This document shows, piece by piece, positions 1-42,051 of a stretch of 42,051 nt of DNA; the first letter of the stretch is position 1, and every line of letters begins with the position of its first letter. Under the pieces are notes generated by a model. That model had not been told where the DNA came from and ran no database searches. It saw nothing but the letters and a program-made list of their open reading frames with translations. Made by a program: the position numbers and the translations under genes. The DNA is from Euryarchaeota archaeon RBG_16_67_27 (GTDB taxonomy: Archaea > Thermoplasmatota > Thermoplasmata > RBG-16-68-12): assembly GCA_001800745.1 (NCBI GenBank), contig MGVZ01000047.1, positions 930-42,980 of the forward strand, written 5' to 3'.

Positions 1-4
1 TCCG

Positions 5-1393
5 ATGCCGAGCAAGAGAGGCGGCACGAAACCGATCAAGGTGCCCACCCCACAGGAGGTCGAGGAGAATCTGAAGCGGGCGAACCTCCCGAAGGAGACG
101 TCCGCGAAGTACCATCCGTTCTACCAAGGCAAGATCGAAGTCGTTTCCCGCGTGCCCGTGCGAAGCCTCGACGACTTCGCAATCTGGTACACGCCGGGCG
201 TCGCGCAGCCGTGCCTCGAGATCAAGGCGGACCCGACCAAGGTGTGGAACCTCACGAACAAGTGGAACCAGGTCGCCGTCGTGACGGACGGGACGCGGGT
301 CCTCGGGCTCGGAGACATTGGCCCCGAGGCCGGGCTGCCCGTGATGGAGGGCAAGGCGCTCCTGTTCAAGTACCTCGGCGGCATCGACGCGTTCCCGATC
401 CCGCTCAACACGAAGGACCCGGAGAAGATCATCGAGACCGTGAAGCTGATCACGCCGTCGTTCGGCGGGATCAACCTCGAGGACATCAGCCAGCCGAAGT
501 GCTTCTACATCCTCGAGCGCCTCCGGAAGGAGTGTGAGATCGCGGTCTGGCACGATGACCAGCAGGGGACGGCGACGATCAACGTGGCGGGCGTGATCAA
601 CGCGCTGAAAGTCGTCGGCAAGAAGATCGGCGACGTGGCGATCACCCTCGTCGGCGCAGGCGCGTCCGGCATCCGCACCGCGAAGATCCTCCTCGCCGCG
701 GGCGCGAAGCCGGGGCACCTCATCCTCGTCGACTCGAAAGGGATCATCTGCCCGCACCGGAAGGACCTCGAGGCGGTCCAGAAGGACTTTCCGGAGAAGT
801 GGGAGCTCGCGAAGGTCTCGAACGAACGGGACCGCGAGGGCGGCATCGCCGACGGGATGAGGGACGCCGACGTCGTGATCTCCGCGTCGAAGCCCGGGCC
901 CGGCGTGATCAAGAAGGAGTGGGTCGCGGGGATGGCGGACGACGCCATCCTGTTCGTCATCGCGAACCCCGTGCCGGAGATCTGGCCGTGGGAGGCGCTC
1001 GAGGCCGGCGCCCGAGTCGTCGCTACGGGTCGGTCGGACTTCCCGAACCAGGTGAACAACTCCCTGGGATTCCCGGGGATCTTCCGCGGGACGCTCGACG
1101 TCCGCGCGAAGACGATCACGGACGAGATGTGCATCGCCGCGGCGCAGGAGCTCGCGAAGGTCGCGGAGGAGGAGGGACTGAGCGAGGATCACATCGTGCC
1201 GACGATGGAGAACACCCAGGTGTTCATCCGCGAGGCCGTCGCGGTCGCCATGAAAGCGATGGAGCAGGGGATCGCGCGCCTGACGCGCACGCGGCAGGAC
1301 CTGCACGACACCGCGAGCGCGCTGATCCGCCGTTCGCACGAACAGACGAAGTTCCTCATGCACGAAGGGTTCATCCGACCTCCGCCCCCGTGA
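5..1393 (+). CDS. mae: NAD(P)-dependent malic enzyme
   Basis: Motifs YTPGVA, VTDGTRVLGLGDIG, PVMEGKALLFK, GGINLEDI, HDDQQGT, GAGASG (Rossmann), ANPVPEI, TGRSDFPNQVNN. Confidence 0.95.
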   Translation: MPSKRGGTKPIKVPTPQEVEENLKRANLPKETSAKYHPFYQGKIEVVSRVPVRSLDDFAIWYTPGVAQPCLEIKADPTKVWNLTNKWNQVAVVTDGTRVLGLGDIGPEAGLPVMEGKALLFKYLGGIDAFPIPLNTKDPEKIIETVKLITPSFGGINLEDISQPKCFYILERLRKECEIAVWHDDQQGTATINVAGVINALKVVGKKIGDVAITLVGAGASGIRTAKILLAAGAKPGHLILVDSKGIICPHRKDLEAVQKDFPEKWELAKVSNERDREGGIADGMRDADVVISASKPGPGVIKKEWVAGMADDAILFVIANPVPEIWPWEALEAGARVVATGRSDFPNQVNNSLGFPGIFRGTLDVRAKTITDEMCIAAAQELAKVAEEEGLSEDHIVPTMENTQVFIREAVAVAMKAMEQGIARLTRTRQDLHDTASALIRRSHEQTKFLMHEGFIRPPPP

Positions 1394-1511
1394 GCATCCG
1401 CCCCCGTTCGGACCGGAGCCGGCAGGGCTTCCCGCCCCGATGAATCGAAGACGGGTCAGTCATCAGACCCGCGGATGTCCTGTCGCGCTCGACGCGCCGC
1501 TTCCGGGGGAT

Positions 1512-1721
1512 CTAGATGAGTCGCGCTTCGTCGCGCCGCGGTTCCGCCAGGTGTGTCTCCGCATCGACGGGGCCCTCCGCGCGGAGCCGTGCGACCTCGC
1601 GGTCCAGGTCGAACTCGAGGTCCTCGAGCTTCACGAGGCCCATGTCGAGCGTGGGGGGCAGGGTGAACTCCTTGCGGGGTGTCCCGGGTTCCGGTCGTGC
1701 CTGCGCGCGATAGCCTGCCAC
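1512..1721 (-). CDS. Small hypothetical protein (about 69 aa)
   Basis: Fills the gap between mae and the next gene. GTG start at 1721 chosen. Acidic sequence (LEDLEFDLDREVARL) and host-like codon usage. No recognisable family. Confidence 0.5.
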   Translation of the reverse strand: MAGYRAQARPEPGTPRKEFTLPPTLDMGLVKLEDLEFDLDREVARLRAEGPVDAETHLAEPRRDEARLI

Positions 1722-1859
1722 GCGACCGCCTAGCGGGGAGGTCCCGAAAAGGCCTCGGGTCTGGTAGTCACTGCTGATACGCACCCGCGGGGGCCGACGG
1801 GCGTGCCAGGGCGGGGTTCCGCCGACGGATTTATCCTCTCGGGCCGCATAGGTCGGGAC

Positions 1860-2072
1860 ATGGCCTCAGTGGAGGAGGTCAAGCGGCGGCACGAGCTCCG
1901 GCTCCTGGGCACGACGGGTGTCGTAGGGGTCGGGATCGGGACGAAGGACGGGAGGGAGTGCATCCGGGTCTACGTGGCGGAGGACAACCCGCGGGTCCGG
2001 GCGGCGCTCCCGACCACGATCGAGGACGTGGCCGTGGAGGTCGTCGTCTCCGGGCGCTTCCACGCCCGATGA
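1860..2072 (+). CDS. Small protein resembling the N-terminal domain of the downstream Nal1-like protease
   Basis: GVVGVGIG...IRVYV...LPTTIEDVAVEVVVSGRF aligns by eye with NVVGVGIG...VKFYV...IPSEVEGVPTDVEEAGEF of the next ORF. ATG at 1860 with TTTAT about 27 nt upstream. Confidence 0.7.
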   Translation: MASVEEVKRRHELRLLGTTGVVGVGIGTKDGRECIRVYVAEDNPRVRAALPTTIEDVAVEVVVSGRFHAR

Positions 2073-3010
2073 GGGATGCGATGCGCGTCGAAGAAGCGAA
2101 GCAGGTCTGCGAGTGCCTCTACCTCGGGGTCGCGGTCCAGGGGCTGACGCCCGCGAGGAACCCGAACGTCGTCGGCGTCGGGATCGGGAAGAAGCTCGCG
2201 CGGGGCGCGGAGACGGAGGACGTCGCCGTGAAGTTCTACGTGCGGCAGAAGCTCCATCCCCTCCTCGTGAGGGACGGAGAACGGATCCCTTCCGAGGTCG
2301 AGGGCGTCCCGACGGACGTCGAGGAGGCCGGGGAGTTCTCGATCTGGCGCCCGATCCCCCCGATCTACCATCGGAAGGTCCGTCCCGCGATGGGCGGCCT
2401 CTCGATCGGCCACTACGAGATCAGCGCGGGGACGTTCGGCTGCGTCGTGCGGGACCGGGGGGACGTGTACATCCTGAGCAACAACCACGTCCTTGCGAAC
2501 GAGAACCGCGGCGTCGAGGGCGACCCGATCCTCCAGCCGGGCCGGTTCGACGGCGGGAAGACGGACCGGGACGTGCTCGCTCGGCTCGACACCTACGTCG
2601 CGCTCGACCCGGAGGGTGCGAACCTCGTGGACTGCGCGATCGCCCAGCCGTTCAACGCTGAGGACGTGACCACGGACATCCTGAACGTCGGCGGCCTGCG
2701 GGGCTCCCGCGATCCGACGATCGACGAGAAGGTCATGAAGAGCGGTCGGACGACGCGGCTCACGAACGGGACGGTGGTCGACGTGAGCGCGACCCTCCGC
2801 GTCGGGTACGCGATGGGATCGATGATCTTCCAGGACCAGTTCCTCGTGCGGGGGGAGCGCGGATCGTTCAGCGCGGGCGGGGACTCCGGGGCCGTGATCG
2901 TCGCCCACGACGGGCATGCGGTCGGCCTCCTCTCCGCCGGTTCCCCCTTCTTCACCGTCGCGAACAAGATGACGACCGTCGAGAAGGCGCTCGACGTGAA
3001 GGTCGCCTAG
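2069..3010 (+). CDS. Trypsin-like (S1/Nal1-like) serine protease
   Basis: Catalytic triad motifs LSNNHVL (His), VDCAIA (Asp) and GGDSGA (Ser), plus GTFGCVV and KSGRTT. Start is 2069 (ATGA overlap with the upstream stop) or 2081. No signal peptide is evident. Confidence 0.85.
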   Translation: MRDAMRVEEAKQVCECLYLGVAVQGLTPARNPNVVGVGIGKKLARGAETEDVAVKFYVRQKLHPLLVRDGERIPSEVEGVPTDVEEAGEFSIWRPIPPIYHRKVRPAMGGLSIGHYEISAGTFGCVVRDRGDVYILSNNHVLANENRGVEGDPILQPGRFDGGKTDRDVLARLDTYVALDPEGANLVDCAIAQPFNAEDVTTDILNVGGLRGSRDPTIDEKVMKSGRTTRLTNGTVVDVSATLRVGYAMGSMIFQDQFLVRGERGSFSAGGDSGAVIVAHDGHAVGLLSAGSPFFTVANKMTTVEKALDVKVA

Positions 3011-4116
3011 CCCGTGCGGATGGGCTCCCACCGGGCGAGGGTGGACTGGGGGCCGACGCGGTCCGCGAGGTTCGACAGTCGGAGCCCGACGAGGCGGATC
3101 TTCCGGCGGGACGCGAGGAACTCCTTCATGATCATCTGGCTGAGGATGAGGATCGGCTCGAGGTCCGCGGTATGGACGCGGAGACTGCGCGAACGGGTGT
3201 GCGTCTCGAAGTCCGAGAAGCGCACCTTCACCGTGACCGTTCGGTACGCGAGCTTCTCGTCGACGAGCTGGGCGTGAAGCGCGGCACCCATCGCCTCGAC
3301 CTGGGGCCAGATGTGCTCATACGCGTCAAGGTCCTGCTCGAACGTCGTCTCCGTACCGATCGACTCCGGCGGCCCCACGGGCTCGACGACGTCGTCCGAG
3401 TCCCTCCCGAACGCGACGTCGTGCAGGTACTCCCCGAACGCCCCGAAGCTCTCCACGAGGTCCTGCCGGGGGAACGCCTGGACGTGCGCGACGAGCTCGA
3501 TCCCGACCTCGCCCAGCCTCTCCGCGGTCTTCGGTCCGACGCCGGAGATCTTCCGCACGGGGATCGGGGCGAGGAACTCGACGACGTGGTCCGGCGGCAC
3601 GACGGTGAGACCGTCCGGTTTCTCGAGGTCGGAGGCGATCTTCGCGACCGCCTTGCTCGGGGCGACGCCGATCGAACACGTGAGGCGGTGCTCCGCCCGG
3701 ACGGCCGCCTTGACCGCTCTCGCGAGGTCCTTCGCGACCCCGAAGTTCCCCGAGGTGCGCACGGACACATCGAGGTACGCCTCCTCGATCCCGGACGGCT
3801 GGAGGCGGTCCGCGAACCGGCGGAGGGTCGCCATGATCCCCGCGGACGCCTTCCCGTACCGCTCGAAGTCCGGCGGCACGAACACGGCCGCGGGGCACAG
3901 GCGGAGGGCCTCCGCGCAGGGCATCGCGGAGCGCACGCCGTACCGCCGGGCCTCGTAGCTCGCGGTCAGGACGACGCCGCGAGAGAACTCCCGCGGATCC
4001 GGTCCCACGACGACGGGCTTCGATTCGAGCTCCGGCCGGTCCCGGATCTCGACCGCCGCGTAGAACGCGTCCATGTCTGCGTGCATGATTACACGGGGCC
4101 GCACCGGTGTCGCCAT
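3007..4116 (-). CDS. dinB: DNA polymerase IV (Y family)
   Basis: HADMDAFYAAVE, ASYEARRYGVRSAMP, GIEEAYLD, AKIASDLEKPDG, GVGPKT, and little-finger domain (TVTVKVRFSDF, RLVGL). Confidence 0.96.
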   Translation of the reverse strand: MATPVRPRVIMHADMDAFYAAVEIRDRPELESKPVVVGPDPREFSRGVVLTASYEARRYGVRSAMPCAEALRLCPAAVFVPPDFERYGKASAGIMATLRRFADRLQPSGIEEAYLDVSVRTSGNFGVAKDLARAVKAAVRAEHRLTCSIGVAPSKAVAKIASDLEKPDGLTVVPPDHVVEFLAPIPVRKISGVGPKTAERLGEVGIELVAHVQAFPRQDLVESFGAFGEYLHDVAFGRDSDDVVEPVGPPESIGTETTFEQDLDAYEHIWPQVEAMGAALHAQLVDEKLAYRTVTVKVRFSDFETHTRSRSLRVHTADLEPILILSQMIMKEFLASRRKIRLVGLRLSNLADRVGPQSTLARWEPIRTG

Positions 4117-4143
4117 CGCACGCGTTCCAGGTCCTCGGGAGGG

Positions 4144-4149
4144 TAAATA
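4144..4149 (-). promoter_or_regulatory. Putative archaeal TATA box for dinB
   Basis: TATTTA on the minus strand about 28 nt upstream of the ATG, in a GC-rich context. Confidence 0.5.
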
Positions 4150-4177
4150 GCTTCGGGGAGGGCGCGCGGACGCGGGG

Positions 4178-5761
4178 CTAGAAGCCGAAAAACACGGTCG
4201 CGGCCTGCGTGAGGTAGGCCACGAGGAAGAACATGACGAACGACGCGAGCAGGACGACGGCCACGGCGACGAGCACGGCCGCGCCGATCGAGCGCGGGGC
4301 GTCGATGCGCGACGCGCCCGCCTCCGGTTCCAGGATGTACATGTACCAGATCACCCGCGCGTAGTAGTACAGGGACAGGGCGCTGTTGAGCACGCCGGAG
4401 ACCGCGAGGGCGAGGTACCAGCCGTTGAACGGCATCGCGCTCACCGCGCTCGAGAACAGGATGAACTTCGAGAAAAACCCGCCGAGGGGAGGGATCCCTG
4501 CGAGGCTGAGGAGGAGGATCGTCATCGAGAACGCGAAGAAAGGCATGCGCTTGCTCAGCCCCCGGTACGCCTCCACGTCGTCCGGGATCCCGCGGGTCTC
4601 CACGCCTGCGACGACGAGGAACGCCCCTCCCTTCATCGCGGCGTGCATGAGGACGTGAAGGAGCGCGCCGACGATCGCGGCGACCGCGACGTCCCTCGCG
4701 AGCGGATTCGAAGCGTCCTGGAGCGCGACTGCGCCGACGGGGAGAGCGATGAGGATGTACCCCGCCTGGGCGATGCTCGAGTACGCCAGCATTCGCTTCA
4801 CGCTCCGCTGGGGAATCGCGAGGATGTTTCCGACGGTCTGCGTCGCGATCGCCAGCACCGCGATCGCCAGGACCCAGTCGACCTGGATCCCGATGAGCCC
4901 GACGAGGAAGACCTTGAAGAGGGCGACGATTCCGACCTTCTTCGAGCCCGCGGCGAGGAACGCGCTCACCGTCGTCGGCGAGCCGTGGTACACGTCGGGC
5001 GCCCACATGTGGAACGGCACGGTCGCGACCTTGAACCCGAACCCAGCGATGAGGAAGACGAGGGCGATGACGAGCGGAGCCTCGAACTCCTGATAGCTTC
5101 CGTACGTGAGGCTCGCGCGGAGCCAGTCGAGGTCCGTCGCGCGCGCGGACCCCTGGGAGTCGACGACGCCGTACAGGATCGAGATCCCGAAGAGGATGAT
5201 CGCGGAGCTCACGGCACCGATGATGAAGAATTTCACCGCGGCCTCCGTGGCGTTCGCGTCCTTCTTTCGGAACGCGACGAGCGCGAACGTGCTCAGGCTC
5301 GAGGTCTCGAACGCGAGGAACAGGACGATCAGGTCCGTCGCCGCCGCGGTGAACATCATGCCTACGACCGCGAGGAGCATGAGGGCGTAGTACTCCGCCT
5401 GGTGCGGTTCCTCCCGCTTCAGGAAGCCGCGGGAAGCGAGGATCGCCAGGATCGCCACGAACAGGAAGATCACGTGGAAGAACAGGGAGAACGCGTCGAC
5501 CCGCATCCGGAGGTTCGTCGGCTCCGCGGTGAAGTCGCCCTGCGCCGGGTCCGCGACGAGGTTCCACAAGTCCAGGCCGAGGGCGTGCGTGAGGCCGAGC
5601 CCCATGAGGTCGAAGGTCAGCACCAGGCTCACGACGGCGCCCGTGAGGGCGAGCCCCCAGAGCGCGGCGGGCCGCTTCGACCAGGCGAACCCGAGGAGCG
5701 CGGACGCGAGCGCGGTCGCGACGAGCACGGCCTCCGGGAGGAAGACGAGGGTGTTGCCCAC
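4178..5761 (-). CDS. nuoN: Complex I antiporter-like subunit N
   Basis: FLAFETSSLS, EAAVKFFIIGA, GFKVATVPFHMWAPDVYHGSP, KRMLAYSSIAQAGY, SLAGIPPLGGFFSK. Confidence 0.95.
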   Translation of the reverse strand: MGNTLVFLPEAVLVATALASALLGFAWSKRPAALWGLALTGAVVSLVLTFDLMGLGLTHALGLDLWNLVADPAQGDFTAEPTNLRMRVDAFSLFFHVIFLFVAILAILASRGFLKREEPHQAEYYALMLLAVVGMMFTAAATDLIVLFLAFETSSLSTFALVAFRKKDANATEAAVKFFIIGAVSSAIILFGISILYGVVDSQGSARATDLDWLRASLTYGSYQEFEAPLVIALVFLIAGFGFKVATVPFHMWAPDVYHGSPTTVSAFLAAGSKKVGIVALFKVFLVGLIGIQVDWVLAIAVLAIATQTVGNILAIPQRSVKRMLAYSSIAQAGYILIALPVGAVALQDASNPLARDVAVAAIVGALLHVLMHAAMKGGAFLVVAGVETRGIPDDVEAYRGLSKRMPFFAFSMTILLLSLAGIPPLGGFFSKFILFSSAVSAMPFNGWYLALAVSGVLNSALSLYYYARVIWYMYILEPEAGASRIDAPRSIGAAVLVAVAVVLLASFVMFFLVAYLTQAATVFFGF

Positions 5762-7291
5762 TCACATCCCCCCGAGGACGATCCCGGTCCAGCGGTTCAG
5801 GAGCTCGAGGGCGAGGACCGGGAAGATCCCGAAGACCGCGATGGCGGCCACGAGCACGGCGAGGGGGGCGGCCTCGTAGCGCTTCAGGTCGGGCATCGAT
5901 TCCCATCGCGGGTTCAGGGGACCGAAGATCGCGCGCTGCATCGCCCAGACGTAGTACGCGGCGGTGAAGACGACGCTCAGGATCGGGACGAAGACCCACC
6001 ATCCGAACGCCGCGTACACGCCGACGAACACGGAGAACTCCGCGACAAAACCCACGAGGCCCGGGAGTCCGAGGGACGCGAGGAAGGAGATCATGATGAA
6101 CGTCGCCATCCACGGCGCGCGCTTCGCGATCCCGCCGAGGTCCGAGATGTTCCGCGTCCCGATCTTGTGGCCGAGCGCGCCGGCGACCATGAAGAGCGCC
6201 GCCGAGATCAGACCGTGGGCGAACATCTGGAAGATCGCGCCCGCGAACGCGAGCCCCGCGCCGGGCGCGGATCCGGGTCCGGAGAACCCGTGGACCCCGG
6301 CGGCGATCCCGAGCGTCACGAAGCCCATGTGGCTCACGCTCGAGAACGCGACGAGCCGCTTGAGGTCATCCTGGGCGATGCACACGATCGCGCCGTACAC
6401 AATCGAGATCACGCCGACGGCCGCGAGCGCCCAGAACATCTCCTGGGCCGCGTCGGGGAGCATCTGCACGTTGAACCGGACGAGGCCGTAGCCTCCGAGC
6501 TTGAGGAGGATGCCGGCCAGGAGCACGGAACCGCCCGTGGGCGCCTCCACGTGGGCGTCCGGGAGCCAGGTGTGCAGGGGCCAGGTCGGGAGCTTCGTGC
6601 CGAACGCGACGAGCATCGCGAGGAACATCAGGTTGCCGATCAACCCGATCGGCATGGGCGTCGTCGCGATGATCTGGATCATGTCGAACGTGCCCGCGTA
6701 GAAGTAGAACGCGAACACACTCACGAGGAGGGGGAGGCTCGCGAGGAACGTGTACATGAAGAACTTCATCGCCGCGTACCGCTTCCGCGGCCCGCCCCAG
6801 ACGGAGATGATGAAGTACATGGGGACGAGGCCGACCTCCCAGAAGACGAGGAACTGGAACATGTCGAGGCTGAGGAAGACCCCGTTCACCGTCGTCTCCA
6901 TGAAGAGGAACATCGCGAAGAACTCGGGCACCCGGTGGTGCTCGTCCCAGCTGAAGACGAGCGCGAGCGGCGTGAGGAGCGCGTTCAGGAAGACGAGCAG
7001 GACGGAGAGCTCGTCCACGCCGAGGATGTAGCTCACGCCGACCTGCGGGACCCACGGGGCCCGCTCGACGGCGCGGTACGTCACGGGGCCGACCGTGAGG
7101 ACGGGGAGCTCGATGAGCTCCGGCCACAGGAACCCGACGAGGACGAGGCTCGCGAGGGCGAGGACCGCGAGGCTGAAGCCCATCGCGATCCCCTTCGCGA
7201 CGCGGTCGCTCGTCCCGAGGAGGAACGTGAGGACGGCCCCGAGGAGGGGCAGGAAAACGATCAAGGACAGGATCGGGAACTCGATGAGCAC
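5762..7291 (-). CDS. nuoM: Complex I subunit M (second copy)
   Basis: FWEVGLVPMYF, WGGPRKRYAAMKF, KLPTWPLHTWLPDAHVEAPT, LKLGGYG, KRLVAFSSVSHMG. Confidence 0.95.
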   Translation of the reverse strand: MLIEFPILSLIVFLPLLGAVLTFLLGTSDRVAKGIAMGFSLAVLALASLVLVGFLWPELIELPVLTVGPVTYRAVERAPWVPQVGVSYILGVDELSVLLVFLNALLTPLALVFSWDEHHRVPEFFAMFLFMETTVNGVFLSLDMFQFLVFWEVGLVPMYFIISVWGGPRKRYAAMKFFMYTFLASLPLLVSVFAFYFYAGTFDMIQIIATTPMPIGLIGNLMFLAMLVAFGTKLPTWPLHTWLPDAHVEAPTGGSVLLAGILLKLGGYGLVRFNVQMLPDAAQEMFWALAAVGVISIVYGAIVCIAQDDLKRLVAFSSVSHMGFVTLGIAAGVHGFSGPGSAPGAGLAFAGAIFQMFAHGLISAALFMVAGALGHKIGTRNISDLGGIAKRAPWMATFIMISFLASLGLPGLVGFVAEFSVFVGVYAAFGWWVFVPILSVVFTAAYYVWAMQRAIFGPLNPRWESMPDLKRYEAAPLAVLVAAIAVFGIFPVLALELLNRWTGIVLGGM

Positions 7292-7292
7292 G

Positions 7293-8903
7293 TCAGACCC
7301 CTCCGAGCCAGGGCAGGACCTGCCGCGCGAACTCGTCGATCATCGAGAGCCACCAGACGGGGAAGATCCCCACGGCGAGGATGAGGCCCAGCAGCACGGC
7401 GTACGACAGGCGCTCGTGCCCCGGGAGATCGTGCGCGTCCTTGTACTTCTCCGGGACCTCCCCGAACAGGACGCGCTGCATCGTGTACACGTAGTACGCG
7501 GCCGTGATCACGATCGAGACGAGCGGGACGATCACGAGGCGCCGCCAGGGTTCGAGCGTCGGGCCGCTGTACGAACCCACGAAGACCATGAACTCGGACC
7601 AGAAGGAGTTGAACCCGGGGAGGCCGAGGGAGGCGAAGAACGCGACGATGAGGACGAAGGAGAACTGCGGGAGCGCCTTGCCGAGCCCCCGGAGCTCGGG
7701 GATGTTCCGCGTGCCCGTGCTGTGCTTCACGGACCCCGCGAGCATGAAGAGGACCGCGGTGATGAGGCCATGGTTGAAGAGCTGGAAGATCGCGCCCTCG
7801 ACGCCGAGGATGTGGAGGCTCGAGGCCCCGAGGAGGACGAACCCCATGTGGCCGATGGAGCTGTACGCGATCAGCCGCTTCAGGTCGACCTGCGCCAGGC
7901 ACACGAACGCGGCGTAGACCATGCTCACGATCCCGAGGATCCCCATGACCCACCAGAGGTCCCGGCTCGCGTCCGGGAGCATCCCGAAGTTCACGCGAAA
8001 GATCCCGTACCCGCCCATCTTCAGGAGGACGCCGGCCAGGAGGACGGAGCCCGCGGTCGGCGCCTCGACGTGCGCGTCCGGGAGCCAGGTGTGGAACGGG
8101 ACGGAGGGGAGCTTGACGGCGAACCCGAAGAGGAACGCGATGAAGATCGGGACCTGCGCGCCGATCTGGAGGTAGCTCGCGGCCGGCGGGCCCATGTGCC
8201 GGATCGCGCCGTGGAGGAACACGGTCATGTCGAACGTCCGGGTGCTCGACCCGTAGATCGCGGCGTTCAGCTCCGCGCTGCCCGCCCAGTACATGCCGAA
8301 AATCGAGAGGAGCATGATCACGCTGCCCACGTGCGTGTACACGAGGAACTTCAGGGACGCATACCGCCGATTCGGCCCGCCCCAGATCCCGATGAGGAAG
8401 AACATCGGGATGAGGACGAGCTCCCAGAAAACGAAGAAGAGGAAGAAGTCGAGGGCCATGAACACCCCCGAGAGGCTGAACTCGAGCAGGAGGAGGAGCG
8501 CGAAGAACTCCTTCGGGCGGCGCTCTTCGGTCCAGCTGAAGACGATCCCCAGCGTCGTGAGGAAGGGCGTGAGCCAAAGGAGGGGCACGCTGAGCCCGTC
8601 GACGCCGAGGATGTAGTTCATCCCGAGCTGGGGCACCCAGGGGTACCGCTCGACGAAGTACAGAGGGACGTATCCGTCGTTCGCGTTCGGCGGCAGCTCC
8701 GCGACCCGCGGCCCGAAGAGGAAGTCGAGGCCCGGCGTGAGGAACGAAGCGAGGAGGATCGTCGCGAGGACGGTCGCCGCGAGGCTGAACGCGAGGGCGA
8801 GCCACTTGGCCGCCTTCTGGTTCACGCCCCCGACCCACGTCACGATGAACCCGACGAACGGGATGACGAGGAGGAGGGAGAGGAGATACGACACGTCAGC
8901 CAC
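7293..8903 (-). CDS. nuoM: Complex I subunit M (first copy)
   Basis: FWELVLIPMFF, WGGPNRRYASLKF, KLPSVPFHTWLPDAHVEAPT, LKMGGYG, KRLIAYSSIGHMG. Confidence 0.95.
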   Translation of the reverse strand: MADVSYLLSLLLVIPFVGFIVTWVGGVNQKAAKWLALAFSLAATVLATILLASFLTPGLDFLFGPRVAELPPNANDGYVPLYFVERYPWVPQLGMNYILGVDGLSVPLLWLTPFLTTLGIVFSWTEERRPKEFFALLLLLEFSLSGVFMALDFFLFFVFWELVLIPMFFLIGIWGGPNRRYASLKFLVYTHVGSVIMLLSIFGMYWAGSAELNAAIYGSSTRTFDMTVFLHGAIRHMGPPAASYLQIGAQVPIFIAFLFGFAVKLPSVPFHTWLPDAHVEAPTAGSVLLAGVLLKMGGYGIFRVNFGMLPDASRDLWWVMGILGIVSMVYAAFVCLAQVDLKRLIAYSSIGHMGFVLLGASSLHILGVEGAIFQLFNHGLITAVLFMLAGSVKHSTGTRNIPELRGLGKALPQFSFVLIVAFFASLGLPGFNSFWSEFMVFVGSYSGPTLEPWRRLVIVPLVSIVITAAYYVYTMQRVLFGEVPEKYKDAHDLPGHERLSYAVLLGLILAVGIFPVWWLSMIDEFARQVLPWLGGV

Positions 8904-10995
8904 CCCTCTGGAGCCGGAGGAACCAGCTCACGCCGACGACGAGGACGATCACGATCACAATCCCGAACACGACCATCCAGGCGTAGGTCTGCACCTGCCC
9001 CGTCTGCCGCTGCCGCAGGCGCCACGAGGCCCGGACCGTCTCGAGGCTGAGGGCGTTCACCGCACCGTCGACGACGCGACGGTCGAACGCGTCCGTCCCC
9101 GCGGCGGCCGCGAGACCCCCTCGGCCGACGACGTTCACGACCCCGTCGACCACGTTCCGGTCGAACCAGTCGAGCGCCCGCGCGAGGCCGGCGACGGCCT
9201 TCGCGCCGATCGCGTCGTACAGGTCGTCGATCCCGTACCGCCTCGAGAGCAGCCGGTGGAGGAACGCCCCGGACGGGGCGGCGGTGAAGCGCTCCGCGGG
9301 GATCCGCCGGGTCGCGTAGACGCTCCAGGCGAGGACGATGCCGAGGAGGGCGACGCCGAGGGTGAGGCCTTCGAGCGCGTACTCCGCGAGGGGCACCCCG
9401 ACGAGCGGCATCTGCGCGTGGGGCTCCCCGAAGAACACGAGGTTCCCGAACCCGTTCATGCCGTACGCGAGCAGGCCCGAGGCGACCGCGAAGCCCGCGA
9501 GGACGACGAGCGGCGCGGTCATCACGGCCGGGGACTCGTGCGGGTGGCCTTGACCGCGGTACTCGCCGTGGAACGTCATGAGCCACATGCGGAACGTGTA
9601 GAACGCGGTCAGGAGCGCGGTCAGGACGCCGAGCGCGTAGAGGAGGTAGAACACAGGCGCCTCGTGGGCCGCCTCGAACGTCGCGGACAGCACCTCGCCC
9701 TTGCTGAAGAACCCGCTGAACGGGACGATCCCCGCGAGGGCGAGCGACCCGACGAGCATGACCTTCGATGTGATCGGAAGGTGGCGCGCGAGGCCGCCCA
9801 TCTCCCGCATGTCGTTCGTGTGGACCGCATGGATCACGCTCCCGGCGGACAGGAAGAGGAGCGCCTTGAAGAACGCGTGGTTGAACAGGTGGAACAGCGC
9901 CGCGGTGTACCCGAGGGTCTCGCCGCCGTGGGTGAGGAGCCACGCCCCCGCGCCGAGGCCGAGGAACATGTACGCGAGCTGGGAGATCGTGGAGAACGCG
10001 AGGACCCTCTTGATGTCGTACGCGGTGAGGGCCATCGTGCCCGCGAAGAACGCGGTGAACCCGCCGACGACGGCGATGACGAGGATCGCGACGGTCGGAG
10101 CCTCGAGCGGGAGCGCCGCGGGCGGGACGAGGAAGATGAACGACCGGGCGGTGAGGTACACGCCCGCCTTGACCATCGTCGCGGCGTGGATCAGCGCGCT
10201 CACCGTCGCGGGGCCTTCCATCGCGTCGGGCAGCCAGGCGTGGAGGGGGAACTGGGCGGACTTCCCGATGGCCCCGCCGAACAGGAGCAACGGGATGATC
10301 GTGAGGAGCTGCGGGGCCGCGAGGAGCGCGGCGAAGCCCTCGCTCCCGGAGTCGGCCATCTGCGCGACGATCTCATCGAAGACAAGGGTGTGGAACGTGT
10401 TCCAGATCACGAGGATCCCGACGAGGAAGATCACGTCTCCCACGCGGGTGACGAGGAACGCCTTCTTCGCGGCCTTCGCCGCCTCGGGCTTGTGGTACCA
10501 GAAGCCGATGAGGAGGTACGAGCAGAGGCCCATGATCTCCCAGAACACCATGAGCTGGAGGAAGTTGTCCGCGCTCACGGTGCCGAGCATCCCCGCGGAG
10601 AACAGGCTGACCTCCGCGTAGTACCGGTGCTTCCCCTCCTCCTCGCGCATGTACCCGAGAGAGTACACGAAGATCAGGAGGCAGAGGAACGAGACGAGGA
10701 GGAGCATGAGCGCGCTCAGGTTGTCGATGAGCAGCCCGACGTGGATCGCCTGGGACCCGGCGAGGCCCTCGATCCCCGGGATCCACACGTACCCGTCGAC
10801 CGTCGTGTGGACTTCACCGCCGAGCGCCCCCTGCCCGAGGACCTCCCAGAAGAGGTAGCCCGACACGACGAGGGATGCGGCGATCCCGCCGACGGCGACG
10901 TGGCCGCCTCCCTGCGGCAGGCGACGGCCGACGAGGCCGACGATCAGGAACGCGAAGAGCGGGAAGAGGAGGATGAGCCACGCGTACTCGAACAC
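8896..10995 (-). CDS. nuoL: Complex I subunit L with extended lateral helix
   Basis: FWEIMGLCSYLLIGFWY, GKSAQFPLHAWLPDAMEGP, SALIHAATMV, HLFNHAFFKALLFL, and C-terminal QTGQVQTY. Confidence 0.96.
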   Translation of the reverse strand: MFEYAWLILLFPLFAFLIVGLVGRRLPQGGGHVAVGGIAASLVVSGYLFWEVLGQGALGGEVHTTVDGYVWIPGIEGLAGSQAIHVGLLIDNLSALMLLLVSFLCLLIFVYSLGYMREEEGKHRYYAEVSLFSAGMLGTVSADNFLQLMVFWEIMGLCSYLLIGFWYHKPEAAKAAKKAFLVTRVGDVIFLVGILVIWNTFHTLVFDEIVAQMADSGSEGFAALLAAPQLLTIIPLLLFGGAIGKSAQFPLHAWLPDAMEGPATVSALIHAATMVKAGVYLTARSFIFLVPPAALPLEAPTVAILVIAVVGGFTAFFAGTMALTAYDIKRVLAFSTISQLAYMFLGLGAGAWLLTHGGETLGYTAALFHLFNHAFFKALLFLSAGSVIHAVHTNDMREMGGLARHLPITSKVMLVGSLALAGIVPFSGFFSKGEVLSATFEAAHEAPVFYLLYALGVLTALLTAFYTFRMWLMTFHGEYRGQGHPHESPAVMTAPLVVLAGFAVASGLLAYGMNGFGNLVFFGEPHAQMPLVGVPLAEYALEGLTLGVALLGIVLAWSVYATRRIPAERFTAAPSGAFLHRLLSRRYGIDDLYDAIGAKAVAGLARALDWFDRNVVDGVVNVVGRGGLAAAAGTDAFDRRVVDGAVNALSLETVRASWRLRQRQTGQVQTYAWMVVFGIVIVIVLVVGVSWFLRLQRGG
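9055..9166 (-). repeat. Imperfect in-frame tandem repeat (78-nt / 26-aa period) in the nuoL lateral helix
   Basis: gttcaccgcaccgtcgacgacgcgacggtcgaac at 9055 and gttcacgaccccgtcgaccacgttccggtcgaac at 9133. Protein FDRNVVDGVVN versus FDRRVVDGAVN. Confidence 0.85.
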
Positions 10996-10996
10996 G

Positions 10997-11299
10997 TCAC
11001 CACCTCAGGAACCGGACCTTGTCGAGCTCGATCGTGCCGTGGGTCTGGTAGATGGACAGGAACACGGCGAGGCCAACGGCGGCCTCCGCGGCCGCGACGG
11101 CGATCGCGAGGAGCGCGAAGACGCCCCCGGCGGGGTCGCCTTTGTACGCGCTGAACGCGACGAAGTTCAGGACGGCCGCGTTGAGGATGATCTCGATCGA
11201 CATGAGGACGATGATCCCGTTCTTTCGCGCGAGGATCCCGTAGAGGCCAATCGCGAGGAGGAGGGACGAGAGGATGAGCTCATACTCGAGCGGGATCAC
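10997..11299 (-). CDS. nuoK: Complex I subunit K
   Basis: IGLYGIL, LMSIEIILNA, VAAAEAAVGLA. GTG start at 11299 overlaps the upstream stop. Confidence 0.95.
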   Translation of the reverse strand: MIPLEYELILSSLLLAIGLYGILARKNGIIVLMSIEIILNAAVLNFVAFSAYKGDPAGGVFALLAIAVAAAEAAVGLAVFLSIYQTHGTIELDKVRFLRW

Positions 11300-11556
11300 G
11301 GGCCCACCTTCCCGGGCTCGTCCATCTTGGAGAGGTAGATCCCGCCGATCATCGCGCTCCCGAGGAGCAGGGCGATCAGGATCACGGCGATCGGGAACGA
11401 GTCGAAGAGAGCGTTCGCGATCCCCTGGTCGGAGACCGGATCGTACGCGGGGATCTCCGTCGGGTCCGAGGGCCACGGCACGTTGACGAAGGACAGGGCC
11501 ATCACGAGGAAGAGCGGCGTGACGGCGGCGAGGGCGAGGATCCCGCGGCGGTCCAT
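11296..11556 (-). CDS. nuoJ2: Complex I subunit J, C-terminal half (J2)
   Basis: IANALFDSFPIAVILIALLLGSAMIGGIYL matches the NuoJ C-terminus. Lies between J1 and K. Confidence 0.85.
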   Translation of the reverse strand: MDRRGILALAAVTPLFLVMALSFVNVPWPSDPTEIPAYDPVSDQGIANALFDSFPIAVILIALLLGSAMIGGIYLSKMDEPGKVGP

Positions 11557-11831
11557 CAGGTCCCCTCCTCCGTCGACGGTTCGTCCATGATCTTCGTGCG
11601 GGTGAGCATGAGGCCGAAGACGAACAGGATGGGCACCGTGCCCGCGTAGACGAGGATCTGGATCAGGAAGATGAACTCCGAGCCGAACAGCAGGTAGATC
11701 CCGCCGATCGTGACGAGGGTCATCGCGAGCCAGAACGCCGCGCGGACGAGCCGCTTGTTCGTGACGACGAGGATCGAGCCGACGACCTCGAGGACGCTCA
11801 GGACGAGGAACGCGACGAGCTCCCAGTCCAC
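11556..11831 (-). CDS. nuoJ1: Complex I subunit J, N-terminal half (J1)
   Basis: LVRAAFWL, SEFIFLIQILVYAGTVPILFVFGLMLT. Confidence 0.9.
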   Translation of the reverse strand: MDWELVAFLVLSVLEVVGSILVVTNKRLVRAAFWLAMTLVTIGGIYLLFGSEFIFLIQILVYAGTVPILFVFGLMLTRTKIMDEPSTEEGT

Positions 11832-11838
11832 GGCCGTC

Positions 11839-13068
11839 TCACCACCCCACGAGGCTCGCCCCGGCAGCGAGGAGGATCGCGAGCAGGGAGAGCGGGATGA
11901 GGCGCTTCCACCCGAGCTGGAGGATCTGGTCGATCCGGATCCTCGGGACGGACCAGGAGATCCAGATGAACACCACGCTGAGGAGGTACACCCGGAGCAT
12001 GAACCAGACCTCCTCGGGGATGATCGGCACGGGGATGCCCGCGACCTGGACGACGGTGAACACGGGGCCCGTCCAGCCGCCGAGGTACAGGATCGAGATG
12101 AGGCCCGCGCCCGCGATCATCCGGAGCCACTTGAACCCGAACAGGAGCCCGAACCGCATCCCGCTGTACTCCGTCGTCCAGCCCTCGACGAGCTCCGCCT
12201 CCGCCTCCGGGATGTCGAACGGGATCCGCTCCATCTCCGCCATCATCGCGACCGCGAACACGACGGCGCCGAGCGCCTGCGGGCCGAAGAGGTTCCACGC
12301 GGGGATCGCGAGAGGGCCCAGGGTCACCAGGGTCCGCTCCTGCTGCGCGACGATCTCGTACACGTCGAGGGAACCCGTCGTGAAGACGAGGGCGATCACG
12401 CACAGGATCAGGGGGATCTCGTACGCCATGAGCTGGGCCGCTGCCCGCATGCCGCCGACGAGGGTGTACTTGTTGTTCGCGGACCAGCCCGCGATGAGGA
12501 TCCCGAACGGGGCGATGGAGAACGCGGCGAGGATGAACAGGAGGCTCAGGTCGGGCTTCGCGACGACGAAGCCGCTGCTCCAGGGGAGCGCGACGAAGAT
12601 CATGAGGGTGGACGAGGCGATGAGCACGGGGGCCATGTGGAACATCGCGGAGTCCGCGCCGCGGGGGGTGAGGTTCTCCTTCTGGAGGAGCTTCATGCCG
12701 TCGGCGACGTTCTGCAGGTAGCCCCAGCCCTTGTGCGTGGGGCGGTCCTTCCGGTTGAAGGGCCAGATCGGCAGGGACCAGATGGAGACCATGATGCCGT
12801 ACCGGTCCTGGAGCCGGCTGTAGAACTTCCGCTCGACCCACATCATGGTAAGCAGGTTGATCAGCACGGCCCAGAGGAGCATGACCGTCATCACGACGAG
12901 CCATGTGACCGCGCTGACCACGGGGTCGCTCGCGAGCCAGTTCCCCAGGTCCTTGAGGGGCGGGATCACGGCGCCGAGCGCGAGGAGGATCTGCTGGACG
13001 ACCCAGAGGATCGCGCCCGTGAGGACCTTGCACGTCGCGAACAGGTCGGGCACGAGGGGCTGGCTCAC
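11839..13068 (-). CDS. nuoH: Complex I subunit H
   Basis: WVERK, ADGMKLLQKE, GWSANNKYTLVGGMRAAAQLMAYE, ERIPFDIPEAEAELVEGWTTEYSG, PRIRIDQ. GTG start at 13068 overlaps the nuoD stop. Confidence 0.95.
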   Translation of the reverse strand: MSQPLVPDLFATCKVLTGAILWVVQQILLALGAVIPPLKDLGNWLASDPVVSAVTWLVVMTVMLLWAVLINLLTMMWVERKFYSRLQDRYGIMVSIWSLPIWPFNRKDRPTHKGWGYLQNVADGMKLLQKENLTPRGADSAMFHMAPVLIASSTLMIFVALPWSSGFVVAKPDLSLLFILAAFSIAPFGILIAGWSANNKYTLVGGMRAAAQLMAYEIPLILCVIALVFTTGSLDVYEIVAQQERTLVTLGPLAIPAWNLFGPQALGAVVFAVAMMAEMERIPFDIPEAEAELVEGWTTEYSGMRFGLLFGFKWLRMIAGAGLISILYLGGWTGPVFTVVQVAGIPVPIIPEEVWFMLRVYLLSVVFIWISWSVPRIRIDQILQLGWKRLIPLSLLAILLAAGASLVGW

Positions 13069-14156
13069 TTGTCCATCTCCCCCACGCAGACGTCGATCGA
13101 CCCGAGGATCGCGACGAGGTCCGCAAGCTTGTTCCCCCGGAGCATGAGCGGCGTGGCCGCCATCGAACAGAAGATCGGGCTCCGAATCTTCACGCGGTAC
13201 GGACGGTCGTCGCCGTCGCCGAGGATGTAGAAGAGCGCCTCGCCGCGGGAGTCCTCCGTGCGCGCGAAGCCGTCCCCCTCCGCGCGACGCGGCTCCTTCG
13301 TCCGGTACGCGCCCGACGTCGGCATCTTCTCGAGCACCTGGAGGATGATGTCGCACGACGTGCGCATCTCGTTGAACCGGCACACGAACCGGGCGTACGA
13401 GTCGCCCGCACTGGACCCCTTCCAGACCTGGGCCTCGAAGTCGAGCTCGTCGTACGTCTCGTAGGGGTCGAGCCGCCTCAGGTCGACGTTCACGCCGCAC
13501 GCGCGGAGGTTCGGACCCGTCACGCCCCAGTTGATCGCGTCCTCCGCGGAGATCCGTCCGACGCCGAGGGTCCGAAGGTGGAAGATCTTCGAGTCGTGGA
13601 GGAGCTTCTCGTACTCGTCGAGCTTCCCCTCGAAGTGCGTGATCACCCGGCGGCACATCCCGTCGAAGTTCTCCGGCAGATCGTTCCGGACGCCGCCGAT
13701 CCGCGGGTAGTTCTGGTTCATCCGCGCGCCCGTGAGGAGCTGGAGAAGGTCGAGCCAGAGCTCCCGCTCCCGAAGGGCCCAGAGGAGCGCCGTGAGGAGG
13801 CCGAGGTCAGGCCCGTACGCGGCGAGCCACATCAGGTGGCTCGCGACCCGCTGGATCTCGAGGGCGAGCACGCGGATCCACTGCCCGCGCACGGGGACCT
13901 CGAGGCCCATCATCTTCTCCGCGGCGAGGCAGTACGCGTGGGACCAGGTGAGGGACGACACGTAGCAGAGCCGGTCCGTGAGCACGACGTTCTTCTGGAA
14001 CTCGCGCACCTCCATGATCTTCTCGTACCCGCGGTGGAGGTACCCGATCTCCGGCTTCGCATCCGTGATCGTCTCGCCGTCGATCTTCACCTTCATGTTC
14101 CAGAGCCCGTGGGTCATGGGGTGCTGCGGCCCCATGTTGATCCAGAACCCGGGCAC
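13065..14156 (-). CDS. nuoD: Complex I subunit D
   Basis: NMGPQHPMTHG, GYLHRGYEK, DRLCY, SHLMWL, TGARM, PYRVKIRSP, C-terminal DVCVGEMDK. Confidence 0.95.
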   Translation of the reverse strand: MPGFWINMGPQHPMTHGLWNMKVKIDGETITDAKPEIGYLHRGYEKIMEVREFQKNVVLTDRLCYVSSLTWSHAYCLAAEKMMGLEVPVRGQWIRVLALEIQRVASHLMWLAAYGPDLGLLTALLWALRERELWLDLLQLLTGARMNQNYPRIGGVRNDLPENFDGMCRRVITHFEGKLDEYEKLLHDSKIFHLRTLGVGRISAEDAINWGVTGPNLRACGVNVDLRRLDPYETYDELDFEAQVWKGSSAGDSYARFVCRFNEMRTSCDIILQVLEKMPTSGAYRTKEPRRAEGDGFARTEDSRGEALFYILGDGDDRPYRVKIRSPIFCSMAATPLMLRGNKLADLVAILGSIDVCVGEMDK

Positions 14157-14687
14157 TCACTTCCCTCCCTTCAGCTTCCGCCGGCTGATGTACTGGCGGT
14201 CGACCTCCTGGGGGAAGTCCTTTCGCAGGGGATGGAACTTGAAGTCCGCGGGCAGGAGGATCCGCTCGAGGTTCGGGTGGCCTTCGTACACGATCCCCAT
14301 GAGGTCCCACGCCTCGCGCTCGTGGTAGTTCGCCGCATTCCAGAGGACGCACACGCTCGCGACCTTCGGGTCATCCTTCGGGATCCGGGCGTGGAGCTGG
14401 ACCGTCACCCCGTTGTAGTAGTTCATCATGTGATAGACGCTCTCGAACCGGTCCGGCCACTCGACCGCGCTCACGCACGAGAGCTGCTCGAAGCCGAGAG
14501 CCTCCTTGAGATGGCGGCACACGTCCACGAGGTCCGCGCGGTCGATCATGACCTGCACGACGCGGGGGCGCGGGATCCCCGCCCGGACGACCTTCCCGCC
14601 GAAGCGGGACCGGACCTGGGCGAGGACCTCTTCCGCGGCCCCCTCCACGGGGCGGCCGCTCAGGACCGGGGCCGCGGCGCCGCTCAA
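14157..14687 (-). CDS. nuoC: Complex I subunit C
   Basis: ANYHEREAWDLMGIVYEGHPNLERILLP and HPLRKDF. Probable TTG start at 14687 overlapping the nuoA stop (TTGA). Confidence 0.92.
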   Translation of the reverse strand: MSGAAAPVLSGRPVEGAAEEVLAQVRSRFGGKVVRAGIPRPRVVQVMIDRADLVDVCRHLKEALGFEQLSCVSAVEWPDRFESVYHMMNYYNGVTVQLHARIPKDDPKVASVCVLWNAANYHEREAWDLMGIVYEGHPNLERILLPADFKFHPLRKDFPQEVDRQYISRRKLKGGK

Positions 14688-15052
14688 AGGTGGATGACCT
14701 CCTCCTTCTTCAGCGCGTACTGGGTGGCGACGAACATGATCGCCAGGAACAGGAAGATCGAGTACTTCGCCACCCCGGAGGAGCCGGACAGGTCGCCCCA
14801 GGCGAAAGCCCAGAGGAGGAGGAAGATCGCGGCCACGTCGAAAACGAGGAAGATGAGAGCGAACATGTAGTACTGGAAGTGGAACTGGATCTGCGCCTCG
14901 CCCTCCGGGAGCTCGCCGCACTCGTACACGAGGTCCTTGAGCGGGGTCGGGTGGTCGGGCCGGAACAGGCGGGTCAGGAAGAACGTGAGCGCCGGGAACA
15001 CGAGGGCGAGGATGGCGAAAATCGCGATTGGCCCGTAGGACTCCAGAGCCAT
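14684..15052 (-). CDS. nuoA: Complex I subunit A
   Basis: YECGELP, QYYMFALIFLVFDV, three TM segments. ATG at 15052. Confidence 0.95.
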   Translation of the reverse strand: MALESYGPIAIFAILALVFPALTFFLTRLFRPDHPTPLKDLVYECGELPEGEAQIQFHFQYYMFALIFLVFDVAAIFLLLWAFAWGDLSGSSGVAKYSIFLFLAIMFVATQYALKKEEVIHL

Positions 15053-15078
15053 TCGAGCGCTCGGAAAAATGGGCATCC

Positions 15079-15092
15079 TATTAAACCTTTGG
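15079..15092 (-). promoter_or_regulatory. Putative BRE/TATA promoter of the nuo operon
   Basis: Minus strand CCAAAGG-TTTAATA, with the TATA element about 27 nt upstream of the nuoA ATG, consistent with a leaderless transcript. Confidence 0.6.
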
Positions 15093-15180
15093 CGGAGACG
15101 CGACACGTACTCCACAGGGAGAGAACGAGGCGCGGACCGCACCCGCGCGGACGGCCGCCCCGGGACGGGAAACCCAACGC

Positions 15181-15186
15181 TTTAAG
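15181..15186 (+). promoter_or_regulatory. Putative TATA box for the molybdopterin oxidoreductase gene
   Basis: TTTAAG about 27 nt upstream of the ATG at 15213. Confidence 0.55.
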
Positions 15187-15212
15187 AGGGCCGCGCGGGT
15201 AGGCGCGCTCCA

Positions 15213-15776
15213 ATGGCGACGACGCGGGGCCTCCCACCCGGACAGCGCGAGGTGAGGAAGTGGCCCCGCCTCGACCTCGGGATCGTGCCTCGGTTCGATC
15301 CGCGGGAATGGGATCTCCGCGTCGACGGGGCCGTCGACCGGCCGCTTCGGCTCACGTACGAGGAGCTGCTCGCCCTCCCGTCTGCACGCGTGACGTCCCC
15401 GTTCCACTGCGTGACGGGGTGGACGACGTTCGACAACGCGTGGGACGGCGTCACGGTCCGCGAGCTCGCGACGCGCGCGGGCATCCAGCCGGGGGCGAGG
15501 TTCGCGACGTTCTACTGCGGTGACGGCTACACGACCTCGCATCCCCTGGACGTCCTCTACGACGCCGATGTGCTGATCGTCTACCGCCATGACGGGAACC
15601 CCCTCCCGCTCGAACACGGCGGCCCGGTCCGGCTCCTCGTGCCGAAGCGCTACGCGTACAAGAGCGCGAAGTGGGTGCGGCGGATCGCGTTCACTCAGGA
15701 GGAGGAGCTCGGCTACTGGGAGGTCCGGGGCTACAGCAACACCGCGGACCCCTGGACCGAGGACCGCTACGCCTGA
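15213..15776 (+). CDS. Sulfite oxidase-like molybdopterin-binding oxidoreductase (single domain, YuiH/MsrP-like)
   Basis: LPPGQ, FHCVTGW (Mo-ligating Cys), EHGGPVRLLVP, YAYKSAKWV, GYWEVRGY. Confidence 0.9.
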   Translation: MATTRGLPPGQREVRKWPRLDLGIVPRFDPREWDLRVDGAVDRPLRLTYEELLALPSARVTSPFHCVTGWTTFDNAWDGVTVRELATRAGIQPGARFATFYCGDGYTTSHPLDVLYDADVLIVYRHDGNPLPLEHGGPVRLLVPKRYAYKSAKWVRRIAFTQEEELGYWEVRGYSNTADPWTEDRYA

Positions 15777-15799
15777 GCCCGCCCCCGGTTCGGAAAGTC

Positions 15800-15805
15800 C
15801 TTAAG
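15800..15805 (+). promoter_or_regulatory. Putative TATA box for tatC
   Basis: GGAAAGTC-CTTAAG in the intergenic region. Confidence 0.45.
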
Positions 15806-15879
15806 GGGACCGGACCTTCGGCCGGATTCGCGGGGGTCTGGCCACCAAGCCCGAGGACGACGGGGTCGAGGAACGTCGG

Positions 15880-16671
15880 ATGACGTTTTTCGGGCACCTC
15901 GAGGAGCTCCGCCAGCGGCTCAAGGTCATCATCCTCGCGTTCGTCGTCCTGTTCCTCGTCTTCATCACGTTCAGCCTCCAGTACGGGGTGCTCGGCCTGC
16001 CGATGTACCTCCCGGTGCCCTCCCTCGACCCGAAAGCCTCCATCGCCTCCCAGTTCCTCGTCGCCCTCCAGGACCGGTACATCCCCGCGAACGTGACGAC
16101 GATCGTCCTCACCCCCTGGGAGGCCGTCGTCGTCCAGTTCAAGACGGCGCTCTTCCTCGCCGCGGTCGCGATCTCGCCGATCTCCACGTACGAGTTCTGG
16201 GCGTTCGTGCGGCCCGCCCTGAGGCCAAAGGAGCGGCGGCTCCTCGTCCGGATCTCCGCCCCGGTCGTGCTCCTGTTCCTCGCGGGCGTCGCGATGTCCT
16301 TCCTGGTCGTCCTCCCGTTCACGATCCCCTTCCTCTACGACATCGCCGGCGGCCTCGTGGACGAACCGTTCTTCCAGCTCCAGGAGTTCCTCGACTTCGT
16401 CCTGCTCTTCAGCCTCGCGTTCGGGCTCGCGTTCGAGCTCCCGGTCCTCATGTACGGCCTCTCGTCCCTCGGGATCGTCTCGCCGGAGTTCTGGGCGCGG
16501 AACTGGCGGTACGCGGCGATCGGGATCTTCGTGTTCGGGGCGTTCATCACGCCGGACGGCAGCGGGGTCACTATGATGCTCGTCTCCGTTCCCATGCTCG
16601 CCCTCTATGCGGGGGGATACGGAGCGTCCCGGCTCCGCGAGCGCCGGAGAGCACGGGCGAAAACCTCATAA
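15880..16671 (+). CDS. tatC: Twin-arginine translocase subunit TatC
   Basis: HLEELRQRL, YEFWAFVRPALRPKE, FGLAFELPV, AFITPD, PMLALY. The true start may be upstream (CTG at 15838). Confidence 0.95.
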   Translation: MTFFGHLEELRQRLKVIILAFVVLFLVFITFSLQYGVLGLPMYLPVPSLDPKASIASQFLVALQDRYIPANVTTIVLTPWEAVVVQFKTALFLAAVAISPISTYEFWAFVRPALRPKERRLLVRISAPVVLLFLAGVAMSFLVVLPFTIPFLYDIAGGLVDEPFFQLQEFLDFVLLFSLAFGLAFELPVLMYGLSSLGIVSPEFWARNWRYAAIGIFVFGAFITPDGSGVTMMLVSVPMLALYAGGYGASRLRERRRARAKTS

Positions 16672-16699
16672 GCGCGTCGACATTTGGTCGGTGTCGGCG

Positions 16700-17131
16700 A
16701 TGCCTCTGTCCGCGTACGGATTGCCGGACCTCACGGCCCAGATCATCGGAATCGAGTGGATCGTCGTGCTGATCGTGATCGCGATCCTCCTCCTCTTCGG
16801 CCCGCAGAAGCTCCCGGAGCTCGCGCGAGGGATCGGCCGGGCGATGGGGGAGTTCCGCCGCGGGAAGGCGGAGGTCGAGCGGCAGATCTCGACGGAGCTC
16901 AGCGACTTCGAGCTCAAGGAGCAGCGGACCCGGGTCGAGAAGGCCGCGGCCGCGCTCGGCGTGCCCTCGACGGCGAAGAGCGAGATGCAGCTGAAGCTCG
17001 ACATCGCGCGCGCGGTCGACAAGGCGACGGACGAGCAAGTCGTCGCCGCGTCGCAGGCGATCGGGGTGTACAGCAGCGGCGCGGACGTGCACCGCCTGAA
17101 AGAACAGATCGTCAAATCCCTCAACGTGTGA
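16700..17131 (+). CDS. tatA: Twin-arginine translocase TatA/TatB subunit
   Basis: One TM helix followed by LLFGPQKLPELARGIGRAMGEFRRG. Follows tatC. ATG at 16700. Confidence 0.92.
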   Translation: MPLSAYGLPDLTAQIIGIEWIVVLIVIAILLLFGPQKLPELARGIGRAMGEFRRGKAEVERQISTELSDFELKEQRTRVEKAAAALGVPSTAKSEMQLKLDIARAVDKATDEQVVAASQAIGVYSSGADVHRLKEQIVKSLNV

Positions 17132-17204
17132 TCCCCTCCGAGGGCGCGTCGTCATCTTTATGCGAGCGCGCCGTTTACGGCGCGTCAACGCAGGAGCCGG
17201 GAGC

Positions 17205-18725
17205 ATGGCGAGCCTCGACTACGCACACCGTCGCCTCGTGAACACGCTCGGCCCCGAGCGCGTCGCGCGCGGCGAGTTGGAGCGGATGGTCTACAGCCAC
17301 GACTTCGCGGCGCTCCCGAAGCTCGTCCTTGCCCAGTGGCGCCTCTACCCGGACTTCGTCGTCCTCCCGCAGACGACGGAGGAGGTCTCCCAGGTCGTCC
17401 GCCTGAGCGACGAGACGGGCCTGCCGATCACGCCCCGGGGCGGCGGCACGGGGATGTTCGGCGCCTCCGTGCCGAACCGCGGCGGCGTCCTCATCGATCT
17501 GCGGAAGATGTCGAAGGTCATCGCATTTGACGCGGAGAACCGGACGGCGACCGTCGAGGCCGGCGCGACGTGGGCCGCGGTCGAGGGATACCTGCGCTCG
17601 AAGGGGTTCGCGCTCCCCGTCGTGCCCGCGGCCGCACCCGCGAGCACGGTCGGCGGGGCGATCAACGGCGGCGGCGTGGGCTACGGCTCGTTCCGCCACG
17701 GTCCGCTCCGCGCGCACGTCCTCGACCTCGAGGTCGTGCTGCCCGACGGGAGCGTCATGCGGACGGGGGACGCGCGGGAGTCAGGGGGCGCATTCGCGGA
17801 CCTCACGGCTGCGTTCTTTGGCGCGGAGGGCACCCTCGGGATCGTCACGAAGGCCGTCCTGAGGATCCGCCCGAAGCCGGAGGAGTCGAAGGCCGCTGCG
17901 TACGCGTTCCCGGACCTCGCGTCGGGCGCGGCGTTCCTCACACGGATCGTCGAGACGGGCGAGACCCCGTTCCACGTCGCACTCATCGATCGCGAGCATC
18001 TCACGTTCGAACGCGCGGTCCGCGCGGAGACGCCGGATCCCGCGGACATCGCCATCGTCACTTTCGAAGGGACGAAGGACGAGATCCCCCTCCAGGAGAA
18101 GGCGATCGACGCCCTCGCGGCTGCGGGGAACGGGACGAAGCTCGCGTCCGAAGTCGCCGCGGACCTGTGGGCCCGGCGACACATCCGCTACGGCGCGCGG
18201 CGCCTGAGCCGCGGGCTCGTCGTCTCGTCGAACTTGGTGCCCGTCGCACGGCTCGGCGAGGCGATCGCCCGGACCCAGGCCCTCATCCGCCGGCACAAGG
18301 TCAACGCGGCGATCCAGGTCGCCCTCGTCGACTCGACGACCGCCGCCCTGAGCCCCTACGCCCTCATGGACGACACGACGCTCTCTGGCGGGACGACGCT
18401 CGGTTTCGTGAAGAAGATGGGCGACCTCGCGATCGAAATCGGCGGCCACCCGATCGGCCTGGGCCTCCTCATGGTGTTCAACCTGCGGAAGATGCACGGC
18501 CGGGCGACGGGCTCGATGGGGGCGGTGAAGCAGGTGTTCGATCCCGGCCGCAAGGTGAACGCGGGGAAGACGATCGAGGTCTGGACGAAGTTCAACTGGC
18601 CCCTGATCAACGTGATCCCGCCGCCGTTCATGGAGTTCGGGTTGAACGTCGCCGCGGCCCTTCGCCGGGCGAAGCCATTCCGGGACAGGTTCCTGAAGGC
18701 GTACGAGCGGCAGGGAGGCGCCTGA
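17205..18725 (+). CDS. FAD-binding oxidoreductase, GlcD/D-lactate dehydrogenase-like (VAO/PCMH fold)
   Basis: VYSHD, PDFVVLP, PRGGGTG, STVGG, LEVVLPDG, GAEGTLGIVTKA, KQVFDP..VNAGK. ATG at 17205 after GGAG. Confidence 0.85.
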   Translation: MASLDYAHRRLVNTLGPERVARGELERMVYSHDFAALPKLVLAQWRLYPDFVVLPQTTEEVSQVVRLSDETGLPITPRGGGTGMFGASVPNRGGVLIDLRKMSKVIAFDAENRTATVEAGATWAAVEGYLRSKGFALPVVPAAAPASTVGGAINGGGVGYGSFRHGPLRAHVLDLEVVLPDGSVMRTGDARESGGAFADLTAAFFGAEGTLGIVTKAVLRIRPKPEESKAAAYAFPDLASGAAFLTRIVETGETPFHVALIDREHLTFERAVRAETPDPADIAIVTFEGTKDEIPLQEKAIDALAAAGNGTKLASEVAADLWARRHIRYGARRLSRGLVVSSNLVPVARLGEAIARTQALIRRHKVNAAIQVALVDSTTAALSPYALMDDTTLSGGTTLGFVKKMGDLAIEIGGHPIGLGLLMVFNLRKMHGRATGSMGAVKQVFDPGRKVNAGKTIEVWTKFNWPLINVIPPPFMEFGLNVAAALRRAKPFRDRFLKAYERQGGA

Positions 18726-18726
18726 C

Positions 18727-20157
18727 ATGGGCCTCCTCAGGGACTGGACCTTTGTGGAGGAGAGGACGCGGATCCCCGCGCTGTCCGAGATCGTCCGCGA
18801 GGCGCTCGTCCGCGCCCTGTTCTGCCGGGACGACCGCGTCCTCCCGCGGGAGGTCATCGCCGTCCTGTCGCGGCCGCCCGCGGTGACCGTGAAGGTCCAC
18901 GACGACGGCGAGATCCGCAAGCTCGTCGCGTTCGCGAACGGGGAGGAGACGTCCGCGAACCTCGGGTTCTCCGCGGAGGACTACCACTACTTCCGGAAGC
19001 AGCTCAGCGTCGGTCGCGCGACGGAGATCGGGTTCGCGCCGCGGCCGAAGACCCTCCTCACGTACGACTGGATGATCCCCGAGCCCCGCGGGATCCTCCT
19101 CGACTTCTCCGCGTACGCAGGGATCGAGATCCCCGACCGGGGCGAACGGGCCGTGGCCCAGGTCGGAGCGACGTGGAAGGCCGCGTACGACGCGGCGCTC
19201 GCGTCCGGCCACATCCTGCCGTTCGTGCCCGCGGTGCCCCTCGACTTCGCAATCGGCGACGGGATCTGGGGGGACGCCCCCTTCGTCGGGTACGACGCGG
19301 ACTTCGCCTCCTGCGTCCTCGCCCTCCGGACGATCTCCGCGTACGGCCACCGCACCCAGGTGGGCTTCCAGGACGTGTCGAACGAAGGGACGGGGTACGA
19401 TCTCCTGCACCTGATCCTCCCGCACGCGGCGGAGTTCTTCATCCCCGTCGCCGTGGCCGTGCGGCTCCTCCCTCGTCCCGCGGCACGCAAGACGCTGACG
19501 TACCGGTTCGACGACCCGGGCAAGCTCGGGCTCGCCCTGGACCGGCTCACCCGCTCAGGCCGCTCCGCGTGGTGGGCGAACCTCACGGACGCGGGCGCGT
19601 CCGCCCTCCTGTGGCCCGGCACGGCCCCTGAGCCGTTCACGCTCCAGGTCGCGGTGTGCGGCACGGAGGCGGCCCTCGCAGGAAGGGAAAAGGCGCTCGA
19701 CGCGCTCCTCGCCGGGTTCAAGGCGAAGGCCGCAGACGTCCCGAACCCCTACGACGTGCCGGAGGCCGCGTACCGGAAGACCGCGGACCGCATCGGGCGC
19801 GCCCTGTTCGTCGGAGAGGTCCGTCTGCCCTCGCGTGCCGTGCCGGACCTCCACGGGAAACTCACCGCGCTCGCCCAGCAGGCGGGGACGAAGGTCCACC
19901 TCTTCGCCGCACTCCGGGGGACGGGCACGGCGTCCGCGTTCCCCGCATTCGAGGCGCAGAAGGACCGCACCCGTACGTACGACCTCTCCAAGGGCGTCGA
20001 CCGCGTCGCGGGGACGATCCCGGGCGCCCTATTCGCGTCCCGGCTCGCGCATCTCTGGCGGGAGGACGAGGAATACGTCCGACGGGTCCGTCTCCTCCGG
20101 GCCCTGAAGCTCGAGATCGATGCGGCCCACGTCGTCCAGCCGCTCGCGGCGGTCTGA
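18727..20157 (+). CDS. Divergent FAD-binding (PCMH-fold, GlcE-like) protein
   Basis: GILLDFS...AVAQVGATW, NEGTGYDLLHL (compare GlcD/E N.tGYDL), and C-terminal LKLEIDAAHVVQP. Starts 1 nt after the upstream paralog's stop. Confidence 0.6.
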   Translation: MGLLRDWTFVEERTRIPALSEIVREALVRALFCRDDRVLPREVIAVLSRPPAVTVKVHDDGEIRKLVAFANGEETSANLGFSAEDYHYFRKQLSVGRATEIGFAPRPKTLLTYDWMIPEPRGILLDFSAYAGIEIPDRGERAVAQVGATWKAAYDAALASGHILPFVPAVPLDFAIGDGIWGDAPFVGYDADFASCVLALRTISAYGHRTQVGFQDVSNEGTGYDLLHLILPHAAEFFIPVAVAVRLLPRPAARKTLTYRFDDPGKLGLALDRLTRSGRSAWWANLTDAGASALLWPGTAPEPFTLQVAVCGTEAALAGREKALDALLAGFKAKAADVPNPYDVPEAAYRKTADRIGRALFVGEVRLPSRAVPDLHGKLTALAQQAGTKVHLFAALRGTGTASAFPAFEAQKDRTRTYDLSKGVDRVAGTIPGALFASRLAHLWREDEEYVRRVRLLRALKLEIDAAHVVQPLAAV

Positions 20158-20158
20158 G

Positions 20159-20680
20159 TCACACGCCCGTCCACGGGACGCCCTTGTACGGGCTCATCAC
20201 GATCTGGGACCGGACGTCCCGGATCCCGTCCATCCGCAGGTCGCGGTCGAGGAACGCGTGGAGCTCCGTCATGTCCACGAAGAGCATCACGCACAGGACG
20301 TCGTGGTCCCCTGTCACCCGGTAGACGGCGACCGCACGGCTGTGCGCGCACAGGCGGGCGACGACGCGCTCCCGGTGCGAGGGATCGATCGCGAGGTGCA
20401 CATACACCTTCACGGGGTTCTCGATCAGCTGGTAGTTCAGGTAGCAGGAGTACCCCTGGATGATCCCCTTGTCTTCGAGGGCCTTGATCCGGCGCCGAAT
20501 CGTCGCCTCGGAGATCTTGAGCTGCCGGGCGATCTCGACGTTCGAGAGACGCGCGTTCTCGCGGAGCTTGCTCAGCACGCGGACGTCGACCTCATCGATC
20601 GGGAGCAGACGGAGGTCGAGTCCCTTCCACCGCTCCGCGAGGACGATGTGGTCGCGCACCTTTCCGATCGTGGGAATCAC
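20159..20680 (-). CDS. Lrp/AsnC family transcriptional regulator
   Basis: IDEVDVRVLSKLRENARLSNVEIARQLKISEATIRRRIKALEDKGIIQGY (HTH) and YRVTGDHD (RAM domain). GTG start at 20680 after GGAAGG. Confidence 0.9.
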   Translation of the reverse strand: MIPTIGKVRDHIVLAERWKGLDLRLLPIDEVDVRVLSKLRENARLSNVEIARQLKISEATIRRRIKALEDKGIIQGYSCYLNYQLIENPVKVYVHLAIDPSHRERVVARLCAHSRAVAVYRVTGDHDVLCVMLFVDMTELHAFLDRDLRMDGIRDVRSQIVMSPYKGVPWTGV

Positions 20681-20778
20681 CCTTCCGTCGGTCCCGCGTC
20701 GTCCCGGGACGCGGCCGCGACGAAATCCGCCGGGACCGTGGAGGAATCCTGCGCGGTCGGATGAACCCTCGCCCCGGC

Positions 20779-21102
20779 TCACATCTGGGGCGCACCGCAC
20801 GCGGGGCAGATCGCCTGCCCCGGCGCCAGGACGGTCAGGCACGCGATGCAGCGATCCGTGCGGATCTTGACGGGAAACATGGAGACGAAGATCCCCAGCG
20901 GGATGAACACGAGGGCGAGCGCGTAGTTCGCGGTCACGATCCCCTCGAGCCCGATCGCGACGAGGAACACCCCCGCAATCTTCATGATCACGATCAGCCG
21001 CTGGACCTTCGGCAGGTTCTTGATCGTCGCGATCTCCTGCCGGTACGTCATGCGCGGGGCCTTGCGCGCTTTGCGGACGGTCTCCGTCGCGGGCGCGGTC
21101 AT
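20779..21102 (-). CDS. Small two-TM membrane protein with C-terminal zinc ribbon
   Basis: Two hydrophobic segments, then CIAC-x10-CPACG. Directly abuts the ferredoxin gene. Confidence 0.75.
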   Translation of the reverse strand: MTAPATETVRKARKAPRMTYRQEIATIKNLPKVQRLIVIMKIAGVFLVAIGLEGIVTANYALALVFIPLGIFVSMFPVKIRTDRCIACLTVLAPGQAICPACGAPQM

Positions 21103-21588
21103 TCAGGCCCCCTCGGGTCGTGCCGCGGGCGCGGCCGGCGGCGGCGCGGGCTTCGCCAAGGGCGCGGCGGGCGGGGTCGTCGAGACGAGCTTCCCGTCCC
21201 TCATCTCAAAACCGTGCTTCGGGAGCATCGTGATCGCGTCGACGGGGCATACGATCGCGCACTTCTCGCAGCCCACGCAGTTGTCGTACACGATCACCGC
21301 CTTCCGCGAGGTGTAGGAGAAGTCCGGGAGGGCGAACTTCCGGTCCGCCATCGCGATCGCCTCGAACGCACAGTTGTCGAAGCAGTGCGTGCAGCCCATG
21401 CACACGGCCTCGTCGACCTCCGCGACCGTCCCCCGGCCACGGATGAACTCCTGCGTCCGGCCCCGGTAGAACGGCTTGTAGCGGTCCTTCGCAAGCTGCA
21501 GGTTCGCCTGGCGGATGCCGCGGTAGTACTCGACGACGGGGTCCAGGGGAGGAGCGTCGGCCGGCACCGCGCCGACGGGCGTCGCCAT
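21103..21588 (-). CDS. 2x[4Fe-4S] ferredoxin-domain protein with Pro/Ala-rich tail
   Basis: CMGCTHCFDNCA and CVGCEKCAIVCP. ATG at 21588 overlaps the upstream stop. Confidence 0.9.
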   Translation of the reverse strand: MATPVGAVPADAPPLDPVVEYYRGIRQANLQLAKDRYKPFYRGRTQEFIRGRGTVAEVDEAVCMGCTHCFDNCAFEAIAMADRKFALPDFSYTSRKAVIVYDNCVGCEKCAIVCPVDAITMLPKHGFEMRDGKLVSTTPPAAPLAKPAPPPAAPAARPEGA

Positions 21589-22553
21589 CAGCCGCCTCCC
21601 TTCCGCCCCGGCGGCGGGGGCTGCGTCCGCTTCGGGTCCACGTTGCCCCCGGTCGGGTAGTCGCCGGGCAGGCTCTCCGCGAGGAACTGGGTGATGTCCA
21701 TCACGCGGTACCGGAACCGCTCCTCCTCGGGCCGCCACTTGTTCTCGTGGTGGAGGCAGCCGAAGTGGGTGAGGCACTTCGGGCACGCGGTCAGGAGGAC
21801 GTCTGCGTCGACCTCCGCGGCCTCGTCCATCCGCATCCGCGTGAGGCCCTTCGTCTTGTCGTTGCAGTACATCATCTGCGCGACTCCACAGCACTGCGCG
21901 TCCGCGCGGAAGGTCTTGAGCTCGACGAGTTCCGCGTTGTCCACCCGCTTGATCAGCTCCCGGGGCTCCTCGTAGACGGGGTCGACGGGCATCTGCCGGC
22001 ACGAGCGGCACGGGTCCTGGTACGCGACGCGGATTCGCTTCGCGGATTCCCCCCGCGGCGGGATGCGGAGGCCGCGCTCGTAGAGGATCTGTGTGATGTG
22101 CACGACCCTCACGCCGTCGAGCTTGTAGTCGAGCTTGAACGTCCGGTAGCCCTCCGCACACGACGTGACGAGGGTCTTCACGCCGAGCATCTTGATGATC
22201 TTCGTGTTGTAGTCGCGCATCTTCCGGAAGACGTCGACCTTCCCCTGCCACAGCTGGTCGTGGCCGCAGCACTTCATGAAGGAGCGGTCGAGGATCATCG
22301 GCTCGATCCCGACGGCCCGGAGGAGCTTGATCGAGGAGTCGAAGATGATCCCGTGGTTCGTGTCCCCGTAGTTCGTGTGGGAGAACTGCATCTCCTGGTC
22401 GTAGTAGTCCACGCACCCCGGGTAGTATGCGTACTCCGACGCGTGGGCGACCTTGATCTCCGGGACCGTGGTGTCGTCCGCCTCCGCGTCCAGGAGCCGG
22501 AAGAGGACGGGATGCGGGATCGTCCGGCCGGGACCGTACTCCGTGTCCATCAT
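21588..22553 (-). CDS. CCG-domain Fe-S protein (HdrD/HdrB/GlcF-like)
   Basis: Two cysteine-rich CCG domains: YYPGC...KCCG...TSCAEG and YQDPC...QCCG...TACPKC. Confidence 0.9.
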   Translation of the reverse strand: MMDTEYGPGRTIPHPVLFRLLDAEADDTTVPEIKVAHASEYAYYPGCVDYYDQEMQFSHTNYGDTNHGIIFDSSIKLLRAVGIEPMILDRSFMKCCGHDQLWQGKVDVFRKMRDYNTKIIKMLGVKTLVTSCAEGYRTFKLDYKLDGVRVVHITQILYERGLRIPPRGESAKRIRVAYQDPCRSCRQMPVDPVYEEPRELIKRVDNAELVELKTFRADAQCCGVAQMMYCNDKTKGLTRMRMDEAAEVDADVLLTACPKCLTHFGCLHHENKWRPEEERFRYRVMDITQFLAESLPGDYPTGGNVDPKRTQPPPPGRKGGG

Positions 22554-23869
22554 TCGGGCTCACCGCCGTCCGCCGCGATCCGGCCCGCGCTCTTCGCCCT
22601 CTCCTCGAGGATGTAGTCGCTGTACTTGATGTCGAGCGGGCAGACCGCGCTGCACGCGTCGCACGCGAGGCACGTCCAAAGCGGCACGCCGTCGTGCTGC
22701 TTCTTGAACGTGTTGTACACGAGGTTCAGGCCGCCGCGGGCGTCGTCCTCGACCTTGGTCACCGGGCACACCGTGTGGCACTTGCCGCACTGGTAGCACT
22801 CGTTGAGGAGGTACTCGTACGTGCTGTACGGCCGCCGGAGGCCGAACCATGCGGTGAGCACGACGAACGCCGGAAGGAACAGGAGGGTGTTCATGTTCGG
22901 GTACAGGACGTACAGGACCCAAACCATCGTGTCGCCTCCCGTCGCGTCGTACCACGCGAACAGACCGAGGAACCCCGCGAGGCCGGCGGCCCCGGTCAGG
23001 AGGACGGCCTTCCGGGCCGTCGCCTCGGGCAGCAGGACCACGGCGAGCGCGGTCACCCCTGCGGTCCCGCAGAGGACCGCGAGGAACAGGGAGAGCGGCA
23101 CGAGGTGCGGCTGGCTGTAGAGGGGCAGGCTGCCGGGCTGAAGGAGCAGGAGGAGCGCGTGCAGGATGACGATCAGGAATCCCGCGCCGGAGAGGGGCAC
23201 GATCCAGCTGCGCATCGGGCGGAAGCCCAGCCGCCGCAGGCCGACGTAGGTCGCGAGCCCGACGAGGATCGGCGGGACGAGGAAGAACCACTTCATCGTG
23301 TCGTCCGGGATCAGCGGGAGGACCCTGCGGACGTCCGGGCTCGGGTCGATGTCGGGCGTGGACCAGCGCTCCGCGACGACCTCGCGGATCGAGTAGAGGG
23401 ACGCGGTGAAGATCGAGACGATCCCCGCGAGGCCCACGGCGGACCGGACGGGCGCCTTCGCGGGGCGCGCCTCGCGACCCCGGTCAAGGAACGGGAGCAG
23501 GATCAGGGCGATGATCGGGATCCCGCTGAGGAGGTCCCCCCAGAGCTGCGGGCTGAACCGGACGGGACCGAGGGAGAACTGCGGGAAAATGTCCGCGACC
23601 TTGAGGAGGCCCCAGGAGAAGAGCAGGTACCAGTCCGGGACGATGAGCTCGGACACCTGGGGACTCCGCGCGGGGCCGAGGAACGGGGTCACGAACGCGG
23701 AGAGGAAGAACATGAGCGCGACGAGGAGGAAGATCACGACGAGGTCCCGCGTGGCCTCCTGGGGCCAGAGCGGGATCCCGGGCTGGTGGTCCGTCCGCGC
23801 GGGGCCGTACTGCCGGGTGAACCCGGGCCGGTCCTCGAACACCCGCTCCCGCACCTTCTCGAGTTCCAT
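22550..23869 (-). CDS. petD: Cytochrome b6f subunit IV-like (PetD) protein fused to extra TM helices and an HdrC-like 2x[4Fe-4S] domain
   Basis: N-terminal PLWP, IVPDWYLL (PEWY-like Qo motif) and LLPFLDRG. Several additional TM helices. C-terminal CYQCGKCHTVCP and WTCLACDACSAVCP. ATG at 23869 after GAGGTG. Confidence 0.88.
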   Translation of the reverse strand: MELEKVRERVFEDRPGFTRQYGPARTDHQPGIPLWPQEATRDLVVIFLLVALMFFLSAFVTPFLGPARSPQVSELIVPDWYLLFSWGLLKVADIFPQFSLGPVRFSPQLWGDLLSGIPIIALILLPFLDRGREARPAKAPVRSAVGLAGIVSIFTASLYSIREVVAERWSTPDIDPSPDVRRVLPLIPDDTMKWFFLVPPILVGLATYVGLRRLGFRPMRSWIVPLSGAGFLIVILHALLLLLQPGSLPLYSQPHLVPLSLFLAVLCGTAGVTALAVVLLPEATARKAVLLTGAAGLAGFLGLFAWYDATGGDTMVWVLYVLYPNMNTLLFLPAFVVLTAWFGLRRPYSTYEYLLNECYQCGKCHTVCPVTKVEDDARGGLNLVYNTFKKQHDGVPLWTCLACDACSAVCPLDIKYSDYILEERAKSAGRIAADGGEPE

Positions 23870-23877
23870 CGTGCACC

Positions 23878-24648
23878 TCAGTGGGGCTCCGCGACCCCCT
23901 GGATCCAGACGAGGGCCATGTGGAGGATCATGAGCACCGTCGCGACTAGGGGCAGGATGAAGACGTGGAGCCAGTACATCCGGAGGATGTAGATCCCCGA
24001 CAGCGTGCCGATGTCCCCCCACAGCAGGGTCGCGGCCGCGTCTCCGATGAACGGGGTCGCCCGCGTCATCTCGATCCCGATGTTCGCCGCGCCCTCGCTC
24101 AGGTTGTTCCCGGGCAGGAGGTAGCCGGAGTACCCGAAGAGGATCGTGAGCAGGAGGAGGACGACCCCGAGGAGCCAGTTCAGCTCCCGCGGCTTCTTGT
24201 ACGCCCCCGTGAAGTACACGCGACACATGTGAAGGAACACCGCGGCGACCATGATGTGCGCCGCCCAGTGGTGCATGCCGCGCACGATGAATCCGAACGG
24301 CACGTCGTTCATGATGTACAGCATCGACTGCCACGCCTTGTTCGTCACGTCGTCCTCAGGCCCCAGGAGCTGGTACGTGCCGTCGGGCACGTAAAAGAAG
24401 CCGAGGATGATCCCGGTGATCGTGAGGATGATGAACGCGACGAACGAGATCCCGCCGAGGCAGTACAGCGGGTACCAGTACCAGATCGTCTTCAGTTCGT
24501 ACTTCTCCGCGTGGCTCCGCGGCATCTGGCGCTGGTCCGTCTCGATCGCCTTACGGGTGAGGTCCACCCAGGGCGTCGTGGGGAATCTGTCGCGGATCCA
24601 GCCGACGACGGTCCTCTTCCCTTCCTGCCGGAGCGAGCTTCCCGCCAT
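23878..24648 (-). CDS. petB: Cytochrome b6-type (split) cytochrome b
   Basis: YCLGG, heme ligands H-x13-H (MHHWAAHIMVAAVFLH) and H-x14-H (LHVFILPLVATVLMILH), YKKPRELNW, GYLLP, C-terminal QGVAEPH. ATG at 24648. Confidence 0.95.
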   Translation of the reverse strand: MAGSSLRQEGKRTVVGWIRDRFPTTPWVDLTRKAIETDQRQMPRSHAEKYELKTIWYWYPLYCLGGISFVAFIILTITGIILGFFYVPDGTYQLLGPEDDVTNKAWQSMLYIMNDVPFGFIVRGMHHWAAHIMVAAVFLHMCRVYFTGAYKKPRELNWLLGVVLLLLTILFGYSGYLLPGNNLSEGAANIGIEMTRATPFIGDAAATLLWGDIGTLSGIYILRMYWLHVFILPLVATVLMILHMALVWIQGVAEPH

Positions 24649-24655
24649 GCTCCCC

Positions 24656-25447
24656 CTACCCACAGTAGACGTACCAGGCGGGGTCCGCCATGCCGCCGAC
24701 GAGGTTGCCGCCTTCGACCTTGACCGCGATGATCGGGAGCGCTCGGTCCGCGGGGCCATGGGTGTGGAGCGCCCCGACGTACGTCGCGTTGTTCCGCGGG
24801 TTCACGTGCTGGACGAGGGTCATCGGCTCGTACTGCGAGCCATGGCATACGCAGTAGATGGGGTCCTCTCCGTACTTCTCGTATGTCGGCGTGGGAGCGA
24901 TGTACCGCCGGTCCGGCGGCGGGTTGTCGACGACGTGCCATCCCGGATAGCAGCACAGGTGGACGCACCGGTCGAACGCGACGATGATCCGGACGCCCCG
25001 CGGCTGCCCCGTGTCCGGATCCACATCCGCGGTCGGGTCATCGTAGAAGAGCGAGAACCCCTCCGGCAGGCTGATGTCGTCCGGGGCCGCGAAGACGGTG
25101 TCGTCCCGCTTCACGCGGATCACGAGAACGGGGAACCCCGTGCCCGGCACGTGGGCGTCGTCCTGGAAGAGACCGCGCCACACGCCCGTCGCGCCCTCCC
25201 ACTCCTTGAAGTCGCCGACCTTCATGGGCGTGCCGACCTTCGAGTTCCACCACTGCGGGGTCGGGAATTTCGTGTAGAAGATCGTCTCGCGAATCTCGCC
25301 GGAGCGCTCGATCGGGGGCGGGACGAGCTGCCGCCCCGAGACGGCCCCGAGGGAGGCGAGCGTGCCGATTGCCCCGACGGTCATCCCGAGCTTGACCCAC
25401 TCCCGACGGGTCCAGCCCCGGTTCCTCTCGCCCTCTTCCCAGCTCAT
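24656..25447 (-). CDS. Rieske [2Fe-2S] protein with twin-arginine signal/anchor
   Basis: TRREWVK followed by a TM segment. Boxes CVHLCC and CVCHGSQY. GPADRALP. Confidence 0.93.
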   Translation of the reverse strand: MSWEEGERNRGWTRREWVKLGMTVGAIGTLASLGAVSGRQLVPPPIERSGEIRETIFYTKFPTPQWWNSKVGTPMKVGDFKEWEGATGVWRGLFQDDAHVPGTGFPVLVIRVKRDDTVFAAPDDISLPEGFSLFYDDPTADVDPDTGQPRGVRIIVAFDRCVHLCCYPGWHVVDNPPPDRRYIAPTPTYEKYGEDPIYCVCHGSQYEPMTLVQHVNPRNNATYVGALHTHGPADRALPIIAVKVEGGNLVGGMADPAWYVYCG

Positions 25448-25456
25448 CGATCTCCC

Positions 25457-25750
25457 TCAGCGGAACGTCCGCGGTGGAACAATCTTGGGCCTTCGGAGCT
25501 TGTGAATGAGCTCGTCCGGCATGAACTCTCTGCGATAAACGTCCGTCGCGACGGCCGCGAGGACGAAGACCATGCCGAGGAAGAGCGCCATGTACGTGTC
25601 CGTGAGGCCGTCGGAGACGCCGGCGGACACCTGGAGCGCGAGGAGGATCGCGAGCGCGGTGAACCAGAGAACACCCACGACGAGGCCGCCGATCGCGAGG
25701 GCGGCCATCGCGCTCCGGTGAGGCGGGTCCGTCCGGATGATCTCCGTCAC
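25457..25750 (-). CDS. Two-TM membrane protein, probable accessory subunit of the Rieske/cyt b complex
   Basis: Two TM helices followed by YRREFMPDE..K.RR.K. Located in the operon between the cupredoxin and Rieske genes. Confidence 0.75.
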   Translation of the reverse strand: MTEIIRTDPPHRSAMAALAIGGLVVGVLWFTALAILLALQVSAGVSDGLTDTYMALFLGMVFVLAAVATDVYRREFMPDELIHKLRRPKIVPPRTFR

Positions 25751-26400
25751 GGGAGCCCCTTCCGCATGTGGTCCCGGTGGTCCCTGAACTTCGGGGTCGA
25801 GGACTTGATCACGAAGTAGCTCACGCCGATCCAGCCGATCATCGCCGCGATCCCGATCATCCCGATCCAGTACGCGCGGATGAGGACGCCCTTGTCCGCA
25901 GGCCCTTCGTCGCCGCCCGTCGGCGCGCCCGCCAGGACGATCTCGCCGATCATTCCCGCGGCCTGCCCGCCGACGTCGATCCGGTGCGGGATGCAGTAGA
26001 ACCGTATGCCGCGGGCGGACGCCTCTGGGGTGAACGAGACTGCCCCGTTCGTGACGTTCGTCATCGAGTTCACGGTGAACTCGAGGAACGACCGGTTCCC
26101 CGGTCGGATGAACCCGCTGTCGACGAGGCCCCGGGAAGACCGGTCCTCGTTGTCGATCGTGAACGTGTGGAAGTTCAGCGGTTGCGTGTCGTTATTGATG
26201 AACGTGATGTTGAGGATGATTGGGACCTGCGGGATCGTGATTACGATGGGCACGAATACGGGGCCGTCCGCCCCCGTCGTGCCGACGACCTCGAGGGAGA
26301 GCTTCGGCACCGCGTTCTGGGCGGCCGCAGGAGGGAGGCCGGAAGGCGCAGCGAAAACGGTCAATATTCCTATCGCTACGAAGAGTGCGATCCTCCTCAT
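25747..26400 (-). CDS. Membrane-anchored blue-copper protein (cupredoxin)
   Basis: Signal peptide, HTFTID, FYCIPH...GMIGEI (type-1 Cu His/Cys/His/Met) and a C-terminal TM helix. Confidence 0.82.
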   Translation of the reverse strand: MRRIALFVAIGILTVFAAPSGLPPAAAQNAVPKLSLEVVGTTGADGPVFVPIVITIPQVPIILNITFINNDTQPLNFHTFTIDNEDRSSRGLVDSGFIRPGNRSFLEFTVNSMTNVTNGAVSFTPEASARGIRFYCIPHRIDVGGQAAGMIGEIVLAGAPTGGDEGPADKGVLIRAYWIGMIGIAAMIGWIGVSYFVIKSSTPKFRDHRDHMRKGLP

Positions 26401-26466
26401 CCGACGACCCTCTGACTCCCGATCCCGACGGGATTCAATCGGGCGGCAGCTCCAAAGTCCATTCCC

Positions 26467-26474
26467 TATTTATA
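26467..26474 (-). promoter_or_regulatory. Putative TATA box of the cupredoxin-Rieske-cyt b operon
   Basis: TATAAATA on the minus strand about 67 nt upstream of the cupredoxin ATG. Confidence 0.55.
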
Positions 26475-26643
26475 CGTTGTGCAGTGCGCCGATTTCGTCC
26501 GCGAAAACGCGCGCGGGACGACGGCATCCGACAGATACGGAGACCGTGCATCTTTGCATTCTCGATTTAATATAATTTTGTACATATTTATTTCCTCGGC
26601 GGCCCGTTGCGGGCGTCCGAATCCGACCCCGAACGGGTGAGGA

Positions 26644-26656
26644 CGAAACCTTTAAA
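26644..26656 (+). promoter_or_regulatory. Putative BRE/TATA promoter of the ATP synthase operon
   Basis: CGAAACC-TTTAAA about 32 nt upstream of the atpH ATG. Confidence 0.65.
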
Positions 26657-26687
26657 GACAAGCCGAGACTCACCGCGTCTGACCTTC

Positions 26688-27014
26688 ATGAAGAAGGAGG
26701 AAACCCTCCAGAGAATCAAGGAAGTGGAGGACCAGGTCCGGCGTTCCAAGGACGAGGTCCTCGCGGAGAGGGAGAGGGTCCTCCGGACCGCGCGGCGGGA
26801 TTCGCTGGATCTCCGGGACGCGCTCCGGGCGCAGGCCGAGGGCCGAGGGGAGGCGATCCTCAAGGCCGCCGAAGCGGCGATCGCGAAGGAGAAGGAGGGG
26901 TTGCTCGCGGCGGGCCGCAGGGGAGCGGCGGACCTCCGTGGCCAGGCCGATGCGAACATCGACCGCGCGGTCGACCGGCTCATCGAGAAGTTCAAGGGTG
27001 CGCTAAATGCTTAG
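26688..27014 (+). CDS. atpH: A-type ATP synthase subunit H (G)
   Basis: Charged coiled coil (ETLQRIKEVE...NIDRAVDRLIEKF). First gene of the operon, before atpI. Confidence 0.85.
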   Translation: MKKEETLQRIKEVEDQVRRSKDEVLAERERVLRTARRDSLDLRDALRAQAEGRGEAILKAAEAAIAKEKEGLLAAGRRGAADLRGQADANIDRAVDRLIEKFKGALNA

Positions 27015-29034
27015 GCCCGTGACGATGACCCGGGCCCTGATCGTGGGACCCCGGGAGCGGATGGAAGGCGTCATCGAGACGCTCTACGGGCTCAAGATCC
27101 TCCACATCGTCGACCATCGGGAAGGCACGGAGGGGCTCGACATTGGCAAGCCGCTGGGACGAGCGTCCGACGCATCGGAGATCCTCGTGAAGCTCCGTTC
27201 GATCGCCGCGATTCTCCAGATCGATGAGAAAGCCGCCGGGGCCGAGGGGGAGGCCGGCGAGTTGCGCGAGAAGATCCTCGCCCTCGAGCTCAACATCTCC
27301 GAGGAGGACGCCGCGAAGAAGAAGACGCAAGGCCTCCTCGCCGATCTGCAGCGGAGAATCGAGGAGATCCGGCCGTTCGCGCTTCTCCCCCTGAGCCTCG
27401 CGGACTACCGCGGGTACGAGAGTCTCGAGGTGCTCGTCGGCAGGGTGCCCCGCGAGATTGCCGGGCTCGAGTCCGTCACGAGGGAGCACGAGGCGTTCCT
27501 CGCCCAGGACGTCCTCGCGGTCTTCGTCGCGAAGGCCTCGGCGTCCGCGATGCGAGAGCATCTCGCCCAGCGCGGCTTCGCGGCCCTCACGGTCCCCGAG
27601 GGGGACGGGAGCCCCGCGCCCATCCTCACAGAGCTCCTGGGAGAGAAGGACCGGTGGGAGACACGACTTGCGGAGGTCGAGCAGCGGCTCGTGACCCTCC
27701 GGGAGCGGTACGCGGGGTTCCTCGTGGCGGCGAGGGTCCGCCTCGAGGTCGAGGTCGAGAAGGCGGAGGCGCCCCTGCGCTTCGCAGTGACGGAGCACAG
27801 CTTCGTCGTCGAGGGCTGGGTCCCGTCGGAGAAGTTCGAGGCGATCCGGGCCGACCTCGCGAACGTCCCGGGGATCTTCGTCGACGACCTCGAGATCGAC
27901 GAGCACGAGGCGGACCCGCCGATCCTCCTCCGGAACGTGAAGCCGTTCCGTCCGTTCGAGATGCTCGTGAAGCTCTTCTCGATTCCGAACTACCGGGAGA
28001 TCGATCCCACGTTCAGCGTGGCCCTCGTGTTCCCGGTCTTCTTTGGCCTGATGATCGGGGACGTCGGGTACGGGATCGCATGGTTCCTGTTCGGGCTCTT
28101 CCTCTGGAAGAAGGCGAAAGACCCGGGCGCCTGGCGCGACCTCGTGACGACGATCACCTGGGGCGGGTTCTTCGCCTCCCTGTTCGGGATCTTCGTGTTC
28201 GCGGAGGCGTTCGGGATCCCGTTCCACACGCCGCCCGAAGAGGTGGGCCACGCGGGCGCCCGCGGGCTGAGCTGGTCGATCGTCCTCGGGTTCGACATCC
28301 CGTTCCACGCTCGGATCGAGAAGCTCCACGACGTGCCCGCGTTCATCACCCTCTCGATTGTGGCGTCCTTCCTGCACCTCGGCATCGGATACGTGATCGG
28401 CTTCTTCAACGAGGTCCGGCACAACGTCAAGCACGCGGTCGGCAAGGTCTCCTGGCTCATGATTCTCCTCGGGCTGTTCGTCGTGATCCTCGTCCGTACG
28501 GCACGGTGGCCGGGGCTCGGCCAGGAGATATGGGAGGGGCCGATGGCCTGGTTCCCGCGCGGTGACCCGCTCGGGGTCCTCCCGGACAGCCTGATGGTCA
28601 TCCCGACCGTCGGCTTCGTGGCGGAGAACGCGATCCCCGGCCTCGCGATCTACCTGCTGATCGTGGGGATCGTGCTCCTCATCGCGACGGAGGGCGGGCT
28701 CCACGTCATGGAGGTCTTCGGCCTCATGGCGAACATGATCTCGTACGCACGGCTCGCCGCCGTCGGGGTCGCGAAGGCCGCGATGGCCCTCGCATTCAAC
28801 ATCATCGCCCTCGACACCGCGGTCCTCCCGGGCCTGAGCGAGGGCAACTACGTCCTGGTGGCGATCGGCCTCTTCGTCGCGTTCCTGTTCCACATGATCG
28901 TGTTCCTACTCGGCGCGATCTCCGCGTACATCCAGGCGATCCGCCTTAACTACGTCGAGTACTTCCTCAAGTTCTTCAAGGGGGCCGGGACGGAGTTCCG
29001 GCCCTTCGGTGATCGAACGAAGACGGAGGTGTGA
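27007..29034 (+). CDS. atpI: A-type ATP synthase subunit I (a)
   Basis: EGWVP, PNYREIDPT, FFGLMIGDVGYG, ISYARLAAVG, IQAIRLNYVEYFLKF. Confidence 0.96.
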   Translation: MLRPVTMTRALIVGPRERMEGVIETLYGLKILHIVDHREGTEGLDIGKPLGRASDASEILVKLRSIAAILQIDEKAAGAEGEAGELREKILALELNISEEDAAKKKTQGLLADLQRRIEEIRPFALLPLSLADYRGYESLEVLVGRVPREIAGLESVTREHEAFLAQDVLAVFVAKASASAMREHLAQRGFAALTVPEGDGSPAPILTELLGEKDRWETRLAEVEQRLVTLRERYAGFLVAARVRLEVEVEKAEAPLRFAVTEHSFVVEGWVPSEKFEAIRADLANVPGIFVDDLEIDEHEADPPILLRNVKPFRPFEMLVKLFSIPNYREIDPTFSVALVFPVFFGLMIGDVGYGIAWFLFGLFLWKKAKDPGAWRDLVTTITWGGFFASLFGIFVFAEAFGIPFHTPPEEVGHAGARGLSWSIVLGFDIPFHARIEKLHDVPAFITLSIVASFLHLGIGYVIGFFNEVRHNVKHAVGKVSWLMILLGLFVVILVRTARWPGLGQEIWEGPMAWFPRGDPLGVLPDSLMVIPTVGFVAENAIPGLAIYLLIVGIVLLIATEGGLHVMEVFGLMANMISYARLAAVGVAKAAMALAFNIIALDTAVLPGLSEGNYVLVAIGLFVAFLFHMIVFLLGAISAYIQAIRLNYVEYFLKFFKGAGTEFRPFGDRTKTEV

Positions 29035-29040
29035 AACCGC

Positions 29041-29274
29041 ATGGTAGTGGCAGAAAGCGCGCAGGGAATGGTCGCCCTGTCCGCGGCCCTCACCATCCTC
29101 GGGACGGGTGTGGCCACGGCGTGGGCGGAGAAGGTGATTGGTGCGGCGTCGGTGGGCGCCCTGGCGGAGAAACCCGAGCTGTTCGGCCGGGTGCTCCCGC
29201 TGGTCGTCATCCCAGAGACGATCGTCATCTTCGGCCTGATCATCGCGTTCCTGATGCTGGGCCAGCTCGGGTAG
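29041..29274 (+). CDS. atpK: A-type ATP synthase subunit K (c), single hairpin
   Basis: AWAEKVIGAASVGALAE...VIPETIVIFG. Confidence 0.95.
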   Translation: MVVAESAQGMVALSAALTILGTGVATAWAEKVIGAASVGALAEKPELFGRVLPLVVIPETIVIFGLIIAFLMLGQLG

Positions 29275-29290
29275 TCGGGGCGAGTCCCGA

Positions 29291-29863
29291 ATGACCCTGG
29301 AGACCGTCGTCCAGGCGATCCTCGAGAAGGGGAAGTCCGAGGCCGGGGAGATCCTCCAGCAGGCGCGCGCGGAGCGCGAGCGCATCCTGGCGGACGTCCG
29401 GGCCGAAGGCGGGAAGTCGATCGAGGAAGAGGAACGCCGCGCCCACGAGGCCGCCGCTCGCCGCCGCGTGCAGGAGCTCGCGCGCGGGGAGCTCGAGGCG
29501 AGGAAGATCGTCCTCGCCGCGCAGAAGGAGGCGCTCGATCGCGTGTACGAGCGCACGCTCGTGCGGCTCGGGGAGCTGAAGGAGAACGCGGAGTTCCTCC
29601 AGCGGCTCCTCAAGGCGAACGAGGCGGAGTGGCGCGCGGGCGGCCAGGTATACTCGAATGCGAAGGACGAGGCCGCCGTGCGACGGATCGTCGGGGAGCG
29701 CTACGCCGGCCGCGTCGAGTGTGCGGGTGGCGTCGTGATGGAGACCGCGGACGGCACGAGGCGGGTCGACCTCCGGTACGAGTCGATCCTGCGGGACGTC
29801 TGGAACGACAGCGTGAGGGAGGTGGCGGAGACTCTATGGCCCTCGAAATCCTCAAAGGCGTGA
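29291..29863 (+). CDS. atpE: A-type ATP synthase subunit E
   Basis: MTLETVVQAI, coiled coil, GGVVMETADGTRRVDLRYESIL. Confidence 0.93.
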   Translation: MTLETVVQAILEKGKSEAGEILQQARAERERILADVRAEGGKSIEEEERRAHEAAARRRVQELARGELEARKIVLAAQKEALDRVYERTLVRLGELKENAEFLQRLLKANEAEWRAGGQVYSNAKDEAAVRRIVGERYAGRVECAGGVVMETADGTRRVDLRYESILRDVWNDSVREVAETLWPSKSSKA

Positions 29864-30960
29864 CGCTGCCCCCGGCGCTCGAAGGGGCCGTCCGGCGGTA
29901 CCGTTGGGTCCGCGACCGAATCCCGCTCGACATGGGGAACTACCCGTACGTCACGGCGAGGATCAAGGCGAAGCGGGCGCACCTCCTCCCGCCCGAGACC
30001 TACTCTCGGCTACTCCAGATGGACATCCCGGAGATCGCGCGGTTCCTCGGCGAGGGGGAGTACAAGCAAGAGATGCTCGCCCTCGGCGCGCGGTACGCGG
30101 GCGTCGACCTGATCGAGATGGCGACGTCCCGCAACCTCGCGAAGACGTACAATCAGATCTACGAGTTCTCCGAGGGCCAGCTGCGGACGATGGTTGCGCG
30201 GTACCTCGACCGGTACGACCTCCAGAACGTGAAGACGATCGTCCGCGCGAAGACCTACGGTGCGACGGAGGCGGAGGTCGAGGAGGACCTCGTCCCCGCG
30301 GGGAGCTTCAGCGAGGAGTTCCTCGACCGGCTCGCGGAGGCGGACACCCTCGCGGAGGCCTTCGGCGCCCTCGAGGGGACGATCTACGCGGCGGCCCTGG
30401 ACACCCTCGGCGAGACGCCCGAGCGTGTGACGAACTGGGCGGAATGGGAAGACCTCGTGTCCCGTCTGTACTACCAGGACCTCCTGTCGTCCGTCCCGCC
30501 GTCGACGGAGGCGAACCGGTTATTCCGGAGTTTCATCCAGAAGGAGATCGACATCGTCAACCTGAAAACCCTCCTGCGGACGTGGTTCGCCAAGGCGAGC
30601 TTCGACCGGGACATCTTCGTGAGCGGCGGCATCGAGACGGCACCGGAGGAGCTCGAGGAGGCGACGCGCCTGGAGTACCCGGACCTCGTCGCGCACCTCC
30701 AGGACTATTCGTTCTACGACGACATCGCCGCGGACCTCGAGCAGGCGCAGACCCGCGGGGTCGGCCTCCTGATTCGGCGCGTGGAGAAAGTCCATCTCAT
30801 CCAGGCCGCGCGATACGCGCACCTGCACCCCCTGTCCATCCTCCCGATCCTCGACTACATCGTCCGGAAGGACCGCGAGGTCCAGAACATCCGGCTCATT
30901 GCGCGCGGGAAGGAGAGCGGCCTCTCCACAGGCGTGATCCGCGACCTTCTGGTGGTGTGA
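29860..30960 (+). CDS. atpC: A-type ATP synthase subunit C
   Basis: NYPYVTARIKA, DLQNVKTIVRAK, EIDIVNLK, KDREVQNIRLIARGK. GTG at 29860 overlaps the atpE stop, but the start is uncertain. Confidence 0.93.
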   Translation: MTLPPALEGAVRRYRWVRDRIPLDMGNYPYVTARIKAKRAHLLPPETYSRLLQMDIPEIARFLGEGEYKQEMLALGARYAGVDLIEMATSRNLAKTYNQIYEFSEGQLRTMVARYLDRYDLQNVKTIVRAKTYGATEAEVEEDLVPAGSFSEEFLDRLAEADTLAEAFGALEGTIYAAALDTLGETPERVTNWAEWEDLVSRLYYQDLLSSVPPSTEANRLFRSFIQKEIDIVNLKTLLRTWFAKASFDRDIFVSGGIETAPEELEEATRLEYPDLVAHLQDYSFYDDIAADLEQAQTRGVGLLIRRVEKVHLIQAARYAHLHPLSILPILDYIVRKDREVQNIRLIARGKESGLSTGVIRDLLVV

Positions 30961-30961
30961 T

Positions 30962-31258
30962 ATGGAGATTGCCGCGGTCGGCCGGGACGACTTCGTGCAG
31001 GGATTCAAGCTCGTCGGCGTGCGGAAGACCGCGTCCGCGACGAAAGAGGACCTCGAGGCCAAGGTCGCCCGGATGCTCGAGGACCCCGCGGTCGGCATCC
31101 TCGTCCTCGACACGGGCGACGTCCAGAGGCTGAGCCACGCGATGCGGCGACGGCTGGAGACCGTCGCCCGGCCCGTCGTCATCGCGGTCGGCTCCACGGA
31201 GTCCGAGGACCTCCGCACGAAGATCCGACGGGCCATCGGTGTCGACCTGTTCAAATGA
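30962..31258 (+). CDS. atpF: A-type ATP synthase subunit F
   Basis: IAAVGRDDFVQGFKLVGV and IRRAIGVDL. Confidence 0.94.
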   Translation: MEIAAVGRDDFVQGFKLVGVRKTASATKEDLEAKVARMLEDPAVGILVLDTGDVQRLSHAMRRRLETVARPVVIAVGSTESEDLRTKIRRAIGVDLFK

Positions 31259-31267
31259 GGTGGGCGT

Positions 31268-33583
31268 GTGGCAGCGAGCGCGAGGACGGAGACGAAGGCG
31301 AAGGGCGTCGGGGCGATCACGCGCGTCGCGGGCCCCGTGGTGACGGCGACCGGCCTGATGCCGCGGATGTACGACGTCATGCTCGTGGGCGCGGAGCAGC
31401 TCATGGGCGAGGTCATCCGGATCACCAGGGAGAAGTGCACGATCCAGGTGTACGAGGACACGTCCGGCGTGCGCCCGGGCGAGCCCGTCGTGGACACGGG
31501 ACATCCGCTCACCGTCGAGCTGGGACCCGGCCTCCTCGGGAACATCTACGACGGGATCCAGCGGCCGCTTCCCGTCCTCCAGAAGGTCATGGGAGACTTC
31601 ATCAAGCGCGGGGTGCAGGCACCGGGCCTGAGCAGGGAGAAGCTGTGGGACTTCGTGCCAAAGGTGAAGGAGGGCGCCACGGTCCAGGGCGGGTCCGTGC
31701 TCGGGACCGTCCAGGAGGCGAAGAACGTCGAGCATCGCGTCCTCGTGCCACCGAAGGTGAGCGGGAAGGTCGTCCGCGTCCGGAGCGGCAAGATGAAGGT
31801 CGACGAGGTTGCCGTCGAGCTCGACAACGGCCGCGCGCTCATGCTCAAGCAGGACTGGCCCGTGCGGAGGCCGCGGCCCGTCCTCGAGCGGCTCATGCCG
31901 ACGGTCCCCCTGATCACGGGGCAGCGGGTCATGGACTTCCTGTTCCCGATCGCGAAGGGCGGGACCGCGGCGATACCAGGCGGGTTCGGAACGGGGAAAT
32001 GCGTGGTCGGAGACACCCCGGTCTACCTGACAGATGGGGAGCGGCGACCGATTCGGGAGCTCTACGAGGCCGCCCGCGGCAGCTTCCCGGATGAGGGACG
32101 CGAACAATTCATCTTCCTCCGAGAACCGCTGAACGTCTGGACGTTCGACGGAGAAGGAATCCGTCCGGGGCGTGCGACCGCGATGTATCGAGGTCGGACG
32201 GCCCGGCTCACCGAATTGGTTCTCGGAAGCGGGAGACATGTCCGGCTCACTCCCGTCCACAGGTTGCTCCGGTCCGAGAATGGATTGCTTATGGACACCG
32301 CCGCGGAACAGCTGCAACCTGGAGATCTCATCGCAGTCCCGACATGCGTCCCCGCCCACACCGCCGCGCAATCGCAATCGGTCGCTTCCGACGCCGTCCA
32401 GCAGGTGGAGCTGCCGGTGACAGCCGGGGTTGCCCTCGATCCCGTGAAGGAGGTCCGCACCTGGAGTGAATCGACCGACGTCTACGACCTCACCGTCGAG
32501 GACACGCACAACTTCGTCGGCGGCGAGCTGCCAATGATTCTGCACAACACAGTTTCCGAGCAACAGCTCTCAAAGTGGTGTGACGCGCAGGTCGTCATCT
32601 ACATTGGCTGCGGCGAGCGCGGCAACGAGATGACGGAGGTCCTGACGACGTTCCCGAAGCTCGAGGACCCGTACACCGGCGCGCCCCTCATGGAGCGGAT
32701 GGCCCTGATCGCGAACACGAGCAACATGCCGGTCGCAGCACGGGAGGCGTCCGTCTACACGGGCATGACGCTCGCGGAGTACTACCGGGACATGGGCTAC
32801 AACGTCGCCCTCATGGCCGACTCGACCTCCCGATGGGCCGAGGCGATGCGCGAGCTCTCGAGCCGCCTCGAGGAGATGCCCGGGGAGGAGGGCTTCCCCG
32901 CCCACCTCAGCGCCCGGCTCAGCGAGTTCTACGAGCGTGCAGGGCGCGCGAAGACCCTCAACGGTCTCGAGGGCTCCGTGTCCGTCGTCGGCGCGGTGTC
33001 GCCGAGCGGCGGCGATTTCTCCGAGCCCGTGACCCAGGGGACCCTGCGCATCGTCAAGGTGTTCTGGGCGCTGGACACCGCGCTCCGCGCGCGGCGTCAC
33101 TTCCCCGCGATCAACTGGCTCACGTCGTACAGCCTGTACGTGCAGACCCTCGACGACTACTTCCGGACGAAAGTGAACGAGGAGTGGCCGAAGCTCCGGA
33201 AGTGGACGCAGCGGACGCTGCAGGAGGAAGCGGAGCTCGAGGAGATCGTCCGCCTCGTCGGCGCGGACGCGCTCCCGCCCGAGCAGCAGCTCACCCTCGA
33301 GGTGGCGCGGATGATCCGGGAGATCTTCCTCCAGCAGAACGCGTACCACCCCGTGGACACGTTCTGCCCGCCCGAACGGCAGTTCCGGCTCATCTCCGCG
33401 ATCCACCGGTATGCGGACCTCGGCGCGAAGGCCGTCGCCCTCGATGTGCCGCTCAAGGATGTCGCGAGCCTGAAGTCCCGCGAGCTCCTCACCCGCGTGA
33501 AGTACGAGGAGAAGTTCGACGCAGAGCTCGAGAAGACCCTGGGCCAGATGGAGGACGAGTTCAAGCGACTGGAGGTGCGATGA
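31268..33583 (+). CDS. atpA: A-type ATP synthase catalytic subunit A, intein-containing
   Basis: [15 protein letters not shown]-loop GGFGTGK|T interrupted by an intein, [29 protein letters not shown]. Confidence 0.97.
32000..32548 (+). mobile_element. Mini-intein (183 aa, no homing endonuclease) in the AtpA P-loop
   Basis: Begins CVVGDTPV after GTGK, contains block B LTPVHR and block F VYDLTV...HNFV, and ends LHN before Thr. Codon usage is less GC-biased than the host gene. Confidence 0.95.
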
Positions 33584-36060
33584 TGGCGAAGGAATACCGC
33601 ACGATCACGGAGGTCGCTGGGCCGCTGATCTTCGTCGAGAGGACGGAGCCCGTCGGGTACAACGAGCTCGTCGAGATCATGCTCCCGGACGGAGCACGGA
33701 GGCGGGGCCAGGTCCTCGACTCCTCGACGGACGTCGTCGTCGTCCAGGTCTTCGAGGGGACCGCGGGGATCGACCGTCAGGCGAGCGTGAAGTTCCTCGG
33801 GGAGACGATCAAGCTCTCCGTGTCGCGGGACATGCTCGGTCGCGTCCTCACGGGCTCGGGCGAGCCCGCGGACGGCGGCCCGCCGATCGTCCCGGAGATG
33901 CGTCGCGAGATCACGGGCGCAGCGATCAACCCGTACTCCCGCGAGCACCCCGCGGAGTTCATCCAGACCGGGATCTCGACAATCGACGGGCTCAACACGC
34001 TCGTCCGCGGGCAGAAGCTCCCGCTCTTCTCCGGTGCGGGGCTGCCCCACAACGATGTCGCGCTCCAGATCGCGCGGCAGGCGAAGGTCCTCGGTTCGAA
34101 GGAGCCGTTCGGCGTCGTCTTCGCGGCGATGGGGATCACCCACGAGGAGGCCCGCGTGTTCATGAACGACTTCGAGCGCACGGGCGCCCTCAAGCGCGCG
34201 GTCCTGTTCCAGAACCTGGCAGACGACCCCGCGGTCGAGCGACTCATCACGCCTCGGATGGCGTTGACCGCCGCGGAGTTCCTCGCGTACGAGGTCGGCA
34301 TGCACGTCCTCGTCATCCTGACGGACATGACGAACTACGCGGAGGCACTGCGGCAGATTGGCGCGGCGCGGGAGGAGGTGCCGGGTCGGCGCGGCTATCC
34401 GGGGTACATGTACAGCGTGGATGCAAGTCGAAACGTTGTTGTTCGAGATCCCAGAGGTTGGCTTCGTGTCGTTCCCATCGGCGAGTTGTTCCGAGAAATC
34501 TCTGCCACGGCTCCCGTGCGCAATTGGGGCGGCTTCGAGGAGCGGATTGATGTCGCAGGATGGAGTGCACTCAGTGTCACGAGAGGGGGCAAGAGCGTCT
34601 TCCGCCCCATCAGACAGATCGTCCGGCATCGCTACGGTGGCAAGCTAGTCAGGCTTCGGACCCGCCACGGTGAAACGATCGTGACACCGAACCACTCGGT
34701 CTTCACGATTCGCCGAGGAAGGATCGAACCGATCCAGGCAGCAGACATGGTTCCTGGGGCGTTCCTCGCGCATGTCAACCGGGTGCCCGAGGTCGAGACA
34801 GCGCACCTAGATCCGAGGCTGTCAGCGCTCCTCGGCTACTACGTTTCCGAAGGACACGCAACCCGTTACTCAGGGGGAAAAAGACTCTGGTGGAACCACT
34901 ACATCCGAATTGACAATAACGACCCGGCAATCATCGGCAGAATCGAGCAGGCATATCGGACCGTGTTCGGGGCGAAGCCTTCGATGTTCGTGTCCGACAA
35001 GAGGTCGGGCACGATCCGCACTTCTATCGGTGGGAGGCGGTATTACGACATGTTTGTCAAAGAAATGGGATGTGGAACGCGCTCGGCGACCAAACGAATC
35101 CCGAGCCAAGTCCTGTCCGCGCAGCCTGCAGCGAAGCAGGCGTTTCTCAAGGCATACTACGAGGGAGATGGAAAGGCGACAGACCCGCGATACAGGATTA
35201 CACAGTATGACATGGTTACAGTCAGCCCGGGTCTGCGCGATGACCTGACGATCCTTGCCAAGCAGATGATGCCGGAGCGTGTGCCGTCCATCTACAAATG
35301 GAAGGGAAGGAACGCATGGAAGGTGTACCTCTCGACCTACATCCGAGCTCCCTCGGTCGCGTTGAGCGACTCTTTTGCGGCGGAGGTGGCGAAAGTGGAG
35401 ATGGTTGATTCGACGGAGGAGTTCGTCTACGACCTCTGTGTTGAGGGGACAAACAACTTTGTGGACGCCTGTGGTGGCGTAATCCTTCACAATACTGATC
35501 TCGCGACGCTCTACGAGCGCGCGGGCCGCATCCACGGCAGGCCCGGGTCCATCACTCAGATCCCGATCATGTCGATCCCGGACGATGACTGGACGCATCC
35601 GATCGCGGACCTGACCGGCTACATCACGGAGGGGCAGATCGCGGTGAACCGGGACCTCCACCGGAAGGGGATCTACCCGCCCGTCGACCCGCTCCCGTCC
35701 CTGTCGAGACTCATGGACGCGGGGATCGGGAAGGGGCGCACGCGGGAGGACCACAAGCAGGTCTCCGACCAGCTCTACGCCGCGTACGCGGAGGGCAAGG
35801 ACGCCCGCGGGCTCGTCTCGATCGTCGGGAAGGAGGCGCTGTCCGAGAGGGACCGGAAGATGCTCGACTTCGCGGACCGCTTCGAGCAGGAGTTCATCCG
35901 GCAGGGGCCCGAGGAGGACCGGACGATCGAGGAGACCCTCGAGATTGGCTGGAAGCTCCTCGCGACCGTCGACGTCGCCTGGCTCACGAAGATCGACCGG
36001 AAGACCCTCGACGCGTACCACCCCGCGAACCGGGGGAAGGCGGTACAGGTGAGCGCATAG
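33580..36060 (+). CDS. atpB: A-type ATP synthase subunit B, intein-containing
   Basis: [48 protein letters not shown]|[21 protein letters not shown]. Start ATG at 33580 or 33583. Confidence 0.97.
34414..35493 (+). mobile_element. Intein (360 aa) with LAGLIDADG-type homing endonuclease in AtpB
   Basis: Begins SVDAS after GYPGYMY. Block B VTPNHS, endonuclease motifs LLGYYVSEG and [10 protein letters not shown], block F VYDLCV...NNFV. Ends LHN before Thr. Visibly lower GC. Confidence 0.95.
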
Positions 36061-36061
36061 G

Positions 36062-36682
36062 ATGGTCCTCGCCCAGTACAAGCCGACACGGTCGCATCTC
36101 CTCCAGCTCCGGCGCACGCGGCGCATGGCGGAACGCGGCCATCGGCTGCTGAAGCTGAAGCGGGACGCCCTGATCGTCGAGTTCTTCCGCGTCCTCGAGC
36201 GCGCGAAGACCCTCCGCTCGAACCTCGCGGACAAGTACCGGGTCGCGGAGCAACGGATCGCGATCGCCCGCGCGATCGAGGGGTCGATCGGGGTGAAGTC
36301 CGCCGCGTTCGCCTCTCGGGAGACGCCGACCCTCGAGCTCCGCACGAAGAACGTCATGGGCATCATCGTCCCGAAAATCGACGCGAAGAGCGTGACGAAG
36401 AAACTCGAGCAGCGCGGGTACGGCGTCGTGACGACGTCCGCAAGGATTGACGAGGCCGCGGAGGCGTACGAGGCGCTCGTCGAAGACGTCATCGTCGCCG
36501 CGGAGATCGAGACGACGATGCGCCGGCTCATCGAGGAGATCGAGAAGGTCAAGCGACGGGTGAACGCGCTCGAGTACCGCGTGATCCCGGAGCTCAAAGC
36601 GACGGAGACGTTCATCCGCCAGCGCCTCGAGGAGCTCGAGCGGGATAACTTCATGCGCCTGAAGCGGTTCAAGGCGATGTGA
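36062..36682 (+). CDS. atpD: A-type ATP synthase subunit D
   Basis: KPTR, RGHRLLKLKRDAL, NVMGIIVP, KRRVNALEYRVIP, LEELERDNFMRLK. Confidence 0.96.
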   Translation: MVLAQYKPTRSHLLQLRRTRRMAERGHRLLKLKRDALIVEFFRVLERAKTLRSNLADKYRVAEQRIAIARAIEGSIGVKSAAFASRETPTLELRTKNVMGIIVPKIDAKSVTKKLEQRGYGVVTTSARIDEAAEAYEALVEDVIVAAEIETTMRRLIEEIEKVKRRVNALEYRVIPELKATETFIRQRLEELERDNFMRLKRFKAM

Positions 36683-36813
36683 TCGACCGCCTCGCACGGG
36701 CGTGGGAGGACCCCGCGTCACGCACGCGCCTGCTGAGGTGGCTTTGGATCGTGTCGACCGGTTTCACCCTCCTCGGGTTCGGGATCATCCTGTACCTGGT
36801 CGTCCTCGCCTGA
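36679..36813 (+). CDS. 44-aa single-TM protein coupled to atpD (not in the supplied ORF track)
   Basis: GTGA overlap with the atpD stop. Translates to MIDRLARAWEDPASRTRLLRWLWIVSTGFTLLGFGIILYLVVLA with host-like codons, filling the gap exactly. Confidence 0.7.
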   Translation: MIDRLARAWEDPASRTRLLRWLWIVSTGFTLLGFGIILYLVVLA

Positions 36814-36817
36814 GGGA

Positions 36818-39427
36818 TCAGGAGGCGCGGTTCCGCATCCGGCGGTACTTCGTGTGGGCGACGAAGCGGTCGGTGAGCTCCTTCAGCCCGGCGAGGTCCT
36901 CGGGGGATCCGGTCCAGGTCGCCAGGGCGGCGCCGTGCGCCGACTCCAGGTCCGTGAGGAACGCCCGAAGGCCCTTCGCGGACCATCGGGGCACGCGGCC
37001 CCGGTACATCGCGGCGACGAAGACGTCCTTTCCCCGTTCCACGAGCACGGTCTTCCCTGCGAAGTCGAAGCGACGGAGGTGCCCGTCCTCCTCCTTCGAG
37101 ATGTCGCGGACGAACGCGGAGATCGCGGTGAGCATCGCGGCGAGGATGTCCTCATCCCGGTCCGCGCGCATCCGGCGGGTGTTGTGGAGGATGAGCCGGC
37201 CGTCCCGCGCGACCAGGAAGACGTCCTCGACGGAGAAAAGGCGGCGGCCCGCGTACCTGTAGGCGAGGTATCCGGTGCCGACGAGCACGGCCATCGCGAT
37301 CACGAGCGGGTTCACGATCAATCGGGCGACATCGAACGGGACCGCGGTCACGGTCACCCGCAGCCGTTCGGACAGGAACGGCGTCGACGCGGTCACGTTC
37401 CACACCCCGGGTTCTCCCGCGACGAAATACCCCGTCACGTTCACGTGCCCGCCGGGATTGTCCGTCGCCCAGTAGACGACCCACGCGGGCGACGTGTGGT
37501 TCCCCGCGTCGAGGACGGTCGCGTGGAACTGGATCGCGCCTCCGACGGGAGCGCGGAGGTCCCCGTCCGCCCAAACGCGGAGCCGGATCGGGGTCCCGAG
37601 GTAGTCGTACACGACACGGACCTCATCGATCGCAGGGGCTTCGAGCGGGTCCGACGTCGACAGCGTCGCACGGAGGCGCACGGTCCTCCCCTGGACCGCG
37701 GAGAGGTTCCCGCCCGGCGTCGCCATGCGCCAGCCGGTCGCATCCTCGATCTCGTACGCGACCCCGGTGCCCTCGGGCGTCGACGCGACGGCCTCGAACC
37801 GGCGCCAGAAGAGGAAATCGGCGTCCGCGGAGACCGTCGACGTCAGGATGGCGCCGCGGTCCGGATGGCGTTCGGCTTCGATGCGGAAGGTCGTGAGGAG
37901 CGGGGTCACGCTCGCGTTCGTCGTGTTCAGGTCCGCCCGGACGCGCACGAAGCGGGCGGAGTCGGCGACCACCAGCGGACCGGGGGTCGTGCCCACCGCG
38001 AGGACCCACCCGTCATCGGGGACGGGAGTCGATCCCATCCGGACCTCCAGGCGGGCGGACGTGCCCGGGGGCAGGCTCGCCTCCCATGCGACGGAGGCGA
38101 GCGAGACGAGGGAGCCGAGGTCGATCGTCGAGGACACGAAGGAGCCGTTCCGCCGGTCCGGGATCTCGAGCGACACGTTGTCGAGGAGGGCCGTGACGTT
38201 CACCGCGGAAGGCGTCGCCACGGCCACGTGAAGATCGAAGAAGACGGAATAGGTCCCCGGGGCGGCAACGAACGCGCCGACCTCTCGCTCGAAGCGCGTC
38301 CCCGACGAAGGGGCGGATGGAAGGGCCCACGCCATCCACGCGCCGCCGTCGCTCAGGGTCGCGCTCAGCTCGACCGCGTCCGCACCGGACGCGTTCAGCA
38401 CGCGATAATCGAAGCCGAGGGTCGCGCCGCCGGGGGCCGCCGTCGTCCACTTTGTCTTTCCGAACACCTGCGAGAGACGCGCGGTCTCGTCGACCCGCTT
38501 CGCGTTCGCGAGCCGCAGGTCGTCGACGTAGAAGGTGAGGACGTCCTCCGGGGTGTTCCGACCCGTGAAGAGGAGGGTCACCTGGGTGAGCGCGGTCCGG
38601 GCGGGGCCAAGCTCGTCGAGATCGACGAGGACTCGCTGCCACTCCGGGCGGAGAGGGATCGGCGTGGTCGCCACGAACGCGGGGCCCGCGAACGCGGTGA
38701 CATTGAACGACACCTCGAGGTCAGGAGCCGCGGGGGAGCGGATCCACACGAGCAGGGTGTCGAAGCCGGACCAGTCCACGGGGCTCGCCGTCGGCTTCCG
38801 CTCCGGGCCGATCGAGAACGCCGGCGAGGATCCGAGCCGGATCTCCGCCTGCATCATCCCCGTGCCCTCGATCGGCTGCCAGGAGTAGTTGCTCACGACG
38901 ACGGACAGGTCGACTTCGGAGACCCCGCGCCACGTCGAGACCGCGTCATCGAGGGCATCGAAGGGACTCGTAGGGACCTCGGGCGAATCGTGCGCGAGCC
39001 GCGCCACGCGATCCGTCGGGTTCCACGAGGCCGTCACCGCGCCCGCGGTCCCGTTCTCGTACGTCCATGGCGCCGGGACGTCGAATCCGCCCGACTCGAC
39101 GTACGCGCGTTCGTCCGCCGCGAGCACGAGCCCCTCCTCGACGGCCTCGACGGTCGCGTCGGCGGAGCCGTTCGTGAGGAAATCCGGCCCGCGCGCCCAC
39201 GCGAACCCCGCGGCCGCCCAGGGCAGCGTCGCCATGCCGTCGTTAAGGGTCGCGTTCTCGAGAAACAGGTCGTCCGGCGCGTCGAAGGACCAGACGAGCG
39301 TCCGGGTCGCGGAGGGTCCCGGGACGACGACGGGAGCCGCCGAGGTGGAGCCTCCCAGGATCCCGCCCGCGCCGAGAACGAGGAGGACCACGAGGGCGAG
39401 GCTCTGCATCCGGGTCCTCGGGTTCAT
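36818..39427 (-). CDS. Large secreted single-pass membrane protein with cytoplasmic roadblock/longin-like domain
   Basis: Signal peptide (ALVVLLVLGAGG), about 680 aa of beta-rich Thr/Val/Trp extracellular region, a TM helix (PLVIAMAVLVGTGYLAY), then VEDVFLVARDGRLI...DEDILAAMLTAISAFVRD...LRRFDFAGKTVLVERGKDVFVAAMY. ATG at 39427 after GGAG. Confidence 0.75.
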   Translation of the reverse strand: MNPRTRMQSLALVVLLVLGAGGILGGSTSAAPVVVPGPSATRTLVWSFDAPDDLFLENATLNDGMATLPWAAAGFAWARGPDFLTNGSADATVEAVEEGLVLAADERAYVESGGFDVPAPWTYENGTAGAVTASWNPTDRVARLAHDSPEVPTSPFDALDDAVSTWRGVSEVDLSVVVSNYSWQPIEGTGMMQAEIRLGSSPAFSIGPERKPTASPVDWSGFDTLLVWIRSPAAPDLEVSFNVTAFAGPAFVATTPIPLRPEWQRVLVDLDELGPARTALTQVTLLFTGRNTPEDVLTFYVDDLRLANAKRVDETARLSQVFGKTKWTTAAPGGATLGFDYRVLNASGADAVELSATLSDGGAWMAWALPSAPSSGTRFEREVGAFVAAPGTYSVFFDLHVAVATPSAVNVTALLDNVSLEIPDRRNGSFVSSTIDLGSLVSLASVAWEASLPPGTSARLEVRMGSTPVPDDGWVLAVGTTPGPLVVADSARFVRVRADLNTTNASVTPLLTTFRIEAERHPDRGAILTSTVSADADFLFWRRFEAVASTPEGTGVAYEIEDATGWRMATPGGNLSAVQGRTVRLRATLSTSDPLEAPAIDEVRVVYDYLGTPIRLRVWADGDLRAPVGGAIQFHATVLDAGNHTSPAWVVYWATDNPGGHVNVTGYFVAGEPGVWNVTASTPFLSERLRVTVTAVPFDVARLIVNPLVIAMAVLVGTGYLAYRYAGRRLFSVEDVFLVARDGRLILHNTRRMRADRDEDILAAMLTAISAFVRDISKEEDGHLRRFDFAGKTVLVERGKDVFVAAMYRGRVPRWSAKGLRAFLTDLESAHGAALATWTGSPEDLAGLKELTDRFVAHTKYRRMRNRAS

Positions 39428-39612
39428 GCTCCTGCCTCCCGCGTCCGCGGGCGCGCCGTTCGGATCTCCCCCTGGCTCCCGGCCCGAGACCCCTTCCCCC
39501 ACCCGCCTGCGTTGCAGGCACCGGGTCAGGGAGCGCGTCCATCGGACGGAGCCTACTTAACGATTTCGCGCGCGAGCCCGATGCCCGCGGCCTGTGCACG
39601 GGGAATCCAGGT

Positions 39613-40164
39613 CTACGCGCGCTGGAGCTGGGCCTTCGCGACGACATCCGCGAGCCGCCGGAAGGCCTCCTCGACGCTGCCTCCCGTCTTCGCGCTCGTG
39701 ATCACGTAGCCGCATTCGAACGCCTTCGCGACCTGCTGGACATCGAGCTCCGAGAACTGGGCTTCCGTCGAGAGATCCGTCTTGTTCACGGCGATGAAGA
39801 TCGGGACCTTCCCGACGACCTGCTCGACGCCATCGATCCAGTCGTCCAGGTCGTCGAGCGTCCGGCGGCGGGTGAGGTCGGCAACGGCGAGGATGCCGTT
39901 CGCGCCGTAGAAGTACGCGTCCTTAAGCAGCTCCCGGAACCCTTTCTCGCCCATGATATCCCAGATCGTCATGTCGACGTCCACGACGAGGTCCTTCTCC
40001 GGGTCGAAGACGCGGACCTCCTTCTTCGAGACCTTCGTGCCGATCGTCGTGATGTAGTGGTCGTCGAACATGTTCAGGACGTACCTGCGGATCAGGGACG
40101 TCTTGCCGACGGCTTTCTCGCCGACGAGACAGATCTTCGACTTCAGGTGCTTCGTCGTCGTCAT
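39613..40164 (-). CDS. Rab-like Ras-superfamily small GTPase
   Basis: G1 GEKAVGKTS, G2 YITTIG, G3 WDIMGE, YFYGA, G4 NKTD, G5 TSAKTG. Confidence 0.93.
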   Translation of the reverse strand: MTTTKHLKSKICLVGEKAVGKTSLIRRYVLNMFDDHYITTIGTKVSKKEVRVFDPEKDLVVDVDMTIWDIMGEKGFRELLKDAYFYGANGILAVADLTRRRTLDDLDDWIDGVEQVVGKVPIFIAVNKTDLSTEAQFSELDVQQVAKAFECGYVITSAKTGGSVEEAFRRLADVVAKAQLQRA

Positions 40165-40246
40165 CGCACACGACCGGATGTGGGGGAGGTTCGTTCCATA
40201 TGACGGGGTTACTTAGTCGTTTTGGACCATTTTTCTTGACCGGGAA

Positions 40247-40810
40247 TCACGCAGAGGCTCGGATCCCCTCCTTCGCGAGGATCATCGCGCCGATCCGGCG
40301 GAACGCGGCCTCGACGTTGTCCCCGGTCTTCGCGGACGTGTAGAAGTGGGGCGCGTCGAAGGCCCGCGTCGCCTGACCGATCTCGCGCTCGCCGTAGAGG
40401 ATCTGGACCTGGTCCTTCAGGTCGATCTTGTTGATCGCGTAGACCACGGGGACCTGGCCGACGACGTTGAACACGCTCTGGACCCAGTCGTCGAGCTCCT
40501 TGAGCGTGGAGTACCGCGTGAGGTCGGCCACGGCGAGGACGCCCTTCGCGCCGTGGAAGAACGCCTCCTTCAGGAGGTCCCGGAACCCTTTCTCGCCCAT
40601 GATGTCCCAGACGGTCATGTCCATCCGGACGGAGGTCGACGGCTCGGGGACGTCGTAGAGCTGCTCGCGCTTCGACACCTTCGCGCCGAGGGTCGTGATG
40701 TAGCGGTCGTCGAACTCGTCGAGCACGTAGCGCCGCACGAGGCTCGTCTTCCCGACGGCGGCCTCCCCAACGAGGCAGACCTTCGTCTTCATCCGCACGA
40801 CGTCGGACAT
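40247..40810 (-). CDS. Rab-like Ras-superfamily small GTPase (paralog)
   Basis: G1 GEAAVGKTS, G2 YITTLG, G3 WDIMGE, FFHGA, G4 NKID, G5 TSAKTG. ATG at 40810. Confidence 0.93.
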   Translation of the reverse strand: MSDVVRMKTKVCLVGEAAVGKTSLVRRYVLDEFDDRYITTLGAKVSKREQLYDVPEPSTSVRMDMTVWDIMGEKGFRDLLKEAFFHGAKGVLAVADLTRYSTLKELDDWVQSVFNVVGQVPVVYAINKIDLKDQVQILYGEREIGQATRAFDAPHFYTSAKTGDNVEAAFRRIGAMILAKEGIRASA

Positions 40811-40839
40811 CGGGGCCGGCGTCCGATTCGCCCCGGGAT

Positions 40840-40847
40840 TACTTAAA
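40840..40847 (-). promoter_or_regulatory. Putative TATA box for the first GTPase
   Basis: TTTAAGTA on the minus strand about 30 nt upstream of the ATG at 40810. Confidence 0.55.
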
Positions 40848-40908
40848 GGTACTGCGGTGAATCGCAATCCACGCGAACCTTTTTCCGACCGCTACCGATG
40901 CGGACGTG

Positions 40909-41562
40909 ATGCGCGCGGAGCGCGGCCTCGTCCTCGCCCTCGACACGACGGACCTCGCACGGACGCGCTTCGTCGCGGGCGCCGTGCGCGGGGAGGTCGA
41001 CGCGATCAAGGTCGGCTGGCCCCTCGTCCTCGCCTCAGGGATCGACATTGTCGAAGAGCTCGCGCGGTCGAGCTACGTGCTGTGCGACTTCAAGGTCGCG
41101 GACATCCCGAACACGAACCGGCTGATCGTCGAGCAGGCGGTCGCCCGCGGTGCGTCGGGCGTGATCGCCCACGGGTTCCCCGGGGAGGACTCCGTTCGGG
41201 CGTGCGTGGAGGCCGCGAGAACCGCGGACGTGTTCGTCGTCGCGGAGATGAGCCACCCCGGGGGCGAGGAGTTCACGTCGCGGCACGCGGAGGAGATCGC
41301 GCGGCTCGCCGTCCGCGCGGGGGCCGCGGGGATCATCGCGCCGGCGACGCGGCCAGAGAGGATCGCGGCCCTCCGGGGCATTCTAGGCTCCCGCCTCATC
41401 CTGTCCCCGGGCGTCGGGGCGCAGGGGGGCACGGCGACGGACGCGATCCACATGGGCGCGGACGCGGTGATCGTCGGCCGGTCGATCTACGAGGCGGCAG
41501 ACCCCGCGAAGGCCGCGGCCGCCCTCGCGTCCGAGGTCGCTCGCGCGCGGCGCGGGAGATAG
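40909..41562 (+). CDS. pyrF: Orotidine-5'-phosphate decarboxylase
   Basis: LALD, IKVG, DFKVADIPNT, EMSHPG, PATRPE, SPGVGAQGG, IVGRSIY. Confidence 0.97.
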   Translation: MRAERGLVLALDTTDLARTRFVAGAVRGEVDAIKVGWPLVLASGIDIVEELARSSYVLCDFKVADIPNTNRLIVEQAVARGASGVIAHGFPGEDSVRACVEAARTADVFVVAEMSHPGGEEFTSRHAEEIARLAVRAGAAGIIAPATRPERIAALRGILGSRLILSPGVGAQGGTATDAIHMGADAVIVGRSIYEAADPAKAAAALASEVARARRGR

Positions 41563-41588
41563 ACGCGAAGCTTATCCGGGGAGAGCCC

Positions 41589-42051
41589 ATGCGCGCCCCC
41601 ACGGAGCCGATTCGCGTCGACGACCGGGAGCGCGTGCGGTCGTTCCTCGAGACAGACCGCGAGGCGAACGCGGTCGTGTGGAACCGGGTGTACGAGCACC
41701 CGGGCTACCGGGAGCTCTGGATCGACGACCCGTCGCCCAAGGCGCTCCTCGCGATGGACCGCGCGACCTCGACGGACGGAACGACGGGGTTCGTCCTCCA
41801 CGCGATCGACGTGAGCGCCGCGAGGGAGCTCATGCCCCTCCTCCCCGCGGGGGACGTGCACTTCCATCTCACGGAGGAATGGCAGCTCGGCGCGGTGGAG
41901 GAGCGCGCCTCGGAAATCCACGCGCGACCCGCCTGGCTCTTCCGGCTGGACCCGAAGCGTTTCGTCGACCTCCAGACCCACGAGGTCCATCCGGTCCCGG
42001 AGGACCGGGCGCCGATGATCGCGGAGCTCTGGGAGCCGGACTCGCCCGCGG
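41589..42051 (+). CDS. Truncated ORF, possibly the N-terminal part of a GNAT/FR47-like acetyltransferase
   Basis: Open frame from ATG 41589 to the window end (MRAPTEPIRVDDRERVRSFLETDREANAVVW...). The family guess rests on general architecture only, as any acetyl-CoA motif would lie outside the window. Confidence 0.45.
   Translation, partial: MRAPTEPIRVDDRERVRSFLETDREANAVVWNRVYEHPGYRELWIDDPSPKALLAMDRATSTDGTTGFVLHAIDVSAARELMPLLPAGDVHFHLTEEWQLGAVEERASEIHARPAWLFRLDPKRFVDLQTHEVHPVPEDRAPMIAELWEPDSPA

Follow-up and report, generated by a model that had tools for sequence, protein, structure and literature searches.

A subunit IV–iron-sulfur fusion in a Rieske/cytochrome b6 operon of Angelarchaeales suggests an electron route between cell interior and respiratory chain

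Introduction

Rieske/cytochrome b complexes are usually viewed as closed Q-cycle machines, and whether they exchange electrons with soluble carriers on the n side is an old question. It touches the function of haem ci, ferredoxin-dependent cyclic flow in the b6f complex and the NAD(P)H production proposed for anammox. In Qmo and Dsr, an HdrC/HdrD-like iron-sulfur module is found on a membrane cytochrome b, and Qmo adds HdrA-like flavoproteins. HdrE, the membrane subunit of HdrDE, is a NarI-type cytochrome b, with neither a Rieske protein nor a Q cycle, while for GlpC and SdhE direct reduction of quinone at the membrane surface has been proposed. We know of no tie between GlcF and any Rieske/cytochrome b complex.

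HdrDE is described as a presumably reversible link from the quinone or phenazine pool to a cytoplasmic redox couple (PMC4683180, PMC9012536). Anammox Rieske/cytochrome b complexes are reported to contain cytoplasmic NAD(P) oxidoreductase subunits, proposed to divert the low-potential electron (PMC12954380); they differ from the complex treated here in being bacterial, in having a flavin/NAD(P) module and multihaem c subunits, and in that the module is unfused to subunit IV. Two sentences in Diamond et al. 2022 (PMC9038741) remark on hdrD-like and rnfB-like genes beside complex III and suggest ferredoxin entry; the same paper presents the Angelarchaeales as aerobic heterotrophs and amino-acid degraders with many ferredoxin-using enzymes.

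Results

Operon layout

The analysed stretch of DNA (the window, 42,051 nt) is from Euryarchaeota archaeon RBG_16_67_27 (GCA_001800745.1, contig MGVZ01000047.1, forward-strand positions 930 to 42,980), with the GTDB lineage Archaea; Thermoplasmatota; Thermoplasmata; RBG-16-68-12. Positions are given in window numbering, the first letter being 1. The ORF list contains eight tightly packed genes on the minus strand at 20779-26400, spaced from a 4-nt overlap up to a 9-nt gap. The initial annotation had described a packed operon, running from a cupredoxin to a zinc-ribbon protein and lacking a cytochrome c, and all eight genes were found as described:

25747-26400, minus strand: plastocyanin-like type-1 copper protein (cupredoxin) with a signal peptide and a C-terminal transmembrane (TM) anchor (ORF, invariant residues, profile)
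25457-25750, minus strand: DUF7318 protein with two TM segments (PF24002, E 2.3e-9)
24656-25447, minus strand: Rieske [2Fe-2S] protein with a twin-arginine signal anchor (motifs, TIGR01416)
23878-24648, minus strand: cytochrome b6 with four TM helices (PF00033, E 2.8e-35)
22550-23869, minus strand: subunit IV fusion protein of 439 amino acids (PF00032 and Fer4_8 class)
21588-22553, minus strand: protein with two CCG domains, HdrB-like half of a split HdrD-like unit (PF02754 in two stretches, E 2.3e-22)
21103-21588, minus strand: RnfB-like 2x[4Fe-4S] ferredoxin with a conserved N-terminal helix (Pfam, NCBIfam, alignment)
20779-21102, minus strand: protein with two TM segments and a C-terminal zinc ribbon (ORF; weak DZR and Zn_ribbon matches, E 0.005)

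Pfam and NCBIfam searches found no c-type cytochrome family (f or c1) among the eight products, in agreement with that description.

Rieske/cytochrome b6 core and p-side proteins

Cytochrome b6 aligns with solved b6 chains (E 4.6e-37), its LYCLGG falling on FYCLGG and its cysteine on Cys35. Residues H127, H140, H228 and H243 are invariant, and C63 is at least 90% conserved. Cytochrome b is thus of the b6 type: split, with a four-helix b6 carrying two histidine pairs for haems bL and bH. The CxGG cysteine is reported as a binding motif for haem ci/cn (PMC5600118), and by this motif we infer that the protein holds haem ci.

The Rieske protein has the CxH...CxxH boxes and a Tat signal; R14 and R15, C161-x-H163-x2-C166 and C199-x-C201-H202 are invariant in 13 orthologues. 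It has no Pfam match, and a weak match to TIGR01416 (E 8e-6) is its sole HMM support. The cupredoxin likewise has no Pfam match; its residues H78, C136, H139 and M150 are invariant in 14 orthologues, and the orthologue profile matches plastocyanins (E about 1e-5). It is presumed to be the p-side acceptor of the Rieske protein. The DUF7318 protein is likely a small subunit of the complex: its gene is located 5' of the Rieske gene in 32 loci (at least 60% coverage), and the protein is also present in loci L059, L061-L066 and L137-L138.

The four-helix b6, the CxGG cysteine, the separate subunit IV with P[E/D]WY and the Tat-exported Rieske protein are shared with cytochrome b6f and Firmicute b6c complexes. 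Unlike these, the operon has a cupredoxin in place of cytochrome f or c, a replacement reported for other archaeal complexes (PMC4122944), its subunit IV is lengthened by five helices and an Fe-S domain, and there are three further cytoplasmic or membrane subunits.

The subunit IV–Fe-S fusion protein

Three parts can be distinguished in the fusion protein:

23225-23869, minus strand: subunit IV part, residues 1-215, helices E, F and G and an H-like helix, with the PDWY Qo motif (PF00032, profile)
22838-23224, minus strand: linker of four more TM segments with low conservation, residues 216-344 (hydropathy; 37% mean identity)
22550-22837, minus strand: HdrC/GlpC/GlcF-type 2x[4Fe-4S] domain, residues 345-439, predicted cytoplasmic (Fer4_8, E 9e-9)

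The subunit IV profile aligns with the C-terminal half of solved cytochromes b, and the P[E/D]WY Qo motif (P78, D79, W80, Y81) is invariant. Five extra hydrophobic segments, absent from the initial annotation, separate subunit IV proper from the Fe-S domain; the whole protein has eight. The Fe-S domain contains two CxxCxxCxxxCP motifs of the HdrC type, all eight cysteines of which are invariant (C358, C361, C364, C368 and C400, C403, C406, C410), and gives weak NCBIfam matches to GlpC, HdrC and QmoC. PF00032 and Fer4_8 occur in one ORF and the CCG protein is separate, which upholds the proposal of a split unit with its HdrC half covalently attached to the Qo-site subunit. Loops rich in Lys and Arg are on the side shared by the amino-terminus and the Fe-S domain. 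Because the number of TM segments is even and the loops follow the positive-inside rule, the domain is predicted to be on the cytoplasmic side, as the initial reading required.

The CCG protein

The CCG motif has the consensus Cx31-39CCx35-36CxxC. Eleven cysteines of the CCG protein are invariant: the second motif is complete (C182, C221, C222, C257, C260), the first (C47, C95, C96, C132) is without its final cysteine, and C230 and C266 are additional. The sequence SCAEGY is invariant in the first motif, where the fused relatives described below retain CAEC.

The best family match is to the C-terminus of TfrB (93 bits against a cut-off of 385, E 1.4e-26), followed by HdrB and DsrK-type families; solved HdrB chains match no better than E 3e-5. 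A bona fide heterodisulfide reductase was rejected, the NCBIfam HdrB and HdrC models scoring 25.7 and 29.6 bits, far under their curated cut-offs of 450 and 160. Identity with GlcF was rejected as well: its model, matching on the Fer4 domain, reaches 21.5 bits where the cut-off is 333, and the unit is made up of two chains instead of one. The same holds for QmoC (25.3 bits against 300), given that the membrane part is subunit IV rather than a cytochrome and that the operon has no HdrA-like gene. Because the HdrB, HdrC and GlcF scores are far below the family cut-offs, the module is called Hdr-like and not a heterodisulfide reductase. The domain layout on which the initial annotation drew, 2x[4Fe-4S] plus two CCG domains as in HdrD and GlcF, stands.

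HdrDE of Methanosarcinales also combines a dihaem membrane cytochrome b with a cytoplasmic 2x[4Fe-4S] and two-CCG unit, a coupling that would have its counterpart here. Unlike in HdrDE, the window's unit is split with one half fused to subunit IV, the host is not a methanogen and the scores are far below the Hdr cut-offs. The weak QmoC and DsrK matches point to a parallel with QmoABC and DsrMK, which is closer for the subunit IV-HdrD, HdrA2 and MvhD operons of relatives; Qmo and Dsr differ in cytochrome b family and domain order, lack a Rieske protein and belong to sulfate reduction. A search of the 75%-complete genome for DsrC gave no hit.

Soluble relatives are HdrD-like proteins in Methanoperedens, ANME-2 and ANME-3, which share 35-44% identity with the window's CCG protein across almost its whole length (E 1e-55 to 1e-65) and belong to the same clade of the tree. 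They are single-chain proteins in HdrC-HdrB-HdrA2-MvhD clusters, without a b6 or Rieske neighbour; Chadwick et al. 2022 (PMC9012536) mention 'occasional HdrD-like proteins' in these archaea. The window's CCG protein falls inside a clade of subunit IV-Fer4-CCG fused forms, while the other CCG proteins of the same genome fall outside it. This genome also encodes other HdrD-like proteins with multi-TM anchors of their own.

Ferredoxin and zinc-ribbon protein

The ferredoxin has two complete CxxCxxCxxxC motifs and aligns with the C-terminal ferredoxin domain of HdrA. It is predicted to dock on the CCG protein: models of the pair gave ipSAE values of 0.79, 0.42 and 0.75 (median 0.75; best control 0.00), with at least 34% of contacts shared between runs and a partner pLDDT of at least 65. 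In calibration 58 of 80 solved complexes passed the mark, as did 2 of 110 mismatched pairs, a rough guide here, where custom alignments were used, and the pass may echo likeness to solved Hdr-type and ferredoxin complexes. The zinc-ribbon protein, with two hydrophobic segments and a CxxC...CxxC pattern, is kept in 28 loci.

Conservation and fused relatives

The gene set is kept in 41 Thermoplasmata loci from metagenome-assembled genomes (MAGs), assigned to Ca. Angelarchaeales. The fusion is therefore not peculiar to one assembly, since these 41 independent loci carry it, and its junction is bridged by contigs from other sequencing runs. In a gene-neighbourhood survey the CCG gene directly follows the pet genes in 35/35 loci with downstream sequence, so that the conserved adjacency expected from the initial annotation holds. 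Within one order, full-length matches to the fusion occur in families f1 (29/33), f4 (9/11), f5 (3/3) and f7 (1/1), and none was found outside these four among the 401 genomes sampled from the class.

Identity across loci is 92% for the Fer4 domain (mean), 87% for the CCG protein (median), 78% for cytochrome b6, 57% for the Rieske protein and 37% for the TM5-8 linker (mean). The CCG protein and the Fe-S domain are more conserved than cytochrome b6, the only cytochrome b found in the genome. That the CCG protein is kept so strictly points to a catalytic site and not just a relay.

A single chain containing PF00032, Fer4 and CCG domains was present in 5 of 20 distant representatives scanned. Eleven genome loci (L058-L068) have a single-chain subunit IV-Fer4-CCG protein directly after cytochrome b6, with four segments ahead of the Fe-S domain, versus eight in the window protein; the next genes encode an HdrA2-type flavoprotein (9/11) and MvhD (8/11). 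Because such single-chain fusions exist elsewhere in archaea, the split Fer4 domain and CCG protein of the window appear to form one HdrD-like unit on the complex. In L137-L139 only the Fer4 domain is present and no CCG gene was found nearby. Altogether, at least five architectures, spread over several archaeal phyla, have a fusion onto subunit IV, and cytochrome b6 is beside it every time.

Neighbouring genes

Downstream of the operon, three more genes are located:

20159-20590, minus strand: Lrp/AsnC regulator (Pfam; 7/41 loci at a coverage of at least 60%)
18727-20157, plus strand: degenerate GlcE-like FAD-linked oxidase (Pfam, NCBIfam)
17160-18725, plus strand: GlcD-like FAD-linked oxidase (Pfam, NCBIfam)

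The GlcD/GlcE-like pair (17160-20157), convergent to the operon, is a candidate electron donor. The adjacent FAD-oxidase pair and the 2x[4Fe-4S] plus 2xCCG logic resemble GlcDEF and fused FAD-oxidase–Fe-S–CCG dehydrogenases; unlike the window's split unit, GlcF is single-chain and soluble or peripheral.

Discussion

A literature search found no experimental characterisation of this architecture, which is what the initial annotation had supposed, and part of the idea is already in print: the complex is best seen as an uncharacterised variant, with the gene remark in Diamond et al. 2022 and the anammox Rieske/cytochrome b complexes as its precedents among the sources consulted.

The anatomy (genes, fusion, conservation, topology and kinship with fused forms) is established with high confidence, and it is from this that cofactor content, haem contact, flow direction and substrate are inferred. 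The operon would encode an archaeal b6-type quinol:cupredoxin oxidoreductase with an Fe-S extension on the n side. Its core would consist of the Rieske protein, b6 (haems bL, bH and ci), subunit IV bearing a PDWY Qo motif of the menaquinol type, the blue-copper acceptor and DUF7318 as a small subunit. Up to six clusters would link a cytoplasmic redox partner to haem bH/ci and the Qi site, assuming that the Fe-S domain contacts these haems. We consider it probable that the n-side module is electronically coupled to the complex.

For the direction of flow our preference is electron input, at about even chances. Reduced ferredoxin, a thiol pair or the neighbouring GlcD/GlcE-like flavoenzyme would reduce quinone at Qi by way of the clusters, making one complex both a donor:quinone reductase and a quinol oxidase. 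Input is supported by HdrA2 and MvhD after the fused forms, these being cytoplasmic electron-input modules, and by the many ferredoxin-using enzymes reported for the lineage (Diamond et al. 2022). Against the overall reading speak the scores far under the curated cut-offs of HdrB, HdrC, GlcF, GlpC and QmoC, the cysteine lost from the first CCG motif, the poorly conserved TM5-8 linker, by which the place of the Fe-S domain relative to Qi is not fixed, and the want of a known thiol substrate in a non-methanogen in whose 75%-complete genome DsrC was not found. Input also fails to account for a CCG protein conserved so strictly.

A special case of input can be proposed tentatively, in which the GlcD/GlcE-like pair uses the Fe-S domain of subunit IV and the CCG protein as its GlcF, so that the oxidation of a 2-hydroxyacid such as D-lactate or glycolate would feed the quinone pool at complex III. 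The pair lacks its own Fe-S/CCG gene and adjoins the operon, albeit convergently and not co-transcribed with it. Full-length GlcD2 is confined to the families that have the fusion (f1 38/43, f4 13/14, f5 3/4, f7 1/1; f2 0/8, f3 0/6, f6 0/2), although these genomes are related and not independent samples. In f4 the adjacency of pair and operon is retained with GlcD2 only 25-29% identical, and at L143, the only f4 locus that has upstream sequence, no ATPase match was found in the 2.3 kb available before the cupredoxin gene; in f7, however, the pair is on a different contig. In f3 a tandem FAD-oxidase fusion is directly followed by its own Fer4+CCG protein. A GlcD-like gene closes the b6-HdrD-HdrA2 operon of Geothermarchaeales locus L059, yet no GlcD was found near 10 of the 11 fused loci. 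The window's CCG protein, moreover, is in the clade of subunit IV and ANME HdrD-like forms and outside the GlcD-associated one, and FAD-linked oxidases often function without GlcF.

Flow in the opposite direction appears unlikely. Pulled by transfer from Rieske protein to copper to oxygen, the low-potential electron from Qo would leave through haem bH/ci and the clusters and reduce a cytoplasmic disulfide at the CCG site, or ferredoxin, by analogy with the NAD(P)+ reduction proposed for anammox complexes (PMC12954380). Output would fit the CCG protein being the operon's best conserved product, as expected of a catalytic subunit, its nearest family matches (TfrB C-terminus, HdrB, DsrK-type), which are thiol-oxidising or disulfide-reducing, and the PDWY motif, reported to indicate a low-potential quinol (PMC4122944). 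Quinol-driven disulfide reduction, however, has little obvious use for an aerobe with NAD(P)H, the HdrA2/MvhD partners of relatives normally donate electrons to HdrBC-type units, and loss of Q-cycle electrons would cut the proton yield at the sole cytochrome b. Output, too, is without a known substrate.

Less probable still is that the Fe-S domain, CCG protein and ferredoxin make up a separate peripheral oxidoreductase, reducing quinone directly at the membrane surface or acting as a redox sensor or assembly factor, with subunit IV as its mere membrane anchor and the haems uncoupled: the 37% linker identity and the four or eight TM segments, depending on lineage, argue against a precise geometry, weak matches include GlpC and SdhE-type anchors and a Fer4-only form exists, but anchoring hardly explains repeated fusion to subunit IV beside b6, and other HdrD-like proteins of the genome bring their own anchors.

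A wider reading may be put forward with reserve. The carboxy-terminus of subunit IV might be a general cytoplasmic electron port of archaeal b6-type complexes, taking the form of Fer4 alone, Fer4+CCG, Fer4+CCG with HdrA2/MvhD or an FrhB-type F420 module. On this reading the Angelarchaeales complex III itself would provide the long-sought return of electrons to the quinone pool in aerobic archaea via haem ci, with reduced ferredoxin, or thiols and 2-hydroxyacids, as donors. In anaerobic relatives, a flavin-bifurcating HdrA2 and a quinone-bifurcating Qo site could conceivably be combined in one machine.

The fusion family is a covalent and strongly conserved Fe-S connection on the n side of the complex, present in abundant soil archaea and several other archaeal lineages in graded architectures, so that n-side exchange can now be tested by structural and biochemical work. 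For the HdrD-like paralogue of anaerobic methanotrophs, which has lacked an explanation, the family also supplies a link to the membrane. As judged from sequence, the fusion suggests an as yet hypothetical electron route between the cell interior and the respiratory chain, and it is a candidate explanation of how aerobic archaea that produce reduced ferredoxin pass those electrons on to respiration.

Organisation of the operon

The window is a respiratory island, which also contains an A-type ATPase and in which the following features are found:

4178–13656, minus strand: membrane-arm genes of complex I, with two adjacent M-type antiporter-like subunits beside N- and L-type subunits
15213–16671, plus strand: a molybdopterin oxidoreductase of the MsrP/sulfite-oxidase fold (PF00174) and TatC, between the complex I and GlcD-like genes
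17160–20157, plus strand: the GlcD pair of FAD-linked oxidases, oriented convergently with the operon; one gene is full GlcD-like, the other degenerate
20779–26400, minus strand: the operon, eight open reading frames spaced from a 4-nt overlap to a 9-nt gap

The duplicated M subunit matches what Diamond et al. 2022 (PMC9038741) report for the lineage.

Products of the operon: family matches, and sequence identity across loci
Cupredoxin: no Pfam match; identity 46%
DUF7318 protein: two transmembrane (TM) segments (Pfam/NCBIfam)
Rieske protein: no Pfam match; identity 57%
Cytochrome b6: PF00033, E 2.8e-35 (Pfam); identity 78%
Subunit IV fusion (439 aa): PF00032 (cytochrome b C-terminal/PetD) and a Fer4_8-class dicluster domain (Pfam/NCBIfam); Fe-S domain identity 92% (mean), TM5-8 linker identity 37%
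CCG protein (321 aa): PF02754, two CCG stretches, E 2.3e-22; identity 87% (median)
RnfB-like ferredoxin (161 aa): 2x[4Fe-4S] (Pfam/NCBIfam); identity 73%
Zinc-ribbon protein: weak family matches (Pfam/NCBIfam)

The reading frames, the Pfam and NCBIfam matches and the invariant motifs confirm the eight-gene Rieske/b6/Fe-S-fusion operon of the initial annotation. ATGA-type overlaps are present at the subunit IV/CCG and CCG/ferredoxin junctions. In the cupredoxin, H78, C136, H139 and M150 are invariant and its profile matches plastocyanins at about 1e-5; in the Rieske protein, the twin arginine and the CxH..C and CxCH boxes are invariant and the match to TIGR01416 is weak. The LYCLGG sequence of the window's b6 aligns on FYCLGG of solved b6 chains, which contains the haem ci/cn cysteine, and this cysteine and the four haem histidines are conserved among 20 cytochrome b6 orthologues. 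The operon's cytochrome b is the sole one found in the 75%-complete genome. The PDWY motif, invariant in subunit IV, is linked with menaquinol and low-potential Rieske proteins by Kao and Hunte (PMC4122944).

Topology of the fusion protein

The fusion protein contains eight hydrophobic segments, including five more, between subunit IV proper and the Fe-S domain, than the initial annotation had recorded. Lysine and arginine are abundant at its N-terminus, in the loops that follow segments 2, 4 and 6, and just ahead of the Fe-S domain; the PDWY loop and the other alternate loops are poor in these residues. From homology with b6f and bc1 structures (alignment made here), we place the N-terminus of subunit IV at the n side and its PDWY motif at the p side. 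Because of this homology and the charge pattern of the loops, the Fe-S domain is predicted to be cytoplasmic; TM topology and the K/R-rich loops thus speak against the extracellular location that the initial annotation had considered. Dual Sec/Tat export of the Fe-S domain, an arrangement described by Tooke et al. (PMC5449189), is rejected because the arginines come after the last TM segment, not ahead of it; in addition, the number of TM segments is even, and signal peptides are lacking in the partner proteins.

Conservation and distribution

A word-indexed search gave 217 relatives among 8000 scored candidates, the best 120 of which are mostly full length, with identities from 100% to about 51%. 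Scanning species-representative genomes yielded 50 loci: 41 in archaeal MAGs (46–75% identity), where the entire gene order is kept, and nine that are bacterial, weak and partial. The CCG gene comes next in 35 of the 41, the other six ending within the fusion gene or no more than about 300 nt past it, which bears out the expected conservation of this gene beside the pet genes; a ferredoxin gene was detected in 31 loci. By MAG names and a paper, the lineage is Ca. Angelarchaeales, which Diamond et al. 2022 (PMC9038741) describe as an aerobic amino-acid degrader. Among 401 sampled genomes of the class, full-length fusion matches are confined to four families of the window's order (f1, 29/33; f4, 9/11; f5, 3/3; f7, 1/1), and the other matches cover the Fe-S domain alone. 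Two families of the same order, f2 and f3, have no full-length match to this fusion, although cytochrome b is found in 4/8 and 4/6 of their genomes. The identity ranking across loci (see table) makes the cytoplasmic module the most constrained portion of the operon.

Near-identical DNA is present in at least 13 soil or sediment runs. Short contigs from sources X1 and X2 span the TM8-to-Fer4 junction (22757–22906) and X1 short contigs span the stop/start junction with the CCG gene (22429–22625), with no indels listed at either, but these bridging contigs may derive from the window's own sample and are perhaps not independent of the assembly. A fusion unique to this assembly or lacking read support had been a concern; 41 loci and junction-bridging contigs were found instead. 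The ESM Atlas gave only generically named Thermoplasmatota Fer4 clusters and no structure.

Comparison with known systems

On its p side the complex is of the ordinary archaeal b6 type, with a copper acceptor; on the n side its logic is like that of HdrDE, Qmo and DsrMK. In those systems the membrane part is a NarI-type cytochrome, whereas here it is subunit IV of a Rieske/cytochrome b complex. The n-side module stays below the curated cut-off of every Hdr, GlcF, GlpC and Qmo family, and canonical membership of HdrDE or GlcF is rejected on these scores; solved chains of HdrB and HdrC match it at E 1e-3 to 3e-5 only. DsrC has no match in the 75%-complete genome, which does not show that it is absent. 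In the literature searched (supplements were outside its scope), the subunit IV-Fe-S fusion is undescribed and experimental work was not found; the gene-cluster figures and tables in the Diamond 2022 and Chadwick 2022 supplements may show more. The fusion is real and widespread.

In a maximum-likelihood tree built from the CCG region (quick search, SH-aLRT support, unrooted), the Angelarchaeales CCG proteins make up one clade (97), nested in a larger clade (84) with all subunit IV-fused forms and an ANME clade (98). Three other CCG proteins of the window genome fall outside the larger clade. Judging from the fusion evidence together with the tree, the Fe-S domain and its CCG partner are probably the two parts of a single HdrD-like unit that is physically joined to the b6 complex.

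Elsewhere in the same genome, contig C53 (4731–12139) encodes in a row a 710-aa multi-TM-2x[4Fe-4S]-CCG protein, an HdrA-like protein and MvhD, and also contains an open reading frame for a soluble HdrD-like protein of 415 aa; contig C68 (9733–11856) has a second TM-Fer4-CCG reading frame, of 708 aa. With these sets, the presumed aerobe has three further Hdr-like modules, membrane or soluble.

Fused relatives in other archaea

An exhaustive phmmer search of 1.84 billion representatives gave 243 matches with E up to 0.001. Twenty of the best 150, picked for unusual length or two matched stretches, were scanned with Pfam. Five combine PF00032, Fer4 and two CCG domains in one chain (P0144, P0150, P0152, P0160, P0161), two have PF00032 and Fer4 only (P0138, P0151), one has PF00032 with FrhB_FdhB domains (P0184), and the others are PetD-only or Fer4/CCG-only. 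The single-chain forms have four hydrophobic segments ahead of the Fe-S domain, and their first CCG motif is CAEC, as against SCAEGY in the window.

A genome scan with an alignment of the five single-chain forms found 79 loci. Eleven of these (L058–L068), from Thermoplasmata, Bathyarchaeia, Geothermarchaeales and unclassified archaeal MAGs, are matched across all three parts, directly after cytochrome b6. An HdrA of about 1000 aa is among the next genes in 9/11, followed by MvhD in 8/11; in L060 and L067 the contig sequence comes to an end. The long HdrA is of the HdrA2 type (NCBIfam, 1003–1071 bits). L068 has a 789-aa fusion with eight segments and, downstream of it, the same series as the window: ferredoxin, zinc-ribbon protein and Lrp. 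The other 68 loci encode soluble HdrD-like proteins of Methanoperedens, ANME-2 and ANME-3, with 35–44% identity to the window's CCG protein; HdrC, HdrB, HdrA2 and MvhD lie downstream in five of the six inspected. Chadwick et al. (PMC9012536) touch on such genes just in passing.

Other arrangements were observed. In P0184 (531 aa, metagenomic), the N- and C-terminal FrhB_FdhB domains, an F420-type module, are joined to a subunit IV with four TM segments; this is a different type of cytoplasmic module on subunit IV. Loci L137–L139 ('Halobacteria archaeon', Methanobacteriota MAGs) encode cupredoxin, DUF7318, Rieske, b6 and a four-TM subunit IV fused to a Fer4 dicluster domain. The 6 kb downstream contain no CCG gene; the next gene in L137 is UbiA-like. 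P0154 (932 aa) and P0183 (521 aa) belong to a 38-member cluster in which some entries are named heterodisulfide reductase subunit D, and by their CCG region they group in one clade with the subunit IV-fused forms; the N-terminal part of P0154 (about 530 aa) is unrecognised by Pfam. In L059 (Ca. Geothermarchaeales), an FrhB-like gene (NCBIfam; 3683–4798) lies between the subunit IV-HdrD fusion and HdrA2, and downstream of MvhD there are a second, soluble HdrD-like gene and a GlcD-like gene (8380–10666).

Modelled ferredoxin docking and proposed electron transfer

Complex models of the ferredoxin with the Fe-S domain and the CCG protein gave ipSAE values of 0.79, 0.42 and 0.75 (median 0.75), whereas the best control reached 0.00. 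The runs had at least 34% of their contacts in common, and partner pLDDT was 65 or higher. The docking mark was reached by 58/80 solved complexes and 2/110 mismatched pairs in calibration, counts that are only rough for the ferredoxin model, for which our own alignments were used. In the modelled interface, the ferredoxin contacts the first, degenerate CCG domain through its conserved N-terminal helix and its cluster loops, and has few contacts to the Fe-S domain. The modelling supports binding of the ferredoxin to the CCG protein; likeness to solved Fe-S complexes may contribute to the score.

The cofactor chain would run from the two clusters of the ferredoxin through up to two non-cubane clusters in the CCG protein and the two clusters of the Fe-S domain, and would reach haem bH/ci and the n-side Qi site. 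Electron input along this chain is the direction we favour, giving it an even chance, because the cytoplasmic electron-input proteins HdrA2, MvhD and FrhB neighbour the fused relatives, HdrA2 has a C-terminal ferredoxin domain to which the ferredoxin of the window aligns, and the organism is portrayed as having many ferredoxin-dependent enzymes. Diamond et al. 2022 (PMC9038741) have already suggested, in two sentences, that ferredoxin electrons enter at complex III.

A link between the GlcD pair and the complex, which overlaps with electron input, is possible but doubtful. Full-length GlcD2, one gene of the pair, is distributed over the same families as the fusion (f1, 38/43; f4, 13/14; f5, 3/4; f7, 1/1; f2, 0/8; f3, 0/6; f6, 0/2). 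It is still adjacent in f4 at 25–29% identity, where the sole locus with upstream sequence (L143) has no ATPase match in the 2.3 kb before the cupredoxin gene. A tandem FAD-oxidase fusion in f3 has a Fer4-CCG protein of its own encoded after it, which the window's pair does not have, and the L059 operon ends in a GlcD-like gene. However, the pair is convergent to the operon, is located elsewhere in f7, and comes from related genomes that are non-independent samples; a GlcD gene is also absent from 10/11 fused loci. In a class-wide search with a GlcD2 profile, matches outside the four families are mostly generic GlcD relatives. Two related Thermoplasmata (L146, G121:C30; L147, G005:C4) encode 879–905-aa proteins with two tandem FAD_binding_4 domains, a GlcE-like::GlcD-like fusion, directly followed in L146 by a 392-aa protein with Fer4 and two CCG domains.

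Electron output, mirroring a proposal for anammox (PMC12954380), is considered unlikely; it would better account for the extreme conservation of the CCG protein. That the fusion serves as an anchor only, as the variable TM5-8 linker would allow, is improbable.

Locus L058 (4729–14876, uncultured archaeon) has a long string of genes. It starts with a multihaem cytochrome c, Rieske, b6 and the subunit IV-Fer4-CCG fusion and continues with HdrC, HdrB, a 1010-aa HdrA, MvhD and another multihaem cytochrome c; Pfam identifies the Rieske, HdrC, HdrB, HdrA, MvhD and multihaem cytochrome c neighbours. Such a string would put flavin-based and quinone-based bifurcating modules into one operon.

Follow-up and report, generated by a model that had tools for sequence, protein, structure and literature searches.

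A cytochrome b C-terminal half fused to a cytoplasmic 2x[4Fe-4S] domain in the Rieske/cytochrome b operon of a Thermoplasmata archaeon, and its possible role as an electron-input module of complex III

The window, by which we mean the whole stretch of 42,051 nucleotides analysed here (Euryarchaeota archaeon RBG_16_67_27, contig MGVZ01000047.1), carries on its reverse strand a Rieske/cytochrome b operon in which the second half of cytochrome b is encoded by a 439-aa fusion gene. The conserved gene order of this operon is cupredoxin, DUF7318, Rieske, cytochrome b6, fusion, CCG protein and ferredoxin, and the genes and features to which we refer below are the following:

25747..26400, reverse strand: membrane-anchored cupredoxin-like protein with a Cys-x-Pro-His...Met pattern
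25457..25750, reverse strand: DUF7318 small membrane protein, at a conserved position
24656..25447, reverse strand: Rieske protein (CVHLCC...CVCHG, with an RR motif in the N-terminal anchor), recognised by sequence and conserved position
23878..24648, reverse strand: split gene of cytochrome b6 type for four helices, with His pairs in B and D (PF00033, E 1.5e-35)
24451..24462, reverse strand: C-L-G-G in helix 1 of that cytochrome b, the CxGG haem-cn (ci) signature in the alignment with b6
22550..23869, reverse strand: 439-aa fusion gene made of a cytochrome b C-terminal half (subunit IV plus helix H), a four-TM insertion and a 2x[4Fe-4S] domain
23228..23869, reverse strand: residues 1-214 of the fusion, with the cytoplasmic N-tail, helices E-H and the n-side F-G loop (Pfam PF00032, AF2 helices, VIA match, region conservation)
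23627..23638, reverse strand: PDWY quinol-oxidation (Qo) motif, residues 78-81 (27/27 sequences)
22838..23227, reverse strand: lineage-specific insertion of four TM helices, residues 215-344 (AF2, VIA, absence from compact relatives)
22595..22837, reverse strand: cytoplasmic 2x[4Fe-4S] domain of Fer4_8/HdrC type, residues 345-425 (Pfam, PDB and NCBIfam profiles)
21588..22553, reverse strand: 321-aa double-CCG protein (HdrB / HdrD C-terminal / EtfD-like; Pfam CCG)
21103..21588, reverse strand: 161-aa 2x[4Fe-4S] ferredoxin-like protein (Pfam/NCBIfam)
20779..21102, reverse strand: 107-aa membrane protein with a C-terminal zinc-ribbon-like CxxC...CxxC, the last conserved gene of the operon
17160..20157, forward strand: convergent GlcD-like (521 aa) and GlcE-like (476 aa) FAD proteins, candidate donors whose membership is uncertain

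A first-pass annotation of this DNA had described the gene at 22550..23869 as a PetD fusion with extra transmembrane helices and an HdrC-type dicluster, encoded by one continuous 439-aa frame whose stop overlaps the start of the CCG gene; separate petD and hdrC genes in homologues, together with a frameshift in the reads, were named as what would speak against it. The translation is indeed a single uninterrupted frame, its ATG lies 8 nt past the stop of the cytochrome b6-like gene, and its TGA (22552..22550) overlaps the ATG (22553..22551) of the 321-aa CCG gene. The fusion is encoded in 38 species-level genomes of Thermoplasmata and is matched almost end to end (residues 1-436 or more) in 32 of these 38 loci; the frame is cut by a contig end in five others (L008, L020, L022, L029 and L037), and at L025 the best match is partial. 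Near-full-length relatives make up the best 95 database rows, with a query coverage of 97-100% and an identity of 61-100%, and petD and hdrC are not separate genes in the close homologues. The reads were checked with Logan contigs from four public runs aligned on 21500..24700, which showed neither frameshift, inserted or deleted letters nor joints; the stop/start overlap with the CCG gene is bridged by the piece 22429..22625, the junction between the four-TM block and the Fe-S domain by 22757..22906, and that between helix H and the four-TM block by 22881..23618, 23059..23618 and 23181..23612. That petD and hdrC genes were merged by a frameshift or in a chimeric contig had nothing in its favour except the unusual length of the gene, which alone prompted the question, and we give it practically no weight: this continuous frame in 38 species-level genomes and 95 near-full-length database proteins, along with four independent runs in which every junction is bridged, refutes it. 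Pfam, the PDWY motif, the structure alignment and the Fe-S relatives likewise sustain the description of the gene as a fusion.

Upstream in the operon, the Rieske protein matches TIGR01416 weakly, and the cupredoxin-like protein, for which there was no Pfam match, is presumed to be the electron acceptor of the Rieske centre. The available text of Diamond 2022 (PMC9038741) reports a plastocyanin-like protein at the place of the cupredoxin, and its 'rnfB-like' gene is the 161-aa ferredoxin-like gene of our window. The start of this ferredoxin-like gene overlaps the CCG stop by 1 nt, and the gene was found in 31 of the 38 loci, the other seven being cut by contig ends. The genome also carries a haem-copper oxidase.

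The amino-terminal part of the fusion (residues 1-214) begins with a conserved cytoplasmic N-tail, and its helices were placed by AF2 at residues 36-60 (E), 107-128 (F), 140-160 (G) and 198-214 (H), with a strongly conserved n-side F-G loop (D129-A139). Cytochrom_B_C (PF00032) matches residues 73-152 with 24.0 bits against a cut-off of 20.7, and residues 75-218 align structurally with residues 291-430 of C. glutamicum QcrB (helices ef-H; Z 8.6, rmsd 3.7, 121 residues, VIA). The PDWY motif is invariant in the 27 homologues compared and is kept also in the distant fused forms. The chain does not stop at the three helices (E-G) of a subunit IV, since helix H is present as in long cytochrome b and four more helices lie beyond it. 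In 34 of the 38 loci the fusion gene comes directly after the split four-helix cytochrome b gene in the Rieske operon, and contig ends truncate the other four. Helices E-H and the PDWY motif are part of the normal quinol-oxidising core.

The first-pass annotation had allotted three helices to the cytochrome b-like part and about five to the extra membrane block; as the former has four, the latter also has four (residues 220-243, 250-279, 282-310 and 314-344; AF2, pLDDT 90-98). This insertion of approximately 130 aa separates helix H from the Fe-S domain; most family members, compact relatives included, do without it, and its mean identity to the window protein across the clade is 40%. Its lack of a recognisable family, remarked on from the start, was borne out by the VIA structure searches, in which residues 219-348 found only generic helical bundles with Z of 10 or less (de novo designs, TTYH, connexins and DsbB), and the model of the whole fusion gave no Foldseek match in the PDB at E 0.001 or better, with actinobacterial QcrB on top; as its Fe-S domain had a pLDDT below 50, these fold searches bear on the membrane part. 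Two His residues of the block had also been singled out, and the homologue alignment takes this away: His237 is a His in 7 of 27 sequences and His255 in 2 of 27, and both are therefore ruled out as haem or cofactor ligands. With no conserved His, the four extra helices do not constitute a haem b domain of NarI/HdrE or EtfD type, and the few invariant residues counted with them are R212, R213, E282 and F335. The insertion is a poorly conserved, cofactor-free generic four-helix bundle specific to the soil clade. The AF2 helices of the fusion agree with eight hydrophobic segments, its K/R-rich loops (DRGREARPAKA, RRLGFRPMR and RRPYS) are on the predicted inner side, and this topology also fits the RR anchor in the Rieske protein and the signal-like N-terminus in the cupredoxin. 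The fusion is shown to have eight TM helices with the N- and C-terminus both in the cytoplasm, the four-helix insertion bringing the chain back to the cytoplasmic face.

The Fe-S domain is linked to the last TM helix through about eight residues and contains two CxxCxxCxxxCP motifs, C358-x2-C361-x2-C364-x3-C368-P and W398-x-C400-x2-C403-x2-C406-x3-C410-P, with the 31-residue linker of the HdrC type between them. Fer4_8 covers residues 355-414 (36.5 bits, cut-off 27). The eight Cys are invariant in the 27 homologues save for one sequence at C406, the domain has a mean identity to the window protein of 95% across the clade, and W398 is invariant within the fusion's own clade only. The best solved relative is the 2x[4Fe-4S] chain of chloroplast NDH subunit I (8rja_F, E 7e-5), and HdrC chains come next (E 9e-5 to 4e-3). 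NCBIfam matches to GlpC, HdrC, QmoC and GlcF are all far under the curated cut-offs, with 29.6 bits vs 160 (TIGR03290) and 27.4 vs 270 (NF041890) for the HdrC equivalogs and 21.5 vs 333 for the GlcF equivalog (NF008434). Judged by sequence, the domain is HdrC-like in kind and a member of no equivalog.

The genes of the fusion and the CCG protein are translationally coupled. The latter protein contains two CCG stretches (PF02754, E 2.3e-22) and is 78-91% identical across 30 sequences; its best solved relative is EtfD (9ojn_A, E 1.2e-7), and HdrB is found at E 1.6e-4. Only one of its two domains has a complete CX(n)CCGX(m)CXXC motif, namely the second (C182, C221, C222, C257 and C260). In the first, C47, C95, C96 and C132 are followed by G135 in place of the last Cys (C132-A-E-G135), a replacement invariant in the 30 sequences, while fused relatives retain CAEC at this site. 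Five relatives (P0143, P0149, P0151, P0159 and P0160) combine Cytochrom_B_C, Fer4 and two CCG domains in a single polypeptide, the dicluster and two CCG domains are also within one polypeptide in P0153, and the single-polypeptide relatives align with the window fusion as well as with its CCG gene. Wherever upstream DNA was available, in 10 metagenome loci and in 8/8 genome loci from five sampled families, the fused genes lie directly after a cytochrome b gene. Because relatives carry both halves in one polypeptide, the CCG protein appears as the other half of a divided module, and at the level of sequence comparison the fusion and the CCG protein are shown to be a split HdrD/EtfD-like module on complex III.

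The partner cytochrome b has cytochrome b6 as its best solved relative (7r0w_I, E 4.7e-37) and is the sole cytochrome b found in the genome, which is 75% complete. The Cys of its CLGG aligns with b6 residue 35, and CxGG in helix 1 is defined as the haem cn (ci) motif in the available text of PMC5600118. CxGG was found in 47 of the 50 cytochrome b rows beside fused genes, the fused lineages without the Cys being L042, L069 and L116, and in none of the nine beside plain subunit IV genes. The plain forms make up a single clade in the tree (support 100/98), the association between CxGG and the fusion therefore amounts to one clade-level contrast, and we dropped it as statistical support; one apparently plain form with CLGG (L029) was a contig-end artefact. 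A haem cn in the partner cytochrome b is probable.

The four-helix b6-like protein with CxGG and b6-like His positions resembles that of b6f and of the Firmicute and heliobacterial b6c complexes, and a separate subunit with P[D/E]WY and an upstream Rieske gene are shared with split b6-type complexes in general. Unlike in the latter, the subunit has helix H and four further helices, and the presumed acceptor is a cupredoxin and not cytochrome c/f. A subunit IV with a redox domain fused to its C-terminus is not without precedent, since that of Bacillus QcrC is joined to a cytochrome c; however, the added domain is an iron-sulfur domain on the n-side (cytoplasm) in our case and a haem c on the p-side in QcrC.

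The fusion is the second half of cytochrome b in the organism's only detected Rieske/cytochrome b complex, and for its function we lean, with a confidence slightly above even, towards an electron-input wire on the n-side, comparable to mycobacterial EtfD. On this side of complex III, the iron-sulfur clusters of the fusion, the CCG protein and the ferredoxin-like protein would line up as a chain close enough to haem bn and to the probable haem cn for electron transfer. Through this chain a cytoplasmic donor would reduce quinone at the Qi site, the resulting quinol would be oxidised at Qo of the same complex, and the electrons would leave by the Rieske centre for the cupredoxin and, further on, the haem-copper oxidase. 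The donor may be reduced ferredoxin by way of the ferredoxin-like subunit and/or the neighbouring GlcD/E-like flavoproteins. Electron-transferring flavoprotein (ETF) was set aside as donor, because a true EtfD orthologue (C68, E 4.7e-103) is encoded at another place in the genome, beside etfBA; with this protein the complex III module shares only 28% identity.

The conservation pattern counts in favour of the wire, the Fe-S domain (95%) and the CCG protein (78-91%) being far more conserved across the clade than the insertion (40%). So do the partner modules found in relatives, which look donor-type from their sequences: HdrA-like flavoproteins and MvhD-like proteins next to the fused forms at L064 and L111, a subunit IV-FrhB fusion (P0183), a GlcD-Fer4_8-CCG fusion (P0236) and ferredoxin-like genes beside relatives. 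Fusions of the P0183 type had only FrhB-part matches among 401 genomes of the phylum. Against the wire, the first CCG motif is one Cys short, the NCBIfam scores are under their cut-offs, the GlcD/E synteny is limited, and the classical membrane-cytochrome-linked HdrD proteins (HdrDE, DsrMK) run in the opposite direction, from quinol to a cytoplasmic disulfide. More tentatively, and we hold this to be possible without expecting it, the Fe-S chain could pass ferredoxin electrons straight to haem cn at Qi, which would make the module a hard-wired ferredoxin:quinone reductase on a b6-type complex. Input has a precedent in EtfD, the best solved relative of the CCG protein, which carries electrons from ETF through the CCG clusters, the 2x[4Fe-4S] domain and haem b to menaquinone (PMC13083937, available text). 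The input reading also accords with the single-polypeptide relatives, with the CxGG motif, and with a genome in which a haem-copper oxidase and this one cytochrome b were found.

If the module were instead an output port, the second quinol electron would go from Qo through haem bp and then bn/cn to the 2x[4Fe-4S] domain and the CCG site, where a disulfide in the cytoplasm, or some other acceptor of low potential, would be reduced in the manner of HdrDE/DsrMK or of the bifurcating Rieske/cytochrome b complexes proposed for anammox bacteria. In HdrDE-type reductases and HdrABC, CCG is the catalytic end, and the order here is the same, with a membrane-proximal dicluster and a peripheral CCG protein. 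The HdrC, HdrB and QmoC-like similarities also fit, the HdrA- and MvhD-like neighbours at L064 and L111 could serve confurcation, and the available text of PMC5600118 documents cytoplasmic oxidoreductase subunits on planctomycete cytochrome bc complexes. We nevertheless regard this direction as unlikely, considering that the organism is an aerobe, that the operon has no candidate acceptor (DsrC, Apr, CoM/CoB), that the accessory modules of relatives are of donor type (FrhB, GlcD-type, ferredoxin), that EtfD, the closest solved relative, runs inward in the available part of its description, and that the first CCG motif is degenerate. To the same degree we doubt a version of the input model with a specific other donor, in which the Fe-S domain and the CCG protein replace GlcF and dock the GlcD/GlcE-like flavoproteins, giving a glycolate/D-lactate:quinone oxidoreductase on complex III. 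The GlcD-like protein does have FAD_binding_4 and FAD-oxidase_C and matches TIGR00387 (E 2e-51), GlcE/GlcD adjoin the operon in 27 of the 38 loci while the contig stops first in 10 more, they have no GlcF-like neighbour, ETF genes adjoin both other Fer4+CCG loci of the genome, and P0236 shows that GlcD-type domains can be fused to Fer4_8 and CCG. However, the GlcD/E genes are on the opposite strand, and they keep their place in a single order only, where the ATPase gene next to them is syntenic as well, so that adjacency is weak evidence. They are also missing beside L038, the one complete locus without them, and from the surroundings of the distant fused forms L064, L080, L111 and L041, and the GlcF model scores far below its cut-off, as given above.

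An own quinone site has been proposed for GlpC and for SdhE-type CCG proteins, and the CCG protein and the four-helix insertion could by analogy be a self-contained quinone reductase which the fusion only co-localises with complex III, with no transfer to the b/c haems. The confident folding of the four-helix block in the model and its few invariant residues may be read that way, but the block is missing in most family members, its mean identity is 40%, its His are unconserved and its remainder is poorly conserved, and we consider such an arrangement very improbable.

HdrDE, DsrMK and QmoC combine a membrane cytochrome b with an HdrD/HdrC-like cytoplasmic module, and the window module is like them in having a dicluster next to a membrane cytochrome and CCG beyond, with weak HdrC, HdrB and QmoC matches; they differ in having NarI/HdrE-type cytochromes without Rieske or Qo and in running from quinol to a cytoplasmic acceptor. 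Mycobacterial EtfD (Rv0338c/MSMEG_0690; 9ojn), as far as the available text of PMC13083937 describes it, likewise places a 2x[4Fe-4S] domain and two CCG domains on a membrane haem protein and wires a cytoplasmic flavoprotein to quinone, a feature established for EtfD and proposed for our module; in both proteins one CCG site has four Cys only. In contrast, EtfD has a five-helix mono-haem membrane domain of its own, unrelated to the cytochrome b of complex III, and is one polypeptide where the window module is split over two genes. The Rieske/cytochrome b complexes of anammox planctomycetes (Kartal 2011/2013 and de Almeida 2016, as cited in PMC5600118) share a short cytochrome b with CxGG and cytoplasmic Fe-S/flavin subunits, and with them the broad concept of a redox partner for complex III on its n-side, but in the available text these subunits are NAD(P)-binding Fe-S proteins from separate genes, whereas ours is of HdrD/EtfD type, covalently attached to subunit IV and archaeal.

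The same operon has been met before. In its available text, Diamond et al. 2022 (PMC9038741) describes 'hdrD-like' and 'rnfB-like' genes beside complex III in Ca. Angelarchaeales and already proposes ferredoxin entry at complex III, and related MAGs (VBL*/VBM* records) are among the loci examined here; Tully 2019 (PMC6336850), in its available text, describes an orphan RnfB with cytochrome b/Rieske in Marine Group II. The available parts of the two papers make no mention of Fe-S on subunit IV, of the four-helix insertion, of the fused forms or of CxGG. No published description of a subunit IV-Fe-S fusion was found in a search of the main texts of the openly accessible literature.

In the usual view, complex III works with two quinone sites, and electrons leave it by a single route, towards a periplasmic carrier. 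Our data hint at a third port, facing the cytoplasm, in this organism and in a large part of the genomes sampled from the phylum: 127 of 401, in 37 of 162 genera, have a match of E 1e-15 or better to some part of the query, which in some of the 127 is confined to plain subunit IV or to the Fe-S part. Should this port be an input, ferredoxin-level or flavoprotein electrons would join the Q cycle without a separate dehydrogenase, and the modelling of energy yield in abundant soil archaea would change. If in addition ferredoxin electrons reach haem cn, this haem would gain a demonstrable role, and the activity would be the one long debated for chloroplast b6f in cyclic electron flow. Dibrova et al. 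reportedly proposed a cytochrome b with an attached cytoplasmic oxidoreductase as the ancestor of bc complexes, and the design would then be a living example of it. It could serve as a tractable natural system in which to ask what purpose haem cn has and whether ferredoxin:quinone reduction is within reach of a b6-type complex. The variant in our window, with its CCG half split off and a four-helix spacer inserted, shows which parts of the design are dispensable.

On translation, window 22550..23869 (minus strand) is an unbroken 439-residue reading frame, in which Pfam places Cytochrom_B_C on residues 73-152 (24.0 bits against a cut-off of 20.7) and the Fer4_8 dicluster family on residues 355-414 (36.5 bits against 27), so the first-pass annotation was right to describe it as a PetD-type subunit IV joined to a dicluster domain. 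The ATG lies 8 nt past the stop of the cytochrome b6-like gene and, as had also been claimed, the TGA (22552..22550) shares bases with the start codon of the following gene, which encodes the HdrB-like CCG protein. The other genes of this complex III operon are:

21588..22553, minus strand: CCG gene, two CCG domains (Pfam, E 2.3e-22)
3' of the CCG gene, start overlapping the CCG stop by 1 base: ferredoxin-like gene, 161 aa, 2x[4Fe-4S]
Upstream of the fusion, minus strand: cytochrome b6-type gene
Upstream of the fusion, minus strand: Rieske protein gene
Upstream of the fusion, minus strand: DUF7318 membrane protein gene
Upstream of the fusion, minus strand: membrane-anchored cupredoxin-like protein gene

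The fusion is genuine and conserved. Of 217 relatives found by a word-indexed search, the best 95 align over 97-100% of the query with 61-100% identity, and 94 of these are 433-447 aa long. In a scan of one genome per species, 38 loci encode the fusion, all of them in soil, sediment and groundwater MAGs assigned to Thermoplasmata/Thermoplasmatota. Neighbouring genes at these loci, scored by tblastn with the window's proteins, include cytochrome b directly 5' of the fusion in 34 (the remaining four begin within the fusion gene), the CCG gene directly 3' in 37 (one contig ends first) and the ferredoxin-like gene next in 31, the seven others being cut off by contig ends. Separate petD and hdrC genes in homologues, or a frameshift in reads, had been raised as grounds for doubting the gene; neither was found among the close relatives: the 38 loci keep the fusion and the Logan contigs from four public soil and sediment runs, compared with window 21500..24700, contain no indels or joints there, with individual pieces running across the stop/start overlap and across every domain junction. 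The complex III operon is flanked divergently by an A-type ATPase operon (subunit I, proteolipid, E, C and others; window 27007-30960, plus strand), an adjacency kept in the 38 relatives and noted by Diamond et al. 2022 (PMC9038741). Also, an Lrp/AsnC regulator (window 20159-20680, minus strand) lies between the complex III operon and a GlcE-like gene, and only eight of the 38 loci have it at this position (L005, L013, L017, L022, L023, L024, L030; farther off, L152-type).

An AlphaFold2 model of the fusion, built from 27 homologues (mean pLDDT 67), has helices at residues 36-60, 107-128, 140-160, 198-214, 220-243, 250-279, 282-310 and 314-344, and the same eight segments are hydrophobic on the Kyte-Doolittle scale. 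Loops rich in K/R fall on alternating sides of the predicted membrane topology, which is consistent with a cytoplasmic position of both termini. In structural superposition, residues 75-218 match C. glutamicum QcrB 291-430 (Z 8.6, rmsd 3.7 A over 121 residues), and the cytochrome b-like part therefore corresponds to helices E to H, one helix more than in chloroplast subunit IV. The Fe-S domain was poorly modelled. Residues 219-348 were modelled at pLDDT 90-98 and form a clean insertion of about 130 residues in the alignment with other family members, between helix H and the conserved 'YEYxLNxCYQC' junction. The first-pass annotation recognised no family in this block, and structure alignment agrees, with resemblance to generic four-helix bundles only (Z ≤10); Foldseek with the fusion model gave no match at E ≤0.001. 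Mean identity to the window protein is lowest in the four-helix block (40%), against 95% in the Fe-S domain and 93% in the cytoplasmic F-G loop. PDWY and the eight Cys are invariant among the 27 homologues, save for one sequence with Phe at 406. The two His residues of the block that had seemed puzzling are scarcely kept (position 237 is His in 7 of 27 homologues, position 255 in 2 of 27), and the most plausible role of the block is that of a spacer or anchor with no cofactor. The end of helix H ('...TYVGLRR') resembles that of the last inserted helix ('...AWFGLRR'; residues 198-344, window 22838-23275), and in L152 a single stretch aligns with both; the insertion may thus have arisen by duplication around helix H.

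The best solved relatives of the partner cytochrome b are cytochromes b6 (E 4.7e-37), to which it can be aligned at both His pairs (helices B and D) and at the Cys of 'YCLGG', which falls on b6 residue 35. CxGG in helix 1 is given as the signature of haem cn (ci) by Dibrova et al. 2017 (PMC5600118), who describe the archaeal short-cytochrome-b subfamily N as lacking it. We found CxGG in 47 of 50 cytochrome b sequences adjoining fused subunit IV genes, the exceptions being L042 and L069 (YLGG) and L116 (SLGG), and [T/S]xGS in its place in all nine adjoining a plain subunit IV, that is, one with no Fe-S part. Since the plain forms make one clade (support 100/98, maximum-likelihood tree), this association is a single contrast, a lead rather than a test. 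One haem-copper oxidase and no second cytochrome b were found in the genome, which is 75% complete, so the operon is probably the organism's only complex III.

Among all cluster representatives, 243 matched at E ≤0.001, and the architectures of selected matches were read by Pfam scan. Five proteins of 543-626 aa (P0143, P0149, P0151, P0159 and P0160) carry Cytochrom_B_C, Fer4 and two CCG domains in a single chain, P0137 and P0150 are short forms of subunit IV with Fer4, and in P0153 (932 aa) about 350 residues separate the subunit IV part from the Fe-S part. The fused forms have a CCG part that can be aligned with the CCG protein encoded separately in the window. Because relatives fuse both in one chain, a Rosetta stone argument, the fusion and the CCG protein would act together as a split HdrD-like unit. 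Other additions were also seen: a subunit IV-like N-terminus is joined to FrhB/FdhB (F420-type dehydrogenase beta subunit) in P0183 (531 aa) and to a Laminin_G_3 domain in P0169 (577 aa), and subunit IV seems to have received C-terminal additions repeatedly.

Matches at E ≤1e-15 occur in 127 of 401 sampled genomes of the phylum (37 of 162 genera), a figure that also counts genomes in which the match covers just the subunit IV part or just the Fe-S part. The order Rieske, cytochrome b, fusion is found in genomes of five sampled families (f15, f29, f30, f33 and f38), often with a ferredoxin-like gene and a small zinc-ribbon membrane protein 3' of the fusion. Other families have plain subunit IV (E-H) genes of 241-307 aa, whose flanking DNA (1.2 to ~4 kb) contained neither an Fe-S gene nor a CCG gene. 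Cytochrome b also precedes the fused gene in ten metagenome loci (L041, L042, L043, L045, L064, L069, L080, L111, L116 and L117), which are all those whose upstream DNA was present. Accessory genes vary by lineage. L064 and L111 come from a high-GC relative lineage whose cytochrome b has a cupredoxin and a Big_7 domain fused at its N-terminus. Here the genes 3' of the fusion encode an HdrA-like flavoprotein, then a 420-aa Fe-S protein and an MvhD/FlpD-like protein (L064:6390-12943; L111:5892-13025); L080:4022-11155 resembles them in gene sizes and order. L041 has an extra HdrC/HdrB-like pair 3' and a multihaem cytochrome c 5'. The window's clade is syntenic in general, including a neighbourhood of convergent genes for GlcD- and GlcE-like FAD proteins, present in 27 of the 38 loci, cut off by contig ends in 10 and absent in L038; the pair was not found near the distant fused forms.

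Marine Group II has been reported to have cytochrome b, Rieske and an orphan RnfB (Tully 2019, PMC6336850), and Dibrova et al. (PMC5600118) describe planctomycete bc complexes with cytoplasmic oxidoreductase subunits and propose this design as ancestral. In the literature searched, with subscription papers and supplements outside its scope, we found no description of a covalent subunit IV-Fe-S/HdrD fusion, of the four-helix insertion or of the link between the fusion and CxGG.

Among solved structures, mycobacterial EtfD (9ojn_A, E 1.2e-7) is closest to the CCG protein, with HdrB at 1.6e-4. Cryo-EM of EtfD is reported to show two CCG-bound clusters, two cubane clusters, haem b and menaquinone at 4-9 A spacing, which together connect cytoplasmic ETF to the quinone pool as a wire; one of the CCG sites, with four Cys, holds a linear [3Fe-4S] cluster (PMC13083937). 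The window's system shares the module order of CCG, dicluster and membrane haem protein, with complex III here as the haem protein. Identity in the CCG protein is 78-91% over 30 sequences; of its two CCG motifs the second is complete, and the first is without its last Cys (C132-A-E-G135, window 22146-22160), a form that is invariant in the 30 and leaves four Cys, while fused relatives retain C-A-E-C. By analogy with EtfD, an unusual cluster at this site is possible.

We infer the cofactors, the direction of flow and the donor of this module, and lean somewhat towards an input wire ending in quinone reduction at Qi. Electrons from a cytoplasmic donor would pass through the CCG clusters and the dicluster to haem bn/cn, and from there to the quinone. 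The opposite direction, in which electrons derived from Qo leave to a cytoplasmic acceptor, has parallels in HdrDE, DsrMK and the proposed anammox complexes, but we consider it rather unlikely, since the accessory modules of the relatives look donor-like (FrhB, HdrA/MvhD, GlcD-type, ferredoxin) and the organism is an aerobe. For the input wire, candidate donors are ferredoxin, via the operon's ferredoxin-like subunit, and the GlcD/E-like flavoproteins; ferredoxin entry was proposed for Angelarchaeales by Diamond et al. (PMC9038741), who noted hdrD-like and rnfB-like genes beside complex III in these archaea. ETF is an unlikely donor because, elsewhere in the same genome (C68:6140-11853), etfB and etfA are followed on the opposite strand by a 707-aa protein that is a clear EtfD orthologue (9ojn_A, E 4.7e-103), and thus a separate ETF:quinone wire exists besides the complex III module. 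Another contig of this genome (C53:2246-12133) has an MvhD/FlpD domain (E 4e-54), HdrB/HdrC-like matches and a second etfBA pair, and looks like a soluble Hdr/ETF-type system. Finally, the GlcD-like protein continues for about 50 conserved residues past its FAD-oxidase_C domain (window 18560-18722; W475, P481, P487, L495 and P506 invariant in 23 sequences), a C-terminal extension that could be a docking or membrane-binding tail.

Follow-up and report, generated by a model that had tools for sequence, protein, structure and literature searches.

Three genes between pyrF and the ATPase operon

The window, that is, the whole 42,051-nucleotide (42-kb) stretch of DNA that was analyzed, contains three co-oriented genes of interest. 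In agreement with the original prediction, the ORF listing places all three on the minus strand: GTPase A (40247–40810), GTPase B (39613–40164) and a surface protein (36818–39427). The open frame of GTPase A extends over 40247–40867 and the public gene call begins at the ATG at 40810; the exact 187-residue protein that starts there is found in a public collection, and a version starting at 40792 is not. The open frame of the surface protein spans 36818–39502, and the public gene call (P0093) comprises 869 residues plus the stop codon, counted from the ATG at 39427. All three genes have orthologues that form conserved groups of their own; SH-aLRT support is 93 for the GTPase A group and 96 for the GTPase B group. 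The locus is flanked by pyrF on one side and by atpD and the ATPase operon on the other, a conserved housekeeping synteny.

The hexamer TAAGTA occurs three times in the window, once upstream of each of these genes on the minus strand: at 40840–40845, 30 nt upstream of the start codon of GTPase A; at 40210–40215, 46 nt upstream of that of GTPase B; and at 39554–39559, 127 nt before the ATG of the surface-protein gene. None of 100 shuffles reached this count. The box may serve as a promoter or as a site for a regulator.

GTPases A and B (187 and 183 residues, 56% identical) are stand-alone Ras-family small GTPases. Both match Pfam Ras (PF00071; E = 1.9e-27 for GTPase A and 5e-33 for GTPase B; bit scores of the two, 114.4 and 96.2, against a cut-off of 21.6) and both pass the NCBIfam model small_GTP. 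Their P-loops read GEAAVGKT and GEKAVGKT, followed by the motif pairs YITTLG/YITTIG, VWDIMG/IWDIMG, FFHGAKG/YFYGANG and NKID/NKTD and by TSAKTG. An alignment of 31 sequences shows that G1 (GxxxxGK[ST]), the G2 Thr, G3 (DxxG), G4 (NKxD) and G5 (SAK), all present in both proteins, are conserved. G1, G2, G4 and G5 are intact; the catalytic Gln directly after DxxG is absent from both GTPases, which carry Glu in this position (DIMGE). Only 4 of the 14 GTPase paralogues of the host genome keep the Gln. Eukaryotic-type Rab proteins feature a C-terminal cysteine prenylation motif, and no such motif is found in GTPase A or B, with no Cys in at least the last 10 residues of either. Among solved structures, GTPase B is closest to a Thorarchaeota Rab (7ezb, 8.5e-24), with Ypt6 and Rab6 next, and Rab, Ypt or Sec4 proteins form the majority of the best solved-chain matches to the GTPase. 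The earlier description of both proteins as Rab-like, which had been based on these motifs, is borne out.

For the third gene, the gene structure and a single-pass membrane topology are firmly predicted. A hydrophobic signal-like stretch at the N-terminus precedes an ectodomain of about 672 residues (37322–39337), a single TM helix located by hydropathy scan (37259–37321; residues 728–748 when the protein is numbered over 894 residues) and a tail of 146 residues that is rich in Arg, with an Arg-rich stretch following the helix. All 15 N-x-S/T sequons fall inside the ectodomain (1000 shuffles: mean 3.1, maximum 9), which is consistent with an N-out, C-in topology. A signal-like N-terminus, a large ectodomain, one TM helix and a tail of about 140 residues had been anticipated correctly. 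The full-length protein matches no Pfam or NCBIfam family, and Pfam detects no known domain in the ectodomain here or in that of the orthologue L001.

The cytoplasmic tail and the roadblock/longin fold

The conserved part of the tail (36854–37237, minus strand, about 128 residues) belongs to an unnamed family of 6,847 representative clusters that has no Pfam model; the domain was left uncovered in 40 of 40 proteins scanned. The 1.55-Mb, 75% complete host genome encodes 10 tail proteins, whose ectodomains vary and resemble adhesins, and 14 GTPases; other genomes contain up to at least 19 tail matches. Within one genome the tail is joined to unrelated ectodomains, among them FG-GAP propeller with Big_9, Big_5 with fn3 and NosD, DUF11/CARDB, and cadherin-like domains. 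This sharing of one tail among many different surface proteins was not part of the original prediction. Two or three tandem copies of the domain occur in 27 of 146 family proteins, as would be expected of a dimeric platform. In a joint archaeal–bacterial alignment no Arg, Gln or Asn is invariant across the family, so that a finger-type GAP mechanism is unlikely.

The tail had been proposed to adopt a longin/roadblock-like fold, and this proposal found support in profile–profile comparison. Aligned by hhalign with 22 canonical roadblock proteins, the tail gave a probability of 60.4 and E = 8.5e-5 over 100 columns. Three such comparisons were in register over 98–100 columns with P-values of 1.1e-4, 4.5e-5 and 8.5e-5, at probabilities of only 56–69%. 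The score of 32.4 compares with 12.3 for the reversed alignment and lies above all 120 shuffle controls (60 column shuffles, at most 18.5; 60 block shuffles, at most 27.5). The roadblock alignment itself is genuine, since it matches Roadblock/LC7, CvnB5, MglB and dynein light chain structures. Tail positions 5–108 align with roadblock positions 35–138 of 147. The roadblock N-terminal helix before strand 1 is missing in the tail, where the TM helix ends a few residues ahead of strand 1.

Single-sequence matches to Roadblock/LC7 (PF03259) reached 14.6–15.1 bits and stayed below the gathering cut-off of 23. Robl_LC7 is the only Pfam family that recurs in the tail, with sub-threshold matches in 9 of 32 members at E up to 1 and in only 3 of 50 proteins of a second set (best E 0.024, also below the cut-off). 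One family member matched Fuz_longin_1 (2e-4). The comparison of the tail profile with solved folds, proposed originally as a check, returned no significant roadblock or longin match; the best relevant one, obtained with the family profile, was a weak match to TRAPPC1 (E 0.27) from strand 1 to the first helix.

A longin-like element order, strand-strand-helix-strand-strand-strand-helix-helix, is compatible with a crude propensity profile. Covariation provided a weak signal (Neff 260; single pairs of 1.25 lie within the permuted maxima of 1.18–1.55; false-discovery rate about 14%) compatible with the sheet order 2-1-5-4-3, with two helices on one face of the sheet and a single helix on the opposite face. 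The best strand partners in this weak signal were 1-5, 3-4, 4-5 and 1-2, with helix 1 contacting strands 1–4 and helices 2 and 3 contacting strands 5, 2 and 1. Taken at the sequence level, a distant relationship of the tail to roadblock/longin domains is moderately supported.

Association of the tail with Rup-like GTPases in archaea and bacteria

The original prediction called for a survey of Thermoplasmatota, which showed that the link between tail and GTPase is conserved beyond this locus. Among 201 genomes, 34 contain both families, 1 the tail only, 3 the GTPase only and 163 neither, so that 34 of 35 tail-positive genomes also encode the GTPase. The corresponding numbers for 121 cyanobacteria are 23, 1, 2 and 95; in both samples the genomes are related and hence not independent. 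The per-genome match counts of the two families correlate with a Spearman coefficient of 0.66 (34 genomes). Adjacency is frequent as well. The GTPase gene lies directly downstream of the tail-domain gene in 26 of 46 assessable bacterial loci, and the two families lie within about 2 kb of each other in 21 of the 23 cyanobacterial genomes that have both. At 40 tail loci of other Thermoplasmatota a GTPase was present in 10, with abutting frames in 8 and in every orientation. In the host genome a GTPase gene directly adjoins 3 of the 10 tail genes, and none of three canonical roadblock genes has a GTPase within 6 kb. In the closest relatives conservation extends to the pyrF and atpD flanks, so that the adjacency there is no more than ordinary synteny. 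Across two domains of life, co-occurrence of the tail and the Rup-like GTPase is near-perfect and adjacency is frequent.

The bacterial side of this association has a precedent. Wuichet and Sogaard-Andersen described Group 1 Rup GTPases in 2015 as being flanked by OmpA membrane proteins with a 'domain of unknown function' (PMC4316618). In the sections cited here, that report leaves the domain unassigned, counts 0 of 121 Rup sequences as MglB-coupled and includes the missing G3 glutamine in the definition of Group 1 Rup. The archaeal tail profile matches the central domain of bacterial coiled-coil/domain/TM/BON/OmpA proteins with E-values of 1e-12 to 1e-22, by which we assign the tail as a homologue of the Rup-linked domain. 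At two bacterial loci (L056 and L024) the stop codon of the gene for this protein touches the start codon of the next gene, which encodes a Ras-family GTPase; a PAS/GAF cyclase or a sigma-54 activator comes next. This gene order is that of the neighborhood described in PMC4316618 and supports homology to the bacterial system. The original prediction did not include this kinship.

Given the homologous domain, the locus would represent an archaeal variant of the Group 1 Rup system as that report describes it. Both combine a Ras-like GTPase, with eukaryote-like G motifs and no G3 glutamine, with a neighboring membrane protein whose homologous domain lies next to a single TM helix, on its cytoplasmic side. 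The two also differ. The order of parts is inverted, with ectodomain-TM-domain here and domain-TM-BON/OmpA in bacteria, and the surface protein in the window, with its N-terminal ectodomain and no Pfam family, lacks a C-terminal OmpA peptidoglycan-binding domain. There are two GTPases instead of one, and the archaeal GTPases fall outside the bacterial clade and cluster apart from it (SH-aLRT 93, for their own clade, and 89, in rapidly built, unrooted trees lacking the published reference set). The 10 tail proteins of the host contrast with a single match per genome in five bacteria that were examined, and its 14 GTPases with one or two matches per positive cyanobacterial genome. Group 1 Rup systems also comprise a coiled-coil partner and an output enzyme with an N-terminal domain that contains an invariant Gln (PMC4316618). 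Neither component was found at the locus or in the 75% complete genome by queries with single L056 proteins, which is a weak test. That tail and GTPase are paired in both archaea and bacteria points to an ancient means of connecting a GTPase switch with the cell surface.

A possible membrane-anchored GTPase switch

We consider it rather probable that the three genes encode a membrane-anchored small-GTPase switch, the archaeal counterpart of the Group 1 Rup system. The surface protein would be an N-glycosylated type I membrane protein, and its cytoplasmic tail a roadblock/longin-type platform that is probably dimeric. GTPases A and B, which carry neither a lipid-anchor motif nor the catalytic Gln, would dock on this platform. 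The platform would recruit them to the membrane and may control their nucleotide state, as a GAP like MglB or as a GEF like longin domains. In this way cytoplasmic GTPase signaling could respond to what happens at the ectodomain, for instance to adhesion, ligand binding or clustering. The original reading of the locus as a receptor-like GEF or GAP for Rab-like switches is partly supported, and the observation behind it is confirmed.

A competing view, to which we give a modest chance, is that the tail is an effector or anchor and not a regulator. GTP-bound GTPases would bind the shared tail and control surface proteins from inside, acting on their clustering, positioning, turnover or adhesion strength, akin to inside-out control of adhesion receptors, while other proteins would set nucleotide cycling. 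The presence of one tail module on many unrelated ectodomains in a single genome fits this view, as do the excess of tail proteins over adjacent GTPases, the lack of an invariant catalytic-type residue in the tail family and the missing lipid anchor of the GTPases. However, roadblock and longin partners of small GTPases are described mostly as GAPs or GEFs in the sections of PMC10933270 cited here, and the bacterial homologues adjoin signaling output enzymes, not sorting machinery.

It is improbable that the tail works independently, for instance in oligomerization or small-molecule sensing, and that the GTPases are mere neighbors in an inherited gene order. The conservation of the entire pyrF-to-atpD neighborhood in close relatives would suit this explanation. 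So would the 30 of 40 sampled archaeal tail loci with no GTPase within the stretch fetched, a Microcoleus paralogue of about 1205 residues without an adjoining GTPase, and four same-genus genomes with one match per family in which tail and GTPase lie on different contigs. Against it stand the co-occurrence of both families in two domains of life (34 of 35 tail-positive Thermoplasmatota, 23 of 24 tail-positive cyanobacteria), the abutting pairs in all orientations that span at least six GTPase subclades, and adjacency across Nitrospirota, Verrucomicrobiota, Bacteroidota, Pseudomonadota and Cyanobacteriota. An anti-phage defense system based on a small GTPase is very improbable, since its P-loop-level matches (NCBIfam DS8_antiphage, E 0.093; PADLOC VakA and mad8, E 0.007–0.009, no stretch passing on its own) are outweighed by the absence of an effector domain and of any defense family matching one of the three proteins over a domain, and by the housekeeping synteny from pyrF to the ATPase operon.

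Read as a membrane-anchored switch, the locus resembles several known systems. In MglA–MglB, a Ras-like GTPase is paired with a Roadblock/LC7 dimer as its GAP, and here too a small GTPase has a putative partner of the roadblock superfamily. Roadblock strands 1–5 and the central helix align in register with the tail, and the roadblock profile of that comparison matches MglB structures. Unlike MglB, the partner is fused to a membrane receptor, has no roadblock N-terminal helix and contains about 35 extra C-terminal residues; the GTPases are Rup/Rab-like instead of MglA-like, and the canonical roadblock genes of the host do not adjoin Rup/Rab-like GTPases. The Streptomyces conservon CvnA-D, as cited in PMC4316618, is a membrane-associated module as well, in which a Ras-like GTPase works with a membrane sensor and a roadblock protein. 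There, the roadblock protein CvnB is separate and soluble, a histidine kinase serves as the sensor and the GTPase is of the MglA type, whereas the present platform is fused to the receptor, no kinase is present and the GTPases are of the Rup type.

The eukaryotic longin GEF platforms (the TRAPPC1/C4 core of TRAPP, Mon1-Ccz1) and Ragulator-Rag likewise combine a Rab-like GTPase with a platform at the membrane, for which the tail provides a candidate longin-type element order. In contrast to these complexes, a transmembrane surface protein carries the platform here, and no significant sequence match links them. TRAPPC3-like or other subunits are absent, and the GTPases have no prenylation site. 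As in Asgard archaea, many Rab-like GTPases occur in one archaeon and the nearest solved relative of GTPase B is an Asgard protein; the host lineage, however, is non-Asgard. In the Asgard strain studied in PMC10933270, GTPase genes are described as mostly lying outside operons that contain roadblock or longin genes; here gene order itself shows the pairing. Finally, PMC4915359 reports, in the section cited here, a single Rab-like protein for both a Thermoplasmatales archaeon and Aciduliprofundum, compared with the 14 found in this one genome.

Two GTPases and a surface protein on one strand

The three genes lie on the minus strand, between a divergent gene for OMP decarboxylase (pyrF) and the convergent gene for the D subunit (atpD) of an A-type ATPase operon. 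GTPase A (40247–40810, minus strand) comprises 187 residues when translated from the ATG at 40810, which is also the form held in the public record, and GTPase B (39613–40164, minus strand) comprises 183. Both proteins clear the Pfam Ras model widely and contain complete G1, G2, G4, and G5 motifs. The residue that follows DxxG, at the position of the catalytic glutamine of the Ras superfamily, is glutamate in both. Their nearest relatives of solved structure are Rabs, with a Rab from Thorarchaeota as the top match (8.5e-24). Inspection of the two sequences revealed neither a C-terminal cysteine motif nor an N-terminal lipidation signal.

The third gene (36818–39427, minus strand) codes for the large surface protein, publicly recorded in its 869-residue form as P0093. 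This protein matched no Pfam or NCBIfam family, and its ectodomain contains no recognizable domain. It consists of a signal-like N-terminus, the ectodomain, one transmembrane helix, and an arginine-rich tail of 146 residues. All 15 N-x-S/T sequons (3.1 expected, maximum of 9 in 1000 shuffles) are located N-terminal of the transmembrane helix, and therefore we assign an N-out, C-in topology. With these reading frames, Pfam matches, motifs, and topology, we could confirm the original prediction of two co-oriented GTPase genes next to a gene for a membrane-spanning surface protein, the tail of which had been estimated at about 140 residues.

The hexamer TAAGTA occurs three times in the 42 kb window, once upstream of each gene of the trio (minus strand; 39554–39559 ahead of the surface protein, 40210–40215 ahead of GTPase B, and 40840–40845 ahead of GTPase A). 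None of 100 shuffles of the window reached three copies, and 8 of 12 orthologous loci retain the hexamer at all three positions. The entire 1.55 Mb genome contains 54 copies, one of which is found at another GTPase gene on contig C51. The motif may be a common promoter element or regulator site of the trio.

Two features of the surroundings were noted in passing. The genes for the ATPase A subunit (31268–33583, plus strand) and B subunit (33583–36060, plus strand) each contain an intein inside ATP-synt_ab (Pfam Intein_splicing, 9.6e-18 and 9.2e-13, respectively), with an insert of about 300 residues in the B subunit. Parts of the stretch 36818–40867 are present in 19 public DNA runs labeled as soil or sediment metagenomes, of which 13 cover half or more of the sampled words, and the listing includes no RNA run.

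Size, architecture, and fold of the tail domain family

When used alone as a query, the tail recovered 27 relatives that resemble it in length and share a nearly invariant core. A joint archaeal and bacterial profile built from 32 diverse members (A3) extended the family to 6,847 representative clusters at E values up to 1e-3, of which 4,875 match at 1e-10 or better. No Pfam model covers the domain in any of the 40 family proteins scanned, 20 of which contain an OmpA domain, and the source names for these proteins are limited to "OmpA family protein", "BON domain-containing protein", or "hypothetical protein". We could survey the layout of 146 of the best 150 representatives. The archaeal arrangement, with a transmembrane helix followed by the C-terminal domain, accounts for 71 of them, and the bacterial arrangement, with the domain ahead of the helix, for 25; in two more the helix and domain are followed by further sequence, and 48 have no transmembrane helix adjoining the domain, many of these being fragments.

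In 27 of the 146 proteins the domain is repeated in tandem, with two or three copies. Among the individual loci, two tandem tail domains occur in some proteins at L125, L126, L136, L138, L139, and L141, and those at L136, L138, and L139 adjoin a GTPase gene; at L129, L135, L145, and L151 two genes for tail proteins are located side by side. Both the tandem domains and the paired genes fit a dimeric platform. The tail proteins of the same genome and its relatives have diverse ectodomains, such as FG-GAP propellers with Big_9, Big_5 with fn3 and NosD, DUF11/CARDB, and cadherin-like domains. Since one tail module occurs on such different ectodomains, these architectures suggest that one family of surface receptors or adhesins may feed a single GTPase network.

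The predicted resemblance of the tail to longin and roadblock domains emerged from profile–profile comparisons and, weakly, from single-sequence searches, and did not emerge from structure searches. The tail of the window aligns with positions 14–83 of the 91 positions of Pfam Robl_LC7 at 14.6 bits, below the cutoff of 23. This model matched 9 of the 32 diverse members (best 7.4e-4) with no other family recurring, Fuz_longin_1 matched a single one of the 32 (2e-4), and in a second sample of 50, most of them archaeal, Robl_LC7 matched only three (best 0.024). When set against canonical roadblock proteins taken from related genomes, the tail profile gave a P value of 1.1e-4, which became 4.5e-5 when 176 domain instances were used, and a third profile–profile run returned an E value of 8.5e-5 with a probability score of 60.4. 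In each of the three comparisons the aligned columns, about 100 in number, stay in register between strand 1 and the helix that follows strand 5. Against the actual score of 32.4, the reversed alignment reached 12.3, and the maxima of 60 column shuffles and 60 block shuffles were 18.5 and 27.5, respectively; decoy comparisons with the GTPase alignment gave P values of 0.69 and 0.03. The roadblock alignment itself is genuine, as it matches the structures of Roadblock/LC7, CvnB5, MglB, and dynein light chain proteins. Profile searches against solved structures with two tail alignments returned nothing significant, the best relevant match being TRAPPC1 (E 0.27); de novo helical proteins, which were the top structure matches of A3, were judged spurious. 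When the window's own genome was searched HMM against sequence, the canonical roadblock proteins did not come close to the tail family.

The N-terminal helix of roadblock domains has no counterpart in the tail, which instead contains about 35 additional residues at its C-terminus. According to the accessible text of PMC10933270, such a difference is what separates longin from roadblock domains. A crude propensity profile of the tail reads strand, strand, helix, an ambiguous stretch, strand, strand, helix, helix. We also examined covariation by mean-field analysis of 416 sequences (Neff 260), using secondary-structure elements of our own definition. At a threshold of 1.24 or above this analysis yielded 21 long-range pairs, compared to 1–7 in ten column permutations, although single pairs at this level do not exceed the permuted maxima. 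These pairs include contacts of helix 1 with strands 1–4, of helix 2 with strands 4–5, and of helix 3 with strands 1–2 and helix 2. Two pairs join strands 1 and 5 in one antiparallel register (ranks 18 and 21 of 6,441; median rank 22 for both in 15 subsamples). The best strand partners are 1–5, 3–4, 4–5, and 1–2, from which a sheet order of 2-1-5-4-3 would follow; the covariation fits this order in a manner that is suggestive only. From the combined sequence comparisons we conclude that the tail probably belongs to the roadblock/longin superfamily.

Association of tail and GTPase genes across genomes

The adjacency of tail and GTPase genes recurs in related genomes, but in the closest of these it amounts to ordinary synteny. 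Six of the 21 closest loci (L001–L021) begin too near the tail gene to be judged. The order GTPase A, GTPase B, surface protein is kept in 13 of the 15 assessable loci, the two exceptions being L017, with a GTPase fragment only, and L021, with one GTPase on the opposite strand. Because the pyrF and atpD flanks are conserved too, these loci are no independent evidence for a link between tail and GTPase.

Independent evidence is found elsewhere, and the TAAGTA hexamer common to the three genes is one part of it. In the window's own genome (1.55 Mb, 75% complete) the tail family has 10 members, and the GTPases that resemble the bacterial Rup proteins (Rup-like GTPases) number exactly 14. For two more of its tail genes, on contigs C17 and C6, the downstream neighbor is a GTPase gene at a distance of under 50 bp. 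None of its three canonical Robl_LC7 genes is located within 6 kb of a Rup-like GTPase gene. In the same genome, three tandem Rup-like GTPase genes (C28:5312–7134) stand between the genes for LonB protease and ribosomal protein L4 with no tail protein nearby.

Among 40 tail loci taken from the best-scoring places in other Thermoplasmatota, 10 include a GTPase gene. In eight of these, fewer than 300 bp separate the GTPase and tail reading frames, which are arranged convergently, divergently, or in tandem, and the GTPases of these loci are spread over at least six subclades. A GTPase gene follows directly downstream at 26 of the 46 assessable bacterial loci, and 18 of the 20 exceptions are one Microcoleus paralogue of about 1205 residues. 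This cyanobacterial paralogue (L033 and 17 similar Microcoleus loci) contains long coiled-coil repeats ahead of the domain and has no adjoining GTPase gene. The tail domain, the GTPase, both, or neither were found in 35, 37, 34, and 163 of the 201 Thermoplasmatota genomes sampled and in 24, 25, 23, and 95 of the 121 cyanobacterial genomes sampled, counts that overstate the statistical weight of this co-occurrence because related genomes do not count as independent samples. The two genes lie no more than about 2 kb apart in 21 of the 23 cyanobacteria that have both. The numbers of tail and GTPase matches per Thermoplasmatota genome are correlated (rho 0.66), and the families are expanded in some of these genomes, to at least 17–19 scored matches per genome. 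With the pattern recurring in two domains of life, a functional link between tail and GTPase is very likely.

Individual genomes illustrate both ends of this range. At one locus (G116:C22:8700–28600), two genes for tail proteins and three for GTPases are packed densely into about 12 kb, with orientations that alternate. Four congeneric genomes (G141, G184, G188, and G204) have exactly one tail-domain and one Rup-like GTPase match each, on different contigs where both places are listed, and look like a minimal one-to-one system without adjacency.

Relation to bacterial Rup GTPases and possible function

In Phormidium (L056) and Nitrospira (L024) the tail-domain protein consists of a coiled coil, the domain, a transmembrane helix, and BON/OmpA. 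The next gene codes for a Ras-family GTPase, its start touching the stop codon, and behind it comes a gene for a PAS/GAF cyclase or a sigma-54 activator; in Phormidium a gene for a coiled-coil protein precedes the set. As far as the accessible part of PMC4316618 describes it, this is the "Group 1 Rup" neighborhood of Wuichet and Sogaard-Andersen. That part of the paper reports Group 1 Rup from bacteria only, and none of 121 Rup sequences as coupled to MglB. Measured against this description, the archaeal locus is a variant of the Group 1 Rup system, because the cytoplasmic domain is the same and the GTPases are of the same kind. It differs in that the membrane protein is inverted and devoid of an OmpA domain, and in that two GTPases are present with no coiled-coil or output gene alongside. 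Single-protein queries of this 75% complete genome found neither the bacterial coiled-coil partner nor the output N-terminal domain.

How may the tail act on its GTPases? The domain is membrane-tethered, conserved, and often tandem-duplicated, and its apparent relatives are dimeric platforms to which small GTPases bind. In what we consider the most economical reading, the tail would recruit GTPases A and B to the membrane and would control their nucleotide state, because these proteins retain their nucleotide-binding motifs intact and lack both a membrane anchor and the catalytic glutamine. The original prediction had cast the tail as a receptor-like GEF or GAP; that it is a regulator of either kind is a serious possibility, if somewhat short of an even chance. 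Either a positioning GAP in the manner of MglB or a GEF of the longin type would fit better than a finger-type GAP. Should the tail be a pure effector or anchor instead, it would leave nucleotide exchange and hydrolysis alone; we consider this less likely. A finger-type GAP is unlikely, since the A3 alignment contains no invariant arginine, glutamine, or asparagine. A role in anti-phage defense is very unlikely, as PADLOC gave no such assignment for the locus.

The GTPase type, its missing catalytic glutamine, and the bacterial membrane partner are already in print, as the accessible part of PMC4316618 shows. Four points were found nowhere in the literature searched: a module of the archaeal form (archaeal members may be listed in supplementary table S2 of PMC4316618), a tail of this domain shared by many surface proteins, the Thermoplasmatota expansions, and a fold assigned to the Rup-linked domain. 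The term "Rup GTPase" was met in PMC4316618 only. Combining the recruiting and regulating tail with the range of ectodomains, we tentatively envisage, at somewhat longer odds than a regulatory tail as such, adhesion-receptor-like signaling in certain non-Asgard archaea. In these organisms a genome would encode as many as about 20 surface glycoproteins that cross the membrane once. Their ectodomains would be integrin-like (FG-GAP), cadherin-like, Ig-like, or beta-helix, and all would end in one longin/roadblock-type cytoplasmic platform that recruits and regulates expanded Rab-like GTPases. The bacterial Rup GTPases, reported to be uncoupled from MglB, would thereby also have a partner from the roadblock superfamily. 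If so, the pairing of Ras-superfamily GTPases with a roadblock/longin platform would be universal and older than the eukaryotic Rab-GEF systems. If the fold assignment holds, MglA–MglB, bacterial Rup, and eukaryotic Rab-longin GEFs would be versions of one ancestral arrangement. The unnamed family of 6,847 clusters gains a testable function as the proposed membrane partner of Rup/Rab-like GTPases, and Rab-like expansions extend beyond Asgard archaea. Whereas GTPase–regulator pairs in Asgard genomes are difficult to recognize from gene order, the pairs described here are readable and therefore directly clonable and testable.

A last observation concerns 3 of the 14 GTPases of the window's own genome (C22:3653–4483, C6:18047–18895, and C16:3823–4683), which have the catalytic glutamine as well as C-terminal extensions of about 100 residues. 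Pfam returned no match in these extensions, nor in the tenth tail protein of this genome; the extensions could be built-in output domains.
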